A DNA stretch of 58,096 bases from a virus. Lineage: Duplodnaviria; Caudoviricetes. Shown here piece by piece: positions 1-58,096 of this stretch (its first letter is position 1; each line of letters starts with the position of its first letter). Below the pieces are notes generated by a model. That model was not told where the DNA came from. It searched no databases and worked only from the letters and a program-made list of their open reading frames with translations. A program made the translations under genes and the position numbers. The stretch is from the IMG/VR virus record IMGVR_UViG_3300032731_001278, positions 1 through 58,096 of that record. The stretch is one strand, 5' to 3'.

Positions 1-51
1 CGAAGAAAGGACTCCATGGATAAATCCAAGGTGTCCACGGGGTGAAATTTA

Positions 52-3000
52 ATGGGACTTCCCACCGGCCAGTACAGCAAGAATATCTACGACCCCTTCA
101 AGCGTTACTGGGGCGCTCTTCTTCAGGAGAGCAAGCCCACGGATCGTATTCCTTGGGTCGATGCTGATTTCAACGATCACTCGCGAAACATGATCGAGAA
201 TACTCGTCGTTTCCGTCATGAAGTGTTTGAAGACGGTACACCCGGCGCGACTCACTTCTTGATTGATGAATCAACCATCGTGACGAACGTCAATAACTTC
301 GAGATCAACGGTGGCGACGGAACGCAAGAAGGAGCTGGTAGATACTACTTAGGCGGCATGACTGCAGTCATACCGGAACTTTATGAATTCGACGCGGACG
401 CTTCTACAGCTCCCGCTGCGCAGATGGATTTTCTTCATCACCGCAACACGAACCTCACCGACACGGTACTGACCGATGTCGACGCGGATTACAACACTAC
501 CGACAACGGCGGCTTGGGCGAGCTTGCTGGACGAGACCTGATTCCGAAGGTGGATGAGGCCGGGTTGGTTACTCGATTCCTTATCATCTCTAATACAGCG
601 AACACCATCACGACGGCCGGTGGCATGTTCGCGGTCGCTTCGTTGAACGACTACTATATGGTCGCGCCGAGCATGCCCGCTGGCGCTCGTACCGATACGG
701 TCTATCTCGACGTTTACCTCGACGAGGAAAACGCTGTTGAAGATCCCGATTTGCTTCACGCGATGGTCGGCGTGACGGGTGGTGTCGAGGCTTGTCGTCG
801 ACTGAAGCTCATTCAGCAAATCCACGTCTATGAGGGTAATACGTACGCCGCGCCGTTGTTGGAGTACACGGCGTTATCGGGTAACTACCACTATCGAGTT
901 GCGATTGCTCAATTCGATCGTCTAGGTGGCGACAACACCATCACGACAGCGATGATTACAGATCTGCGTCCAACTTGGACGGGGTACGGTTCGTCGCATG
1001 AGGTCATCAACGCGCGTGACAGCACGGTCTACAGCACGGTCTACACCACGCTCGACGATCGGCTCGAGTTCGCGGAAGACGACGCTCTGGACGCCCACCT
1101 CTTCATCGACGAGTGCCGTTCTGACGGAACCATTTCCGGCGGCGTTACCGGCGGTGTCGGGACTCCCAACATAACGTACACCGCTTGGGTTGGGTATGTT
1201 GGCGCGGAGCGCGTCAGTATCGTCGGTGGTAACGTAGCCGTCGGGGTCGCCGCCGACTACTATCTCTCCGTAGATTCGACCGGAACGGTTAGCGCCAACG
1301 CCGCAATCCCGCCTGGAGAAGCTCTCCTGGCTTTTTTTGAAGTTGTGGGCGCTAACATCGCACAAATCCGCGACTGGCGCTTTTGGCTCAATACGCTGGA
1401 TACTCACAACGAAGTGATTGTTTCGGGAACCACGGGCGAAGGAAACGTTAGCGGTCTACAGGCAGCCATCAACTACGCCATCGTACGGAAGCGTGGCGTT
1501 GTTCGTGTGCGACCGGGTACCTACGCACCAGCGATTGCGATCACTATCCAGGACATCGTTACGGCTACAACCACTTTCGCTGCCGAGGATCTTGAAATCA
1601 TCTTCGAGCCCGGCGCGGTCATCGAACCCGCGGGTGACTTCGCGGCCTTGACGCTTACGAACACCGAAAATGTCACGATTCGCGGACTTGAGGTATTGGG
1701 TACGAACTTAACCAACGCAACGGCGATGATTTCGGTTGGCGGCTGCACGGACACCATCTTTACGGAGACCGTGATTGACGGCGTCGGCGCCGCGGGTGAC
1801 GGCTTCTCGCTGTCGGCTTGTACAAGATTGCGTATCGACGGTCTCGTGGCGGACAACCTGTCGGAGACCGGTATCCAGCACACGGCCGGAACAACGACGG
1901 ATCTTCACATCGATCACGCCAACATCACCGCCCTGGTCGACGGAATCACGTTCGGCGCCGGCGTCGTCAAAAGCTCGTCGATCCGAAACACCGAGGTTGA
2001 CGGATTCGCGGGCTTCGGTATCGAGGTTATCGCGGCTGACCTGAACATCCTCATCGAGCGCGTGACGTCTACCGGACAGGTATGCGCTGCCGTCATCAGC
2101 TCAGCCGGTTCCGGTATCCACGTATCGAACGTTGACGTGACGAGCAGCTCGTGCTCGACGGCTGGGGTCGTATTCGGCAGTAGCGCCTTGAACTCGAGCC
2201 TGAAAGATAGCTACCTGTACGACATCACGACGGGACCGGCGGTTCTTCTGGACACCGCGCAGTCGACGATCGTCGCGGATGTGTACATCAACGAGAACGG
2301 TGCGGCCGAGTATCCGATTTCAATCGACAACTCGACGCATTGCACCCTCCAGGACGTGACGGTCATCAACGCGTTAGCGGCCGGTATTCGTGTCTTGACT
2401 TCCAGCTACTGCACGATATCCAACTGTCGGGTCGAGAATACTTTGCGGTACGCCGTCCACGCCGAAGACAGCCCTTACTTGAAAGTCGTCGACTGCAACT
2501 TGGTTGATGTCGTTGCCGGCGGCGGAAACTCCACGTACGTACACCTGGAAGGTTGTTCATACTCGCGTATTGCTCACAACGGGATCACGCACCTCATCGC
2601 CGGTACGGCGTACGGTGTTCAGACCTTAGATTTTGGTGGTGCGGAAAACGTTGGCGTCGGTATCGTCGACAACGTGATCTACTTGGGCGGTGGTGATTAT
2701 GGTATCTACCTAGGCGGCGCGGGCGCCGTGGATGAACAGTGCACCGTTACCGGCAACGAAATCAACTTCTCGGCGCTTGGCTCGACCGGCATTTTCATTG
2801 ACGACCTGATCGAATCCGTAATTTCAGGGAACGTCATCAATAGTGCAGCGACTGGTATCAGTACGTTCGGTAACACGTACGGTGGCGCTGAGGACTTGTC
2901 GATTAGCAACAATGTCATAAAGAGTTGTACGACTGGAATCAACATAACCGGCTTATTAGCTGTTGACGTGAGCGTTAACGGAAACGTCGTCCGTGACTCC

Positions 3001-3765
3001 ACCATATTCGGCATTACCGGCGCGATCACTGGCGGCCCGCTGTCTATCATCAACAACACCCTTGAAAGTTCAGGCAACGACGCGATCTTGTTTACCGCCG
3101 GGACCGCCATTCACGTCGAAAACAACATCATCCTTAACGCTGGTGCTCGCGCGATTCAGTTAGATAACTCGGACAGATCCACTATTGTTGGAAATGGTAT
3201 TACCTCAAGCGGTAGCGACGGAATTTATCTGAATAACTGTGACGACTGCGACGTAACTGGTAACAGAAGCAACCAGAATGGTGGACACGGAATTAACCTG
3301 AATGGCGGCGACAATAACGTATTGACGGGTAATAAGTGTCAAAATAACACGGGTGAAGGAATTAACCTAAACACTTGCATTAAGTGTACGGTAACTGGTA
3401 ATGGTTGTTCGGAAAACAATTCTGGTATTGTAGCAACCGCTACAACAACTTGTGTACTTAGCGGAAATAGTTGTAACGACAACGATATTCATGGCATCCA
3501 CTACGACGGTGATTACGGAAGTATCACGGGTAACGTATGCGCGGTGAACGGAACGCTTGCTGGTCAATACGGAATTTACATCATCGGCGGTGCTGTGTAT
3601 AACGCGTGCTCTGGGAACCAGGCGACAAATAGCGGAGACGTCACGGCTCCAGGCGCGGGTTACGACATCTACAATAACGGCGCGAATAATGGAATAGGTG
3701 TCGCGCAAGCGAATAACTGCGCGTCTTTTAACACGGGTATCGCAGCGAGTATTTTTGACGTGTAG
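52..3765 (+). CDS. Tail fibre/tailspike with DUF6519-like N-terminus and right-handed parallel beta-helix repeats
   Basis: N-terminus YSKNIYDPFKRYWGALLQ...VDADFND resembles DUF6519-type tail-associated domains. LQAAINYA..GVVRVRPGTY opens a pectate-lyase-like helix, followed by many xxGN/NN-GI repeats. Confidence 0.8.
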   Translation: MGLPTGQYSKNIYDPFKRYWGALLQESKPTDRIPWVDADFNDHSRNMIENTRRFRHEVFEDGTPGATHFLIDESTIVTNVNNFEINGGDGTQEGAGRYYLGGMTAVIPELYEFDADASTAPAAQMDFLHHRNTNLTDTVLTDVDADYNTTDNGGLGELAGRDLIPKVDEAGLVTRFLIISNTANTITTAGGMFAVASLNDYYMVAPSMPAGARTDTVYLDVYLDEENAVEDPDLLHAMVGVTGGVEACRRLKLIQQIHVYEGNTYAAPLLEYTALSGNYHYRVAIAQFDRLGGDNTITTAMITDLRPTWTGYGSSHEVINARDSTVYSTVYTTLDDRLEFAEDDALDAHLFIDECRSDGTISGGVTGGVGTPNITYTAWVGYVGAERVSIVGGNVAVGVAADYYLSVDSTGTVSANAAIPPGEALLAFFEVVGANIAQIRDWRFWLNTLDTHNEVIVSGTTGEGNVSGLQAAINYAIVRKRGVVRVRPGTYAPAIAITIQDIVTATTTFAAEDLEIIFEPGAVIEPAGDFAALTLTNTENVTIRGLEVLGTNLTNATAMISVGGCTDTIFTETVIDGVGAAGDGFSLSACTRLRIDGLVADNLSETGIQHTAGTTTDLHIDHANITALVDGITFGAGVVKSSSIRNTEVDGFAGFGIEVIAADLNILIERVTSTGQVCAAVISSAGSGIHVSNVDVTSSSCSTAGVVFGSSALNSSLKDSYLYDITTGPAVLLDTAQSTIVADVYINENGAAEYPISIDNSTHCTLQDVTVINALAAGIRVLTSSYCTISNCRVENTLRYAVHAEDSPYLKVVDCNLVDVVAGGGNSTYVHLEGCSYSRIAHNGITHLIAGTAYGVQTLDFGGAENVGVGIVDNVIYLGGGDYGIYLGGAGAVDEQCTVTGNEINFSALGSTGIFIDDLIESVISGNVINSAATGISTFGNTYGGAEDLSISNNVIKSCTTGINITGLLAVDVSVNGNVVRDSTIFGITGAITGGPLSIINNTLESSGNDAILFTAGTAIHVENNIILNAGARAIQLDNSDRSTIVGNGITSSGSDGIYLNNCDDCDVTGNRSNQNGGHGINLNGGDNNVLTGNKCQNNTGEGINLNTCIKCTVTGNGCSENNSGIVATATTTCVLSGNSCNDNDIHGIHYDGDYGSITGNVCAVNGTLAGQYGIYIIGGAVYNACSGNQATNSGDVTAPGAGYDIYNNGANNGIGVAQANNCASFNTGIAASIFDV

Positions 3766-3768
3766 AAA

Positions 3769-4323
3769 TTAGGTGAAATCTACAAGTGGGATGATCGCCA
3801 CGTCCATTTCGCTCCACGTCGGATTTCCATTTACCTCAATGGCTACGTGAAGCTCTGAATCCACCACCACCAAGCTTCCGACGTTCACGATGTCGTTAGG
3901 TCCAGAAGATACTTCGAAATACGAAACTACCCAGTTGATGTAGCTTTCCGTGTCGTCCGTTAAGATCACTACCCTGTCTGGAATTTCAATGGTCGTGTTC
4001 GCGTATGTGTATTCGACATATCCGTCACTAATTTCAAAGTTGTCGGCATTACCTTCTAAATCAGTGTAATGAACGGTGTAGTGAATAGCTCCCGCGGCCG
4101 TTACCAGCGTCGATTCCACGCTGTCGATACGAATGTCGAGTTCCTCGTCCACGATCGCGAGATCAGCTACGTCACCATTCAAGAGATCGACTTCGAGACG
4201 AAGCTGCAAAACCTCGTCTGACATCTCTTCGAGTGAAGAGTAGGGCGTCGTGTCCATCTCCCCCTCCGTAGCGCATCCGATACCGATCATTCCGACCACA
4301 ATCATCAAAATCCAATTCCTCAT
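3769..4323 (-). CDS. Putative lipoprotein with a coiled-coil segment
   Basis: MRNW + hydrophobic stretch + IGC lipobox-like motif; AGGAGG RBS upstream; acidic body. Confidence 0.65.
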   Translation of the reverse strand: MRNWILMIVVGMIGIGCATEGEMDTTPYSSLEEMSDEVLQLRLEVDLLNGDVADLAIVDEELDIRIDSVESTLVTAAGAIHYTVHYTDLEGNADNFEISDGYVEYTYANTTIEIPDRVVILTDDTESYINWVVSYFEVSSGPNDIVNVGSLVVVDSELHVAIEVNGNPTWSEMDVAIIPLVDFT

Positions 4324-4350
4324 GATAGCCTCCTAAGCTTTGTTGTCTAA

Positions 4351-4380
4351 CGTTTACCACAACACTTAGCTAACTGTCAA
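4351..4380 (-). promoter_or_regulatory. Sigma70-type promoter with TTAGCTAA box in the spacer
   Basis: TTGACA-18nt-TAAACG with TG extension; TTAGCTAA at 4366-4373. Confidence 0.55.
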
Positions 4381-4434
4381 GTGTTTGCTTGAGCGGTTTT
4401 GGAGGTTTTCGTAGACGAGTTAGACGCAAAACAA

Positions 4435-4457
4435 AAAGTTTGCACGGTGCAAACTTT
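4435..4457. repeat. Dyad repeat copy 1 (AAAGTTTGC-ACGGT-GCAAACTTT)
   Basis: Read directly; extends to 16-bp perfect arms (4430-4462). Confidence 0.95.
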
Positions 4458-4537
4458 TTGTTCATTTGGCTCGGTATATCAAGCTCTACCGAGCTACCGC
4501 TATAATCTCTACGAGATACCACTTCCAAGAATAGCGT

Positions 4538-4566
4538 TTGACGAGGAGAATCTTAAGCGGTAAAAT
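4538..4566 (+). promoter_or_regulatory. Sigma70-type promoter
   Basis: TTGACG-17nt-TAAAAT upstream of the initiator-like gene. Confidence 0.65.
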
Positions 4567-4692
4567 TTCTCTATCAATCTTAGCGTGGTAACTAGGTTGA
4601 TGGAAAGCACGGTAATGCACAACACCAGACTTCGACTCGTTAACGGCTTTCAGCGGCATTCTTGCCGCGGCTGTGCTTACGTTTACGAGTTA

Positions 4693-4720
4693 CCCGGTAG
4701 CCCACCACGGGGCTACCGGG
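4693..4720 (+). promoter_or_regulatory. 11-bp hairpin ending 15 nt before the probable start codon
   Basis: CCCGGTAGCCC-ACCACG-GGGCTACCGGG. Confidence 0.7.
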
Positions 4721-4735
4721 ACTGGTGGTGTACTC

Positions 4736-5749
4736 GTGGAACTAGCTGATATACTCACCGACAAAAGTAGATTAGTCGTACCCCGTAGCCTTTTGCGTAT
4801 GCTTGAAGTGCCCGGTAAACCGTCAAAAATTGCAGCGATAATCTTGAAAGTTCTACAGGAAACGCAATACCGTGACGGCTTGCGTTGTTGCGGTGATTTT
4901 GACGTTGACCTAAAGATTGGTGACTGTCTAATAACGCTCTCAACGCTTCAAAAAGTTAGCGGCGCTAGCCAAAAACACACCGCCAAGAAGTGGCTAATGG
5001 AGGCGGCGAATGGTCTAGACTGGACGGTTGAACCGCTTGGGAAAAACGATCCTCGGGTAACAAAAAGTGGTATCCCTTCGCTTACCCCTTCGCGTATCCC
5101 TTACGGTACCCCTCCACGTACCCCTTCTGGCGCTCATCTTGGAATTCTCGTAACCGTAAGTAACTACAAGGAATTAACGTTTATTCCGAGCGCTTGTAAA
5201 ATCAACGGAAGTATCCCTTCCGGTATCCCTTCCGGTATCCCTTCATGTACCCCTTCCGTACCACAGAACCAACACCGTTCTACCGACACCGCTTTAACTA
5301 ACACCAAGAACCAACACAAGAAGAGAGAAGAAAGCACTATCTCTCAAAGATACAATAAAGAAAATGCCGTAGGGAAGGATAGCGTGACTATCAAAACCTT
5401 AAAATCCGATGATACCCACCGCGATCTTTTAAGCGAAGAATCAGATCATGGAGAGGTTGCTAGGATCTTCATGCGCTGGGGAAAAGTTTGGAATGTAGAC
5501 GGTAACACTCACCTCGATGAAGATGTCGAATCAATCGTTCGGAAAGCTCGCCAAAACTTTTCGACGGAAGAACTCTACGAAGCTATCGACGGTTCGAAGC
5601 TGGATGATTGGGAATTTCGTCCGACTCGTTGTGATTTAACAGATCTTTTTAAATCCAACAAACGTATTCGAATCTATCGGGAGCTAGCGCGGTCAACGCC
5701 TCAAGGGTGTCAAACCCTACAGCAACAACTTGAAGTATTAGCGGATTGA
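4736..5749 (+). CDS. Phage replication initiator/replisome organiser-like protein (paralog A)
   Basis: Aligns by eye with 56763..57842: N-terminal wHTH-like part, ILVTVSNYKELT vs HVISVLNYDELT, AIDGSK. Internal 12-bp repeats. GTG start at 4736 chosen by alignment; the ORF track start is 4673. Confidence 0.7.
   Translation: MELADILTDKSRLVVPRSLLRMLEVPGKPSKIAAIILKVLQETQYRDGLRCCGDFDVDLKIGDCLITLSTLQKVSGASQKHTAKKWLMEAANGLDWTVEPLGKNDPRVTKSGIPSLTPSRIPYGTPPRTPSGAHLGILVTVSNYKELTFIPSACKINGSIPSGIPSGIPSCTPSVPQNQHRSTDTALTNTKNQHKKREESTISQRYNKENAVGKDSVTIKTLKSDDTHRDLLSEESDHGEVARIFMRWGKVWNVDGNTHLDEDVESIVRKARQNFSTEELYEAIDGSKLDDWEFRPTRCDLTDLFKSNKRIRIYRELARSTPQGCQTLQQQLEVLAD
5069..5128 (+). repeat. Five tandem 12-bp iteron-like repeats (consensus sGTAyCCCTTCn)
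   Basis: GGTATCCCTTCG CTTACCCCTTCG CGTATCCCTTAC GGTACCCCTCCA CGTACCCCTTCT. Confidence 0.85.
5210..5257 (+). repeat. Four tandem 12-bp iteron-like repeats
   Basis: AGTATCCCTTCC GGTATCCCTTCC GGTATCCCTTCA TGTACCCCTTCC. Confidence 0.85.
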
Positions 5750-5750
5750 A

Positions 5751-5773
5751 AAAGTTTGCAACTCGCAAACTTT
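5751..5773. repeat. Dyad repeat copy 2 (spacer AACTC)
   Basis: Starts 1 nt after the TGA of the initiator-like gene. Confidence 0.95.
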
Positions 5774-5789
5774 TTGAAAGCGACAAAAA

Positions 5790-6275
5790 ATGAGAACTTT
5801 TGACTCGAAAAATCCGCCTAAAACAATTCTACGGAAACGTCGCCCAACAAATCCGAAAGCGACAACGGTAGAAACGTCCGCGGAAACGATCGTTCCGAAA
5901 CCACACACCAAACCAGATCCGTTACCGATTCCGCCAACGTTAAAAGAAACCGACGCGTGGATCTTAGACGCGCGCAAAGCTGATCTGATTGAGGTAGCGC
6001 AGCGGCTAGGTTATACGGTAACAAACCCGAAAGATAGAAGTCGGCGTATAGTACCGTGCCCACGGTGTGGAAGGGAAAAGGGCGCTTGGATCGTAAACCA
6101 TCAACGCTGGAAAAAACCAGTGTGGGGTTGTTCGTGCGACGCGTTGTGGTGGGGCAACTTAGATCTTGTCGCCGTGACGCTTTGGCGTGACAGGTTAGGT
6201 AATTTAAATGAAGATGGGAAAGCTGAAGTTCGCGCGTGGTACGCCCGCAGCGGATGGTGCTCAGACGCGCCCTAA
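5790..6275 (+). CDS. Stand-alone primase-type zinc-binding domain protein
   Basis: DLIEVAQRLG..CPRC..WGCSC..GNLDLV resembles the CHC2 zinc finger of DnaG; no TOPRIM domain. Confidence 0.55.
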   Translation: MRTFDSKNPPKTILRKRRPTNPKATTVETSAETIVPKPHTKPDPLPIPPTLKETDAWILDARKADLIEVAQRLGYTVTNPKDRSRRIVPCPRCGREKGAWIVNHQRWKKPVWGCSCDALWWGNLDLVAVTLWRDRLGNLNEDGKAEVRAWYARSGWCSDAP

Positions 6276-6381
6276 ACCACGCCAACTTCCTACGGTACCC
6301 ATGATATTCTAACGCCACCTAACACTCCCCACGCAGCCGCTCAGATACTCTACGAGCCGGAAACCTGCTATCCTAAGTCCT

Positions 6382-6930
6382 ATGAAAATCAAAAATGCCA
6401 TACACGTCCTTCTTCTCGCGCTCTTCTTATCCGCCGGGCAAGCCTTTGCGGTAGAAGAACCTGCAAACGAAACCCAAGCCGTAGAGGTCGTCGAGACAGC
6501 GCCAGCACCCGCCGAAACCGTTCCGACTCCTTCGGTAACCCCCACAACCGACCTAGTTACCCACGAGCAACCCCAAGCGGACGTGGGAACTGCCGTAGTA
6601 AAGCTCATGGAGGGCGTCCAGAACAAAAACTGGTTACTCGTGAGCTGCGCAGTTTTGATGATTTTGATTTGGGTGTGGAATATCTTCATCATGCCGCGTC
6701 TATTCTCGAGCGAAAAGCATCCGAAGTGGCGCGCCGCTTCGCCGTGGATTTCTATCGGAGTAGCCGTTGCGGCTCAGTTTGCGTCAGCTATCATCGCCGG
6801 CAACAGTTGGGTGGACGCTTTGAACACCGCCGCTATGATGGGGTTCACCACAAGCGGCATGTGGAGCGCTGGTGGCAAGAAAGCACTCGGCGTAGTCGAA
6901 CAAAAGTTGCGACCCGCCCCCAAGAAGTAA
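6382..6930 (+). CDS. Membrane protein with signal peptide and about 3 TM helices (holin-like?)
   Basis: AFA signal-peptidase site; hydrophobic helices; next to the lysis genes. Confidence 0.6.
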   Translation: MKIKNAIHVLLLALFLSAGQAFAVEEPANETQAVEVVETAPAPAETVPTPSVTPTTDLVTHEQPQADVGTAVVKLMEGVQNKNWLLVSCAVLMILIWVWNIFIMPRLFSSEKHPKWRAASPWISIGVAVAAQFASAIIAGNSWVDALNTAAMMGFTTSGMWSAGGKKALGVVEQKLRPAPKK

Positions 6931-7239
6931 ACCGCTTCCTTCTCGAATCACCAGAATCCAAATTGAAACCATGGTACTGTTGAACCTGTGTGGAGAGCTA
7001 AACAATACTTGGTCAAGGCAGTTGAAGTGGCCTGGATCATTTTTTCTCTTACCTTCGTCTCGAAGTGAAATCGTGACATGTCAGACGACCTTGGCGATTT
7101 CATGGACGACGCGGATGATTCGTGGATTCGGCCGCTTATTCGAGCTGACGACGATCGTTTTCGAGAAAATGAGAACGTCGCGATAGACCGACTCAAGGAA
7201 TTGGCGCGGTACCCCCATGGGCGTCATGAAGGAACTGTA

Positions 7240-7584
7240 ATGGCTGAAACTAGCGACGGAAGTTCCCCGGTAAGCCAACGCCAACTTAGAGATCATGAAA
7301 AGTTAGACGAAGCAAACCGTAAGGGTGATTTAGCTCTAGCTGAACAACGACATAAAGAAATTCGCGGTGACCTCAAAGAATTAAAGGGTGTTGTTAAAGA
7401 TACGAATCAATCAATAAAAGACACGAACGAAGCACTTCAAGATCATGCTATCAATTGTCCGGCGAAAGATGATGTAAAGACAATCAGTAAAAAAGTTTGG
7501 TATATCGCTGGTGTGATAGCGGCGGCCGGTGGTAGTGGCGGAGCTGGAATTGCCGTGGTTTTAAGTAAAGTGCTGAACGGGTGA
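7240..7584 (+). CDS. Coiled-coil protein with C-terminal TM helix (holin/XhlA-like)
   Basis: GAAGGA RBS before ATG 7240 (ORF is open from 7078); heptad region followed by a hydrophobic Gly/Ala-rich tail. Confidence 0.5.
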   Translation: MAETSDGSSPVSQRQLRDHEKLDEANRKGDLALAEQRHKEIRGDLKELKGVVKDTNQSIKDTNEALQDHAINCPAKDDVKTISKKVWYIAGVIAAAGGSGGAGIAVVLSKVLNG

Positions 7585-7587
7585 ACG

Positions 7588-7932
7588 TCAATCCTTCCAC
7601 CCACCTTCGACGCCAAACGCTTCCAGAAAACTGAAGGCTTTATCGATCTTCATCCACGCAACGACGCGATCGTTATCGAGGTGAATGGTTTTGTCTTTGT
7701 GGTCAACCCATCGATCGCCGTCTGTCCAACCATACAGAAGTTCGTCTGAGTCGAGATCTTTAGCTGTGTAGGGGAAGAGAACTTCAATCCGACACTGATG
7801 AGAAAAACGTTCGTCGACAATTACACAAACGAACGGAACGTTACAGTCGTGAACTTCGGGTTCGTGTACGTTTTCGATGGTACAAAGCTCTTCGGGAAAC
7901 TGCTTGGTTTCGAAATTGTCGAATAACAGCAT
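7588..7932 (-). CDS. Hypothetical protein
   Basis: 114-aa ORF coupled (TAATG) to the endolysin gene. Confidence 0.6.
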   Translation of the reverse strand: MLLFDNFETKQFPEELCTIENVHEPEVHDCNVPFVCVIVDERFSHQCRIEVLFPYTAKDLDSDELLYGWTDGDRWVDHKDKTIHLDNDRVVAWMKIDKAFSFLEAFGVEGGWKD

Positions 7933-8627
7933 TACAACTCCACCTTCAATCCACGCATCGTGAACGGCGTGCTCAACTCCCAGTTTCCAGCTTCAATCAA
8001 AATCGTGAAGGCGTCAGGCCGGTAGACGCAATTTTTCAGTAACTTGTTCGAGTGCCCAGCAAACCATTCTCGTCGAGCCTTCAGGTAGGCCACAACCCAA
8101 GTTTTTTCGTCGCCACCCTTGTTAGGGGGTACCTCATCAAACCTTCGCCGACAAGTTGAGAACCCACCCTGGATGTAAGAGTCATACAGTACGGCGTACG
8201 ACAGCGCTTCCTTCATACCCATCGCGACGCCTTGTCGGAATGCCGGCTCCCAGTAGTTCTCGTCGAAGATCTCGTCCTGAGCTTGCTGCATGATAGGATC
8301 GCTACCAGCCTGGTGGAGTAACTCCATCAGTTGGGTAACCCACGGCGGAAGATTCTTGGGGTCGAACTTCGAAGTCTCGTGGTTAGCCAGTTCATCCAGA
8401 AATGGGCGTAGCGAGAAGGCGTACTCACCCTTGCGGTCAATGTACCGCCACAAGATGTCGTCCAGGCTGTCGGCCCGGTCTGTGGATTGGTGCTTTCCAT
8501 ACGTGACGCCGGCACCGTCTTCCAAAACCGTCACCATGCCGTAGGCAGCTGGTGACGGCAGCTTGCAGGTCTCGAGAACGCACAGGATGATGTCGATGAC
8601 TTGTCGTTGGTCGGATGAGATGGACAT
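7932..8627 (-). CDS. Chitosanase-like (GH46, lysozyme fold) probable endolysin
   Basis: LE..AYG..LEDGAGVTYG..DPIMQQAQD..YWEPA..YDSYIQGG..DEKTW..YL.AR..YR motifs. Confidence 0.75.
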   Translation of the reverse strand: MSISSDQRQVIDIILCVLETCKLPSPAAYGMVTVLEDGAGVTYGKHQSTDRADSLDDILWRYIDRKGEYAFSLRPFLDELANHETSKFDPKNLPPWVTQLMELLHQAGSDPIMQQAQDEIFDENYWEPAFRQGVAMGMKEALSYAVLYDSYIQGGFSTCRRRFDEVPPNKGGDEKTWVVAYLKARREWFAGHSNKLLKNCVYRPDAFTILIEAGNWELSTPFTMRGLKVEL

Positions 8628-8737
8628 GGGTTAACCCTTTTTCTTCTTCTTTTTGTCGCTGCGAGCCTTCTTATCAAGGCGTATTTTACGAGCTTCTTTA
8701 CGGGCTTTCAAACCTTTACGCCGATAGTTCTGCACTA

Positions 8738-8980
8738 CTACTTTTCCTTCTTGAGGGATTCAAGTTCTTTGAGTATGGCGGCTTTAGCGCCTACTTTTTG
8801 TTGGATCGTGACGGGTTCGAAAGCCGCGTCGTTGTCGTCTGGCACGAGCGCGTTGTCTTTAAGCGGTTCGAAGACGTAGTCCGATATCTGCTGAACCGAC
8901 GTATCGTCGGGGCAACCATTGCGATCCAGGTATCGGTTGATGGCTTGTTCACCCACGTTTATTAAATCAGCCGCTATCAT
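8738..8980 (-). CDS. Hypothetical protein
   Basis: 80-aa ORF in the gene-dense minus-strand run. Confidence 0.45.
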   Translation of the reverse strand: MIAADLINVGEQAINRYLDRNGCPDDTSVQQISDYVFEPLKDNALVPDDNDAAFEPVTIQQKVGAKAAILKELESLKKEK

Positions 8981-9017
8981 AAGTCAACGGCTTCGTTTCG
9001 ATGGATACGGTTTCTCA

Positions 9018-9311
9018 TTAGCTAGCGTCAGGCGGCGCTCCCTTACCGTCCCACTCGATCATCGGGATCCAGTAGCATTGCTTCTCATCTGCCTTGCACC
9101 ACTTGTTCCACGTCTTACCGGTCCGCGGGCTATACTTTGTGGTGTCGATATCGCTAGCGATGACCTGGATGTAGGAGTCATAGGGGTTGGTGTACTCAAG
9201 GGGTTCAGCTAGAGCCGGAACGGCATTTATCCAGACAATTGCCGCGCCAAGCAAGAACATCGTGATACATACGGCCGGTACGACAACGACACCCCAATTA
9301 AACTTCTTCAT
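9018..9311 (-). CDS. Small membrane-anchored/secreted protein
   Basis: GGAGG RBS, MKKFNW + hydrophobic helix; ATGA overlap with the upstream gene. Confidence 0.6.
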   Translation of the reverse strand: MKKFNWGVVVVPAVCITMFLLGAAIVWINAVPALAEPLEYTNPYDSYIQVIASDIDTTKYSPRTGKTWNKWCKADEKQCYWIPMIEWDGKGAPPDAS

Positions 9312-9895
9312 GGAAACCTCCAGCCTAGAACCGGCCGCTGGGCCTGAATACCACTCTCGCCCGACACCGTATCTTCGATGCCGTTCCGTGTCTTGTATAT
9401 GATAGCAGTCAACGCAACAGTTAGGGCGGTAAACACGATGGCGCCCGCCACGAACGCAACCGTTGAGTTCCAACGCATGACCTTGCTCATGGTGTTCAGG
9501 TCAGTTCGTAGCTTGACCACCTCGCCCTTGTAGAGGTCGACGTTTCCTTGTAGCAATTCCTTGGTGGTGGCCAGCAGCTCAAAGTTTAGCTCATATTTGG
9601 TTTGCCACTTATTGGAGGAAGCGTGCGCTCCAATCCAGTCATCGTAGTCCGAGCTGCCAATCAGCGAACCGAAGTACCACAAGCCCGGTACACACGTTTG
9701 AGCCTCGTGTGGCACGTCAGGGCAGCGGAACGCGACGGGGAAGGTTTCGTACCCATCCATGACGGGTTCAGCTTCGCTATCGCCGGGCGCAGCAAACGCA
9801 TTCGTAACGAAGGCGAAGACGATCGTTAGAACAAGCGAGATAAGAAAAACGGATACGAAGATACTTCGTTGGCGTCGTTCGCGGTAGAGATCCAT
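9308..9895 (-). CDS. Membrane protein (N-terminal signal/TM, coiled coil, C-terminal TM); spanin-like candidate
   Basis: Hydropathy pattern and position near the endolysin. Confidence 0.55.
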   Translation of the reverse strand: MDLYRERRQRSIFVSVFLISLVLTIVFAFVTNAFAAPGDSEAEPVMDGYETFPVAFRCPDVPHEAQTCVPGLWYFGSLIGSSDYDDWIGAHASSNKWQTKYELNFELLATTKELLQGNVDLYKGEVVKLRTDLNTMSKVMRWNSTVAFVAGAIVFTALTVALTAIIYKTRNGIEDTVSGESGIQAQRPVLGWRFP

Positions 9896-9896
9896 G

Positions 9897-10286
9897 CTAT
9901 TCGCCTCGTACGTGGTCGAGCAACCGCTTCTTGGCGGTAAATTGCTCGTACGGATCTTGGATTTGGTTAATGCGCGTCAGCTCGTCGCTGACGTACTCTT
10001 CTTTCACATCCGCCGCGGTGCTTGCGGCTTCTGTCTTGATCTGCGCTTCGACAAGCTTGCTTTTGGCGGCTTTGGCATATTCATCAAGCGAGCCGGTTTC
10101 ATTGCCACGGATTTCAGCCGGCTTGCGTCTAAACAACAACGCAATCAGGATGGTGACCACCACAATGACGCTCACGGGCCACCACTTGCGGATGTAAGGC
10201 CTGGTCTTCGGAATGATGAACAACACGCCTGTAGCCGCTCCCACGAGCAGTACGACAACGATTCCGGCGATGTAGATAGGATCCAT
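9897..10286 (-). CDS. Two-TM membrane protein with coiled-coil C-terminus (i-spanin/holin-like candidate)
   Basis: Two hydrophobic helices followed by an Ala/Lys/Glu helix. Confidence 0.55.
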   Translation of the reverse strand: MDPIYIAGIVVVLLVGAATGVLFIIPKTRPYIRKWWPVSVIVVVTILIALLFRRKPAEIRGNETGSLDEYAKAAKSKLVEAQIKTEAASTAADVKEEYVSDELTRINQIQDPYEQFTAKKRLLDHVRGE

Positions 10287-10299
10287 GGTTACCGTCCAG

Positions 10300-10608
10300 T
10301 TAGTTCCAACCGTGCCATGCGTCAATCAACGGACCGACTTCGATATTTTTTACAGTTCCTCTGTTTTCCAGCCAGTCACGAATTGTCTGCTGGTGTGACC
10401 GTGTCATCGTTCCTCTTCCGAGGGCCGTTATGAAGCCATTCCAGATGTTCCCGCACGCGCCACCGAATCCGATATTGTGCGACTCGACAAACTCAATGAA
10501 TTCGTCGAAAAAGAGATAGAGATCGGTCTCTTCATGCTCGAACTTCAGGTTGAAGCCGTCTTCTCGAAACTCTTTGAATCGCAGCTTTTTTCGGAGTCGC
10601 TTCTTCAT
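10300..10608 (-). CDS. yggL: YggL/DUF469 family protein
   Basis: MKKRLRKKL..EF.E.GF..D.FIE.VE...GFGG..W.GF..WLE..GPL.DAW signature. Confidence 0.75.
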   Translation of the reverse strand: MKKRLRKKLRFKEFREDGFNLKFEHEETDLYLFFDEFIEFVESHNIGFGGACGNIWNGFITALGRGTMTRSHQQTIRDWLENRGTVKNIEVGPLIDAWHGWN

Positions 10609-10610
10609 GG

Positions 10611-11342
10611 TTAGGTCAAAACCTTCCCGTACTCTTGAACAACAGGTAAGAAAATCAATAGCCACATCCACCAAATGAATCTGTCGTTGATGTCACGCCC
10701 GCGGGCGACGTTCGTACGCTGCCACGTTTCTTTCGTGACGAAAACTTCTTCGTACGAATCACCCGCGAACGCTCTAGCCCAGACTTCGAAGGGGTTGTTG
10801 TAGTAGCTATGCTTGTTCTTCATAAACAACCAAATGAACGCAATGCACAACACATACATAACTGGTTGCATGAACAACACCAGCGGAATTACTGGCCACC
10901 ACGGCATACTCCATGCCGGATTAAACCACGACAGAATCAACGGGATGGCGTAAGCTACCAGCGGCGAACTACCGAAAATGTACTGTTGAAGTGTATGGCA
11001 CTGTTCGTGGAGTATCGTCTTAGCGAACGTTTCACGTTCAACTTGACGGTCTACCCTTCGAGCCGTCACGAAAGCACCCATCGACATCGCACTCCAGAAA
11101 GCCCGCTTCTCGAGATCGCTACCTTCAACCACCTCCATCGGGATGCTGAACGTGACGATCTTGACATGTGGGTCGTCTTCGCGAAACTTTGCGAACTTCA
11201 ACTGCTTCATGAATAACATGGGCACCATGTAGAAGATGAAGACGAGAATTGTGGATGGTAAACAGTTAAGGAAACCCAGTAGACTGGGGAACCACAACGT
11301 TTTCATCGTTGGAAGATCGAATCCGGTTTTTGGTTCAGTCAT
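10611..11342 (-). CDS. Membrane-associated zincin-like protein (HExxH)
   Basis: ILHEQCHTLQQ and NPFEVWA motifs flanking TM helices. Confidence 0.6.
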   Translation of the reverse strand: MTEPKTGFDLPTMKTLWFPSLLGFLNCLPSTILVFIFYMVPMLFMKQLKFAKFREDDPHVKIVTFSIPMEVVEGSDLEKRAFWSAMSMGAFVTARRVDRQVERETFAKTILHEQCHTLQQYIFGSSPLVAYAIPLILSWFNPAWSMPWWPVIPLVLFMQPVMYVLCIAFIWLFMKNKHSYYNNPFEVWARAFAGDSYEEVFVTKETWQRTNVARGRDINDRFIWWMWLLIFLPVVQEYGKVLT

Positions 11343-11375
11343 AGCACCTCCAAAGGTGCGTGTATCATAGTCTAC

Positions 11376-11975
11376 TCAACCTTGGAATTCATCGCTGACT
11401 GGAAACGGAACTAACTGTTTATCTTCGCTCGTTTCTTCGACGACGTCAATTAGCCAAGGTCGAATGGCACCAACCCTACTGAAGTCTTCGCCGAGCCAAA
11501 CCCTGTCGTCGTGAAATACAACTTCTCGAGGCATATGTTCGAATCGGATACGGCTATCTTTGAGAAGCTGAAAATACTCGGGCTGTTCAGCCTGGTTATG
11601 TTCTCCTACGTACATTTCAGAGAAGATCACCCGCTTGATTCCAGTTGCAGCCAGGAGCTTCAGGCAATCTTTACAGGGTTGTAGGATGCAGTACGCCGTT
11701 CCGCCGTCGATAGAGACGCCCTTCCGAGCGGCATCCGCCACGGCGTTAGATTCCGCGTGGATAGTTCGAATGCAATGGTTGTCCAGCAAAAGGTGGCCAA
11801 CGTCGCTGCAATGAGGCGCGCCGGGGATGCTGCCGTTGTACCCGGTAGAAGCGACGCGATCGTTCTTATCGGTGATGATACAACCCGTACCATCGACGGT
11901 TTTCTTGCAAGTCGAACGTAACGCGGCGACGTACGCCATCCGCATGTAGTATTGAGTCCAGTTAGGTCTACTCAT
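11376..11975 (-). CDS. dCMP deaminase
   Basis: RSTC..STGYNG..HAESNA..PCKDC zinc deaminase motifs. Confidence 0.9.
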   Translation of the reverse strand: MSRPNWTQYYMRMAYVAALRSTCKKTVDGTGCIITDKNDRVASTGYNGSIPGAPHCSDVGHLLLDNHCIRTIHAESNAVADAARKGVSIDGGTAYCILQPCKDCLKLLAATGIKRVIFSEMYVGEHNQAEQPEYFQLLKDSRIRFEHMPREVVFHDDRVWLGEDFSRVGAIRPWLIDVVEETSEDKQLVPFPVSDEFQG

Positions 11976-12451
11976 GATGGTTTCCTATCTACCAATTCAG
12001 CTTCGGCTATCACGGCGTCAGCAAACGCGCGGTAGCCATCGAAGTAAGCTACCTCATCGAATTCGGTGATGTAGTACGGTCGTTCGTATTTATCGTAGGC
12101 AAGCTTGGTGACGGGCCACTCATCACCCGCAACGCTGGCGAAGAGTTTCCCTTGACGCTCATCTTGGCGAGCGTCTCCGCGACCGCGCTTCTTGACGTAC
12201 TCGTAAACTTGAGCTTCCTTCCAAGCTTTGTTCAACTTCTTGAACGCCGCTTCCATTCGCAAAGCTGCGGATCGACTATCCACGCTTTCATACATTACGA
12301 GGTCGAAGGGTTTGTGACTGTGAACGTACTTGGAACCTTTGGGTGGTCCATCGTCGTGAGCGTTTAACCGTTTCCCCAAGTCATTGGTTACGCCGCAGTA
12401 AAGCGAATTCCCCTTGGAACATCTCAACACGTATACGAACCACGTTTTCAT
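11972..12451 (-). CDS. GIY-YIG nuclease (YhbQ/UPF0213-like N-terminus)
   Basis: FVYVLRC..SLYCGVTND..R..H..SKY..ALRME..FKKL; start at MKTWF after GGAGG. Confidence 0.85.
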   Translation of the reverse strand: MKTWFVYVLRCSKGNSLYCGVTNDLGKRLNAHDDGPPKGSKYVHSHKPFDLVMYESVDSRSAALRMEAAFKKLNKAWKEAQVYEYVKKRGRGDARQDERQGKLFASVAGDEWPVTKLAYDKYERPYYITEFDEVAYFDGYRAFADAVIAEAELVDRKPS

Positions 12452-12720
12452 GGGGTACCTTCCTCCAGCCGTTTTCCAACCAACTTCTTGACGAGTTTTG
12501 TGCTGGAGTTGACGCACACGTTGCAGATACCGACGAGGGTGTGACGCGCATTTCCGCGAAGTTCCAGGACGTTCTCGGCTCGTCTACCGCAGTTCCAGCA
12601 CTTCAGCTCTGGGTCGTCGTTGAACAGCAACGGGAAGGTGGCGATTCGTGCGTTAGCCCTGGGGTGTAGGTTATAACCACCGCATGAAGGGAATAGGGAA
12701 CCGGTTGTGGGTTTAGGCAT
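12448..12720 (-). CDS. Small Cys-rich hypothetical protein
   Basis: CWNC/CNVC pairs; overlaps its neighbours. Confidence 0.55.
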   Translation of the reverse strand: MPKPTTGSLFPSCGGYNLHPRANARIATFPLLFNDDPELKCWNCGRRAENVLELRGNARHTLVGICNVCVNSSTKLVKKLVGKRLEEGTP

Positions 12721-12955
12721 TGACTCGTTCTTTCACGGCCTTGTTGAGGGCCTTCAGTCCGGTCACGCAGCTGTCAGCGGCCTTTACGATAGCCTGACCC
12801 ATCTCGGTGTGGTGTGGCGTGAATTGCATATGTAAGATTGCGTTGCTGCCCGCGACGTATTTGACGTGACACCGGCAAGCCGGACATCTAGCCGGCAACT
12901 TGCGGGTTAACTTCAGGCCACACATACACTTGAAAGATATGGGTTCGTTTTTCAT
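12713..12955 (-). CDS. Small zinc-ribbon hypothetical protein
   Basis: CMCG..CPAC; ATGA overlap. Confidence 0.55.
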   Translation of the reverse strand: MKNEPISFKCMCGLKLTRKLPARCPACRCHVKYVAGSNAILHMQFTPHHTEMGQAIVKAADSCVTGLKALNKAVKERVNA

Positions 12956-13314
12956 GACGGGTCCTCATCTACCAAAATTAACTTGGGGTTTGCCCGTAGG
13001 ATTTCGTCACACTTGGCCTTGGCTTCGTCGAGGGTGAGTGCCTCACCCTCGACCTTGGTTTTTTCGCGCCCTACACGCCACTTCCAGCGGTCGCCGTTCT
13101 TCCCAGCTGAGCACTTATCGAAACCGTCTCCATATATCCGTGAGCTAAATACGGTGATTTCGTCTGGGCACGGCCTGGGGCAGGTTTCTATTTCACAGTC
13201 GTCGTAGCAATCCGCGACGTCATACCACCGGCTGACAATCGTTAGGTCGTTGAACAGCCTTTCAGCATCCTTCGGGTTGGCACGCAGGTGCGCTTTGATG
13301 TCGTCGAGATTCAT
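12952..13314 (-). CDS. Hypothetical protein
   Basis: 120-aa ORF with ATGA overlaps on both sides. Confidence 0.6.
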   Translation of the reverse strand: MNLDDIKAHLRANPKDAERLFNDLTIVSRWYDVADCYDDCEIETCPRPCPDEITVFSSRIYGDGFDKCSAGKNGDRWKWRVGREKTKVEGEALTLDEAKAKCDEILRANPKLILVDEDPS

Positions 13315-13625
13315 GGTAGCTGTCCATACTTACGTTGTTCCTCGATCCACGAGATCCATTTCTCGCCGCCGAGTTCAGCCGCTGTGAAGATGACGTCACC
13401 ATACCATGGGATGAAATACGGCACCTCATGTCCAGGTCCGTATGGACTACCGTACTCAACCCCGCGGGTCCAACCGACATGCTCGCGGACGTCACCGTTT
13501 TTCAGAACGCAAACGATCTCGTTCCTGAACCTTTCGGCGATGTACAGTAGGTTGTGGTCGTGTTGAAGGAAGTACTCGAACAAAAGCTCGTTCTTCACCA
13601 AAAACCAGATGTTGTCGTTGATCAT
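13311..13625 (-). CDS. Hypothetical protein
   Basis: 104-aa ORF with ATGA overlaps. Confidence 0.55.
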   Translation of the reverse strand: MINDNIWFLVKNELLFEYFLQHDHNLLYIAERFRNEIVCVLKNGDVREHVGWTRGVEYGSPYGPGHEVPYFIPWYGDVIFTAAELGGEKWISWIEEQRKYGQLP

Positions 13626-13768
13626 GCCAACCTCGCTGTTATCACCATGCCGTCACGGAACTGAATGACCGTCGTGTTGTCACTGTTTCGTCGAACCACC
13701 TTGTAGTGCGAGTACCGTCGGTTGTTGATGACGAAAGCTTGGTGAGGATGTAGGCGTTTCCAGATCAC
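13622..13768 (-). CDS. Small hypothetical protein (48 aa, below the ORF-track cutoff)
   Basis: GTG ATC TGG AAA...GCA TGA fills the gap, with GTGA and ATGA overlaps at its ends. Confidence 0.45.
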   Translation of the reverse strand: MIWKRLHPHQAFVINNRRYSHYKVVRRNSDNTTVIQFRDGMVITARLA

Positions 13769-13971
13769 CGATTCTTCCGCCGTGAAGCTTGCTGTTGCTT
13801 TCGCCTGTTTTGTTTCTTGACCTTCGCCCGCACGCGGTTTGGTTTCGTACGAAAAACGCGAACTTCACGAACGTCGGGGTCATCCAATAACTCAGCCATA
13901 CGCTTAGATTCAAATGGTTCAGTTGCGCCAGCTTCGATAGAACCGTCCGGCATTTCACGCATCGGTTGCAT
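13765..13971 (-). CDS. Small protein with basic C-terminal tail
   Basis: MQPMREMPDG...RRKQQQASRRKNR. Confidence 0.55.
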   Translation of the reverse strand: MQPMREMPDGSIEAGATEPFESKRMAELLDDPDVREVRVFRTKPNRVRAKVKKQNRRKQQQASRRKNR

Positions 13972-13973
13972 AG

Positions 13974-14222
13974 CTACTTTTTCTCGCAAGCGATGGAGGC
14001 ATTGGAAGTCATCACACAAATTCGCAGCTGCCGAAGTGCTGCGTCTTGGTCAAAGCCAGCCGGCGTCATTCGCACAATTACTTCGGCGAAGACCTTTGCG
14101 GCGTTTCAGATCTCCTTGTACTTAGGGAGTTGATCTGGCGTCGGCGAGTGGTAGGTAAACCAGTTCTCGACTTTGCGCATGGTTTCTTCACTGATATCGG
14201 GGTCTGTATTGTGGTCGCTCAT
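13974..14222 (-). pseudogene. Acb2/Tad1-like helical-hairpin gene interrupted by an in-frame TGA (14106-14108)
   Basis: ENWFTYHSPTPDQLPKYKEI*NAAKVFAEVIVRMTPAGFDQDAALRQLRICVMTSNASIACEKK*; the family pattern continues across the stop; GAAAGG RBS before ATG 14222. Confidence 0.65.
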
Positions 14223-14456
14223 GATTCGAACCTTTCTTTCTGGACATGTGTCGTACGGATCTTCCAGCGCGAGAATTTCAAGATTAAACTCGCCAGCCAT
14301 CACGGATTTAGCCCACTTCATAACGATTGTGAAATCACCACCGCACGCGTAGTTGTCCCACGGTCCGTGATGGCCGCCGTTGTAATTTGAACAGCTGCCG
14401 CAATGGGATAGCATCGCTTCGGCACGTCTTTGCTTGATTGGGTCTTGGTTTGTCAT
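14106..14456 (-). CDS. Cys/His-rich hypothetical protein in frame with the Acb2/Tad1-like segment; probably leaderless
   Basis: TATAAT 6 nt before ATG 14456; the ORF-track start at 14498 lies inside the dyad repeat. Confidence 0.5.
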   Translation of the reverse strand: MTNQDPIKQRRAEAMLSHCGSCSNYNGGHHGPWDNYACGGDFTIVMKWAKSVMAGEFNLEILALEDPYDTCPERKVRIMSDHNTDPDISEETMRKVENWFTYHSPTPDQLPKYKEI

Positions 14457-14487
14457 GATGGAATTATAGCGGTTGGGAAGTTTTTCA

Positions 14488-14510
14488 AAAGTTTGCAACT
14501 CGCAAACTTT
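14488..14510. repeat. Dyad repeat copy 3 (spacer AACTC)
   Basis: Read directly. Confidence 0.95.
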
Positions 14511-14527
14511 TTGGTTTTTGATATTTT

Positions 14528-14818
14528 TCAGCTAGGCATCTTGACGCTACGTACGCTAGCCCAGTCGTTGTGATGAATCACGTCAAGAAGTACTTTACAC
14601 CCAATGGCGTCAGCTACGGTTTCAGCGTTCATGCACGACATCATGATGGAACGGGCTTTTTCGCTCGCCCCGGTATGGTGCGTTACTCGGTGGTCGTCTT
14701 CGGTGTCGAACACCCAGATTAGAGACGGTTGCGGATTGATTTCGAAATCCACGCATACGAAAGTTCCGCGGTATTCACCCACCGGTAGATTCACGGCGTA
14801 GTCAGTGTGTTGACGCAT
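14528..14818 (-). CDS. Hypothetical protein
   Basis: MRQHTD start 4 nt after the preceding stop. Confidence 0.55.
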   Translation of the reverse strand: MRQHTDYAVNLPVGEYRGTFVCVDFEINPQPSLIWVFDTEDDHRVTHHTGASEKARSIMMSCMNAETVADAIGCKVLLDVIHHNDWASVRSVKMPS

Positions 14819-14822
14819 GGCT

Positions 14823-15110
14823 TTAACCCAGCGACTTGAAGGCGGGGCGACCCTGTTCATCCATGCCGATCTGGATACCAGGCACGAAACACAAGGCTTC
14901 GGCCACCTGATCACCCTGTTGGGTGGTTACCTGTACGACGCAACCGCCGGGTACCTCGCACGCCTTGGTAGATTTCATCCAGCCCTGTTCGGCGTGGCTC
15001 GCTTTACTCATCAGCTGAAATAAATCGGGGTCGCCGGTCACCTTGACCGCGGGGATCTTGTCCTTGAAATCCTTACTGCTCGTTACGTCTAGGGTTTTTG
15101 ATTCAGTCAT
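14823..15110 (-). CDS. Conserved small phage protein
   Basis: KASxxxxGWMKSTKAxEVPGGCVVQVTTQQGDQVAEALCFVPG motif; AAGGA RBS. Confidence 0.7.
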   Translation of the reverse strand: MTESKTLDVTSSKDFKDKIPAVKVTGDPDLFQLMSKASHAEQGWMKSTKACEVPGGCVVQVTTQQGDQVAEALCFVPGIQIGMDEQGRPAFKSLG

Positions 15111-15148
15111 GTTTCAATCCTTTTTGCTCACGTTTTGAGCAATTTTGA

Positions 15149-15171
15149 AAAGTTTGCACCGTGCAAACTTT
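15149..15171. repeat. Dyad repeat copy 4 (spacer ACCGT)
   Basis: 7 nt downstream of the tRNA CCA end. Confidence 0.95.
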
Positions 15172-15178
15172 TTGGTTT

Positions 15179-15265
15179 TGGTGGGAGAGGAGGGGCTCGA
15201 ACCCTCAATCTCATCGAGCGCGAGTTCTTAAAACTCGAGTGTATCTCCAGTTCCACCACTCTCCC
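15179..15265 (-). tRNA. tRNA-Leu(UAA)
   Basis: GGGAGAG/CTCTCCC acceptor stem + ACCA; anticodon arm CGAGT-TTTAAGA-ACTCG; long variable arm; T-arm GAGGG-TTCGAGC-CCCTC. Confidence 0.92.
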
Positions 15266-15292
15266 TGTTATCAATCATCTAATTCTGTATGT

Positions 15293-15320
15293 ATCGTACC
15301 ATGAGGGCTAAATAAGTCAA
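15293..15320 (-). promoter_or_regulatory. Sigma70-type promoter of the tRNA
   Basis: TTGACT-16nt-TACGAT with TG extension. Confidence 0.6.
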
Positions 15321-15341
15321 GCAGTTAACTGAGCGGTAACG

Positions 15342-15560
15342 TTAGCTTTCCCACCGAGAAACACCACGCCCGATATTGTCGATTGCGGTCTTCATCGGAT
15401 CCGTGATGTGCTCGTTGGTTTCGACCCAAGCCGCCATGCTGCCGACCTTGTCCTGGACGCCGCTTGCAAAGCTCTCGGCTCGTTCGGGCAAGTCTTCGAT
15501 TCGACCGACGAGATCATTTATGTCTTCGAGCCACGTTTCCCAGCCACATTGTGTGCACAT
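15342..15560 (-). CDS. Hypothetical protein
   Basis: AAGGAG RBS; 72 aa. Confidence 0.6.
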   Translation of the reverse strand: MCTQCGWETWLEDINDLVGRIEDLPERAESFASGVQDKVGSMAAWVETNEHITDPMKTAIDNIGRGVSRWES

Positions 15561-15562
15561 GA

Positions 15563-15847
15563 TTACATCTCCTTCAGTTTTTGCGCAACGAGTCGCGCCG
15601 CATAGCCTACCAAATCAATGATAGCTTCTTTGCCGTCCTTACGGTCGGCTAGACACTCCTTACCGTCCCAAACCGAAGTTGCCATACCTGAGCGGGTATG
15701 TAGACCGAAGCGGTAAGCGCGACCGCCATGCAAAACGGAACCGGTAACGTACTCCGAACCCCGCTCTTTGTAGTACGCCAGCGGGTGTTCCATCTGCACA
15801 AGAATCTCGTCGGGCTCGCCGATGAATACGGTTGGTTCATCAACCAT
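15563..15847 (-). CDS. Hypothetical protein
   Basis: 94-aa ORF overlapping its neighbour. Confidence 0.55.
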   Translation of the reverse strand: MVDEPTVFIGEPDEILVQMEHPLAYYKERGSEYVTGSVLHGGRAYRFGLHTRSGMATSVWDGKECLADRKDGKEAIIDLVGYAARLVAQKLKEM

Positions 15848-16097
15848 TGTCGGCTGCCTGACTAGCTTCCACCGTCTTCTCAGCTTCGCTCAGCCAACCG
15901 ACGATTTCCGCCTCGAGTTCGTCGCGCTTCGCCTTGGCTTCCTGCGGCTTGACGCCGATCTTCTCGAAGCCAGCAAGGATTCGCCCCTTCTCCTTGTCCA
16001 ACTCTTCGAGCTTACCCTTGATGCGGGACTCGCGATCTTTGGCGTTGGCAATTTCCTGGTCGATGGCATTCAGTCGTTCTTCGATGGTATCGGTCAT
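15840..16097 (-). CDS. Small coiled-coil protein (possible SbcC middle fragment)
   Basis: Heptad-rich; ATGA-coupled to the SbcD-like gene. Confidence 0.65.
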   Translation of the reverse strand: MTDTIEERLNAIDQEIANAKDRESRIKGKLEELDKEKGRILAGFEKIGVKPQEAKAKRDELEAEIVGWLSEAEKTVEASQAADNG

Positions 16098-17254
16098 CTC
16101 GCTCCTTCAGCGATGAAACGATCGAGCCGTTCCAAGGCGTTATCTCGGATTTTTGCCGGTGCTTTTTGCTCTTGTGCGATTTCAACCACGCGTTCGCGAA
16201 CGTCCACCTTATCGGTGGTGACAGTCGTCAACTCTTGCATGAACGAGTTGAGTTCTTTCTCTTTTTCCTTGGCGACTTTCGACGCTTTCAGATCGAAAAC
16301 TTCTTCGACAGGTTTCATACACGTGATGGGTAGGAATTCCACGTCGAGATTGTATCGAACCAAGACAACGCGTACCTGGCGCATGCAATCGGAATCGGAT
16401 ACGGTTCGCCTAGCAAACGCACCCGGATTCACGAACCGTCGCAAGTCCATTCGTTCGTAAACATCCTCCCAGCCGGGGTGGTAGTCGCCAGAAAGAATGA
16501 GCTGCGCCTGCGTCTTGTAGTCATCCGGATCGATCTGGCGAGCGTTGGGATGCATTCCACCCGGAACGACCATAGCGTGAACCACTTCGATCAACTTCTT
16601 GGCGATCTTTTTGTGGTCGTACTCGCCGGTTGACTTTCCTTCTGGATCGAAGAGTTCGTCGTCTTGGTAGAACAACTCTGAAGAACTCGTGCTGTGTTCG
16701 CGATCCGCCAGCTCTTCCTCAATGCCGGTGTTGAAGTGAACGCCCCAAATACACACGTCGCCGACGTAGATTTTATCGAGCTGATGGATGACATTGGAGC
16801 GTCGGAAAACGTGGCCCAACCACGAGCTATCCAACGTCTTGAGCTGGTTACCAAACACGTCGTGATTCCCGACGGTGACGTAGATCGGTACGCCCCACGA
16901 TTCCAGCTCGTCCAGGACGCGGTCGCCCATCTCGAGACTGACCATCGGCCCTTCGGTGAGGTCGCCACCAATGACGACCAAAGGAACCTTGTGGCGTTTG
17001 ATCAGTTTCCCAACTTCTTGAAGCTTCAGTAACAGGTCGCCGACGAAATCGCCGATACGATACCTGGAACTTTCTTTCGAAAAGTGCAGGTCCGTCAGGT
17101 ACAGGAGGAGAGGGTCAGCGTCGTCGTGTCCTGCCGACACCTTGGGCACCGGGCGGCTTGTTGCAGCGCCTTTAGCAGGCTTTCCTCGGCGTCCGCCACC
17201 TCTTGGCTCGTCTTCGACAAACGTGACTTTTCGTCCGCCTCGTTTTGCTGCCAT
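16094..17254 (-). CDS. sbcD: SbcD/Mre11-like metallophosphoesterase nuclease
   Basis: TDLH, GGDL, GNHD, VH, SGDYH, NPGAFAR motifs. Start 17254 is uncertain because it implies a 160-nt overlap with the SbcC N-half. Confidence 0.85.
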   Translation of the reverse strand: MAAKRGGRKVTFVEDEPRGGGRRGKPAKGAATSRPVPKVSAGHDDADPLLLYLTDLHFSKESSRYRIGDFVGDLLLKLQEVGKLIKRHKVPLVVIGGDLTEGPMVSLEMGDRVLDELESWGVPIYVTVGNHDVFGNQLKTLDSSWLGHVFRRSNVIHQLDKIYVGDVCIWGVHFNTGIEEELADREHSTSSSELFYQDDELFDPEGKSTGEYDHKKIAKKLIEVVHAMVVPGGMHPNARQIDPDDYKTQAQLILSGDYHPGWEDVYERMDLRRFVNPGAFARRTVSDSDCMRQVRVVLVRYNLDVEFLPITCMKPVEEVFDLKASKVAKEKEKELNSFMQELTTVTTDKVDVRERVVEIAQEQKAPAKIRDNALERLDRFIAEGAR

Positions 17255-18423
17255 TGTTTTCCCTTTTCCGTTAACGTGCAAAGCTGGTGAAAGAGTTCGA
17301 CGTCTGGTTTTGTTTCGTTGAGTTCGACGATGGCGCTAGCGCTCTTCAACGCGAGACCCGTGTCATCACCACGTTCGATAACGGATTGGTAACGATTGAG
17401 TAAATCATCAATCCGACGCTTTTGGATGATAGGTAGCGTGGGCGATTCCAAAGCCGCTACCGGTCTCAAAGTTTGTCGCTCAGCCGTCAGCGCGGTTATA
17501 GCTCGATCCGTTTGTTCGTAACTGCTACTGAGCCGCCCAAGCGCCTGCCACGTTTCCAGTGCTGTTTGCGCCTTCTTCTGTGAAACTACGAGCGCTTCTG
17601 CGTACTCACGTTCCTTGGCGACGCGTACTCGATTCGCTTGCAACTCCTGGTTGACGCGCATCCCGTTCTGGATGCCGTCATCGATGGCGTCGCGAAGCTC
17701 TTGTGCTTTTTTGACCTTGTCGCGTAACGCCGCGAGTTGATCATGAAGGGTTTCCACCTTCGCGAGCGCTGTCTTTTCAGTAGATAGCTCAACGCGATCG
17801 GATTCGACGCTCTTCGTTTTGGCTTTGATCTCACGGCCGGCGATGTGGATTTCTGAGTTGAACGAGTAGACCGTTTTGTCGGCCGCTTCAGTTCCCGCTA
17901 GATGGGAAAATGCGCGCCACCGTGCGGGCGCGCTGATGCCGCCAATGAGGAAGGGTGCGTCGTGCTGGTCCTGGATCTGAACGCAAACGTTTTTGGTTTC
18001 ACCCAGCGTGATGGTACCTACACCAGTAGCGTTGAGTACGAGATCAGGTACGAGCTGACCCTTACGAAGAGACTTTCGGAAGTTGGCGAGAACGGTCTTC
18101 TCGCCCTTCGGGTCAACCACTTCGTAGTTGTTGGTCTTGGGCGTGCGAATCCGTCGAATGATGTAACCGGTCGACAGTTCAAGCTCTACGCACGTTCGCT
18201 TCGACAGCAGCTTCTTCTCGTTGCCGTCCTTGTCGGTTTCATACCAGAAGCGTACGAAATCATCACCGTCTGGCTGGTTGGTCAGACACCACTTGATCGC
18301 ACGGATAATCGCGCTCTTCCCCTTGTCACCCGATCCGATGATTGCATTCGTATCGGGTGATAGGGAAAGCTCAAGCCGTTTGTGCTTTTGGAAGTCTTCG
18401 ATGAGTGCGCGAACAATGTGCAT
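17095..18423 (-). CDS. sbcC: SbcC/Rad50-like ATPase, N-terminal half
   Basis: IEDFQKH, Walker A GSGDKGKS, Q-loop, coiled coil, ends at the CPRC zinc hook; no signature motif or Walker B. Confidence 0.85.
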   Translation of the reverse strand: MHIVRALIEDFQKHKRLELSLSPDTNAIIGSGDKGKSAIIRAIKWCLTNQPDGDDFVRFWYETDKDGNEKKLLSKRTCVELELSTGYIIRRIRTPKTNNYEVVDPKGEKTVLANFRKSLRKGQLVPDLVLNATGVGTITLGETKNVCVQIQDQHDAPFLIGGISAPARWRAFSHLAGTEAADKTVYSFNSEIHIAGREIKAKTKSVESDRVELSTEKTALAKVETLHDQLAALRDKVKKAQELRDAIDDGIQNGMRVNQELQANRVRVAKEREYAEALVVSQKKAQTALETWQALGRLSSSYEQTDRAITALTAERQTLRPVAALESPTLPIIQKRRIDDLLNRYQSVIERGDDTGLALKSASAIVELNETKPDVELFHQLCTLTEKGKQWQQNEADEKSRLSKTSQEVADAEESLLKALQQAARCPRCRQDTTTLTLSSCT

Positions 18424-18429
18424 GGTGGG

Positions 18430-18458
18430 AATTTACCAGGTATGAGCTAACTCGTCAA
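18430..18458 (-). promoter_or_regulatory. Sigma70-type promoter; leaderless transcript predicted
   Basis: TTGACG-17nt-TAAATT-6nt-ATG; TTAGCTCA box in the spacer. Confidence 0.65.
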
Positions 18459-18490
18459 GTAGGTCGTGACGAGTATTTACAGAAAGAGAG

Positions 18491-19171
18491 CTAGGCGAGA
18501 TTGAAATCACCGCGGAAGAACTCTCCGGGGGGACTTAGCTGAGCGAAGAATGGGATGTCGGATGCTGGGTCACTAACCGGGTTGGTTGGTGCAGCAGCCG
18601 GCTCAGCCTTCTTCTCTTCCTTCTTCTCTTCCTTCTTCTCTTCCTTCTTCTCTTCCTCAACAGGGGGCGCGGCTTCTTCCTTCGGCGGCGGCTCAGGCTT
18701 CTCGTCCTTGGGCGGCGCAGCCTTCTTCTCGCCATCCTTACCGCCCCAATCGGAAGCGGGGGTGGCGACGGTGCGGCCAGTGGGCGTACGGACCGACGTG
18801 ACGTTGGCGAACTTACCGCCCTGCGTCGAATCCTTGTGGGTCGTCTTGATCTCGCAAGGCATGCCGATCAACTCATCGACGTCAATGGACTTACCGAGCG
18901 ATTCGTCCGTACCCAGTTCTTCCAGGGCGCGAATGATACGGCCGCAGAAATTCTTCAGCGACGGGGCGGCACTCGTCAGAGCGTTGAGCTTCAAGCCGTT
19001 GAGCTTGTCGGCTTCCTCTTCGTCGGGCGCGACCGACAACTCGAAAATCCACTTCCAGTTGGCGCCGTACTTGGACGTGCCGTCTTGGATCTCGGTCAGC
19101 GTGGCGCAATACCACTCATCTTCGATCGGAAGGGTGAAATCAGATTCTACGATAGTGACTTTGCGACCCAT
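18491..19171 (-). CDS. Phage ssDNA-binding protein-like (DUF669/OB-fold-like) with low-complexity tail
   Basis: WY.ATL.EI..WIFEL..DELIG.PCEI..FANV.SV pattern; EEKK repeats; DIPF near the end. Confidence 0.6.
   Translation of the reverse strand: MGRKVTIVESDFTLPIEDEWYCATLTEIQDGTSKYGANWKWIFELSVAPDEEEADKLNGLKLNALTSAAPSLKNFCGRIIRALEELGTDESLGKSIDVDELIGMPCEIKTTHKDSTQGGKFANVTSVRTPTGRTVATPASDWGGKDGEKKAAPPKDEKPEPPPKEEAAPPVEEEKKEEKKEEKKEEKKAEPAAAPTNPVSDPASDIPFFAQLSPPGEFFRGDFNLA
18608..18655 (-). repeat. Four tandem 12-bp repeats encoding EEKK
   Basis: (CTTCTTCTCTTC)x4 on the plus strand. Confidence 0.85.
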
Positions 19172-19174
19172 GGA

Positions 19175-19492
19175 TTACTCCTTCGCCTTTTCAGCGACTT
19201 CTTTTTCAAGCTCAGCTTCCCACATGTTGACGAGCTTGCACGTTGCGTCTTTGAGGTTATTGTATTCGGCGAACCACTGCGCCTTGTCGATGTCGTCGGG
19301 GAGTTCCCGACCGAGCTGAACCGACAGAATGGCATCCTTGGTTCCGAAAGCCACCTTGTCAGAATAGCCGGTACGAATCGACCGGACGCGGCTACGGCCA
19401 ACGAGACCTTTTACCTCACCAGTGAGGTCTTTGATACCTGAAGCCAGGTCGGTCAAAAGGGTCAGCAAGCCGTCAGTTTGTTCCTTGTTCAT
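19175..19492 (-). CDS. Hypothetical protein
   Basis: AAGGAG RBS before MNKEQ; GCTATAAT upstream. Confidence 0.65.
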   Translation of the reverse strand: MNKEQTDGLLTLLTDLASGIKDLTGEVKGLVGRSRVRSIRTGYSDKVAFGTKDAILSVQLGRELPDDIDKAQWFAEYNNLKDATCKLVNMWEAELEKEVAEKAKE

Positions 19493-19535
19493 TGAATTTT
19501 CTCCTTGGTTGCGGTGAAGATTATAGCGACCCAAC

Positions 19536-20096
19536 TTAATGAGTCATTGTGTATTCTCGCATTTGGCGATCGTGAACGCGTTTAAGTACCTGACACAGAC
19601 CGTCGGAGTCAGAAACGATTTGCGCCAAGCATTCAGCTTTCATCTCAGCTTCAGCCGCTTTCATCTCATATCCGCCCTTGATCTTGTTCTTGATATATTC
19701 GCCATGCGCCGCGACGAATTTTTGTTGCACGCCTTCCAGTCGGCTCTTTTCCTTCAAAACCGCTTGCGAGCTTTCGCGTCGGCCGCGTCCTTGAAGGTAC
19801 TTGACGGCGGTCTTCGCCTTGATACCCGCGATACCAATCGGGGGCGCCCAAGCCTTGAGCTGCGCCATGTCGTATTCGATCTCTTGCGGGTGCGCGCCGC
19901 CGAGTTCCGCCTCGCTGATGGTCTGGTATTTCGCCAAGATTCCTAAGATGGCTTGCAGCGCTTCAACGAGGTATTCATCTTGAGGATCGGGCTCTTCGTC
20001 TTCAGCTGTGCGTGTCAGAATATCTGACAACATGTTCATCATCAGATCGACGCGGATTTCAGTCGTGTCGGTTACCATTTCTACGGTTCGCCCCAT
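19536..20096 (-). CDS. Hypothetical alpha-helical protein
   Basis: TGATG coupling to dnaE. Confidence 0.7.
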   Translation of the reverse strand: MGRTVEMVTDTTEIRVDLMMNMLSDILTRTAEDEEPDPQDEYLVEALQAILGILAKYQTISEAELGGAHPQEIEYDMAQLKAWAPPIGIAGIKAKTAVKYLQGRGRRESSQAVLKEKSRLEGVQQKFVAAHGEYIKNKIKGGYEMKAAEAEMKAECLAQIVSDSDGLCQVLKRVHDRQMREYTMTH

Positions 20097-23000
20097 CAGT
20101 TTTCCTTATCTTCGTAGAAGACAGTCATGTACTTCACATATCCCTTGTCGCCTACCGCTACGGTGTTTTGATCGTCGCTGAGTATGTAGCACTTGACGAA
20201 AACGAAATCGCCAACTTTCAGTTCCATCGGTTTTATCTCAGGCCACTTCGATGACCAGATCAAAACCTCGCCGCCGCCTTCACCGTCGTCGATGTCGAGC
20301 TTGCACATTTCGGTCTTGGGATTGCCGTGTTTGTCTTCACCCTGGGGCGTCCAGACACGTATAGCGCGAATCATGCCGCCGGTAAGCTTGTCGCCCTTGG
20401 ATGGCGACAGAAGCCGTATGGGGCGCCACCCCTTCCCCTTCAGCTCTTTGATGTGTTCGCTCATCGGGTTCGTGAGCGTGAAGCCGAAAGCCTCAGCTTC
20501 GGCACGAACCTTTTCCGCGAGCGTCCATTCCTTGGGGGCGACGTAGTTGACGAACTCTTCTTCGTCCCACGTCTTTTTTCGTTCTAGCTGTTCCTCGAAG
20601 ACGTGAACAGCAGCGCGGGGATTCGTCCAGCAACTGAAGGTACCAGCCAACGCCAACGATTTCTTGGCGCGTTTGTTGGCGTACCGGCCAGCCACGCGTT
20701 CGTGGAAGTCTTTGAATCCCTGGAAACCTTCTGGGTAGACGTGCTGCGCCAGGAATTCTTTTTGCTCGTCGTCCGTCATCTTGGCGAGCTTTTTCTCTAG
20801 CGTTTTCGTCAACGGTTTCTTGTGTTCCTTGACCGCTTCGTGAACCGCGTCGATTGTCTTTTCGCTCACGTAGGGCAAGCAGCCGACGCCCAGTCGAATG
20901 GTTTTGTCGTCAACGACGCGGAATTCGTATCGCAAATCATTGAGATCGGGCGGTAGAAGCTCGACGCCGTTGTAATGAATGGACTCGAGACCGGTCAGGA
21001 TCTGGTCCTTCTTATGGAGGTAGGCGTTCAGATACGCGGCGATGTAGTGGGCGGGATAATGAACGTATAAGTACAACGTCCAGAAAGCTAATAGGGCGTA
21101 GCTAGCTGAGTGGGATTTATTGAACGAATAGTTGGCTCCAGCACGAAGTGCCTCGAAAATGTTCTTGGCTGAATCTTCGGTGATTCCGTTTTTGATACAA
21201 CCCTCTACGAATTGCCCTTCAAGCGTCCGCATTAGTTCGGGTAATTTTTTCCCGATGGCTTTTCTCAGTGAGTCAGATGACGCTAAATCGAAACCAGCTA
21301 ACTCAGCAGTAGTTCGTATGGCTTGTTCTTGGTATAGGATAACTCCGCGCGTTTCCTCGACGATAGGCCATAGAGCTTTCTCTGACGGTTTATAATCACC
21401 TTTAGCGTATGAGTCGATAAACGCAGCAGCGCCAGGACGGACGATAGCGTTGAGCGCTACCGCGTCATTAAAACCCTTTACCCCAATCGTTTGTGCCGTT
21501 TGACGCATAACGTGGCTATTGAATTGAAATGATAATTTCGTATCACCGCGAGCAAGAGCTTTGATAACGCCCTCGTCTTCAAGCGAGATGTTACACAACC
21601 ACTCGTGCTGTTCCAAAAAAGTGAGTTCAGGCTTCAGCGTCTTCATTGCTTTACCGACGGCCGTTACAGTAGACGAACCAAGAAGGTCCATCTTGATGTA
21701 ATTCATCTTGTCGGTATCGCCCATGTCCGCTTGGACAAGCGTGACTACCTCACCCTTTTTTCGAACCGTCATCAGTCCGATATTGGACTCGAGCGGGATA
21801 GGGCTAATCACAACGCCAGCGGGATGCTTACCCTGCGCGAAGATACACCCTTCAAGCCGCATCGCCATGTCGAAGATTACAGGCTCTTGCTTCATGAATT
21901 CAATCATGCCTTGAGCTGTTTGTAGACTTCCGACGAGACTATTGGGTGGAGCGTTTTGAATTTGATCGGGGATTTCTTTCGAGAGAATTTCAGCCTTACG
22001 AAGTGGAAGGTTCATCGCGCGGAATACGCACTTGATTGAACTCTTACCCTTCATTGTCAAGACGGTTGGGATATTAGCGGTGTGAGGGTACTGTTCTGTA
22101 ATAAACCTGTACACCTCTTCTCTACGGTCATGTTGTAAATCTAGGTCAATATCTGGAAGTCCGATTCTGCCCTTATTAACGAAGCGTTCGAAGTAAAGAC
22201 CATGCTCTATTGGGTCAAGGTCCGTGATACCCAAACCGTAAACAATCAAGCTTCCCGCTGCACTACCACGACCAGGACCGCGGAAGATTTCTTCCTTGTT
22301 CATGAAAGTCATTAGCGTATTCAACAACGCGAAATAGGGTACGTACCCAAGTTCCGTTAAGACTTTCGCTTCCATCTCGAAACGTTCACGATAGACGTCG
22401 TCGTCCAGCAACCCCTTCGCTTCCAGGTGTTTACGCGACTGTTTGATCGGATCGATTCCAGACGTGTCATCCGGGAACTTGAAGCTCTTGTCCAGCTCGT
22501 ACTCTTCACATAGGTCGCGAATCTCGAGCGTGGCGGCAATCCCCTTGTCGATAATATTGAAGTCGATACCGGGGTGGTGCTTTTCAAACAGGTCGCGTAA
22601 TTCAGCTGCTGTGGTGAAGTGATGCGTCGGTGACTGCTCCGGTTCGACGCGATCAATCGCCAACTCCATCGCCTTTTTGTATTCGTCGGGGTCGGTATTT
22701 TTGAGCGCTGGATCAACCAAGCTTTCCGGATCTACAACGAGTCGCTTTTGCCTTCCATCCGCACGAACCAATCTAGCGATGTCGGTGTCGTACTCGTTGA
22801 GCCACTGAACATCACCGGTTACCACCACATTCAAGTCGTTTTCAATGGCGTACTCGGCCATCGCGGCCATGCCTTGCGCCGCGAAACCATCGTCGTCAAG
22901 CCACGGCGCGAACTCAAGGTATAACCGCTCACCGTAGATCTTCCGAAGACGTCGAATCTCTCCTTCCGCGTCGATCTCATCGCCGACCGCGAAGCTCTGT

Positions 23001-23749
23001 AAGACACGTCCTTGAAGACCGGCGGTCAAACAAACGAGCCCTTCGCTATGCTCAGCGAGCATTGCGTGGTCAACGCGCGGAACGTAGTAGAACCCCTCCT
23101 GCCAAGCCTTACTCAGCAGCTCCAGGAGGTTCTTCCAACCCGTCTCGTTGATGGCGAGTAAAACTAATTCGTGGTTGTCGGTGAGCTTCTTTTCAACGGC
23201 GTCGGGCGAAACGTTTACGGTTGCGCCGCAAATTCCGAAAAGTTTGCGGCTCGCAAACTCTCGACGAAAACCCCACGTTCCAAGGATGTGATTTCGATCT
23301 GTAATCGCTACGCCGGGCTGCCCAAGCCGCATCGCTTTTTCGCAGTAGTTACGAATTTTGGTAGGCGACTCGTGGTAGGAGTAGTCGGAACGAACGTGAA
23401 GGTGAACGAACTCTTCGTCTTTTGCGCGGAACTCGAGCGGGTTCCTTGTCCAAGCAAACTGCGGAACAACCTCAGCCTTGGGGCGACTAATCGCTACTTT
23501 GACGGCGCGTTCAGGCGTCGTCCAGATACGGCGGTTGAAATCCTTGACGAACAGCGAGATGAACTCGACGTTCGCTTCTTCAAAACCGCTCAGCGCACCA
23601 ACCGGGAAGCTCCACCCATCTTCCGGCGCTGCGAAATCGAACTGAACGGTGACCGCGCGATCGACGTACCGGACGCCGTTTTGTTCTTTGATACGAACAC
23701 CGTTGTCGACGGCCCACGCCCGCAGCTTTTGTTTATCGATGTCGTCCAT
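20096..23749 (-). CDS. dnaE: DNA polymerase III alpha subunit (DnaE-type, 1217 aa from MDDIDK)
   Basis: PHP domain FVHLHVRSDYS/AITDRN, GRGSAAGS, PDIDLD, KHPAGVVI, YQEQ, FNKSH, C-terminal OB fold. The frame stays open upstream to 24307. Confidence 0.93.
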   Translation of the reverse strand: MDDIDKQKLRAWAVDNGVRIKEQNGVRYVDRAVTVQFDFAAPEDGWSFPVGALSGFEEANVEFISLFVKDFNRRIWTTPERAVKVAISRPKAEVVPQFAWTRNPLEFRAKDEEFVHLHVRSDYSYHESPTKIRNYCEKAMRLGQPGVAITDRNHILGTWGFRREFASRKLFGICGATVNVSPDAVEKKLTDNHELVLLAINETGWKNLLELLSKAWQEGFYYVPRVDHAMLAEHSEGLVCLTAGLQGRVLQSFAVGDEIDAEGEIRRLRKIYGERLYLEFAPWLDDDGFAAQGMAAMAEYAIENDLNVVVTGDVQWLNEYDTDIARLVRADGRQKRLVVDPESLVDPALKNTDPDEYKKAMELAIDRVEPEQSPTHHFTTAAELRDLFEKHHPGIDFNIIDKGIAATLEIRDLCEEYELDKSFKFPDDTSGIDPIKQSRKHLEAKGLLDDDVYRERFEMEAKVLTELGYVPYFALLNTLMTFMNKEEIFRGPGRGSAAGSLIVYGLGITDLDPIEHGLYFERFVNKGRIGLPDIDLDLQHDRREEVYRFITEQYPHTANIPTVLTMKGKSSIKCVFRAMNLPLRKAEILSKEIPDQIQNAPPNSLVGSLQTAQGMIEFMKQEPVIFDMAMRLEGCIFAQGKHPAGVVISPIPLESNIGLMTVRKKGEVVTLVQADMGDTDKMNYIKMDLLGSSTVTAVGKAMKTLKPELTFLEQHEWLCNISLEDEGVIKALARGDTKLSFQFNSHVMRQTAQTIGVKGFNDAVALNAIVRPGAAAFIDSYAKGDYKPSEKALWPIVEETRGVILYQEQAIRTTAELAGFDLASSDSLRKAIGKKLPELMRTLEGQFVEGCIKNGITEDSAKNIFEALRAGANYSFNKSHSASYALLAFWTLYLYVHYPAHYIAAYLNAYLHKKDQILTGLESIHYNGVELLPPDLNDLRYEFRVVDDKTIRLGVGCLPYVSEKTIDAVHEAVKEHKKPLTKTLEKKLAKMTDDEQKEFLAQHVYPEGFQGFKDFHERVAGRYANKRAKKSLALAGTFSCWTNPRAAVHVFEEQLERKKTWDEEEFVNYVAPKEWTLAEKVRAEAEAFGFTLTNPMSEHIKELKGKGWRPIRLLSPSKGDKLTGGMIRAIRVWTPQGEDKHGNPKTEMCKLDIDDGEGGGEVLIWSSKWPEIKPMELKVGDFVFVKCYILSDDQNTVAVGDKGYVKYMTVFYEDKEN
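23239..23261. repeat. Dyad repeat copy 5 (spacer GGCTC, one mismatch) inside dnaE
   Basis: AAAGTTTGC-GGCTC-GCAAACTCT, read as REFASRKLF in the PHP domain. Confidence 0.9.
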
Positions 23750-24449
23750 TCCGTGAACCTTTTTTCTAGATGGAGAATTATAGCTGTTCGAATCGTTTGT
23801 TGGAACAAATTGATAGGTATAAGCTTGATTTCCAGACTTCCAAACTTTCCCCGGAATCGGTACTCGTGCCCACCCCGATTGTTCCATGTGAATTTTTGCG
23901 TTACCGCGTTCACAAACCCAGTGTTCCCACCTGTGTAGAAATGTATGCCCGACCCGAATCAAGTCTCGACCGCCATGACGCCCGTTGCTGTACGACGAAG
24001 CTCTAGCTCCATCTAACGTCTCGTAAATTGGTCTACGATTCCGTTTGGTGCATTCCCAACCTGAACATTTATAAACGTGCCCGGTGTGCCCTTGTCCTTC
24101 GTCATGATACGTAACGAGTACCGGCCAACGTCCGCGATTAATCAGCACTTTCATTTGCCGTCGTAGTGGTTTACTGATGTGATTCAATTGTCGTTCCGTC
24201 TTTGGGACAGCCACCATTCTACTTAATGCCAATACCCCCCCGGGGCGCTTCGGGGCATACGGCGCGGGCGGCGCCGGGTGGAGGAGGTTGCCATACATAA
24301 CCCGCAACTATTTTGTCGTTTTCGTACACCCCGAAGGCATAGGTGGCGTTATTCCCCGCGGAGTGGTAGCCATGAAAACGCTCGCATAAGTCTCTTACTT
24401 CTTCTAAACCGCACGGGCGGATGTCGTATTTCGGAGACAAGTTTGTCAT
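23750..24449 (-). pseudogene. Mom-like (GNAT-fold) DNA-modification gene frameshifted at a G7 tract; distal half in frame with dnaE
   Basis: The N-half (CERFHGYHS..FGVYE..YVWQPP..) and C-half (VLALSRMV..LVTYHDEGQGHTGHVYKCSGW) join if the G-tract at 24235-24241 is G6. Confidence 0.7.
23777..23805 (-). promoter_or_regulatory. Internal promoter for dnaE within the open Mom-DnaE linker
   Basis: TTCCAA-17nt-TATAAT, ending 27 nt before ATG 23749; AAGG RBS. Confidence 0.55.
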
Positions 24450-24760
24450 TAGAGCGAGCCCGTACCGCCAAGCCGTTGCTTCCGTCGTTCAAGGCCTTTG
24501 AGGACCGCGGCGCGGGTAGCCGCGTTTGCTTTCCACTTGATGCCGGAAGGCCGGTGCGCTGCGTTCCAGTCCTCTTGGCTCATGTGGTAGACGCCACCGG
24601 GGATCGTGGTCATCGGCGTTTTGCACTCGGGGCAGCTTGGCGGCCCTTCGCTACGACGCCACAATTCTTCCAGGTACATCTCACCACATTCCGAACAGAT
24701 GAAATCATCGTACCGCAACATGTTGGGGGATTCGTGGACGACGACCTTTACGTTTTCCAT
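24449..24760 (-). CDS. FmdB-like zinc-ribbon protein
   Basis: DFICSECG..SCPECKTPM..PG pattern. Confidence 0.65.
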   Translation of the reverse strand: MENVKVVVHESPNMLRYDDFICSECGEMYLEELWRRSEGPPSCPECKTPMTTIPGGVYHMSQEDWNAAHRPSGIKWKANAATRAAVLKGLERRKQRLGGTGSL

Positions 24761-25952
24761 TCGTTAGCCTCTCGCGCCAAGTTTCAATGGCGCCGTCAAA
24801 CGCCGGGCCGTTCAACAATCCTTGATTTTGTAGGTTCCAAACCAACATGGCAAAATCATTCTGCGTTGGCTTGTACTTCGCTGAGCCGCGAATCTTTTCA
24901 GTTCGCCGAATGCTCTCGGTAACTGTAAGACCCATGAGAACATCGGCAACCGCTTCTTCTTTTGGAAGAACGCCGATGAGTCGATTCGGTGCCGCTTCGT
25001 CGTCTACTGAAATACTCGAGCATCGCGCGATCAACTTGCCGTACTTCTCCCAAAACTCGCACGCAATCTTTTGCCGTTGCGTTGGAATTTCGATCTCGAA
25101 ATTCAGGCGTTCACGAAGCGTCGTTGCGCCGTAGTTGAGTGCAATTGCTTCTTGTACGCCATGAATGCCGTTCAGATTCTTGGTACCTTGGCTTGGCGCC
25201 GAAAGTTTGAACGAGGTGTTATTGAAGGGTATCTTTCGCTCGATGTGTAGTCGAACCATCGCTTCGACAGGCTCGTTCGGTTTCGTAATGCCGTTGGCCA
25301 TAGCTCGCGCGGCCTTGAGCTTCCGACGAGCGCTGGAAATAACGCGTCGCGCTTCAGCTAACAATTCGTCCGGCACTTGATCGCACAGGGGTACTGCGTA
25401 CCTTCCACCGGAAGAGATCTTGGCGTAGCGATTAGGCGATAACTCAGCCAACTCGTCGATTTCGATATCGGGAACGCCGTGTAGCGTCAGCGCGATTTCA
25501 GCGAGCGTTCGATTATCTAGTTTCATTTCTAGGACAAGCAGCTCGTCTTCTGAAAACGGAATCATCTTACGAAGGAGTTGGACGCCCTTGTCCTTGTCGA
25601 TCATTCCGTCTTCTTTGTAGAACGACTCCGGGGCGCGGTAGAAGAGCCAGTTTTCGTTTTTGGCGCCAACTTCTACGTCGTCGTTGTCGAACTCGAAGTT
25701 GGTTTGCTTGTACTTCCGATGGTTAACGATCCGCCTGAACGTGGTGTAACAACCCCGAGCGCGCCAGGTGATCCAGTTGGACATCGCGCCACGCTCCGGA
25801 TCGAACTCGTGCCACCTAGAGAAAATCTCGAGGAGTAGCTCTTGCTTGAAATCTTCTTGGTCTTCGAGATCAAGTCGGCGCGTGAACAGGTTACCTAGCG
25901 CCAAGACTTGAGCGTACAGATCTGGTGGTTGCGCCACCCAAAGTTCCGGCAT
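24705..25952 (-). CDS. Sigma-70 family RNA polymerase sigma factor with C-terminal extension
   Basis: Region 2 EDFKQE..FDPERGAMSNWITWRAR; region-4-like TLAEIA. Confidence 0.75.
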   Translation of the reverse strand: MPELWVAQPPDLYAQVLALGNLFTRRLDLEDQEDFKQELLLEIFSRWHEFDPERGAMSNWITWRARGCYTTFRRIVNHRKYKQTNFEFDNDDVEVGAKNENWLFYRAPESFYKEDGMIDKDKGVQLLRKMIPFSEDELLVLEMKLDNRTLAEIALTLHGVPDIEIDELAELSPNRYAKISSGGRYAVPLCDQVPDELLAEARRVISSARRKLKAARAMANGITKPNEPVEAMVRLHIERKIPFNNTSFKLSAPSQGTKNLNGIHGVQEAIALNYGATTLRERLNFEIEIPTQRQKIACEFWEKYGKLIARCSSISVDDEAAPNRLIGVLPKEEAVADVLMGLTVTESIRRTEKIRGSAKYKPTQNDFAMLVWNLQNQGLLNGPAFDGAIETWRERLTNGKRKGRRPRIPQHVAVR

Positions 25953-25976
25953 GTTTCATCGTCTCCCTGGAGAAGT

Positions 25977-26005
25977 AATCTATATCTTTCAGGGATAGTA
26001 GTCAA
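25977..26005 (-). promoter_or_regulatory. Sigma70-type promoter of the sigma-factor gene
   Basis: TTGACT-17nt-TAGATT. Confidence 0.65.
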
Positions 26006-26048
26006 GAACGTAATCGAGAAAGTTTTCGCGTTATTTTGAGCGGTTTTT

Positions 26049-26071
26049 AAAGTTTGCGGCTCGCAAACTTT
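26049..26071. repeat. Dyad repeat copy 6 (spacer GGCTC)
   Basis: 7 nt downstream of the primase stop codon. Confidence 0.95.
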
Positions 26072-26078
26072 TCAGAAT

Positions 26079-27203
26079 TCACCGCCGCAGCTTCTTTTTC
26101 AAATCATCTTCGGTTGGGGCGTGCCGAAGCTCGTAATAGTTTGATTTTGTTCGTAAAATTTGACGCGCCGCTTCGTTACTTCCGAGTTCATCGGGGTCGA
26201 TTCCTGCTGGTCCAACCACGTTCCAAGCCTGAACCGACCGGGTTGTCAGTCGCCGACAAGCTTTTTTGGCGTTGATTTGGCCGGCGTTGATTTTCTTCTT
26301 GACGTCGTTGTCAAACCAAACAAAAACCTTCCTGAAGTGTTCGACCAAAAGTGAAGTTTGCGCGGGCGACAACCGAGCTTGTCCAGCCATGATGGTTGGG
26401 ACGCCCCAGTAGTCCAGCGCCGCCATATCCCAAAAGCCTTCGACCACCACGACGTAATCTCCACTTATATTGTGGATGTTGTGAACGTGGAAGGGCGTCG
26501 GCGATTTTGCCGGGAAGAGCTTCTTCTTGTTTTGCGGCGGCGGTAGGTGTTCAACCAACGACATGTCGACCGCTTGCGCTTGGTAGTAGACCTGTTTCCC
26601 AGCTTTATCCCAGATCGGAACGATGAGCCGGTTGGCGTAGTAGCCGCTGTCAGCGAACTTCAGTCCCCACTTGTTGATGATACGTACGATCTCATCGCGG
26701 TTGTACCCCATCTTCATTCGAGTGGGATCCGTCATGACGTATTTGATGATCGGTTCGATGTCGTCGCACGTACGTGGCAAAGGAATGCGGGGTATTGAAT
26801 CAACCGTTCGAACTTTCTTTTCCTTCAGGCGGTTAAGTAGTTCGTCAATATCTGGCGCGGGAACTCGGTAAAGCTTGAACCACCGAACGAGCAAATCTTT
26901 GGCGGACTCTCGATTGATCTCCTTCAGTTCCGCGACAAAATCAAACAGGTCGCCCGCGCTACCGTGGAAGCAATTCCACCGGCCGATTTTCTGGGGGTCG
27001 CCTTGATTCTGAATAGCAAACGAAGGACTACGATCGGGCGGGTGGAACGGACACGCCGTAACGTAACCGGCGCTCTTGCGCCACGTCAGTACTTCGACTT
27101 CGAGCCGCTCAAGGAGCCTGTCGATCGGTACGTTTCGAACGATGTCAAGCTCTTCCGGCGTGTACTTCCGGTTGGAGCTTTTGATGGAAACGACACGCGC
27201 CAT
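26079..27203 (-). CDS. dnaG: DnaG-type DNA primase
   Basis: CPFH..PSF..WNCF zinc finger; RLIVPIWD; TOPRIM VVEGFWD, WFDND, DPDE. Confidence 0.9.
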   Translation of the reverse strand: MARVVSIKSSNRKYTPEELDIVRNVPIDRLLERLEVEVLTWRKSAGYVTACPFHPPDRSPSFAIQNQGDPQKIGRWNCFHGSAGDLFDFVAELKEINRESAKDLLVRWFKLYRVPAPDIDELLNRLKEKKVRTVDSIPRIPLPRTCDDIEPIIKYVMTDPTRMKMGYNRDEIVRIINKWGLKFADSGYYANRLIVPIWDKAGKQVYYQAQAVDMSLVEHLPPPQNKKKLFPAKSPTPFHVHNIHNISGDYVVVVEGFWDMAALDYWGVPTIMAGQARLSPAQTSLLVEHFRKVFVWFDNDVKKKINAGQINAKKACRRLTTRSVQAWNVVGPAGIDPDELGSNEAARQILRTKSNYYELRHAPTEDDLKKKLRR

Positions 27204-27204
27204 T

Positions 27205-27861
27205 TTAATCCGCCAACCCGTCGAGTTGCTGCTGCAAAGTTTGGGGCTTGTCGGAATTTTCGAATTCAGGCGCGTTTTCAGTGGTAAACGTTTCCATCGC
27301 AAGCTTGTCGCGAAGGATTCGATCGCCCAAAAATGGCTTGTTCCTGACCGCCCAGATCAGATATTTGCGGTACCGAATATTCGGATTGACACTGGAACGA
27401 TCGTACCGGCGTAACTTCTGAACGCCATCTTGCATGAGGCGACGGCCCAGCATCGCCCGTGAAAGATTCATGATCTCGCCGCGTTCTTCCATCAGGTCTA
27501 CGAAGAATGAAACGAAGTGTTTTGCGCCCCACTTACGAACCGGCGCGTCTTCGTAGTTTGGTTGGTCGATTTTAACGATTCGTTTGGGTTTTTTGGGCTC
27601 AACTTTTGGCTCCGTAAGAACGCCCGCTACCCTTGGGACGCCCGGTTTAGAGAACAGCCAACCGCGGTCCGTAGCCTCGAGCACCTGTTCGGAGACCCGT
27701 TCTTCCGAAAGGTTGCGTAGCGTCGCGAGTTGCTTGTACGTAATCTTGATTTGATCGTCGTCGGTACCGTTGAGCACGGCTGCGATCAGCGTGAGCTTCG
27801 CGCCGTCCGAAATCAAAGGATCTCGAACGAGCTTGTCAAGCCAAGAGCGGTTAAAAATCAA
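27205..27861 (-). CDS. Winged-HTH DNA-binding/initiator-like protein with C-terminal TLQQQLDGLAD
   Basis: DP.ISDGAKL..TYKQLA....SEERV..V.E....GWL, an HTH_36-like pattern; directly upstream of the primase. Confidence 0.65.
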   Translation of the reverse strand: MIFNRSWLDKLVRDPLISDGAKLTLIAAVLNGTDDDQIKITYKQLATLRNLSEERVSEQVLEATDRGWLFSKPGVPRVAGVLTEPKVEPKKPKRIVKIDQPNYEDAPVRKWGAKHFVSFFVDLMEERGEIMNLSRAMLGRRLMQDGVQKLRRYDRSSVNPNIRYRKYLIWAVRNKPFLGDRILRDKLAMETFTTENAPEFENSDKPQTLQQQLDGLAD

Positions 27862-28379
27862 GGTTTCGAAAACACGAACGGGTGGGAAACTACTTGCTGA
27901 AGAAGCCGCGTCTTTGTCGTTGCAATGAAAACTCGTCCCTGATCCACGCAGCTCGACGCCACCACGCAGAGCGTAGCGTTGACGGACCTGCTCTTTTTCA
28001 GCAATATACTACCGCCGAACTGCCCCGATTCATTCGTGAGCGCGACGATCTTAGGTCCCTTTTGCTGGATGATCTCACCGATAATAGCCGTCTTATCGAA
28101 GGTAGCACGTTCCGATACGGGATAGACGTTCTCGTCGTTTAGGTCGTGGATGGTGAGGTTGATCAAGTACCGGCCAGGCAGATCGCCGGAGCCGAACGGA
28201 CACTGCGCCTTGAACAGAAAATCGATCGTCGGCTTGGCGTCGTCTACCGAAATAACGCCGTCGAAAAACCCGCGATTGACCGCGTTGAGTAGGTTGATGA
28301 GCGAAGGGTTTTTACCAGCCCCGACGTTGGCGCCGCCGTTGAAATAACTCTTCGGGAAATCGTTAGGCTGTCTACTCAT
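27858..28379 (-). CDS. Hypothetical protein
   Basis: 173-aa ORF overlapping both neighbours. Confidence 0.6.
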   Translation of the reverse strand: MSRQPNDFPKSYFNGGANVGAGKNPSLINLLNAVNRGFFDGVISVDDAKPTIDFLFKAQCPFGSGDLPGRYLINLTIHDLNDENVYPVSERATFDKTAIIGEIIQQKGPKIVALTNESGQFGGSILLKKSRSVNATLCVVASSCVDQGRVFIATTKTRLLQQVVSHPFVFSKP

Positions 28380-28794
28380 CGGTAGCTACTTCTTTCTTCG
28401 TATCGCCGAAGATAATCGGGAAATCAGACGCGTTGAAACCCATCTGCTGGCACTGCTGCTTCATGATGTCGCTATTGACGCCCATTCCCTTGAGCTGATT
28501 CAACCGATGAAGCGCGTCGCTACGTTTCATAGCCCGTAAATTATCGGCGAGTTCTTCGTCGGTGACGCCGAGTTTCGTACAGAGCACGTACTTCACGAGC
28601 GCTAGGGCTTGCCCTTGCTCAGCCAAGCGCATGTTGGTTGTTCGCAACTCATCATTGACCTTCTTGAGATCGGTCATTGTTGCATGACGATTTTTCGCGG
28701 CGGCTTCGGCGGCGCGCTGGTCTTGCTTTTGTTTGTCGATCTTTTTACCGGCTCGCTTCATCAGCGTCTTGGAACTTTTACTAGACACGATCAA
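28372..28794 (-). CDS. Hypothetical coiled-coil protein
   Basis: 140-aa ORF; AGGAG upstream. Confidence 0.6.
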   Translation of the reverse strand: MIVSSKSSKTLMKRAGKKIDKQKQDQRAAEAAAKNRHATMTDLKKVNDELRTTNMRLAEQGQALALVKYVLCTKLGVTDEELADNLRAMKRSDALHRLNQLKGMGVNSDIMKQQCQQMGFNASDFPIIFGDTKKEVATDE

Positions 28795-28797
28795 CTC

Positions 28798-29376
28798 CTA
28801 CAGCTTTGCGAATTTGACTGCCATCTGAATTTCGGTTGCGTTTTTACAAGCTTCCCACACAGCGCACGCGTCGGCAGCTTCGTCGAGAAGATACTTCGGA
28901 AAGCGACTCCAATGCAGATGCGGGTGTAGCTCCATCATAGCGGTCCACACCTGCTCCTTGGAGGCGTTCTTTCGCCCCGTAGCCGCTTTCTTGCACGCTT
29001 GCGGACTCGAGGTCAAGAAGGGGACTCCTTTCGCCAAAGCAAAGTCGCCAGCTTGAGCTTTGGCGTAGGACATGACCTTGACGGCGGAAGCGCTTTGGCC
29101 GCCAGCGCCCGTTTCGGCGCACACGGCAACCAGCGTTCCGATCTGTTGGTACACCGCGTCCCACCAACGCCAGATCCCGGCGCCGCGTTGGAAATCATCG
29201 TCCGCCACGAGAATCTTTTTCTTCTTGGCTTGTTTTTCCATTTTCAAGGCGTCGACGTAGACGATTTTCGGTTCCGCTCCATCGAGCGATACAACGGCTA
29301 GACCAGCTTCGAAGCCGGGGTCGATACACATGACGCCAAGACGGCAGATCTGCTCGGGTGGAATCCAAGGTTTCAT
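28798..29376 (-). CDS. ruvC: RuvC-like Holliday junction resolvase
   Basis: CIDPG, CAE, P...KKAATG.KNASKEQV, DEAADA motifs. Confidence 0.85.
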   Translation of the reverse strand: MKPWIPPEQICRLGVMCIDPGFEAGLAVVSLDGAEPKIVYVDALKMEKQAKKKKILVADDDFQRGAGIWRWWDAVYQQIGTLVAVCAETGAGGQSASAVKVMSYAKAQAGDFALAKGVPFLTSSPQACKKAATGRKNASKEQVWTAMMELHPHLHWSRFPKYLLDEAADACAVWEACKNATEIQMAVKFAKL

Positions 29377-29409
29377 GGAGTGTTCCTTCGTGGATATTGT
29401 AGCGTTCGT

Positions 29410-29868
29410 TCAGACGTCGCCGACGTTGAATGTCTCATCATCGCGTTCGGCGAGATCTAGCGACGCGTCGCCCTTCGGCGCTTGGTGTTTTCGATGTGAT
29501 GCTTTTGCCTTGTAAACCTTGCGTCGCAACCTTGGCTTTTGAGCAAAGCGTGGGTTGTAGTACAAACCTTTTCTATTGCAGAACAACCACTCTTCCATGC
29601 ATTCAGCCGCTGTCAAGCCGTGTTTGGGGATGAACCCAAGCGCGCTGGGCCAAAACTCTTGTGGAATCTTTTGCCGACGTAATCGTAGGTACTTCTTCCA
29701 TCGAATCGCAGGGAGTAGGTATCCTGATTTAAGTCTTTCTTGACGATAGGATTGGATACCTAAAGCGCCGCGTACACCTGCAATATGAGCTATCGGAACG
29801 TCGAGTTCTTTAGCGAGCGTCTTGTCGTACTTAGACCCTAGAAGCTCGAACCAATAGGGAACCTTCAT
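29410..29868 (-). CDS. Hypothetical basic protein (possible HTH)
   Basis: LLG..D..LAKEL....I..VR..LGI pattern; start at MKVPYW. Confidence 0.55.
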   Translation of the reverse strand: MKVPYWFELLGSKYDKTLAKELDVPIAHIAGVRGALGIQSYRQERLKSGYLLPAIRWKKYLRLRRQKIPQEFWPSALGFIPKHGLTAAECMEEWLFCNRKGLYYNPRFAQKPRLRRKVYKAKASHRKHQAPKGDASLDLAERDDETFNVGDV

Positions 29869-29911
29869 TGTAACTTTTTTTAACAAATCTTTGACGTAGA
29901 CCCCTAATTTT

Positions 29912-31147
29912 TTAAATTAGAGATGAAACGTCCTTCCTTTCTTCGATCAGAGTTGTGGTTCTAGCAGCTAATCTACAACAATCTTTCTTGATATTCACAG
30001 AAGCGTGGATAACGTTCCCGTCTAGATCTGAAATCATGAAGTACCCGCTTGATCTCTTCCCCTTCACGAATCCAATTCCTTTAGCCGTACTTATCAAGTC
30101 GAACTTTCGTATACCAAAAAGTTTGCCGGTAGGGATTCGAAGATGAGATCGTTTACCCTTGGTCTGCTGATAGTCGCCAGCTGCTACGTGTTTTTTGAAG
30201 TAGGTATTTCGTCTAGGTGTAACCAATTCACCTTCTGCGCAGCAAATGGCTACGGCATCATTCACGTGGGACTTGGGAAGTTCAAGAACTTGCTCCCGCT
30301 TCCACTTCGTCATGTAGCCAAAAGTCTCTTCGAATTCCCAATCACCCTTCCTGAGTTGCGATTTGATAATTCCAATCTCAGTTGCATGCTTAGTTTTCGA
30401 CCGTCTACCTTTAAGTTCGAATACACCATCGTGGAGTTCACTGTGACATTCCGAACATAACGTTATCAAATTCTTTGGTTCGTTGGTTCCGCCTTTGGAC
30501 TTCCAGATGATGTGGTGAACGTGCAACTTACGATCACCTGACTTACAACCACGTCGTTGACATTTATAACCATCACGGTGAAGAACGTAAGCTTTTACGT
30601 TGTAATAGCCCTTTTGGTTTCCGTCTTGGTAACTTACACCGTTTACTTCTGGATTCACGATCTTGTGAATGTCGAAGCTTGCGAGTTCGAGTATCCATTT
30701 CGAAACAGGTAAGATCGATTCGACGAAGCGTTGTTCTCGACGGTGCGATTCGATTTTACTTCGGATGGAAGGTGCTAGCCTACCCTCTTTCCTCATCGAA
30801 GCGCGATTTAACCATCTAGCTGGACGGTACCGGCACTTCCTACTACGACGAGTTCGGCGATACATAGATTTTTGCACCATCTTCTTACTTACGTCGGTCC
30901 GTAGCTGAACTTCGGACTGGTAAACCACTTGCCCGTTAGTGACGACGGCGCATCCAACCGTCTTAGATCCGGCATCCATTCCAGCGGTTACCGGTTGCTT
31001 GTAACCGCTGGATCCGTACATCAGCTGGATAGTGAAAGGTGTTCTACTAACTACTCTAGCTTTCCCTTCAGTGAGTAACTTTCTCGCTTTTTGAGGTTTG
31101 CATGGCATCAACGGCTTACCGTTATGGTTGCGTACGTAAGCTAACAT
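29912..31147 (-). CDS. iscB: RNA-guided endonuclease IscB
   Basis: PLMP, RuvC-I GMDAG, Arg-rich helix RRTRR, RuvC-II E, HNH (HVHHI..GGTN..NLITLC..CH), RuvC-III HVNDA. Confidence 0.95.
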   Translation of the reverse strand: MLAYVRNHNGKPLMPCKPQKARKLLTEGKARVVSRTPFTIQLMYGSSGYKQPVTAGMDAGSKTVGCAVVTNGQVVYQSEVQLRTDVSKKMVQKSMYRRTRRSRKCRYRPARWLNRASMRKEGRLAPSIRSKIESHRREQRFVESILPVSKWILELASFDIHKIVNPEVNGVSYQDGNQKGYYNVKAYVLHRDGYKCQRRGCKSGDRKLHVHHIIWKSKGGTNEPKNLITLCSECHSELHDGVFELKGRRSKTKHATEIGIIKSQLRKGDWEFEETFGYMTKWKREQVLELPKSHVNDAVAICCAEGELVTPRRNTYFKKHVAAGDYQQTKGKRSHLRIPTGKLFGIRKFDLISTAKGIGFVKGKRSSGYFMISDLDGNVIHASVNIKKDCCRLAARTTTLIEERKDVSSLI

Positions 31148-31424
31148 TTAGCTTACCTCCGCCGAGTTGTGCGTATCACTAAGACTGGAGAACTTAGCGA
31201 ATCCGACTTCCCCTCGCAGAGATAAAACAGCTTTGTGCAAGAGGTTGTCCGCGTCTTTACCTACCGACGCGTCTGCTTCCCCTCGATAGAGCTTAGGACT
31301 GGGACGGCATCCTAAGGTATCTGTATCTGTTCTATCGGCTACCAAAATTTTTTCATCTCCTTTTGGTCTGCTGGTAAACCTAAGCCTTTGACGGCTTCAT
31401 CCACGAATGGATGGGGTGGCTTAC
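31148..31424 (-). ncRNA. omegaRNA (HEARO-type) scaffold
   Basis: GTAAGCCACCCC...GGTTTACCAG terminal stem, CCTTAGGATGCCGTCCCAGTCCTAAGCTCT and GCGAGGGGA elements typical of IscB omegaRNAs; about 277 nt upstream of iscB. Confidence 0.85.
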
Positions 31425-32149
31425 CCAAGAACCTCCAAATCCCCAACTAGCACAACTTCTTCTTCGAACTCGTCGCCATGTTCAAACTCTACCACAACCG
31501 CGTTCCCGTCAACCTCACGTACGACCCAACCCGGTTCGCCGAAAACATGAACGATAGCGCCCGGGAAAGGTTTTTCAAACGCTTTAGAGATCAGCGGCAT
31601 ACTCAGATCGTCTCTAGCTCTGTACGATAACAACTTGTTGTATTTAGTTATCACGCCTAATGATTTTAACCGTACCTGTACGCGCACGCATTTGTTTTGG
31701 TAAAGACGTATCTCATCGGTGCTAAACAACGGTTCTGGACTATGCGAACTGTAGAAATCACTATCCCACAAAGAACGACAAAGCCGAAGCGCGGGTGCTT
31801 GAATGTTTCTGTGTACGCTAATCCCTTTTCGCGGCCACGCGTCTATCTTGAGTGCGGCCCAGGGATCAAACCGCAACTGTTCACCCTTCACGCGCCACCT
31901 TGCGCCGCGTGTGATTGAATGATTGAGCACCGCCGGATCGAATACGTTGACGAGCAACATGCGCCATTGATGATAGGACGTTACCTCGATGGGAAACAGC
32001 TCGATGGCATAGCATCGAATAATCGCGCGGTAGATATTCGCCGGAATCTCGCGAACGTCGATATCATTAACGCGAAAAACATCCTCTGACCAGTAGTCCA
32101 CGAGCGGTAGCTCGGGGCCTGGCATGGTAGCTGTGCACGGTCCGATCAA
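31421..32149 (-). CDS. Hypothetical protein; its stop codon lies in the omegaRNA 5' end
   Basis: 242-aa ORF ending LEVLG-TAA, with a beta-barrel-like C-terminus. Confidence 0.6.
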   Translation of the reverse strand: MIGPCTATMPGPELPLVDYWSEDVFRVNDIDVREIPANIYRAIIRCYAIELFPIEVTSYHQWRMLLVNVFDPAVLNHSITRGARWRVKGEQLRFDPWAALKIDAWPRKGISVHRNIQAPALRLCRSLWDSDFYSSHSPEPLFSTDEIRLYQNKCVRVQVRLKSLGVITKYNKLLSYRARDDLSMPLISKAFEKPFPGAIVHVFGEPGWVVREVDGNAVVVEFEHGDEFEEEVVLVGDLEVLG

Positions 32150-32511
32150 ACCTGCGTGACCTTAAATTGGATGGGTCCAGGTTCACGCTTAAGCAAGCTT
32201 TTGTACGGTTGTTTGGTTCGTTTTGCGTACTGAATAAGCACCTTTTCCCAGCGAGCTTTTACGTCAAACGAATCGGTGTCTGAAACCATCTCTTCGATAA
32301 TCGCTTGAACCCCGAAAAGATCGGCGTACGAAATCCCGAGCGCTTGGCAATACCGCTGAAGGTGACGTTGGTGTGGGATGCTACCGCGCTTCTCAACGCG
32401 ATACCACTGCGCCGCGGGAATCATCGTGTCGTTTCTTGTTGGCGGAACGCGTTGGCGAATTGGGTCTATCGTCATCCCGCTCGCCTTCCGCCAGACGTAA
32501 AGTGCTTCCAT
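32146..32511 (-). CDS. XRE-like HTH transcriptional regulator
   Basis: L..WRK..GMT..WYRVEK.G.IP...LQRYCQALGISYADLF; divergent from the SNF2 gene. Confidence 0.6.
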   Translation of the reverse strand: MEALYVWRKASGMTIDPIRQRVPPTRNDTMIPAAQWYRVEKRGSIPHQRHLQRYCQALGISYADLFGVQAIIEEMVSDTDSFDVKARWEKVLIQYAKRTKQPYKSLLKREPGPIQFKVTQV

Positions 32512-32575
32512 ATCTTCGGCCTCCTGGAGGTACTACCTTAGCAGAACAGTATCGCCATGTCATACCCTTTCTTGC

Positions 32576-32604
32576 TTGACATAGGTATCTCTTAGAGATA
32601 TGTT
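32576..32604 (+). promoter_or_regulatory. Sigma70-type promoter of the SNF2 gene
   Basis: TTGACA-17nt-TATGTT. Confidence 0.65.
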
Positions 32605-32631
32605 GGTATCGCACTTAAGGAGACGACGTAG

Positions 32632-34599
32632 ATGATTTTTTTGGACATTGGCCCGAAGGCGCGACACGGATGCTTCAGCGTCTACTTCCGCAACGATGCG
32701 GCTTGGGCCGCCAAGGAAACCGTGCGCGAGATGGCTTCTAGTCGATACGTTCGCCGGCAGGGCGAAGATAACCACCACGAAATCTCGTTTCCTGATTACG
32801 CCCTGTTGATGCGCGCTCTTCGCGCTAACGGTTTCGAGGATCAGGTTCGTTGTAGCTCGACATTCAGCAAGAGCCTTGCTCGGTACAACGAGTGGATCAA
32901 GTACCTCATGTGGTTGCGTGCCCAAACAGAAACCGACTTTGACGTTCCCGGGCTTACGATGCCGATGCGAATGCACCAGCGAACCGGTGCGGATTTCTTG
33001 ATCAAGCGGCGATACGCTGTCGCCGCCGACGAGATGGGTGTTGGGAAGAGTCTCGAAGCCGCCGCTGCTGGGTGGTATCTTATCCAGCAAGGTTTAGCTA
33101 GCCGTGTTCTGATCGTTTGCCCGGCGTCGGTTAAATTACAATGGGCTATCGACACGCTCGAGAAGTTCATCCCGGAAGCCACGTACACCGTTGTGGGTTC
33201 CGACCAGACGATCAAGCAAGAGGTGGTTTGCCCCAAGGGCGGCCAGAACATCATCGCCAAAGTGGGGAAGAAGCAAGTTGAACGACGAATTCTGAAAGAT
33301 CACAAGTTCAACCCGCGAAAGAATCCTTGCCGCGGTTGCACGCACGCTTCTGGTTGCAAGGAACAGCGCGGCGATAACAAGTCCGGCGCCGAAATTCGAG
33401 CCGCGCAGTATGCACGGCCGACCGATTTCACCATCGTCAACTACGAACTGATTCGGATCGACAATCTTGGTGACCGCAAGAAAAACAAACGTGGTTACCT
33501 CATCGGCGGCCGGCACCCTTCCGTCATCGACCGCGTTGAAGCCAAGTGGGACATTATCATCGCCGACGAAGCGCACCGCCTTCGTAACGCGCGTACGGAA
33601 ACCTTCGAAGGAATGTGGAAGCTGGCAAAGGGTGCGTATTGTCGCTGGGCGTTGACTGGTACACCCATCCAGACTCGACTCGAAGACGCTTGGGGAATCA
33701 TGCGGTTCATCAACCCCGCGGTCTTCGGGACGCATCGCAGTAGCTTCGTAGACCGGTATGCTGAGAAGGATTACTGGAACAAAATCGTCCGGTACGTTCG
33801 CGTAGACGAGGCGCACCAGAAGTTGCTGCCTAACATGATCCGACGACGCAAGAAGGACGTGCTGAAGGACCTTCCGCCAGTCATCGAGGCGCAGCGATAC
33901 GTTACACTCACGGCGAAAGAAGCGAAGCTGTACTCAGCCGTTAAGAATCAGCAGGTAACCAGCGCGCTGGTCGCCGACGAAGAGATGCGAAATCACCTCA
34001 ACGAGTGCGAAGAGATCGTGGTGTCGACCCGCTGTCGGCAAGTGGCGTTATCAGGCAATCTTCTCGCCGATGAATTCAAATTCGAAAGCTCGGCGAAGGT
34101 CAAAGAAATCAAGGCTCTGTTGAAGGACCACTCGCAAGATCATAAGATCATCATCTTCAGCGAATCGCGCGAGTTCTTGAAGCGCCTCAGTAAGGCGATG
34201 GAGAGCTGGGGCGACAACCACGTCTACCTACACGGCGGCGTGGCGGCTGGGAAGGCTAGACAGGCGCTCCAGGACAAGTTCTGGAAGGATGATGCGTGTC
34301 GTTGCTTCCTGACGACGACGGCCGGCGGTGAAGGGCTCAACCTTCAGGTGGCCGATATCATCGTGTTGTGTAACTTGTGTTGGAATCCGATGCTGGTTGA
34401 ACAGGTCAAGGGTCGAGCGCATAGGATGGGACAGGTAAATCCGGTCAACGTGATCACGTTGCTGACCAAGGATACAGTTGAAGAGAAAGTGTTTAGGGAC
34501 GCAAGGTACCGGCGCGCTATTGCGGGCCAGGCTATCGACGGGTCTTCGGATCAGGGTCAGCCGCCGATTCCGCTGGCTGAGCTGTTGACGATGCTGTAA
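32632..34599 (+). CDS. SNF2-family helicase/translocase
   Basis: ADEMGVGKS, VCPAS, DEAH, LTGTPIQ, RRRKKDV, AGGEGLNLQ, WNP..Q..GRAHRMGQ. Confidence 0.93.
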   Translation: MIFLDIGPKARHGCFSVYFRNDAAWAAKETVREMASSRYVRRQGEDNHHEISFPDYALLMRALRANGFEDQVRCSSTFSKSLARYNEWIKYLMWLRAQTETDFDVPGLTMPMRMHQRTGADFLIKRRYAVAADEMGVGKSLEAAAAGWYLIQQGLASRVLIVCPASVKLQWAIDTLEKFIPEATYTVVGSDQTIKQEVVCPKGGQNIIAKVGKKQVERRILKDHKFNPRKNPCRGCTHASGCKEQRGDNKSGAEIRAAQYARPTDFTIVNYELIRIDNLGDRKKNKRGYLIGGRHPSVIDRVEAKWDIIIADEAHRLRNARTETFEGMWKLAKGAYCRWALTGTPIQTRLEDAWGIMRFINPAVFGTHRSSFVDRYAEKDYWNKIVRYVRVDEAHQKLLPNMIRRRKKDVLKDLPPVIEAQRYVTLTAKEAKLYSAVKNQQVTSALVADEEMRNHLNECEEIVVSTRCRQVALSGNLLADEFKFESSAKVKEIKALLKDHSQDHKIIIFSESREFLKRLSKAMESWGDNHVYLHGGVAAGKARQALQDKFWKDDACRCFLTTTAGGEGLNLQVADIIVLCNLCWNPMLVEQVKGRAHRMGQVNPVNVITLLTKDTVEEKVFRDARYRRAIAGQAIDGSSDQGQPPIPLAELLTML

Positions 34600-34670
34600 T
34601 CATCGGTTCGCCCTAATATCGTTTACGCTACACCACATTGGTGTATACTCCTTCTGTAAGGAGTTACGCC

Positions 34671-35171
34671 ATGAAACGCACAAACTACATCCTTTCGGAA
34701 GATCAGCACGAAGCTCTCCAAAAAGAAGCGGAGGGTCGAGGGGTTTCTGTATCTGAAGCGTTACGTAGAATCGTAGATGAGTGGAAATCCGCAAAGTTGG
34801 CTTTAGTTGGTATGGAGTTGATTTCAGTCGAACGAATTGACGTCGAGGAAGATAACGGCGAGTACGCTTGTACCGTACCGGCCCGGGTTGTTAGTCGCGA
34901 AGGATGTAAGGGTCGCGTAATCGAAAAAATTCCCGGCATTCGTTTCAAGGGTTCGTTTCATGGATTCCATCTCGTTTTTGGCGATTTGTTTAAACGGATC
35001 TGCGTGTTGACTCGAGAAGAAGAGGTTTTGGAAATCGATTTGGATAGTGGCGACGCGCCACCGTTGAGTAAAACTTGGGATAAAGAAGAGTTCTTTACTC
35101 CTGAAGACATCCGTGCCGCGCTAATAAAAAAGCAACCTTGGGAGTCACTCAAAGACAAGAAGTTCTGGTAG
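34671..35171 (+). CDS. CopG/ribbon-helix-helix domain protein
   Basis: MKRTNYILSEDQHEALQKEA..RGVSVSEALRRIVD. Confidence 0.75.
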   Translation: MKRTNYILSEDQHEALQKEAEGRGVSVSEALRRIVDEWKSAKLALVGMELISVERIDVEEDNGEYACTVPARVVSREGCKGRVIEKIPGIRFKGSFHGFHLVFGDLFKRICVLTREEEVLEIDLDSGDAPPLSKTWDKEEFFTPEDIRAALIKKQPWESLKDKKFW

Positions 35172-35188
35172 GAATTTGAGTTCAGGCG

Positions 35189-35407
35189 TCACGTTCGAAC
35201 GCCACTGAATTCACTTAAAAATTCATAACTTCGTTGAGCTTCTTTTAATCTACGTTCGTAGGAACTTGCGACGTGAGACATGAGAAGGATCAAATCTTCC
35301 TTGTCGAACTGATCGATGGGTATGCCTAGATAACTCGCGACGCTTGTCTGCGGATCGTGATTCTCACGTAGAATTTGTTGGACTGTTTTTAGGTTGGACT
35401 CAGTCAT
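35189..35407 (-). CDS. Hypothetical protein
   Basis: MTESNL start with ATGA overlap. Confidence 0.5.
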
Positions 35408-35595
35408 GGTCGACAGTCTCGGATCGCGTCGTTTCTTTTTATTGATTTCATGGCGTCCTCTTCGTCGATGATGTCTAAGACTAACCGCGCGCACTCTTCG
35501 CAGATATAAGCGGTTGGACCAGCAACGAGGTAACGTACATCCTTTTTGTTTTTACCGCAGAATGAGCAACTAAGATTTTCGGTTCGATCGTTCAT
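35404..35595 (-). CDS. Stand-alone ClpX-type C4 zinc-binding domain protein
   Basis: [27 protein letters not shown]. Confidence 0.85.
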
Positions 35596-35785
35596 CTTCT
35601 CTTCGCCACCGCTCATAATTTATCCATTCGACATACAACGATCCGCACTTCTTACACGTAACTGGTTTAGGTGGTTGCTTCCATGTTAAACCGCACTGGC
35701 AACACCGATACTTAGCTAGGTTCTTGTAACTCACTTCATCGTCAACCACATCACGAAAGCGCCAAGTACAAACCCGAAAGCCCAA
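35570..35785 (-). CDS. Small zinc-ribbon protein (start uncertain)
   Basis: [14 protein letters not shown]. Confidence 0.5.
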
Positions 35786-35827
35786 CTAAACACAAAGTCT
35801 AGAATCTTTGTTACAACTCTCTCAAGC

Positions 35828-36157
35828 CTACCCACTTCGATACTTCTCCGGAAACGGACAATCAGCGCCCCGTCGAATGAACGGGTGTTGACCACCTTCG
35901 ACGCAGCACTCTACGGCAAACGTGGTTCCAGCCGATACCGGAATGGCGTGAACTTCCCCTGCGTTCGAGCACGTTTCGCACTTCTTTTGTTTCGCGCTAG
36001 ACTCTTTTTTCTTTAACCTATTACGCTTCGCTATCTCATCATCCAACGCGTCGGCTAGTAACGACACGTAGTCGTGATCTTCCGGCTCTACGCACACCTC
36101 GTCGCGTAGGAAATAGTAAGCTTCTTTTTGTTCATCCGTTAAGTTGTTGAGCGCCAT
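35828..36157 (-). CDS. Hypothetical Cys-rich protein
   Basis: GGAGG RBS before MALNN. Confidence 0.55.
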   Translation of the reverse strand: MALNNLTDEQKEAYYFLRDEVCVEPEDHDYVSLLADALDDEIAKRNRLKKKESSAKQKKCETCSNAGEVHAIPVSAGTTFAVECCVEGGQHPFIRRGADCPFPEKYRSG

Positions 36158-37368
36158 TGTTCCTCCCGATACTTCTCGATCAACTGTTCTACTCGGTCTT
36201 CGTTGAATTCGACGTTTGCCCACGCCTCGAGTACGTGAATCACCTCGTGCATGATGTTCTCGGCGACGAAGTACGGAACCTCATCCTTTTCGATTCCACC
36301 TTGTTCGACAACCGCGAGCGTCGATCCAAGATTCAAGACGACGTGAGCCGGCGCCCCTTCTTTGAGACTACCGTCGTCGAGGTACGCGGCGAGCCCAGGG
36401 ATCCAATCTTGTTGGAATACTTCGATGGAGATTTCTTTAAGCTGAATCGGACGCCATAATGAACGTGTTCCGTCGGGTGATTCCCAACAAGCTTCCAGCG
36501 AATGACAACCTGGATACCCTTCGCCAGGAATGCTCCTTCCGCAATTTTCGCATCGTTGCTGTTTGACTACTTTAGCGGGCTGGGCTGCGCGTGGGGCAAG
36601 CGTCGTGCCACAGTCGAGGCACATGTCCATCTCTGCGCGTCCATCGTCCTGGAATCCGCCGCTTGCGATGTGCCCACCGCACCCACAACGCTCCACGTCC
36701 TCCTTCGTCGGCGTGATGGCGACGTAAAGGTTTGGTGTATCGCACCTGAAGTCAGGCGAGCCTATGAGACCGTCCGGGTTGCAGGCGCATTTCATTCCGA
36801 GAGTTGGTTCGCTAGCCTCGGCAATTGACTCCACACCAGCCGCGTAAACCTCGCACGTGGAACACTGCGGGGCTTTGTCTCGCGTGGCTTTAATGCCCGG
36901 TATAGCGGGCATGATGAGTAAGTAACTTGAGTGGCACTCCCAGCACAGAAGGCGCACAACGCCGCCTCTATCCTGTCTGTGAAGCTCGGAACCGCATCGC
37001 CAACACTTCTCGCACGTCGCCCCATGAAGAATCTCCAGTAACGCAGCTTCGTTACAAAGATCTTGATAAGGAATGAGTTTGCGGATCACAGCCTCTAGTT
37101 GCTCCACGCGCACTCGTAGTTTTTTAGATTCAACACGGAGCCCCGCCGCTCTTTCGATCAGTACACCTTCCGCTCTTGCGCCACGCTCGATTTCTTTCAT
37201 TAGTTGCAGTTGCGCTTCTTCAAAACCGGCGACAACTTGTTCGTACCGTTCCAGCACCGCTTTCTTAAGCTCTACGATACGTTCGAGTTGATCGTCGGCG
37301 TCGTTGTTGTTGTACGCAAGACCAAGTTCACCAAGTAGGCCATCGAATGACATTTCGGATTCAGTCAT
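36139..37368 (-). CDS. Modular protein: coiled coil, several CxxC modules, C-terminal HExxH domain
   Basis: CEKCWRC, CWEC, CSTC, CLDC, CENC; IMHEVIH. Confidence 0.6.
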   Translation of the reverse strand: MTESEMSFDGLLGELGLAYNNNDADDQLERIVELKKAVLERYEQVVAGFEEAQLQLMKEIERGARAEGVLIERAAGLRVESKKLRVRVEQLEAVIRKLIPYQDLCNEAALLEILHGATCEKCWRCGSELHRQDRGGVVRLLCWECHSSYLLIMPAIPGIKATRDKAPQCSTCEVYAAGVESIAEASEPTLGMKCACNPDGLIGSPDFRCDTPNLYVAITPTKEDVERCGCGGHIASGGFQDDGRAEMDMCLDCGTTLAPRAAQPAKVVKQQRCENCGRSIPGEGYPGCHSLEACWESPDGTRSLWRPIQLKEISIEVFQQDWIPGLAAYLDDGSLKEGAPAHVVLNLGSTLAVVEQGGIEKDEVPYFVAENIMHEVIHVLEAWANVEFNEDRVEQLIEKYREEQWRSTT

Positions 37369-37571
37369 GAACTTTTCTTCCTAAGTATCGTTCGCGCCGG
37401 CCACTTACGCTCTACGAGCAAACCTGTTGTGTAGGCTATGCAAGCAAGTACACCTAGTATTGCATGTTGCCACGTGGCGTTGGGCGTTACCGCAACAAAT
37501 AGAATACCCGATAACAGCGCGGACCCGATCCCAAAGCATACGGTCAACACGTTATGGATTAGTAAGCTCAC
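37365..37571 (-). CDS. Small two-TM membrane protein
   Basis: Hydropathy; ATGA overlap. Confidence 0.5.
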   Translation of the reverse strand: MSLLIHNVLTVCFGIGSALLSGILFVAVTPNATWQHAILGVLACIAYTTGLLVERKWPARTILRKKSS

Positions 37572-37577
37572 GTTATC

Positions 37578-38195
37578 TCAGATCTCGTCGAGATTAAGCG
37601 CGGCGGGAAATACAGACTTGAAGACGGGGTGGTGCGTCACCATGATGATCTGCCGTCCCGTCAACTTCTGAAGCGTGTCGATCGTCCAGGCCGTCGCTTC
37701 AATCTGCTGTTGCGACACCATTCGAGTCGGCTCGTCGAGCACCAACGGCCCACTAGCACCCGACTCCTCGAGATACGCCATCCGCAAAGCAAGCGCCGCC
37801 ACGTCGACGGTACTACCACCCTTGCTGAACAACGGGTCGAGCGCTTCGTGGTTTTCTTCGTTGGTGATAGCGCAGTAAGCAAACGTGCCGTTCTTCTTCT
37901 CCTCGATGACGATCTCGAAGCCGTAGTCATCACCGAAGACGGGTCGAAGGGCTGCGCCAGCCACGCCTTCAAAACGTGCCTTCACACCTTGCCTAGCCTC
38001 GTTGGCGGCTTGCTCAACCAGCATCGAAGACATCCGCGCTTCTTTCTGCTGTAGTTGAAGCCTTTCAACTTCTGCGGTTTGCTCTTCGATTCGGTCGCTG
38101 ATCAACTCGCACCGACCCTGGCCAGCTGCCACCTGACCGTGTAGTTCGTAAACCGTGTCGTTTAGTTCTGTAAGATTCATGGTTACTTCCTTCAT
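37578..38195 (-). CDS. SbcC/Rad50-like ATPase, C-terminal half
   Basis: Coiled coil, signature-like SKGGS..DV..LALR, Walker B LVLDEP, H-loop MVTH; no Walker A. Confidence 0.85.
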   Translation of the reverse strand: MKEVTMNLTELNDTVYELHGQVAAGQGRCELISDRIEEQTAEVERLQLQQKEARMSSMLVEQAANEARQGVKARFEGVAGAALRPVFGDDYGFEIVIEEKKNGTFAYCAITNEENHEALDPLFSKGGSTVDVAALALRMAYLEESGASGPLVLDEPTRMVSQQQIEATAWTIDTLQKLTGRQIIMVTHHPVFKSVFPAALNLDEI

Positions 38196-38210
38196 GTAGA
38201 TTCTAGCAGC

Positions 38211-39449
38211 TTAGCAGAACAAATGCCCCGGTTCACCAGCATAACCACCAACCTCTGGCAACTTTTCAAAAGTTTGCAAGCCGCAAACTTTCAAATCCGC
38301 TGAAAGTTCTTCAAGCTGTTCAAACAAAGTCGTCGGTTGGTCCGGATCTAGGAACTGGCCACCAAACCGTTTACGTACGAAATTCCCCGCCGCCGTTACG
38401 TTTCCTGGATTCTCCAACCACTTCCGCAAGAAGGGTACGACGTTCCGAAGGTGCGGCGCTTTAGTCACCGCCCAACGTAAAGCGTTCTTGACCGCTTCGA
38501 TGATTACCAACCGACCGAGGTGGCTAAACTCCTTGAAGATTCTTCGAACCTCTTTGCCGTGATGGTTGATGGTTGGGCATTTGATGAGGAATTCGTCGAT
38601 GGTCCGTACGTCTTTGAGGTTTTCGCCGATGGATTGAGTAGTCAAACTTCTTCCTACCGGCCTCCTTGAAACTTTGACGGAAGATTTTGGGGAACCCATT
38701 TCTTTTTGCTGGCGCGAGCCAGCAAGACGAAGAAGACCAAGAAAGTAACTGTTCTTCAACTTAGTTTTAGTTCTACTACATCTGAAGAAGTTAGAAGAGG
38801 ATACAGAAGTAGAAGTATCTTCCCCCGCGTGCGGAACTATATGACGCCCCTCTGGAATGGGGCCTTTGTCGTCGTCGAGGGGTATGCCGCTTGCTACGTT
38901 TTTTGGGAGACCGGTAGGGGTGTAGAAACGTCCCTCGTGCCGGATAACTAACCCTAAACTAAGCAGTCCGCGACCATCTTTTCGATCGTTGAGGGCGCGG
39001 GCAACTGAGGTACGATGCATCCCAACCACCTTAGCGAATCGGGTGGTGTTGGCTTGAACGCCTTCGTAGAGTTTGAAAAACAACCACACGCGGATTTGTT
39101 CTTGGCTGCAATTTTGTATGTGATTGATTTCCCAACGGTAAGCGAACAGCATTTCACCGCGCATGTTGGGTAGGTAGCTACCGTTACCGATCTTTCGAAG
39201 AATCTTCTTGTTGGTGAGCGTTCGAAGAACCGACATAGCTTGTGGGCGGCTGTAACCTGACTCAGCCATAAGCTTCTTGTAGTGTAGTCGGTATTTTTGT
39301 TTGAAGTTACTGAAGGCAAGTAGTGCAAGTACGATGGCTGACTTGGGTAACTTTTTGATGTTTTCAAAAAGTGTGACGTTGATTTCGACGATACCGTTTT
39401 CAGGTAACTCGCCACCGGTAATCGTGACTACGTGATTAGGATTTGACAA
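38211..39449 (-). CDS. Tandem winged-HTH DNA-binding/initiator-like protein
   Basis: Two HTH-like segments (KKLMAESGYSRPQA..L..L..K.IL; FAKVVGMHRTSVARAL); DnaD-C-like PFLRKWLEN; TTLFEQLEELSAD near the end. Confidence 0.6.
   Translation of the reverse strand: MSNPNHVVTITGGELPENGIVEINVTLFENIKKLPKSAIVLALLAFSNFKQKYRLHYKKLMAESGYSRPQAMSVLRTLTNKKILRKIGNGSYLPNMRGEMLFAYRWEINHIQNCSQEQIRVWLFFKLYEGVQANTTRFAKVVGMHRTSVARALNDRKDGRGLLSLGLVIRHEGRFYTPTGLPKNVASGIPLDDDKGPIPEGRHIVPHAGEDTSTSVSSSNFFRCSRTKTKLKNSYFLGLLRLAGSRQQKEMGSPKSSVKVSRRPVGRSLTTQSIGENLKDVRTIDEFLIKCPTINHHGKEVRRIFKEFSHLGRLVIIEAVKNALRWAVTKAPHLRNVVPFLRKWLENPGNVTAAGNFVRKRFGGQFLDPDQPTTLFEQLEELSADLKVCGLQTFEKLPEVGGYAGEPGHLFC
38269..38291. repeat. Dyad repeat copy 7 (spacer AAGCC)
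   Basis: Directly follows the LSAD codons of the 412-aa ORF. Confidence 0.95.
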
Positions 39450-39540
39450 GAGAACAGACCTACCTCTGAGGTAAACGATCAGAGGTGGTCGGTGTGCGTC
39501 TTGCGACGCGAGGTAGGACTTACCCGAACGGGTATGATTT

Positions 39541-39569
39541 ATCCTAACTCGTCTTTACGTGGACGTCAA
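39541..39569 (-). promoter_or_regulatory. Sigma70-type promoter (proximal)
   Basis: TTGACG-17nt-TAGGAT. Confidence 0.55.
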
Positions 39570-39689
39570 CCCCGTAAATGAACGCACCTATCCACCAGAA
39601 ATTCGTTTAATCATCGTTGCTTGGAAATCATTTCCCCGTATGGGATCTCGCTAGCGCGGGACGTGTTTACCGAATGATCGCCAAGAAGA

Positions 39690-39719
39690 ATCGTAGATCA
39701 ATTTCGATCTAAAAGTCAA
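39690..39719 (-). promoter_or_regulatory. Sigma70-type promoter (distal)
   Basis: TTGACT-18nt-TACGAT. Confidence 0.55.
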
Positions 39720-39720
39720 T

Positions 39721-39779
39721 CAAAAGAAACCTCCCCGAACCTTAAATCGCTGAGGGAGGCAACGACGGATTCGGGGAGG
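39721..39779 (-). terminator. Large-loop intrinsic terminator candidate after the RNase H gene
   Basis: CCTCCCCGAA/TTCGGGGAGG stem followed by TTTCTTTT on the minus strand. Confidence 0.5.
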
Positions 39780-39802
39780 CGCCTGCTCGGACTGATTTGA
39801 TT

Positions 39803-40309
39803 CTAACACTTCGCCGTAACCGACGGCAGTAACTCCTCTTCGTACTCCCCACAACCATCCCGCCACGCGCTAGCCCAACTGTCAGCTAAGTCGTTCAAAT
39901 TATGTGCTCCTCCTTGATGTCCTTTTACGTGAGTAAACTTTACAGTGTGACGGTCCACCGCCGCTATCAACTTCATCCACAAATCCGAATTCTTGACGTC
40001 TTCACCCTCTTGCGTCTTCCAATCCCACCGCTCCCACTTCCACACCCATTGTGTAATCCCCATCACGACGTATTGGGAGTCGCTGTAGACCCGGACGCGA
40101 CAGCCGGTCTTTAGCGCGTTCAGACCCATGATCGCGGCGGTCAGCTCGGCTCGGCTACTCGATGTCTCCTGTAGGGAGCCGTAGACGACCTTACGGATGT
40201 CTATAGGGCCCTGTTCGAACACCAAGATCGCCGCCCAGCCACCTGGCTTACCTTTGGTGGTTCCTGAACCGTCGGTCCAGATAGCAACTTCGGGGAGTTT
40301 GTTTGGCAC
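39803..40309 (-). CDS. rnhA: Ribonuclease HI
   Basis: WTDGS, GGWA, RAELTA, YSDSQYV, KNSDLW, HVKGH, NDLAD. Confidence 0.93.
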   Translation of the reverse strand: MPNKLPEVAIWTDGSGTTKGKPGGWAAILVFEQGPIDIRKVVYGSLQETSSSRAELTAAIMGLNALKTGCRVRVYSDSQYVVMGITQWVWKWERWDWKTQEGEDVKNSDLWMKLIAAVDRHTVKFTHVKGHQGGAHNLNDLADSWASAWRDGCGEYEEELLPSVTAKC

Positions 40310-40319
40310 GATTAGAGAG

Positions 40320-40433
40320 TTACCATTTCTTAGAGAGCCAGCGCATACCGAACCACGCGATAGAAAAGGAGATAGGAATCGCAAGTACGAGTCCGATTAA
40401 CCACCCAACAGAGAACGCTACCAGGACTTCCAT
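40320..40433 (-). CDS. 37-aa single-TM protein
   Basis: MEVLVAFSVGWLIGLVLAIPISFSIAWFGMRWLSKKW, TGATG-coupled. Confidence 0.45.
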   Translation of the reverse strand: MEVLVAFSVGWLIGLVLAIPISFSIAWFGMRWLSKKW

Positions 40434-41254
40434 CAGTAGCCCACCAACGTTGGTTTGTGGTGGTACGGTTCGCCGGGTCGGTCGTTTACGAATGCTGCGC
40501 CGTCATAATTCACCTCGATCAAACATTTCTCGGCGTAGTGACCGCGAACGTGCGGTCCTTCTTCTTGTGGGTATCCTAACGGATTGCAAGCCATCAGCGT
40601 TCTACCGATTCTTCGGTGAGTACGGTCGTGGCTATGACCACACAGCCAAGCCTTCGGTCGCCACCTGTAAATCTCGTTCGTTAGGTCCGTCACGAAATAG
40701 TGGTTGATTGAGCTTGTCTTAAACCGCGGTGACGCACAAAGCGCGGACGGAACGTGGTGCGTAACGATCGCGTCAGCCTTCGGTCCTTCTTCACGTAGGA
40801 ATTTCATAGCTTTGTAGTGTTCATCGTACACCCACGGCTCAAAATCCTTGATGAGGTGAAAGTCGTTGATGTGGAACCGGTCCACCATCACGAGCGGGTC
40901 AGTGGGTTTTGGGAACCACAGCGGCGTACCGGCGAATCGGACGCCGTTCAGCTCGATGGTGCTGTTATGTAACCAATGAAAGTTGTTGATGTCTTGATCT
41001 AGATCGTAAAGTAACGCGTGGATTTGCGTGGGCGAAGACCCGTAAAAATCGTGGTTACCACATACGAAAATGACCTGTGGATACACAGAGCAGAATGAAA
41101 GTAGCGAGTTGACTAGTCCGCGTTGGTCGCTATGGAGATCTCCGGCGACGACGAGAACATCAACGCCTGAAGGATCGAGTGATTCCAAGAAAGCTTGACC
41201 GCCGTCAGCGTGAAACTCGAGATGGAGATCACTGAGGAGTTGAACGACTGTCAC
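40433..41254 (-). CDS. Calcineurin-like metallophosphoesterase
   Basis: SDLH, AGD, GNHD, THH, GHSH, NPLGYP motifs. Confidence 0.9.
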   Translation of the reverse strand: MTVVQLLSDLHLEFHADGGQAFLESLDPSGVDVLVVAGDLHSDQRGLVNSLLSFCSVYPQVIFVCGNHDFYGSSPTQIHALLYDLDQDINNFHWLHNSTIELNGVRFAGTPLWFPKPTDPLVMVDRFHINDFHLIKDFEPWVYDEHYKAMKFLREEGPKADAIVTHHVPSALCASPRFKTSSINHYFVTDLTNEIYRWRPKAWLCGHSHDRTHRRIGRTLMACNPLGYPQEEGPHVRGHYAEKCLIEVNYDGAAFVNDRPGEPYHHKPTLVGY

Positions 41255-41547
41255 GGTTTGTCCCCGTAACCCAAGCTTTTCCTGTTTCGTCCGAAAGTTT
41301 CCCGATCGATCTCGGCGTACCAAAGCAATCGATAATACCGCCAGTGAGCATCCGGACCGTTGATGGGCGAACCGTTGTCTACCCAAGCGTCATGACCGTG
41401 TTTTTCGTTCAGTTTTCGTAAACGATCGATAGGATGGTCTGCGCAAATAACCGCGTTTTCTCTGTGGTTGTAGTCATTCGCCACGCCGGTAGCGCTGATG
41501 AGATCCGCCTCGAAAACAACAAACCAGTATTTCTGAACGTTACTCAT
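41251..41547 (-). CDS. Hypothetical protein
   Basis: Overlap-coupled ORF. Confidence 0.55.
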   Translation of the reverse strand: MSNVQKYWFVVFEADLISATGVANDYNHRENAVICADHPIDRLRKLNEKHGHDAWVDNGSPINGPDAHWRYYRLLWYAEIDRETFGRNRKSLGYGDKP

Positions 41548-41717
41548 GATTTTTCCTCGTCTTCCTTCTCATCTTCGTCGGGCGTTACGGTGACGTGTTT
41601 GACGGACACGAGCGGCTCCCATCCGACGCTCACCCAGAACACCGTCCAGGCGGCGACAGTGAATAGGCTACCAGCCCAGAAGGGATACTCTGCACAAGCT
41701 TTGAAGAATTCATTCAC
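41544..41717 (-). CDS. Small single-TM protein
   Basis: GAGGAG RBS before GTG; hydrophobic helix and acidic tail. Confidence 0.45.
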   Translation of the reverse strand: MNEFFKACAEYPFWAGSLFTVAAWTVFWVSVGWEPLVSVKHVTVTPDEDEKEDEEKS

Positions 41718-41727
41718 GATCTTCTCC

Positions 41728-42114
41728 TCACCACTCGAAGTGGAATTCAGTCTCGAGCGTGTAGCGAATATCTTCTCCAAGCTCCTTGAGGATTGCTTCA
41801 ACCACGATCAGCTTGCGATGTAGATGCATCCGGTGACGAATCTTACGCCGCTTCAGGCCGTACAGCGCCTCATCCTTGGTGGCCGCGACGAAGATACAGG
41901 TGAAGGGGTACCAGGTTAGACCCTCCTTCTCGTCGGGATATCGCATGTCGATGTTGCCCGAAGGATGTCGGTTGACCCAAGCACCCTTTGGGGTAAGCCG
42001 TACCACTATATACTCGGCGTAGTTGATCCGCGGCACGCTAGACCCGCCGTAGTAGTGACCAGCGTAGGCGCGGTACAGGAGGGTGCCTGGAATGGCGTTG
42101 GTTGGGATGGTCAT
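41728..42114 (-). CDS. Hypothetical phage protein
   Basis: LYR..V.RLTPKGAWV..TK.EAL..LKRR pattern. Confidence 0.6.
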   Translation of the reverse strand: MTIPTNAIPGTLLYRAYAGHYYGGSSVPRINYAEYIVVRLTPKGAWVNRHPSGNIDMRYPDEKEGLTWYPFTCIFVAATKDEALYGLKRRKIRHRMHLHRKLIVVEAILKELGEDIRYTLETEFHFEW

Positions 42115-42293
42115 GGCTTCTCCGGACGCTCGAGATTTTCTAGGAACTCTAACCATTGTTGGTCTGTGGATTCCGAGCAACGTCTCTCGTCGCCGAGGTA
42201 GTCGAACCACAACTCACCGGATTTATGGAACATTGCCCAAAAGGCCGCCTTGATCTGCTCGATGGTGTAGATCTTGCCCTCGTTATTCTTCAT
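42111..42293 (-). CDS. Hypothetical protein
   Basis: ATGA overlaps. Confidence 0.55.
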   Translation of the reverse strand: MKNNEGKIYTIEQIKAAFWAMFHKSGELWFDYLGDERRCSESTDQQWLEFLENLERPEKP

Positions 42294-42598
42294 CTTCGAT
42301 TCCTTCGTTGATGTCGTCGCTGGATGTCGTCCAGGAAATCCTGATTGGACAACTCCTTGCGTGGCTTCTCTTCGGCTGTGTTGTCCTCACCCTCGCTGAT
42401 GGAGTAGGTGGCGTCGACGATGGCGCTCTTGTTGACCGTGACCAGGTACGTGGGCTCACCGTCGTCCCCCACGCGGAACTCGCATGTGACGGTCTTGTCG
42501 TTGCAAGTGTGCGGGCAACCGGGGTGTTCTTCGTCGATTATGAGGCCGCCGCATTGGCCGTCTTGCTCGTGCGGGCAGTTGGTGCCGTAGTAGTTCAT
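42290..42598 (-). CDS. Hypothetical Cys-rich protein
   Basis: ATGA overlaps. Confidence 0.55.
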   Translation of the reverse strand: MNYYGTNCPHEQDGQCGGLIIDEEHPGCPHTCNDKTVTCEFRVGDDGEPTYLVTVNKSAIVDATYSISEGEDNTAEEKPRKELSNQDFLDDIQRRHQRRNRR

Positions 42599-42840
42599 GT
42601 CCCAGACCCTCTTTGTTTACGATTGAGTACCCACGGACAGCTTTTGCGCTGGTGCTGTATGGTTCCGAAGATGTCACCGAGATCTATTTGGACGACCACT
42701 TTACCGCACTCAGGACATAGAACCCCGCCCGGTGCGTAAATGCGGTTTGATATTCGGCCGGCAGCTTCTAGCTGTACCTCGGATCGTTTATCCAAAACTA
42801 GACGCAGTAAGTCGCTCTTGAAAAGTTCTTGTTGGTTCAT
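42595..42840 (-). CDS. Hypothetical zinc-finger protein
   Basis: CPEC..H..C; first gene after a promoter. Confidence 0.55.
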   Translation of the reverse strand: MNQQELFKSDLLRLVLDKRSEVQLEAAGRISNRIYAPGGVLCPECGKVVVQIDLGDIFGTIQHQRKSCPWVLNRKQRGSGT

Positions 42841-42867
42841 TACATAACTTCCTCGTTGTTGTTTAAC

Positions 42868-42897
42868 GGTGTATCACAACGGTTAGCTAACTGTCAA
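42868..42897 (-). promoter_or_regulatory. Sigma70-type promoter with TTAGCTAA box
   Basis: TTGACA-18nt-TACACC; 42883-42899 is identical to 4366-4382 (17 bp). Confidence 0.6.
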
Positions 42898-42907
42898 GTA
42901 CTACCTA

Positions 42908-43516
42908 CTACTCTTCTTCCGGTCCGTCTACGCCGAACTGATCCTTCATGATTTCCACCGCTTCCTCGAAGGCAGCCGCCCCGTCGTTTCGGCGCTCCTT
43001 CAACGTGGTCTTTTCGGGCCACCCGAGCGCACGGCGTGTGGTTCTATCGGCCTCGTCGGCCACGTATTTATTAATGCCTTCCTGAAGCTCACTTGCAATG
43101 ACGGGCGCGGGCTTGAGCTTTCTCCAGTCAGCCGCTTCTCGAATCTTTTTAGACCACGACCGAAGCGTTCGCCTGGTTTCTAGATCGAGATGGCCGCAAC
43201 CATCAATCATTTCATCGCATTCAGCGAGCACGTTTCGCAGCGCTGCTTCAGTAGCAAACAGCCGCTTCTCGATGTAGTTAATGAGCGCTTCCATGTTGTG
43301 CGGCAATCCTTCGTCGTACGTGACGAACGCGCCGTCTTCATCGGCGGAAACGTATCCCTCGAAGCCGCACTCTTGACAGTTGGCGGGGTCGCCATCACCA
43401 GCGTACCAACCCGGTTCTTCGTCAACGTTTTGATCGGCGTTCGTGTAGATCGTCAGTTCCGATCCGCAAACCGGACAATCTTCGAAGCTTGGTAGCTCGT
43501 GCTTGAAATTTTTCAT
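42908..43516 (-). CDS. Zinc-ribbon hypothetical protein
   Basis: CPVC..CQEC; ATGA overlap. Confidence 0.6.
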   Translation of the reverse strand: MKNFKHELPSFEDCPVCGSELTIYTNADQNVDEEPGWYAGDGDPANCQECGFEGYVSADEDGAFVTYDEGLPHNMEALINYIEKRLFATEAALRNVLAECDEMIDGCGHLDLETRRTLRSWSKKIREAADWRKLKPAPVIASELQEGINKYVADEADRTTRRALGWPEKTTLKERRNDGAAAFEEAVEIMKDQFGVDGPEEE

Positions 43517-43776
43517 TGTTCCATTGCCACGCGAAGACTTCGCTTCGCTTTTGCGAACTTGCAAGCCACAGCGTGCGTGGTAGAAGCTGGCGCCCCACAA
43601 AAGATACACCCCATGTACAACCCGTGTTCTTTTTCACCCCAGCGGTCGTCAACGGGGATGGATAACCAATTGATAGACGCCTCTCCGTGATCGATCCAGG
43701 CGCAACCGTCCCAGTTTCCGATAACGTTGTAAGAGTTGATTAGCGCTTTTTCGATTTTAGAAATAGCTGATGACAT
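43513..43776 (-). CDS. Hypothetical protein
   Basis: CIFC..H..C. Confidence 0.5.
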   Translation of the reverse strand: MSSAISKIEKALINSYNVIGNWDGCAWIDHGEASINWLSIPVDDRWGEKEHGLYMGCIFCGAPASTTHAVACKFAKAKRSLRVAMEQ

Positions 43777-43779
43777 GGT

Positions 43780-44955
43780 TTATCCCTTCACGACCGCCAA
43801 AGGCGTAAGCCGATGCTTGATTTTTACGAGATCCTTCTGTAGTCCCATCACGTGTTCGATGTCTTTGTAGGCACCGGGCGCTTCGTCTAGATCCTTCTCG
43901 CTACGAATGGAGTGAAGAATACCGGCGTCGTCGAGCGCTTTCGTTTCCTCTTCGAAATCAAGCTCTCGAATCGCTTGCTTTCGACCCATAACCCGACCGG
44001 CGCCGTGGCTACACGACTTGAAGGAGTGGATATTACCAAGCCCTTCAACGATGTAGGACGCCGTTCCCTGCGATCCGGGGATGATACCTTGTTCACCTTC
44101 CTTAGCCGACGTCGCGCCTTTGCGATGGACGATCACGTTGTGGCCGAAGTGATGTTCGATCGCCGCGTAGTTGTGGGCGATGTTGATCGGTTCGCTAAAC
44201 AGGATGGGGCCGAGAACGTCGGTGAGAATACCTCGAATCACTTCCATCATCATGAGGCGATTTTGAAGCGCGAATTCTACGCAATAATTCATTTCCGCTA
44301 GGTAGTCGTGCGCCTGTTTGCTTTCCATGGACAGGAAAGCTAGATCCCACTTGATCGGAACCGTGGAATAGTACCTGGCATTGAGCACCTTCGCTACGTT
44401 GTTGTGGTGTTTTGCTACTTGCAAACCAAGGTTTCGACTTCCGCTATGGATCATGACCCAAAGGAAGCCGTTTTCGTCTTCTTGCAATTCGATAAAATGG
44501 TTTCCGCCGCCGAGTGTTCCGAGCTGGTAGCGGGCCTTTTCGAACTCGCGAACCACGATACCGTCGTCGTTAATTCCACCCGGCGCTGGCATCTGATCCC
44601 ACGGGCATTGTTCTTTTTGGTGATTGAAACCGACGGGCACCGCTTTGCAAATCAACGACAAGATTTTCTTCAGCAAGATCCGACCGTCGACGGTCTTCAA
44701 CGTATCGGCTTGCACGTTTGCGCGAACAGCAGCCATTCCGCAGCCGATGTCGACGCCGACGCAATTCGGAATTACGACACCCAGGGTTGCTAGAACGCCG
44801 CCGATAGGCATCCCGTAGCCCATATGGCAATCAGGCATGAGCGCGACGTGGTGGAACGCGAACGGAAGCTTCGTGAGGTTTTGCGCTTGCGCCATGGCGT
44901 TGTCGTCAACTTCGTGGAGCCAAAAGCTGATAGGGATGGGCATAGTTTCTGACAT
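43780..44955 (-). CDS. rtcB: RtcB family RNA ligase
   Basis: MPDCH, GVDIGCG, GTLGGGNHFIE, HSGSR, HN, HRKGAT, PGSQG, SHGAGR, DEAPGAYK. Confidence 0.95.
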   Translation of the reverse strand: MSETMPIPISFWLHEVDDNAMAQAQNLTKLPFAFHHVALMPDCHMGYGMPIGGVLATLGVVIPNCVGVDIGCGMAAVRANVQADTLKTVDGRILLKKILSLICKAVPVGFNHQKEQCPWDQMPAPGGINDDGIVVREFEKARYQLGTLGGGNHFIELQEDENGFLWVMIHSGSRNLGLQVAKHHNNVAKVLNARYYSTVPIKWDLAFLSMESKQAHDYLAEMNYCVEFALQNRLMMMEVIRGILTDVLGPILFSEPINIAHNYAAIEHHFGHNVIVHRKGATSAKEGEQGIIPGSQGTASYIVEGLGNIHSFKSCSHGAGRVMGRKQAIRELDFEEETKALDDAGILHSIRSEKDLDEAPGAYKDIEHVMGLQKDLVKIKHRLTPLAVVKG

Positions 44956-44956
44956 T

Positions 44957-45298
44957 TTAGTAGAGATCCTCGCTGTCCAAACTTTCCGTTTTGCTGGCGA
45001 TCTGACCAGCGTTTCGGGCGATCATAGCCGCTTCCACCCGGTCAACGAATCGTCCCGTCGACGTCAAGAAGCCCTGAAGCTTGCCGGCGATCTGTTCGCA
45101 ACCGATTCGACGAATCTCTTCCGCAGTCAAGCCGTGCATCCAAGCCCGCAGCGTGGTGAAACAATCGCTATGACGCCAACCGCAAAAGACCAAACCGGTT
45201 TCTGGATAGCTGTATGACATGCGCTGGTGATCTAGTCCGTCGTCGACGTAGATGGCGGCGCATCGAATGGTCTCTTGATCTGAGCGGTTATTTGTCAT
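44957..45298 (-). CDS. Conserved hypothetical phage protein
   Basis: CAAI..G.RH..C..QGFLTS.GRFV.R.EA..IA..AGQ..L.SEDLY. Confidence 0.7.
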   Translation of the reverse strand: MTNNRSDQETIRCAAIYVDDGLDHQRMSYSYPETGLVFCGWRHSDCFTTLRAWMHGLTAEEIRRIGCEQIAGKLQGFLTSTGRFVDRVEAAMIARNAGQIASKTESLDSEDLY

Positions 45299-45543
45299 CG
45301 TTTTCTCGGCCAGATATCGGTTACGGGCAAGTCGTACGTTTCGCAAAAACGTTCCGCTTCTTGGAGCGTCGGAAAAGAGTCAAGCCAAAGCTCCTCTTCT
45401 TCAATCAAGACGCTCCATTGCCACGGACCAGCCTCGTTGTTTTCGTGGATTACGACGCGTTCGTGGGTAGCGAACGCTTCAGCGGCACGGGTGTGAACGT
45501 CGGACGGAAGCTTCTTGTCAAGAAGGATGGGCGGCGTCTTCAT
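45295..45543 (-). CDS. Hypothetical protein
   Basis: AAGG RBS; ATGA overlap. Confidence 0.55.
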   Translation of the reverse strand: MKTPPILLDKKLPSDVHTRAAEAFATHERVVIHENNEAGPWQWSVLIEEEELWLDSFPTLQEAERFCETYDLPVTDIWPRKR

Positions 45544-45562
45544 TTCTCAACCTTTCAGGAAG

Positions 45563-45592
45563 TTTATAGCACGTCTTAGCTAAGTGGGTCAA
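45563..45592 (-). promoter_or_regulatory. Sigma70-type promoter with CTTAGCTAAG box
   Basis: TTGACC-18nt-TATAAA with TG extension. Confidence 0.6.
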
Positions 45593-45861
45593 GTATCGTT
45601 ATCGGTTAGCTTGACCCAAGGATCGTTGTAGACGCATGTGTAGCTGTTTTTGATGGCTTCTTTCATCGTTAAATCAGGACGGTGGTTCGGATCAAATTCT
45701 GTTCGTCGATGAAGAATTTCAACCAACCCACGCCGTTTGAGTGCGTTCAACGTGTTGTGGGTGTAGTACCCACCGACGTCGATCTGTACCCACAGCTCAT
45801 CGGCGTCATGCTCGAGTAGGTATCGCAGACAATCTTTCATGGTTCGTGAGAGAGGTTTCAT
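45589..45861 (-). CDS. Small wHTH-like hypothetical protein
   Basis: TLNALKRRGLVE. Confidence 0.55.
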   Translation of the reverse strand: MKPLSRTMKDCLRYLLEHDADELWVQIDVGGYYTHNTLNALKRRGLVEILHRRTEFDPNHRPDLTMKEAIKNSYTCVYNDPWVKLTDNDT

Positions 45862-46889
45862 AACACCTCCTTAAATAATAGCGTTTCAGAATCGTTGTTG
45901 TAGAAGCTTTTGACGATAGCTCCATATAGCTTATTGATGGCTTTGAAATTCGGTTTCTTCGGAAGAGTGCAGCGATCTACTTCAGCTTCGATGTCATCTA
46001 TCATTCGCTCAGCCCATTCGATCAACTTTTCGTAGTTCCACCCGCCATCTCTGATGTTAAGGAGGAAGTCTCGATCGTCCCGCCACACAACAACCTCGCC
46101 GCTTTTTATGATGTCGAGACCAACAAGTAAAAGTCTGGCTAAATGCATCCCATGTTTCGAATCGAAGTGTGCTTTAGCTTCCAGAGCCGCTCGTGCTGGG
46201 TTCCTGTTCTTACGCCAGGTTTCGAATTGCTTCCACGTTTCCATGAGTCGAGCGTAGTTTTTCTCTTGGCGAATGGCGTCTATGAGGTAGTCCGAAAGCC
46301 CTAGTTCCTGAAGTTTTTCCGCGTTCATGGTGTTGAATGCTGAGAGCTGTTCTTTATTCAGAAGCTTACGATGTTCAGGTAAACCCATCGCAAATCGATC
46401 AGGCTTCGTTGGCGGGTTATCCAACCATTTCTTATGGCTTTTGATTCTCTTGAGCTGAGCGATGGCGTAGCCAACGTAGGCATGTCGTGCCTGTTGGGTA
46501 ACAAAGAGCTGGGCGTTCTCGCGCAACGCTTCGCCTTCGGGCGTGGTATAGAGCACGTCTTCGTCTCGGCAGAAGATGGTTTGCCATATGGTTGGGTTGC
46601 ATTTGGCCGCTAGGCTCATGTACTTGCGGAGGTTGTAGACGGTGCCCTCGCAACCGTTCTGTTCACCGATGAGCCGTAGCTCGGTATCCATGTAGCCCAT
46701 AGCGGTCTTAGCTACTTGAGTACCTTCGGTTTGTTCCCACTCTTTATCCAAGGTGTAGAGCGAAGATTGAGGCGGAATACCGACGCCCATAACGTCGATA
46801 TCCGAATCTTCGCGAGCTAGGCCGCAGACTCGGGAGCCGCCTAGCGTTAGAAGAATGAGCCCGTTTTTGAGGTTGTTTGAAGAGTTCAT
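45858..46889 (-). CDS. DNA pol-beta superfamily nucleotidyltransferase (RlaP/YcgL-like)
   Basis: GSRVCGL..SDID.G; L.K.NP; GYA..Q; D.K..MHL.RLL; LL.IR.G. Confidence 0.85.
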   Translation of the reverse strand: MNSSNNLKNGLILLTLGGSRVCGLAREDSDIDVMGVGIPPQSSLYTLDKEWEQTEGTQVAKTAMGYMDTELRLIGEQNGCEGTVYNLRKYMSLAAKCNPTIWQTIFCRDEDVLYTTPEGEALRENAQLFVTQQARHAYVGYAIAQLKRIKSHKKWLDNPPTKPDRFAMGLPEHRKLLNKEQLSAFNTMNAEKLQELGLSDYLIDAIRQEKNYARLMETWKQFETWRKNRNPARAALEAKAHFDSKHGMHLARLLLVGLDIIKSGEVVVWRDDRDFLLNIRDGGWNYEKLIEWAERMIDDIEAEVDRCTLPKKPNFKAINKLYGAIVKSFYNNDSETLLFKEVL

Positions 46890-47302
46890 CTCAATCCTCG
46901 ATCTTCGTCAAGGTGTAGCCCAACGCTTCTGCCTTCCGCTTCTGCCTTCCGCTTCAGCTCAGCGAGCCGCCAGGTGTGGATTGATTTATCTTCTTCTTCG
47001 CGCCACCACTGTGAGAACGCGTCACGTTCCACTGGCGAGATTCTGTTGAGTCGAAGTAACGTATTGGCGACAAACAACGCGCCCGTGCTATACAAGCCGC
47101 CATGGACGCCGTCGATGTTTTCTGGAACGCCGTTGTACAAGTAGATCAACTTCCCACTTTTGAACTCGAGTAACGCGTTTCCGTTTTCGAAGGTGAACGA
47201 TCGGATCTTGTCGAAAGCGCCTTGTCTTCCAAGGTATTCAGACTCGACTCTCGAAAGGAGATGGTGAACTTCAGCTATCGGTTCGGTCATTACTTCCTCC
47301 AA
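46886..47302 (-). CDS. Hypothetical protein
   Basis: Overlap-coupled ORF. Confidence 0.55.
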   Translation of the reverse strand: MEEVMTEPIAEVHHLLSRVESEYLGRQGAFDKIRSFTFENGNALLEFKSGKLIYLYNGVPENIDGVHGGLYSTGALFVANTLLRLNRISPVERDAFSQWWREEEDKSIHTWRLAELKRKAEAEGRSVGLHLDEDRGLR

Positions 47303-47652
47303 GTGTACTGGGGCGGTTCATTCATAGATGGTAACCCTTCGATTTCTACGTCGATAGCGTCGGGTACCAAACCCCGCCGAACGCGTCCAATCCAGGCGAT
47401 GACGGCATCGTTATACTGGTATGGTTCGGCTGAGTTGTGGTCGAGCACGATCGTCCCGAAACTTTCGCATCGAACAACCAACCTGTTACCGCTCGTGCCC
47501 TTACCCTTCTTGACGACGTGTTTGACAAAATGATCTCGTCGACCGCTTAGAATTTTGTGGTCGCCGCTGTAGTACCCAAGGACTATGTCGGCGCGATACC
47601 CATCCAGGGTTTCGTTGATCTCGCGGGCTAGAGTTGGTAGGCGCTTACTCAT
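47290..47652 (-). CDS. Hypothetical protein
   Basis: 120-aa ORF. Confidence 0.55.
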   Translation of the reverse strand: MSKRLPTLAREINETLDGYRADIVLGYYSGDHKILSGRRDHFVKHVVKKGKGTSGNRLVVRCESFGTIVLDHNSAEPYQYNDAVIAWIGRVRRGLVPDAIDVEIEGLPSMNEPPQYTWRK

Positions 47653-47662
47653 CGTCAGTTTC

Positions 47663-47971
47663 CTATTCCACCTCTTCGACCATCAGGTTCGCACGCCGGC
47701 CGTCACCAGCTTCTTCAGCCGCTTTGCATCCGTATGGAAACTGCATGTTGAACTGTCCCCAGCTCGGCTGAATCATGTGGTATTCGCCGTCGTCTTCGAG
47801 AAATCCCCAGTAATCGGATTCTTCGCTGGGTAGACACTCGCGAACAATGACGGTGCAACATTCGTCAGGTTTGAGGCCGCACATACTCATCTGCGCATAG
47901 TTGCGGTAGAAGTAAAAATACATACCGCCGTCGAATAGCTTGGTGTAGAAGTGGTGAATTGGTAGCGTCAT
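47663..47971 (-). CDS. Hypothetical protein
   Basis: GAGGAG RBS; 102 aa. Confidence 0.6.
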   Translation of the reverse strand: MTLPIHHFYTKLFDGGMYFYFYRNYAQMSMCGLKPDECCTVIVRECLPSEESDYWGFLEDDGEYHMIQPSWGQFNMQFPYGCKAAEEAGDGRRANLMVEEVE

Positions 47972-47974
47972 GAT

Positions 47975-48643
47975 TCACTCCTCTTCTTGACCTTCAGGCG
48001 CTTCCAACGCTTTCAACTCTTCCAAACGACGCAGACCCAAGCGTGTAAGCGTGCCGCTAATGAAAGCATCCGCCTCAGCTTTGATGGACGTTACCGTTCG
48101 CTCAGCAGCGCGACGAAATTGATCGAGGTAAAATGGCTGGTTGCTTTCGACTTCTTGGAAGATGCGATGCAACATTTTTTTGATTTTCACCTTGTCCACC
48201 GCGCTCACTCGTCCAGATAGCAGCTCTTCGATTTCATCTCTGTAGTCATGGATTTCGCTCGATAACTTCGCAGCCTGCTCCTCGAAATATTCGGCGGCAT
48301 GCTCCACGTCACTAGGGAGATCGGGCGGGTCGTCGACCGACTTCAATTCGCCGTTCTCGCGGAGGCGTATCATGGTCCCTGGCGTCCCGTAGCCAACGTT
48401 CATGGTGGTAAGCAACGTTGCGAACTGGGCGGCGGAAAGACGGACGCGAATCAACTCGCCGAGTCCGTGGTAATGCGCTTCGCCGTAATCGTCAACCTGT
48501 TCCGCTCGGCAAATCGATAATTCGACGATTTCGGGATGTCGATCTAACGGTGAGCCAAAAAGCTTCGTAGCGCCACCGCAATGGACGCGATGAAACCCAA
48601 CCGTGACGTAGCTTTCATGCGTATGGCTCTTCTTTTCATTCAT
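47975..48643 (-). CDS. Conserved hypothetical phage protein
   Basis: H.SY..LFGS..L.I..A..I.V.LS.AQFA..T.MN.G.G.P.T..SN.PF..QF pattern; AGGAG RBS. Confidence 0.75.
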   Translation of the reverse strand: MNEKKSHTHESYVTVGFHRVHCGGATKLFGSPLDRHPEIVELSICRAEQVDDYGEAHYHGLGELIRVRLSAAQFATLLTTMNVGYGTPGTMIRLRENGELKSVDDPPDLPSDVEHAAEYFEEQAAKLSSEIHDYRDEIEELLSGRVSAVDKVKIKKMLHRIFQEVESNQPFYLDQFRRAAERTVTSIKAEADAFISGTLTRLGLRRLEELKALEAPEGQEEE

Positions 48644-48668
48644 CGTTCATCTCCTAACTTCTGGAGAC

Positions 48669-48698
48669 AAACTACCACGACGTTAACGTAGGAGTCAA
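48669..48698 (-). promoter_or_regulatory. Sigma70-type promoter
   Basis: TTGACT-18nt-TAGTTT with TG extension. Confidence 0.55.
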
Positions 48699-48743
48699 CA
48701 GGTTTGTTCAGCAGTTAGCTAGAAGGGAACGGAAGGTGGGGAA

Positions 48744-49448
48744 TCACTCAGCGGAGTCGTCGTCCGCAGCTGGTTCTTCGACGGGTTCTTCGGGCGTCGT
48801 GAAGTCCAAGCCGCACCCGGCGTAGTCGACATCGAACTCAGGAATCTCGGTACCGTCCTTGCCGTTCACACCGTCAATGACGGTGGTTGTCACCAGCACG
48901 GAAATGGAGTCCATCATCGACATAGCGATCTGACCTTCGATGCATTTCTGGCCAGAGGTAGGAAGGTTCGGTTCGATGGAGGCCTTCACCAGCAGCGCGC
49001 CGGCAGGTACGAAGGTCTTGATGGCGGCTTCAACCTGGACGTTGGGCTTGGTGGGCGGCCACGGGTCGGGCTTGCCTTCCATGGTCATGCAACGGTCGAA
49101 TACCACCGGCCCACCCATCAGATGGATTTTACCGTCGGGGTCGGCGGCTTCCGCAACAATCGCGTCGACATTGCTTTCAGCGATGGCGATACCGGCTTTG
49201 GAACCGTCCGCGATCATGCACGGGTCGAACTGCGGCTGTTCGTTCAGCGTGGCGGCAGCCTCGATCACATCGATGATTCCGATGGCTACGGCACCACCAG
49301 CCTTGATGAGCGTACCGATGTCCGCTGGTTCAGCGGTCACGGGTGCGTCATCGTCAGCGGGTTCGTCGTTGCAGCTGTCGATGCCCATCAGGGTCGGGGT
49401 GATGGCGATCATCAAGATAGCCAGGGTTAGGTTCAAGTAATTACGCAT
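48744..49448 (-). CDS. Putative lipoprotein/secreted acidic protein
   Basis: AAGGAG RBS; MRNY + hydrophobic stretch + LMGIDSC. Confidence 0.65.
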   Translation of the reverse strand: MRNYLNLTLAILMIAITPTLMGIDSCNDEPADDDAPVTAEPADIGTLIKAGGAVAIGIIDVIEAAATLNEQPQFDPCMIADGSKAGIAIAESNVDAIVAEAADPDGKIHLMGGPVVFDRCMTMEGKPDPWPPTKPNVQVEAAIKTFVPAGALLVKASIEPNLPTSGQKCIEGQIAMSMMDSISVLVTTTVIDGVNGKDGTEIPEFDVDYAGCGLDFTTPEEPVEEPAADDDSAE

Positions 49449-50202
49449 TCGTTTTCTCCTTTTGCAGTTCTGAAAGCAACTCTTTCGTGTGTACTTCAAG
49501 ATCTGCGATGGTTCCAGAGTTGGAAAGTGTTGCACTGTACCACGAATCGGGAATTCGTTCTTGTTCCACCTCACTGGCGTGGTTTGCGATTCCCGTAGAA
49601 ACCTTATCGGTATTGGGACGAACGACATGGACAAGTTCCCCGCCGTTGACTTTGATTGCTTTAGCTTCGTTGATGAAGCGGACGTCGGAAATCACCACCC
49701 CTGGAATCAGATGGTGTATTCCACCGTACTTAATGCTTTTGGCGAATGGAATTGGCGTAACGACGTCCGCTAGGATTAGCCCGGCTCGTTGAAGGGCTAG
49801 ATCAACCCAGATATCCGGGTAAATAGCGCGGCCGTAGTTGGTCCCGATTAGCTGAAGAAAAATACGCGGGGAAAGCGGCGCCGTCGTTACGCTAGGTTCG
49901 TGGCAAGCTGGGCAATGCGGGGTGTCGCGTGAGAATTCTGGTGGTTCGCCGTCGCGAGTAAGGCAATCATCCAACTGACCAAACCAATCGCAATTTAAAC
50001 AGGTGGATACGTTACTTCTTGAGTCGGGCGTGGAACGTAGTTCGCTCGCGCCCCAAAGTTGCTCGTCACTCCACCCCATAACGTCTTGAGCGAATTGCTT
50101 CATAGGATCCGCCAGCGCGATAGCTGCGTACCCCTGTTCAATCATGAACTTGGTAACCTCACCCTTGCCGCTCCCGGCCTTACCTACTAACCCGATCAGC
50201 AT
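49441..50202 (-). CDS. Deoxynucleoside monophosphate kinase with a zinc-ribbon insertion
   Basis: GKAGSGK, LADPMK, SPR.FLQ.IGT..GR..D.WV, SDVRF.NE, H.SE; insert CLNC..CPAC. Confidence 0.88.
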   Translation of the reverse strand: MLIGLVGKAGSGKGEVTKFMIEQGYAAIALADPMKQFAQDVMGWSDEQLWGASELRSTPDSRSNVSTCLNCDWFGQLDDCLTRDGEPPEFSRDTPHCPACHEPSVTTAPLSPRIFLQLIGTNYGRAIYPDIWVDLALQRAGLILADVVTPIPFAKSIKYGGIHHLIPGVVISDVRFINEAKAIKVNGGELVHVVRPNTDKVSTGIANHASEVEQERIPDSWYSATLSNSGTIADLEVHTKELLSELQKEKTNA

Positions 50203-50222
50203 GTCTATCCCTTCAGGCGCAA

Positions 50223-50259
50223 CACCACGTTCCGGGCAAAATCGTCCCGGAACGTGGTG
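50223..50259. other. Perfect 14-bp intergenic hairpin
   Basis: CACCACGTTCCGGG-9nt-CCCGGAACGTGGTG; no U-tract. Confidence 0.7.
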
Positions 50260-50274
50260 CGCGTTGTTGTTGAA

Positions 50275-50760
50275 CTACTTCTTCAGGGTCTTCTCGATGC
50301 GGTCAGCGAGACCCTTGAGACCGTTCTCTTTGGCCCACTCGATGCAGTCGCTAGACTTGCGGAAGCCAAGCCCACCCATGACGGCGGTATTGGAAAACGG
50401 CAGATCTTCAATCTGATTCCAGATCTTGAGCCGGTCTTCGTTGGTGTACTTGCGGGGCTTGCCTTGTCGACGGAACGCCTTGATACCCAGCGTGTTGCGA
50501 ACGGAACTGATGCGGGCTACTGAGCTGGGCGAGTCGTTGTTGAAGTGCTTCTTGCTGATTTCGATATCGAAGTTGGTACCGAGATCATGAAGCCAGCCGG
50601 GACCAAGTAGCCCGCGGTGGTCGGTAATATCTTCGGCTCGGCGAGCTTCCGATACGTCCTTGAGAAACCGCGCGGCAGTCTGGTTGACGCTTTCCTTGCC
50701 GATCGCTAGCGTCTTGAGCGCTGCTTCAACTTCCTTTGAGATCTGAACTTTCAATTCCAT
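50275..50760 (-). CDS. Hypothetical protein (possible RHH/HTH DNA-binding)
   Basis: 161 aa; AAGGG RBS. Confidence 0.6.
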   Translation of the reverse strand: MELKVQISKEVEAALKTLAIGKESVNQTAARFLKDVSEARRAEDITDHRGLLGPGWLHDLGTNFDIEISKKHFNNDSPSSVARISSVRNTLGIKAFRRQGKPRKYTNEDRLKIWNQIEDLPFSNTAVMGGLGFRKSSDCIEWAKENGLKGLADRIEKTLKK

Positions 50761-50859
50761 GATAACCCTTTCTTGCGTTCTATGATGATGCTAAATGTTA
50801 GCACCCCGTCCATTACCGCTCATTTTTATACACCATCTTTCATTCTGGCGCAAGCCGCT

Positions 50860-51453
50860 TTAGCGGTTTTCGAGAATCAGGTTACCACCGCTATCAACCG
50901 GTAGTGAATCCCAATCACACTTTTTCCTAGCTATGTCGATAAAATAGGTACGACGGTTTAGCGCGTGGGCGTACTCAAGGCAGTTGGAAGTTCCACCCCG
51001 TTGGCCGCCCCAAGCCCCGCATAGATACGTACAGGCGTTAACCATGCAACGGTTGCGGTGGTTTAGCAACGCGCCGATGGTCTTCCAGTTGTTGGGCGGG
51101 AACGTTTCGGAACAGTCCACCACTAGCGCGGCCTGTTCGAGTAAAGCCGTCCATCTATCACGATCTTTTTCTTGCCACGCCCGGTCCGTAAATCGAATCC
51201 ACTCACCACTTTCCGCTTTCTTCCAACCCGTTTGCGTGTCAGCGGGGATGTAGGCGTGAAGGGGAACGTCGAACTCGAGCGCAACGTCGGCCCACCACGT
51301 ATCCACCTTCAAAGCCATTCCGGAAATGGCAACTACGTCGTCTTTGAGATTCTTGACAGCGCGGCCCAAGAAGGCGCGTAGTTGTTGGTGAACCCAAACC
51401 GAATCGATATCGGTGAGTCGACGCGGACCCGTTACGGCAATAGCAACCGTCAC
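50860..51453 (-). CDS. SLOG superfamily (YspA/DUF1273-like) protein
   Basis: AVTGPR, ISGMAL.VD, RN.CMV, GGT..C..YA. Confidence 0.8.
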   Translation of the reverse strand: MTVAIAVTGPRRLTDIDSVWVHQQLRAFLGRAVKNLKDDVVAISGMALKVDTWWADVALEFDVPLHAYIPADTQTGWKKAESGEWIRFTDRAWQEKDRDRWTALLEQAALVVDCSETFPPNNWKTIGALLNHRNRCMVNACTYLCGAWGGQRGGTSNCLEYAHALNRRTYFIDIARKKCDWDSLPVDSGGNLILENR

Positions 51454-51962
51454 TTCTTACCCAGGAAAGTTTTTAGCTGGATGAGTTGCGTTTCGACAGC
51501 GAGTCGTTTGATGGACTCGACGAGGTAGGGCCGTACGCTCTCGAGGGTGGCGCCCCGCTTCGATTTGGGAGTCGTGGCAGCCGCCGCCGCGATTGCGCCG
51601 AGAATGACGCCTGGTACCTCCGGTACGCTGTTGTGGAGCTTCAACTTCTTACGAATGATTAACGCTTGTTCGCGAATGGTTCGTAGTTCCTTTTTGCAGT
51701 TGTCCCAAAACCACGTCTCGAAGTCTTGTAGTGCCGCTAGGACGATTGGGTCAACCGTCTCGCCGGCTTCGCTCGGCGGAGCCGCAACCGGGTGGAACTG
51801 TACGTTTTCGCACTGGCCAACGATCTCGTCGGTGCCGTCCTTCTCGTCAGCTACCGCTTTGACAAGCTGGAAGCCGCTCACGTCGAGATGCCAGCTTCCA
51901 TCTTGAATCTTCTTGATTTGTTCAAGGGGAAGTGTTTCGGGAACTACGATGGTGATTTTCAA
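51450..51962 (-). CDS. Hypothetical protein
   Basis: GGAGG RBS before TTG 51962; TTGA overlap. Confidence 0.55.
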   Translation of the reverse strand: MKITIVVPETLPLEQIKKIQDGSWHLDVSGFQLVKAVADEKDGTDEIVGQCENVQFHPVAAPPSEAGETVDPIVLAALQDFETWFWDNCKKELRTIREQALIIRKKLKLHNSVPEVPGVILGAIAAAAATTPKSKRGATLESVRPYLVESIKRLAVETQLIQLKTFLGKK

Positions 51963-52324
51963 GAGCTTTCCTCCATCATTAAAGAGGTGAGCATGGCCGG
52001 CGCATCGGCGATTTGTTCCGCTTGCTGTTTCAGGAATAGCTGAACGCGCTCGTTGTACATCACCACGCATTTGTCGAATGGAAAGATGTCGATTTCATGT
52101 TCGACAGCTGTTCCGTCTTCAATCGCTTGCTTGAAGATACCCCACTCATTCACGGCTTTCGCGGCATCGCCATCGCTAGGTACAGAGAAGCGATGAATCA
52201 AAGCAACGGAGCGGTAGGTTCCTTCGAACTTGCAAGCGCAGTCAACCAGGATAGCCCACGGGCTTTCGTCGGGTCCTTGGAAGACATCCAGGTATTGATA
52301 TGCAATTTGTTCGGTAGCTGTCAT
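51959..52324 (-). CDS. Hypothetical protein
   Basis: ATGA overlap. Confidence 0.55.
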   Translation of the reverse strand: MTATEQIAYQYLDVFQGPDESPWAILVDCACKFEGTYRSVALIHRFSVPSDGDAAKAVNEWGIFKQAIEDGTAVEHEIDIFPFDKCVVMYNERVQLFLKQQAEQIADAPAMLTSLMMEESS

Positions 52325-52650
52325 AGGGTCACCACGGGCGGCGCGTCTTCCAGGTAGATGTGGTCAACGCCAACCGGTCCTTCGCCGCCAAGTACTTCCT
52401 CGAGAAGTTCGTCTTGTTCGACGGCCGCTTTCTTTCGGTTTGGTTTTTCGTCACGCTTGAACATGGCGGCTTGTTCTTCGCGCCATTTTTGCGGGACTGG
52501 AATCTGCGGCGGTCCCAAGCCGTGTAGCCATACCAAGCCTTGGATGCCGTAGTAGACGACCGCGAAGGGGATAGCTACAGCTGCGGCTACGAAGACGACC
52601 ATGAAAACGAGGCCGATAAGACCGCCGAAGATTCCAAGTAAGGTTTCCAT
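52321..52650 (-). CDS. Membrane-anchored hypothetical protein
   Basis: N-terminal hydrophobic helix. Confidence 0.55.
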   Translation of the reverse strand: METLLGIFGGLIGLVFMVVFVAAAVAIPFAVVYYGIQGLVWLHGLGPPQIPVPQKWREEQAAMFKRDEKPNRKKAAVEQDELLEEVLGGEGPVGVDHIYLEDAPPVVTL

Positions 52651-52677
52651 ATTAGCTAACACCTTTCGTTACTGAAG

Positions 52678-52706
52678 AATGTAACACGCTCGGTTAGCTG
52701 AGTCAA
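52678..52706 (-). promoter_or_regulatory. Sigma70-type promoter with TCAGCTAA box; second TTAGCTAA at 52652-52659 next to the start codon
   Basis: TTGACT-17nt-TACATT. Confidence 0.6.
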
Positions 52707-52718
52707 GAAGGGAGTGGG

Positions 52719-54125
52719 CTAGAAGGGGATCTCACCGAGATCGGGATTCGCGGGCGCTTCTTCAGTCGCCTCTTCGGGCTCGGGCGCCGTCTCCTGGGGC
52801 GGGTCGGGATTGTCGTCGTTGGTGACGACGACTTCGCGCTTGGTCTTCTTGGTAGCCTTCTTTTCCGCAGCCTTGGCCTCCTTCGCCGCGGCCTTCTCGA
52901 CCTTCTTGGCTTCCGCCGCCGCCTTCACTTCAGCCGTTTTCGCGTCCGCAGCAACCTTCTTCTCAGTCGCCTTAGCCTCCTTGGCGGCGGCCTTTTCAGC
53001 AGCCTTTGCTTCTGCTGCTTCCTTCTTCGCGGCTTCTTTCTCCGCCTTCTTCGCTTCGGCAACCTTCTTCTTTTCAGCGGCCTTCGCTTCTTTGGCGGCT
53101 TCCTTCTCAGCGATCTTCGCGGCCTTCTTCGCTTCCTTTTCAGCCTTCTTCTTCTCGGCCGCTTCCGCCTTTTCAATAGCCTTCGCCGCCTTCTTCTCGG
53201 CCGCCTTGTCGTCCCGGATCGGCCCGGTGTAGCCGCCCAAGATCTTGTCGATGTCGACGCCTTCGGGGAGGGTGAAACCGGCATAGGTGAAGGCTTCTTC
53301 GAGGCTCATCTCACCCGCAGCGAAGCGAATACCCGCCTCGAACCCATTGGCTCCGCGCTCCTCGAGTTCGGTCGGCGAGCTTTCGGGAATCAGCTTGGCG
53401 ACTTCCATCAGGACCTTCTTGCCGGGAACGGAAGGCTTGCCCTTCTTGCGGGCGATCTCCTGCGGGGCGGGCTTGCCCTTCTTCTTGGCTTCCTTGGCGA
53501 CCTCAACCTGCCGCTCCTGTTCCTCGGGGTCCGCTTCCGTGGAGATCAGGTGTGCAGCCTGTTCGGTGATTTCCTTCTTCCGAACAGCTTCCTTGACGAC
53601 GGGCTCAGCTTGCTTGGCGAAGCTCAGGACGCGGCTGACCCACGTTTCGCTCTTGCCGAGCCGACGCGCGATGGCGCGGTTGGTGAAGCCGTTGGGATTG
53701 GTCACCTTGTTCTTCGCTAGCTTGAGCAAGCTGTCAGCCATTTCCAGGTTGGAAAGCGGGTCGCGCTGGATGTTGGCGCCGACGATCCGGAACTGAGCTT
53801 CCTGGAGTTCACCTTCCCACTGGACAACCGCGACGGACTCGAAGGCGTCCGGCATGGCGTCGTAGGTTTCGCCGTCGTACTTGAAACCTTCACGGATCAG
53901 CTTGATCGCGGCCATCCGCCGCCAGCCGTCGAGCAAGAAGTACTTGACCTTCTTGCTCTTGCCGACGCTGCGCCAAACGAGCGGGCCGTAGGTCAACCCG
54001 TTTTCACGAATATCGACAGCCAGCTCTTCCACGTTGGTGAGCACGGTACGGGGGTTGACGAGTTCGTCGTGGGTCTCGATGTTGGCGCGAGAGATCTCGG
54101 TCGCCTTCTGTCGCTTCATGGTCAT
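52719..54125 (-). CDS. ParB-like protein with a long Lys/Ala/Glu tail and SSB-like C-terminus
   Basis: NPR..VEELA.DI.ENGL..P..LLDGWRR..A, ANIQR.PLS.LE.A, HTH TNRAIARRLGKSETWVSR; ends DLGEIPF. Confidence 0.85.
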   Translation of the reverse strand: MTMKRQKATEISRANIETHDELVNPRTVLTNVEELAVDIRENGLTYGPLVWRSVGKSKKVKYFLLDGWRRMAAIKLIREGFKYDGETYDAMPDAFESVAVVQWEGELQEAQFRIVGANIQRDPLSNLEMADSLLKLAKNKVTNPNGFTNRAIARRLGKSETWVSRVLSFAKQAEPVVKEAVRKKEITEQAAHLISTEADPEEQERQVEVAKEAKKKGKPAPQEIARKKGKPSVPGKKVLMEVAKLIPESSPTELEERGANGFEAGIRFAAGEMSLEEAFTYAGFTLPEGVDIDKILGGYTGPIRDDKAAEKKAAKAIEKAEAAEKKKAEKEAKKAAKIAEKEAAKEAKAAEKKKVAEAKKAEKEAAKKEAAEAKAAEKAAAKEAKATEKKVAADAKTAEVKAAAEAKKVEKAAAKEAKAAEKKATKKTKREVVVTNDDNPDPPQETAPEPEEATEEAPANPDLGEIPF

Positions 54126-54172
54126 GGTAGGGGTTCTCCTTTGGTTTTTGCTAGTAGATAGTAGCGTTCGCT

Positions 54173-55426
54173 CTAGTTGTTAACCAACTGAAGCTTGGGA
54201 ATCAAAACTTTTGCCGCCTGTTCTTCGAGTTCACTTCGCGCTTCGAGGCGGTCCCAGGAATGGTTGTGGGCGGCGTGGGTGACCGCGTTGTAGACGTCCG
54301 CGCGCGTGAAGCCAGGCTCGCTACCCCAGCTCCCGAGAAGAATCTCGGACATCATGTCGGGCTTGACGTGAGGAAGGGTTAGGACGGGCTCTACGCGCGT
54401 CTGCTGGCCGCGTACATCGATTTTCCGGGCGGCGAGTCGATGGAAGATGTCCTTGACGTCATCTTCGGTCCGGGCGACCCGCTCCTGGGCAGCCTGTCCG
54501 TACAGTTCGAAGAAGCGTCCGGTGTTATTGCGGACGTTCCGAATCGCCTTACGAAGAAAATCACGGATAGCGTCGATGGAACCGCGGTGGACCTGGGACA
54601 TGAGCTTGACCACGCGCTTGTTGATGAGATCCATGTTCGAGCACTTGGCGCGGAACGCGACGGCCTGAACGATGATGGAACCGCCGCCGTGGTCCGACGT
54701 GCGAACCTCGATGCCGCTCTTGAAGGTGTCGCCGGTACGCGGGGCGATGTCGGACATCCACAAGGCGCGGAGCGCCATGTCGTAGCCGTTGTAGCTACCC
54801 TCGGCGCGACAACCTTCTTCCCGCAGCGTGTCGATCATCACCTCGGCAACCAGATCGGCGTCGATAGCGGTATAACCCTCGCTGACGGCTGCGTAGGCGC
54901 TCCGACGGCCAACGCCGTTGCGGGTACGCATCACGACGGTACGGTTCTTGTCGAGTTCGGCGAGGTTGGCGATGAGCCAGTTGAAATCGCGAACGCGAAG
55001 ATGGCGGGGCGCATGCATGAGGTTGTTCACGTAGCGGCGGATCGAACCGAATTCACCGTTGCTGTCAGGCATCAGGGCGCACAGTTTGGCGCACAGCTGC
55101 TGGAAGGCGCGAGCCTCAAGATCGATAGCGTTGGATGAATCGAGCTTGCGCTCGTCGGTGACGCGAGCCAGCTGGCCGCGTGTATTGAGGAAGAAATCGC
55201 CCCACGTCATGACGTGATCTTCACGGTTCTCGGCGCGCACCGTCGAAACGATATTTCCGGCGGCATCCAGAATGCGGGGAAGCTTATTGAACTCGTCGCG
55301 CTTGCGCTGGTACTTCTCAATGGAGCGGTCGCCCGTGCCGGCATCCAAGATGGTGGGCGGCGGGCGGAAACCCAAGGCGTCGAGGTTTTCGAAGGTATTG
55401 GGGGCGTTGGTGGTTTCATTAGTCAT
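54173..55426 (-). CDS. DUF932-like phage protein
   Basis: A.VSE.Y..ID..GI.V.TSD.GGGS..V..FR..C.NM..HRG pattern. Confidence 0.65.
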   Translation of the reverse strand: MTNETTNAPNTFENLDALGFRPPPTILDAGTGDRSIEKYQRKRDEFNKLPRILDAAGNIVSTVRAENREDHVMTWGDFFLNTRGQLARVTDERKLDSSNAIDLEARAFQQLCAKLCALMPDSNGEFGSIRRYVNNLMHAPRHLRVRDFNWLIANLAELDKNRTVVMRTRNGVGRRSAYAAVSEGYTAIDADLVAEVMIDTLREEGCRAEGSYNGYDMALRALWMSDIAPRTGDTFKSGIEVRTSDHGGGSIIVQAVAFRAKCSNMDLINKRVVKLMSQVHRGSIDAIRDFLRKAIRNVRNNTGRFFELYGQAAQERVARTEDDVKDIFHRLAARKIDVRGQQTRVEPVLTLPHVKPDMMSEILLGSWGSEPGFTRADVYNAVTHAAHNHSWDRLEARSELEEQAAKVLIPKLQLVNN

Positions 55427-55458
55427 TTTTTTGTTCCTTTCAATCAACCGTTAGATAC

Positions 55459-55488
55459 GTTGTATCTTTTGTAGATACTATCTGTCAA
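55459..55488 (-). promoter_or_regulatory. Sigma70-type promoter
   Basis: TTGACA-18nt-TACAAC; an AGATAC-N3-GTATCT dyad overlaps the -10. Confidence 0.55.
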
Positions 55489-55521
55489 GGATTATTTCCA
55501 AGGTCGATCCGTTTTGGTTGA

Positions 55522-55576
55522 GAAAGAGTGGACGCGCCCAGAGTGAAATGACCAGCCCGCGAGTCTGGGCGCGTCC
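55522..55576 (-). terminator. Large-loop terminator candidate
   Basis: 13-bp stem GGACGCGCCCAGA/TCTGGGCGCGTCC, 21-nt loop, followed by ACTCTTTC. Confidence 0.45.
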
Positions 55577-55610
55577 TAACGGTTGAAAGAATCCCGCGGA
55601 CGATTTTTGA

Positions 55611-55633
55611 AAAGTTTGCAAGCCGCAAACTTT
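55611..55633. repeat. Dyad repeat copy 8 (spacer AAGCC)
   Basis: Abuts the stop codon at 55634-55636. Confidence 0.95.
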
Positions 55634-56119
55634 TTAACCACAGCTCGTTACGAGCCAAAGTTGGGGAGTTGCGTCGATACCGAGCGCGTCAAGGAAGGTT
55701 TTGACTTCGATTCGATCGGCGTCGGTAAGGGTGATAAGATTCGTGTCGTCGTGGTTGCCGCGCGTGACGTCGATTGAGGAGATAAGACCCTTTCCTAGAA
55801 TCGTATCGCCTTCTTCGTAACCACTTTCGTAACCACTTACGTGATAGCCGGCGTCGTAACCCTTCCAGTTCTTAGGTGTTACGGGCTTGACGACGGCATG
55901 CGAATATTCATCCGGGTCGAGGTCGTAGTTTTTGATCTCGTGCGCTTTCTCTTTCATAGCAGCCCCGCACTTCGAGCAGAAAAGATCGTCGGGATCGCCT
56001 GTGCGCTTGCATACAGGGCACTGTGCGTATTTCTCTTCCTCGTGAGTAAGGGATTTGGGGATCATGCTTTCGTCAAGCTTGACGCCGAAAACGACCGATG
56101 CGTAGTAGGAGGTGCTCAT
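55634..56119 (-). CDS. Zinc-ribbon hypothetical protein bracketed by two identical dyads
   Basis: MSTSYY start after GAAAGGA; CPVC..FCSKCG. Confidence 0.65.
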   Translation of the reverse strand: MSTSYYASVVFGVKLDESMIPKSLTHEEEKYAQCPVCKRTGDPDDLFCSKCGAAMKEKAHEIKNYDLDPDEYSHAVVKPVTPKNWKGYDAGYHVSGYESGYEEGDTILGKGLISSIDVTRGNHDDTNLITLTDADRIEVKTFLDALGIDATPQLWLVTSCG

Positions 56120-56137
56120 TTTTTTTCTTCCTTTCGA

Positions 56138-56160
56138 AAAGTTTGCAAGCCGCAAACTTT
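56138..56160. repeat. Dyad repeat copy 9 (spacer AAGCC)
   Basis: Lies between the stop at 56177 and the RBS of the next gene. Confidence 0.95.
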
Positions 56161-56176
56161 TGATAAGTGAAATTTT

Positions 56177-56680
56177 TTACAGCCAAGCGGCCAACGCGGT
56201 CTTGAATTCGGCCGTCAAAGCGAACGTTGCTGTTTCGCCGTTGAACTTGAATTCGACGACGCTTCCTTTTGCTAACCTCTTGGCGACTTGCTTGTCTACG
56301 CCGTCGTTGATGAACATGTCGGAAGTTATCCCGGTACGCTGTTGTTCCGTAACACCGCCGAGTCCGCCGATAACCTTGTTCATCGCGTGGCTTTCGTAAG
56401 ACGTGAAGGGAATGAAACCAGCGGCCATAAGCATGGAACCGTCAACGTAGAAGTAAGCCCACGCGCTAGGTCCGACGCCGACGTTGTTCGTTCGCTTCCA
56501 GTAGATGAAAATATCCAGGTTCCCGTTGTCGTTCAGGACGATCAGTTCCGGCAACGGTACGTCAAGATCGCCTTTGATCTCGTGGGAAACGGAGGTAGCT
56601 TCCACGGAAATCCGATCCTGGCCGTACGCGGTAGTAGCTAACATACAGATAGCCAGTATCGTGATTGTCAAGTATTTCAT
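56177..56680 (-). CDS. Secreted protein with signal peptide
   Basis: AGGAG RBS; MKYLTITILAICMLATTAYG. Confidence 0.65.
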   Translation of the reverse strand: MKYLTITILAICMLATTAYGQDRISVEATSVSHEIKGDLDVPLPELIVLNDNGNLDIFIYWKRTNNVGVGPSAWAYFYVDGSMLMAAGFIPFTSYESHAMNKVIGGLGGVTEQQRTGITSDMFINDGVDKQVAKRLAKGSVVEFKFNGETATFALTAEFKTALAAWL

Positions 56681-56726
56681 CGTTGTTCTCCTAACCGCCG
56701 TTGTAAAGCGTGACGGTATCTTCTGG

Positions 56727-56755
56727 ATAGTAGTCGGTTGGTTTGTGAAAGTCAA
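56727..56755 (-). promoter_or_regulatory. Sigma70-type promoter
   Basis: TTGACT-17nt-TACTAT. Confidence 0.6.
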
Positions 56756-56762
56756 GAGCGAT

Positions 56763-57842
56763 TCAATCCGCCAACGCGTCTATCTGATCCGCCATCGTTT
56801 CTCGATTTTCAACTTTCGGCGGGTGAGCTTTGATTTTTCTAAATTTTTGGATCGTCTCTCGGTTTTTCAGAATCAGCAGTAGACCGTTGTTATAGAAACG
56901 TTGAGACCAGCTCTCAGCCTCTACCTTAGAGCCGTCGATAGCGTTTAGCATGTCTTGCTCCGTTGAGTGGTTAGAAGCGTCGTTAACGGCGTCCTGGACC
57001 GCTTCCGTTAGCTGTGTGTCGTCGGGCTCGTCCCACGTCTTGCACCAATAGATGAAAACTCGGGCTGATAACCGCTCATTCAACTCGACGCTCTTGAGTT
57101 CGCCGTAGGTCCTTATCTCGTAAACTTTCGGTTGTTGTCTATTTACCGTAGCGGAGTATCTATTAGAAGTAGTATCTTTTGTTACGCGCGCGATCCCCTC
57201 TTCTTTCTTCATTCTTTCCTTCTTTATACTTCCTTCTTTCTTACCTTCCTTATATGACAGGGGAGTTTTTGACGGGTCACCAGGGACTTCACCGGGGAAG
57301 TCACCAGGGAACTTGTTGTCTAACCTACCGGAATTACAGGTGGTTTCACCAGGGACTTCACCGGGTATTCCACCGGGGAACTTTTTTAACTCCACCGGGG
57401 AAGTTTCAGTTAGCTTATTGCCTGTTAATTCATCGTAATTCAGCACGGAAATAACGTGTCCCTTTGGGACGCCAGGAGCTTTGATTACTTTTCCGTTGTT
57501 GCTAATTTCCCGTGCGCTAGTGGTAGTCAACTTTTCAATTTTCCAACCTTGAGCGGCTACCGTTGCATTCATAAGACTTCTTGTTGTTTTAGTATCGGCG
57601 TCGATTAAATTAGCTAACTCCGGAACGGTGATCCACGCTTCCCCGCGAGACATTACGAATGAAGAATAGTTGCGAGTCTGAACGCTATCGGCGAACCTAG
57701 CTTCTTCGAGAATATAGCAAGCCATTTTAGCGGCGCGACTTTTACTCTTGTCGGGGGATCGTTCTAGTCGTCGCCACTTACGCGGTAAGCTAATTCGTCC
57801 GTCGCCGTACGGATCTTGAGCGAGTATTTCAGACGGTCGCAT
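56763..57842 (-). CDS. Phage replication initiator/replisome organiser-like protein (paralog B)
   Basis: Homologous to 4736..5749 at both ends; internal PG repeats; ends ETMADQIDALAD. Confidence 0.7.
   Translation of the reverse strand: MRPSEILAQDPYGDGRISLPRKWRRLERSPDKSKSRAAKMACYILEEARFADSVQTRNYSSFVMSRGEAWITVPELANLIDADTKTTRSLMNATVAAQGWKIEKLTTTSAREISNNGKVIKAPGVPKGHVISVLNYDELTGNKLTETSPVELKKFPGGIPGEVPGETTCNSGRLDNKFPGDFPGEVPGDPSKTPLSYKEGKKEGSIKKERMKKEEGIARVTKDTTSNRYSATVNRQQPKVYEIRTYGELKSVELNERLSARVFIYWCKTWDEPDDTQLTEAVQDAVNDASNHSTEQDMLNAIDGSKVEAESWSQRFYNNGLLLILKNRETIQKFRKIKAHPPKVENRETMADQIDALAD
57277..57403 (-). repeat. Seven 12-bp iteron-like repeats (plus-strand consensus yCACCrGGGAmn)
   Basis: Units at 57277, 57289, 57301, 57346, 57358, 57370, 57392. 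Confidence 0.85.
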
Positions 57843-58038
57843 AAAAGTACCACCCACCCCAAGGACCCCGCGACGGGTCCTTGGGCAGTTCCTGAGCGCG
57901 ACAACGATCGCAGCAAGATTGCTGCTGGAAAACGCTCTGGAACCGGGTAGTGATACTTTTCATCATCATTGTCTCCACCAACTCAATGTCGCGTTGAAGT
58001 TGATGGAGGTATCTTATCACCTCCCCGCTAAGGATCAA
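57829..58038 (-). CDS. Hypothetical protein
   Basis: 69-aa ORF; weak support. Confidence 0.35.
   Translation of the reverse strand: MILSGEVIRYLHQLQRDIELVETMMMKSITTRFQSVFQQQSCCDRCRAQELPKDPSRGPWGGWYFYATV
57858..57885 (-). promoter_or_regulatory. 11-bp hairpin ending 15 nt before the start codon
   Basis: Minus strand: CCCAAGGACCC-GTCGCG-GGGTCCTTGGG. Confidence 0.7.
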
Positions 58039-58096
58039 CTACTTCTTCAAAAATCCAAACTCATAAACGCCCGGCCGCAACCGCTCAGCTAACACC

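What the first reader, a model, noticed from the sequence alone, without database searches (positions are those of the whole stretch)
20096..24449. Possible phase-variable Mom-like DNA-modification enzyme fused to the DNA polymerase
Seen: a 76-aa ORF (24449) and the first about 165 residues after the tract in the 1403-aa ORF are two halves of one Mom-like protein, separated by CCCC-GGGGGGG (G7, 24235-24241). With G6 the frame reads CPEAPRG-VLALSRMV and runs with no stop into DnaE (1450 aa). A TTCCAA-17-TATAAT promoter and RBS in the linker would still give stand-alone DnaE from 23749. Established: Mu Mom is a GNAT-fold adenine-modifying anti-restriction enzyme, and homopolymer tracts mediate phase variation. 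Inference: an ON/OFF switch (slipped-strand change or frameshifting) that tethers a base-modifying enzyme to the replicase without endangering polymerase expression.
Basis: partly seen in the sequence, partly recalled or inferred. Interest (0 to 1): 0.85.

Follow-up and report, generated by a model that had tools for sequence, protein, structure and literature searches.

The report
Frameshifted Mom gene upstream of phage DnaE
An uncultivated freshwater phage carries an inserted DNA-modification (Mom-type) gene just upstream of its DNA polymerase gene; one extra G breaks this gene, so it is most likely a recently disabled accessory gene and not a proven on/off switch.

Summary
The 76-aa ORF and the first ~163 codons after the G7 run (24235-24241, minus strand) are two halves of one Mom-family protein. 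Read through, they score 46.6-48.6 bits on Pfam PF25680. The break lies inside the family's invariant PEAPxGVLALSRM motif. There is no stop before DnaE.

- G7 is the consensus in contigs of 4 runs from 2 studies, so it is not an assembly error. No G6 allele is on record.
- All 24 relatives' loci that cover the site read through it in one frame.
- DnaE-clade relatives (L024, L025) have sigma-like gene, Zn-ribbon gene, then dnaE directly. The Mom gene is therefore a 700-nt lineage-specific insertion.
- DnaE homologues start at the same Met (23749), which has an RBS typical of this genome.
- No Mom-DnaE fusion turned up in 1.84 billion representative proteins.

Two results keep the bolder reading open. 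The gene shows no other decay: 1 mismatch in 61 conserved columns. Three relatives also have stop-less Mom ORFs that run in frame into the next gene; the closest of them does so with an intact Mom.

Best reading: a young frameshift-inactivated cassette (about 0.55). A reversible or recoded Mom-DnaE fusion cannot be excluded (about 0.2). Read-level data were not available.

The parts
24449..24760 (-). Zn-ribbon gene (103 aa). Its TAA overlaps the Mom ATG (TAATG). It belongs to a conserved sigma-like / Zn-ribbon / dnaE module and is not a Com-type partner of Mom.
   Evidence: ORF. One search gives only weak zinc-ribbon Pfam hits (best E 0.0039), with no Com family among the 14 families listed at E <= 1; homologues in L024 (87 aa, ends ..GGTGNL) and L025 (117 aa, ends ..GGTGMY) lie directly before dnaE, with no Mom gene between.
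24219..24449 (-). ORF76: Mom residues 1-69 (through ...CPEAP), then 7 out-of-frame residues (RGGIGIK) and TAG.
24235..24241 (-). G7 run (C7 on the + strand), preceded by CCCC. It has one base more than the in-frame state and is the break point of the Mom gene.
   Evidence: The consensus is G7 in contigs of runs X1, X3, X4 and X5.
23750..24238 (-). Mom C-terminal part (163 codons, GVLALSRMV... to ...KKVHG) in the +1 frame. It carries the counterparts of Mu R111, D149 and Y159. It has no start of its own and no stop.
23750..24449 (-). The whole 700-nt Mom cassette, inserted between the Zn-ribbon gene and dnaE.
   Evidence: In L024 and L025 the Zn-ribbon stop and the dnaE ATG are 13 nt (L024) and about 8 nt (L025, read) apart.
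23777..23805 (-). TTCCAA, 17-nt spacer, TATAAT. A promoter-like site inside the Mom tail or linker, with a perfect -10 and a weak -35.
   Evidence: Read. Not listed by the scan (first hexamer 3 of 6). Function is not shown.
23758..23765 (-). AAAAAAGG, an RBS-like element 8 nt before the dnaE ATG.
   Evidence: Similar AAAGG(G)TT elements precede other ATGs in the window.
20096..23749 (-). dnaE (1217 aa plus stop) with PHP, pol III alpha, finger and HHH_6 domains.
   Evidence: (P0126, 1217 aa, 100% identical). (homologues start at the same Met).
24705..25952 (-). Sigma-factor-like gene (415 aa), upstream member of the conserved module.
   Evidence: Sigma70_r2, E 3.4e-06; phrog_1740. Homologues of 389 and 375 aa in L024 and L025.

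Best explanation
A Mom-family gene was inserted as a 700-nt cassette between the Zn-ribbon gene and dnaE in the replication module of this phage lineage. Mom is a GNAT-fold enzyme; in phage Mu it puts a glycine-derived group on N6 of adenine in double-stranded DNA and protects against restriction.

The cassette has no stop codon of its own, as in some of its relatives, so in its intact (G6) state it would have been read straight into DnaE.

A CAG-to-CGG type change at a variable residue made a G6 run, and slippage then added one G. In the observed G7 state, ribosomes starting at the Mom ATG stop at TAG 24219 after 76 residues. The active-site residues are split between two frames, so no active Mom is made. 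DnaE is made from its own RBS and its ATG at 23749.

The gene is therefore a young, frameshift-inactivated accessory gene.

Shown:
- identity of the two halves as one Mom-family gene
- the insertion
- G7 as the consensus
- DnaE's own start
- absence of other decay

Inferred:
- the order of events
- that the break is a loss of function and not a regulated state
- that stopping read-through into dnaE may have favoured it
For: 1. One gene in two frames. There are 785 homologues at E <= 0.001 among 962 candidates. The 120 listed are stand-alone proteins of 205-330 aa, 60-73% identical. The break falls inside the invariant PEAPxGVLALSRMVAVP motif.

2. G7 is real and dominant. Contigs of X1 (possibly the source), X3, X4 (study P1, 2024) and X5 (study P2, 2020) bridge 24235-24241 with 0 gaps and 0 other letters.

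3. No relative shares the break. 24 of 24 loci that cover the site are continuous there.

4. Mutational path. L013 has CCG CAG GGG GTA (G5). The window has CCC CGG GGG G GTA.

5. Insertion. L024 and L025 have sigma-like gene, Zn-ribbon gene, then dnaE with no Mom.

6. DnaE stands alone. P0126-P0129 start at the homologous Met and P0127 (79% identical) is also 1217 aa. The RBS resembles those of other genes.

7. No Mom-DnaE fusion anywhere.
- 0 of 5 longer Mom proteins.
- 0 of the 120 proteins listed.
- 0 of 112 hits of a junction-spanning query against 1.84 billion representatives. Each hit has one stretch: 111 on the Mom part, 1 on the DnaE part.

8. Mom genes do decay in phages. L020 has a frame change plus truncation, and L012 has one extra C in a C9 run.

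9. No recoding signals. CGG makes up 17% of Arg codons. The RNA after the run folds no better than shuffles (z +1.30, 185 of 200 shuffles fold at least as well).

10. The key residues are split. Mu H58 aligns with H26 in ORF76. Mu R111, D149 and Y159 align with R77, D116 and Y126 after the break (residue roles from PMC13219725, section 13 read).
Against: The gene shows no decay other than the one extra G. It deviates at 1 of 61 columns that are at least 97% conserved in 118 homologues, where intact homologues average 0.55 with a maximum of 4. There are no other stops or shifts. This fits either a very recent break or a gene still under selection.

The break sits in the only long G/C run of a genome that otherwise avoids such runs. 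It is preceded by CCC_C, a motif I recall as prone to +1 slippage.

A second family member (L012) is broken in the same direction, also by one extra base in a homopolymer.

The closest Mom relative (L002 = P0121; 10 member sequences on 4 contigs) keeps an intact Mom ORF that runs in frame into an exonuclease gene. Such fusions can therefore persist.

Contigs cannot show minority G6 molecules, and depth was only about 3-8.
Confidence: 0.55

Rival explanations
1. Reversible DNA-level switch. The G run gains and loses a base during replication. A minority of genomes (G6) make a 1450-aa Mom-DnaE fusion that modifies DNA at the fork, while the majority (G7) make plain DnaE.
For: A homopolymer lies inside the ORF at the break. 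The gene is otherwise undecayed. DnaE expression is safeguarded by its own start. Stop-less in-frame Mom fusions exist in relatives L002, L027 and L044. L012 is also off by one base in a C9 run.
Against: Only one allele was seen, in 4 of 4 runs over 2 studies. No fused protein is on record. The run arose at a variable residue and is not conserved. According to PMC13219725 (abstract and sections 13 and 38 read), Mu Mom acts after replication on double-stranded DNA as a dimer, so tethering to the polymerase is not needed. DnaE-clade relatives lack Mom at this place.
Confidence: 0.13
2. Recoding. G7 is the working state. A +1 ribosomal slip at CCC_CGG/GGG_G, or RNA-polymerase slippage on the G run, yields a small amount of full-length Mom (as a Mom-DnaE fusion), keeping a harmful enzyme at a low dose.
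For: CCC_C and GGG_G allow re-pairing in the +1 frame (sequence). A slip at CCC_C gives APGGVLALS, which is the sequence of the intact homologue P0014. The gene is undecayed. L012 needs the same +1 correction inside CCC repeats. I recall from the Mu literature that mom expression is tightly limited; this was not checked here.
Against: The arrangement is not conserved in any of 24 relatives. There is no hungry codon: CGG is 17% of Arg codons. There is no downstream structure. The product would be a 1450-aa fusion, because no stop follows the Mom domain.
Confidence: 0.08
3. Sequencing or assembly artefact. The true sequence is G6, and a Mom-DnaE fusion, or a Mom gene with an overlooked stop, is simply encoded.
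For: Homopolymers are the commonest site of indel errors. The platforms of the runs are not on record.
Against: Independent Logan contigs from 4 runs and 2 studies agree on G7 and do not end at the run. The window record itself is a fifth assembly.
Confidence: 0.04
4. The broken cassette is kept for another role. For example, it may supply a promoter or leader (TATAAT at 23782-23777) for dnaE, or ORF76 translation coupled to the Zn-ribbon gene may tune downstream expression.
For: There is a perfect -10 hexamer and an RBS in the linker. The Mom ATG overlaps the Zn-ribbon stop. In relatives, dnaE follows the Zn-ribbon gene within 8-13 nt, as if translationally coupled.
Against: The promoter-like site fails the scan's rule, and the region has no more such sites than shuffles. 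Nothing requires the Mom coding sequence to stay intact for this role, yet it is intact.
Confidence: 0.08

Closest known systems
Mom of phage Mu (Pfam PF25680; structure 8bv8)
   Same: The family match is above threshold when the gene is read through, and it matches the PHROG 'Mom-like' family. The intact homologue P0001 folds (pLDDT 93.2) as a GNAT whose two best PDB matches are the Mu Mom chains (E 9.2e-10 and 4.9e-09, TM 0.58-0.62), ahead of generic GNATs at about 1e-5. The counterparts of Mu H58, R111, D149 and Y159 are kept.
   Different: Identity to Mu Mom is only about 24% over 124 columns (hhalign E 0.0025). Mu R151, essential according to PMC13219725, aligns with an invariant Gly, and the counterpart of S124 is unclear. 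There is no com-like partner. The gene is frameshifted and lacks a stop. It belongs to a large uncultivated clade; cultured phages match at 22-31% only.
Stop-less Mom ORFs fused in frame to the next gene (L002 = P0121 cluster, L027, L044)
   Same: The closest Mom relative (73%) also has no stop. It runs across an AGGAG + ATG into the next gene, an exonuclease (phrog_1218). L027 and L044 do the same with other downstream genes.
   Different: There the Mom part is intact and the partner is not DnaE. Here the Mom part is broken. Whether any of these fusions is made or works as a fusion protein is untested.
Phase-variable (contingency) genes with homopolymer runs, such as phase-variable DNA methyltransferases of bacterial pathogens (recalled, not searched in detail)
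   Same: A G run inside a DNA-modification gene, where a one-base change switches the frame.
   Different: No length polymorphism was seen. The run is short (7), not conserved, and sits in a phage, not a bacterial chromosome. The full-text search (listing only) gave no phage Mom example.
Programmed frameshifts (prfB +1, dnaX -1) and transcriptional slippage (recalled)
   Same: A slippery CCC_C / G-run at the frame change. A +1 shift would restore the product.
   Different: There is no conserved stimulator, no in-frame stop or rare codon at the site, no downstream structure and no conservation in relatives.
Phage-encoded DnaE-type replicases
   Same: PHP, pol III alpha, finger and HHH_6 domains. 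Cultured-phage DnaE-like polymerases match at about 26%.
   Different: This clade has a 115-residue N-terminal extension shared by P0127-P0129 and lies in a primase / sigma-like / Zn-ribbon / dnaE module.

Membership tests
Mom family (PF25680) | Profile match above Pfam's gathering score | tested here: met
   Read through: 46.6 bits (CCCC=P) and 48.6 bits (CGGG=R) against 27.1. The halves alone score 13.1 and 25.3 bits, both below threshold. phrog_1384 E 3.5e-16.
Mom family (PF25680) | GNAT fold closest to Mu Mom | tested here: met
   Tested on the intact homologue P0001 (71% identical to the read-through over the alignment; 73% by BLAST), not on the window's own broken product. pLDDT 93.2. 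Top PDB matches are 8bv8_B and 8bv8_A, E 9.2e-10 and 4.9e-09.
Mom family (PF25680) | Residues essential in Mu Mom (R111, S124, D149, R151; PMC13219725 section 13) | tested here: inconclusive
   hhalign of A1 against Mu Mom: R111 aligns with R77 and D149 with D116 (also H58 with H26 and Y159 with Y126), all kept. R151 aligns with G118, not kept. S124 aligns with L88, with an invariant Ser four residues on. The alignment probability is only 11.8%.
Mom family (PF25680) | One uninterrupted reading frame with its own stop | tested here: not met
   A +1 base in the G run and no stop before the end of dnaE.
Mom family (PF25680) | Adenine N6 hypermodification activity | not testable with these tools
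   Needs LC-MS or SMRT data on DNA.
Mu-type mom regulation (Com zinc-finger activator upstream) | A small zinc-finger gene that goes with mom | tested here: not met
   The upstream Zn-ribbon gene has no Com family among its Pfam hits at E <= 1. It is present next to dnaE in relatives that lack Mom.
Phase-variable contingency locus | Run length differs between molecules, samples or relatives, with both ON and OFF alleles | tested here: not met
   G7 in 4 of 4 runs laid and no ON allele among proteins on record. This holds at consensus level only; minority reads were not testable.
Phase-variable contingency locus | Repeat tract maintained in related genes | tested here: not met
   Of 24 relatives that cover the site, only L016 has a long run there (G8, in frame). 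Its sister L015 has none, and most others have mixed codons.
Programmed ribosomal frameshift | Slippery site plus stimulator, conserved among relatives | tested here: not met
   A slippery CCC_C / GGG_G is present. There is no structure (z +1.30), CGG is not rare, and no relative shares the shift at this site.
Mom-DnaE fusion protein | A single protein with both domains in some genome | tested here: not met
   0 of 112 hits match both parts. 0 of 5 longer Mom proteins carry DnaE domains. None of the 120 proteins listed has both.
DnaE (pol III alpha) replicase | PHP, pol III alpha, finger and HHH domains | tested here: met
   E 5.8e-33, 1.4e-59, 2.5e-30 and 6.8e-09.

The most novel reading that the evidence does not exclude
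The G run is a working switch, acting by slippage in DNA or RNA or by a +1 ribosomal shift. From time to time it makes a replicative polymerase carrying an N-terminal Mom domain, so that a subset of progeny DNA is hypermodified as it is copied. The stop-less Mom cassettes seen in front of an exonuclease and other genes would then be a general way of docking this enzyme onto DNA-handling proteins.
Probability: 0.12. Interest if true: 0.8.

Novelty: new member of a known kind. Interest (0 to 1): 0.35.

Why it matters
If the break is simply a loss, the locus shows how an anti-restriction gene is gained as a small cassette in a phage replication module and then quickly silenced at a self-made homopolymer.

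Stop-less Mom ORFs that run in frame into the next gene occur in 3 of 24 relatives and in this window. That pattern is unexplained. It could point to how these cassettes move, or to real fusion enzymes.

If the run does switch, it would be the first case known to me of a phage replicase that conditionally carries a DNA-hypermodifying domain. I found no such case in the searches.

Tried and rejected
- **Close relatives by single protein.** None found in viral contigs or in cultured phages by blastn.
- **DNA of the closest DnaE relative.** P0127 (79% identical, from a 176,523-base contig) could not be reached. tblastn against phages gave only hits below 60% identity, viral contigs gave two loci at 29%, and genome contigs gave none. 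What lies before its dnaE is therefore unknown.
- **Sequence search of the PDB with profile A1.** It gave only a chance hit (spectrin, E 0.32). The fold search found Mu Mom instead.
- **Promoter claim.** The scan lists no site at 23777-23805, and the region has no more promoter-like sites than shuffles.
- **RNA structure after the run.** None above shuffles.
- **Rare-codon argument for a +1 shift.** Not supported by the phage's own codon usage; the host's usage is unknown.
- **C-half-only proteins.** One search returned proteins starting at MVAVP or VLALS (seen), which I considered as signs of recurrent breaks at the same site. I rejected this as uninterpretable without their DNA: they may be contig-edge pieces, and P0253 has the same C-terminal tail as the intact gene of L009.
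- **The in-frame A_AAA_AAG just before the dnaE ATG as a second shift site.** I considered it and dropped it as over-reading of an A-rich RBS.
- **RNA.** No RNA holder was listed.
- **Parts of the stretch without contig cover in X3-X5.** No weight given.
- **Supplements of PMC13219725.** The homologue alignments and mutant data were not seen and may bear on the residue mapping.
- **Literature.** led to PMC13219725, of which I read the abstract, sections 13 and 38 and 'find' passages; 'fusion' and 'fused' each occur 0 times in its main text. PMC7261163 was seen as a listing only. (listings only) gave no paper on a frameshifted, phase-variable or polymerase-fused Mom.

Full report
**What the window is.** It is a linear IMG/VR virus record of 58,096 bases, estimated 27% complete, with 52% G+C. 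Around the finding lies a replication module on the minus strand:
- primase (26082-27302; phrog_47, E 1.9e-28)
- a sigma-factor-like gene (24705-25952)
- a 103-aa Zn-ribbon gene (24449-24760)
- the Mom pieces
- dnaE (20096-23749)

Elsewhere the window has a helicase, an exonuclease, an HNH endonuclease, RtcB, a ParB-like gene, a tail-spike-like gene and one tRNA-Leu(TAA).

**The observation.** The minus strand reads ...GCG CCC CGG GGG GGT ATT GGC ATT AAG TAG, with G7 at 24241-24235 and TAG at 24221-24219. The 76-aa ORF and the 1403-aa ORF are one base out of register. Reading one base fewer gives ...CPEAPRGVLALSRMVAVPK....

On Pfam Mom (PF25680, gathering score 27.1), the halves alone score 13.1 and 25.3 bits. 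The read-through scores 46.6-48.6 bits in one stretch across the break. PHROG 'Mom-like DNA modification protein' gives E 3.5e-16.

A word-index search found 785 homologues at E <= 0.001 among 962 candidates. The 120 listed are 205-330 aa long, 60-73% identical, and cover 85-98% of the read-through. In the alignment the break falls inside the family's invariant PEAPxGVLALSRMVAVP motif, and the relatives end 5-10 residues after ...NQAYTY. In the window there is no stop at that point. The frame continues through 18 codons into the Met of DnaE at 23749 and on to the end of DnaE.

**Is it Mom-like?**
- The intact homologue P0001 is 71% identical to the window's read-through over the alignment (73% by BLAST). 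It was modelled with a 64-sequence alignment (pLDDT 93.2, pTM 0.88).
- Its two best PDB matches are the chains of the Mu Mom S124A crystal structure 8bv8 (E 9.2e-10 and 4.9e-09, TM 0.58-0.62). Ordinary GNATs follow at about 1e-5.
- A profile alignment to Mu Mom is weak (E 0.0025, probability 11.8%). It pairs Mu H58, R111, D149 and Y159 with invariant H26, R77, D116 and Y126, but pairs R151 with an invariant Gly. S124 is left unclear.
- The roles of these residues, the Gly-tRNA donor, the post-replicative action on double-stranded DNA and the dimer come from PMC13219725 (abstract and sections 13 and 38 read).
- Cultured phages hold only distant relatives: 29 records at 22-31% identity, several annotated 'Mom-like DNA modification protein'.

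The window's gene therefore belongs to a large uncultivated clade of the Mom family. Whether it carries out the same chemistry is not shown.

**Is G7 real, and does it vary?** Seven runs from three studies hold the stretch; all are served as Logan contigs and none is RNA. I laid four runs:
- X1 (possibly the source)
- X3 and X4 (freshwater study, 2024)
- X5 (virome study, 2020)

Each has a contig that bridges 24235-24241 with at least 31 letters on both sides, 0 gaps and 0 other letters, and no contig ends at the run. An assembly error is thus very unlikely, and G7 is the consensus in two studies four years apart. Contigs drop rare variants and depth was about 3-8, so a minority G6 population is not excluded.

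No protein on record corresponds to a G6 allele:
- No near-identical intact Mom (best 73%).
- No Mom-DnaE protein among the 5 longer Mom proteins.
- None among the 120 proteins listed. There the window's DnaE appears as a 1217-aa protein (P0126).

**Relatives of the Mom gene.** I examined 24 loci that cover the break site:
- L002-L013 and L015-L020
- L027 and L038
- L041-L044

All 24 read through the site in one frame. Most have codons such as CCN CAG/CAT/GCN GGN GTN. L013 has CCG CAG GGG GTA. A single A-to-G change at this variable residue would create the window's C GGG GGG run, which then gained one G. L016 has an in-frame G8 at this place and its sister L015 has none. The run is therefore a local accident, not a family feature.

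Two relatives are broken elsewhere. L012 has C9 where C8 would keep WQPPPPG in frame. L020 has a frame change and loses homology after ...GQGHTG. None of the loci has DnaE within its flanks. They share almost nothing else with the window.

**Relatives of DnaE.**
- The closest homologues start at the homologous Met: P0127 (79%, also 1217 aa), P0128 and P0129 (both 55% over the full alignment A2).
- A clade-specific scan of JGI metagenomes gave two contigs. In both, the order is sigma-like gene, Zn-ribbon gene (ending ...GGTGNL or ...GGTGMY, like the window's ...GGTGSL), then dnaE. The gaps are 13 nt in L024 and about 8 nt in L025 (read). No Mom gene is present. L025 also has the primase upstream.
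- The Mom sequence (24449-23750) is therefore a 700-nt insertion into a conserved module. The Zn-ribbon gene is not a Com-like partner of Mom.
- The dnaE ATG is preceded at 8 nt by AAAAAAGG, like other genes of the window.
- The TTCCAA-17-TATAAT site exists but is not called by the scan.

**Is there a Mom-DnaE fusion anywhere?** A 295-residue query spanning the Mom C-half, the linker and the DnaE N-terminus was scored against 1.84 billion representative proteins. There were 112 hits, each with one matched stretch: 111 on the Mom part and 1 (a DnaE, P0130) on the DnaE part. None matched both.

Stop-less Mom ORFs are nevertheless recurrent.
- The closest Mom relative (L002 = P0121, 558 aa, 10 member sequences on 4 contigs) has an intact Mom. 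It runs in frame across AGGAG + ATG into an exonuclease gene.
- L027 and L044 run into other downstream genes.
- P0122, P0123 and P0125 are further long forms.

**Decay and recoding signals.** At 61 columns that are at least 97% conserved in 118 homologues, the window's protein deviates once (D to N). Two of the 120 listed homologues were dropped for length outside 200-260 aa. Intact homologues deviate 0.55 times on average, with a maximum of 4. So there is no decay beyond the extra G.

G/C runs are avoided in this genome: 3 GGGGGG matches against 16.06 +/- 5.02 expected. CGG and GGG are not rare codons. The RNA after the run is not structured.

**Verdict.** The simplest account is as follows. 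A stop-less Mom cassette landed in front of dnaE. A substitution made a G6 run. One more G then broke the gene recently, and this allele now dominates. DnaE is made from its own start. The break may even have been favoured because it stops ribosomes from reading through the dnaE start; that last point is inference. I give this about 0.55.

A reversible switch or a recoding event that yields a Mom-DnaE fusion is not excluded (together about 0.2). In its favour, the gene is undecayed, the break is at a slippery run, and fused Mom ORFs persist in relatives. Against it, nothing positive was found: one allele, no conservation, no fusion on record, and no need for tethering given Mom's post-replicative action.

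Noticed in passing
L002:5983-7659; L027 (minus strand, ORF at reverse-complement coordinates 4253-5548); L044 (ORF around 3001-3800): Three of 24 relatives have a Mom ORF with no stop of its own. It runs in frame into the next gene: an exonuclease (phrog_1218) in L002, a protein of about 200 aa in L027, and a small protein that looks ribbon-helix-helix-like by eye in L044. The downstream gene in L002 keeps its own AGGAG + ATG.
   Followed up: partly
L012:1990-2003: A second Mom gene is broken by one extra base in a homopolymer. It has C9 where C8 would keep WQPPPPG in frame. It is otherwise intact and has its own stop.
   Followed up: partly
L020:3380-3860: A clearly decayed Mom gene, with a frame change in the N-terminal part and loss of homology after ...GQGHTG.
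   Followed up: partly
L016:3240-3262: An in-frame G8 run (CCG GGG GGG GCC) at the same place in the Mom gene as the window's G7. The sister locus L015 has CCC GGT GGA there.
   Followed up: no
window 24215-24221 (minus strand): The TAG that ends ORF76 is followed after one base by an ATG (TAGAATG). This ATG is Met78 of the Mom frame (SRMVAVP). Re-initiation there would give a product that lacks the Arg matching Mu R111.
   Followed up: no
P0129 and P0130 (alignment A2, columns about 899-1040): Two DnaE homologues of this clade carry an insertion of about 140 residues after ...YSFNK. It begins with Cys and ends ...SGN before SH, so it looks like an intein by eye. The window's DnaE has none.
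   Followed up: no
window 24449-27302 and L025:70-3543: A conserved module of primase, sigma-factor-like gene, Zn-ribbon gene and dnaE. Finding a sigma-like gene inside a replication module is unusual.
   Followed up: partly
window, whole: G/C homopolymers are strongly avoided: GGGGGG matches 3 times against 16.06 +/- 5.02 in shuffles. The only other run of 6 or more is G6 at 18527-18532.
   Followed up: partly
window 15179-15265, 43783-44955 and 29915-31147: tRNA-Leu(TAA), an RtcB-type tRNA ligase (phrog_1075, E 4.3e-117) and an HNH endonuclease (phrog_119, E 3.2e-50).
   Followed up: no
window 18491-19171 (minus strand): A 226-aa ORF with a low-complexity C-terminal part (PPKDEKPEPPPKEE..., EEKKEEKKEEKKEEKK). 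It is overlapped by long antisense ORFs of repetitive composition.
   Followed up: no
P0123 (1454 aa), P0124 (477 aa), P0125 (462 aa), P0250 (659 aa), P0255 (637 aa): Long proteins with a Mom domain at one end. By eye, P0123 carries a DPPY motif further on, and P0125 has Cys-rich repeats and an HNH-like end. P0124, P0250 and P0255 have the Mom domain at the C-terminus. Pfam finds only Mom in P0121-P0125 at E <= 0.001.
   Followed up: partly
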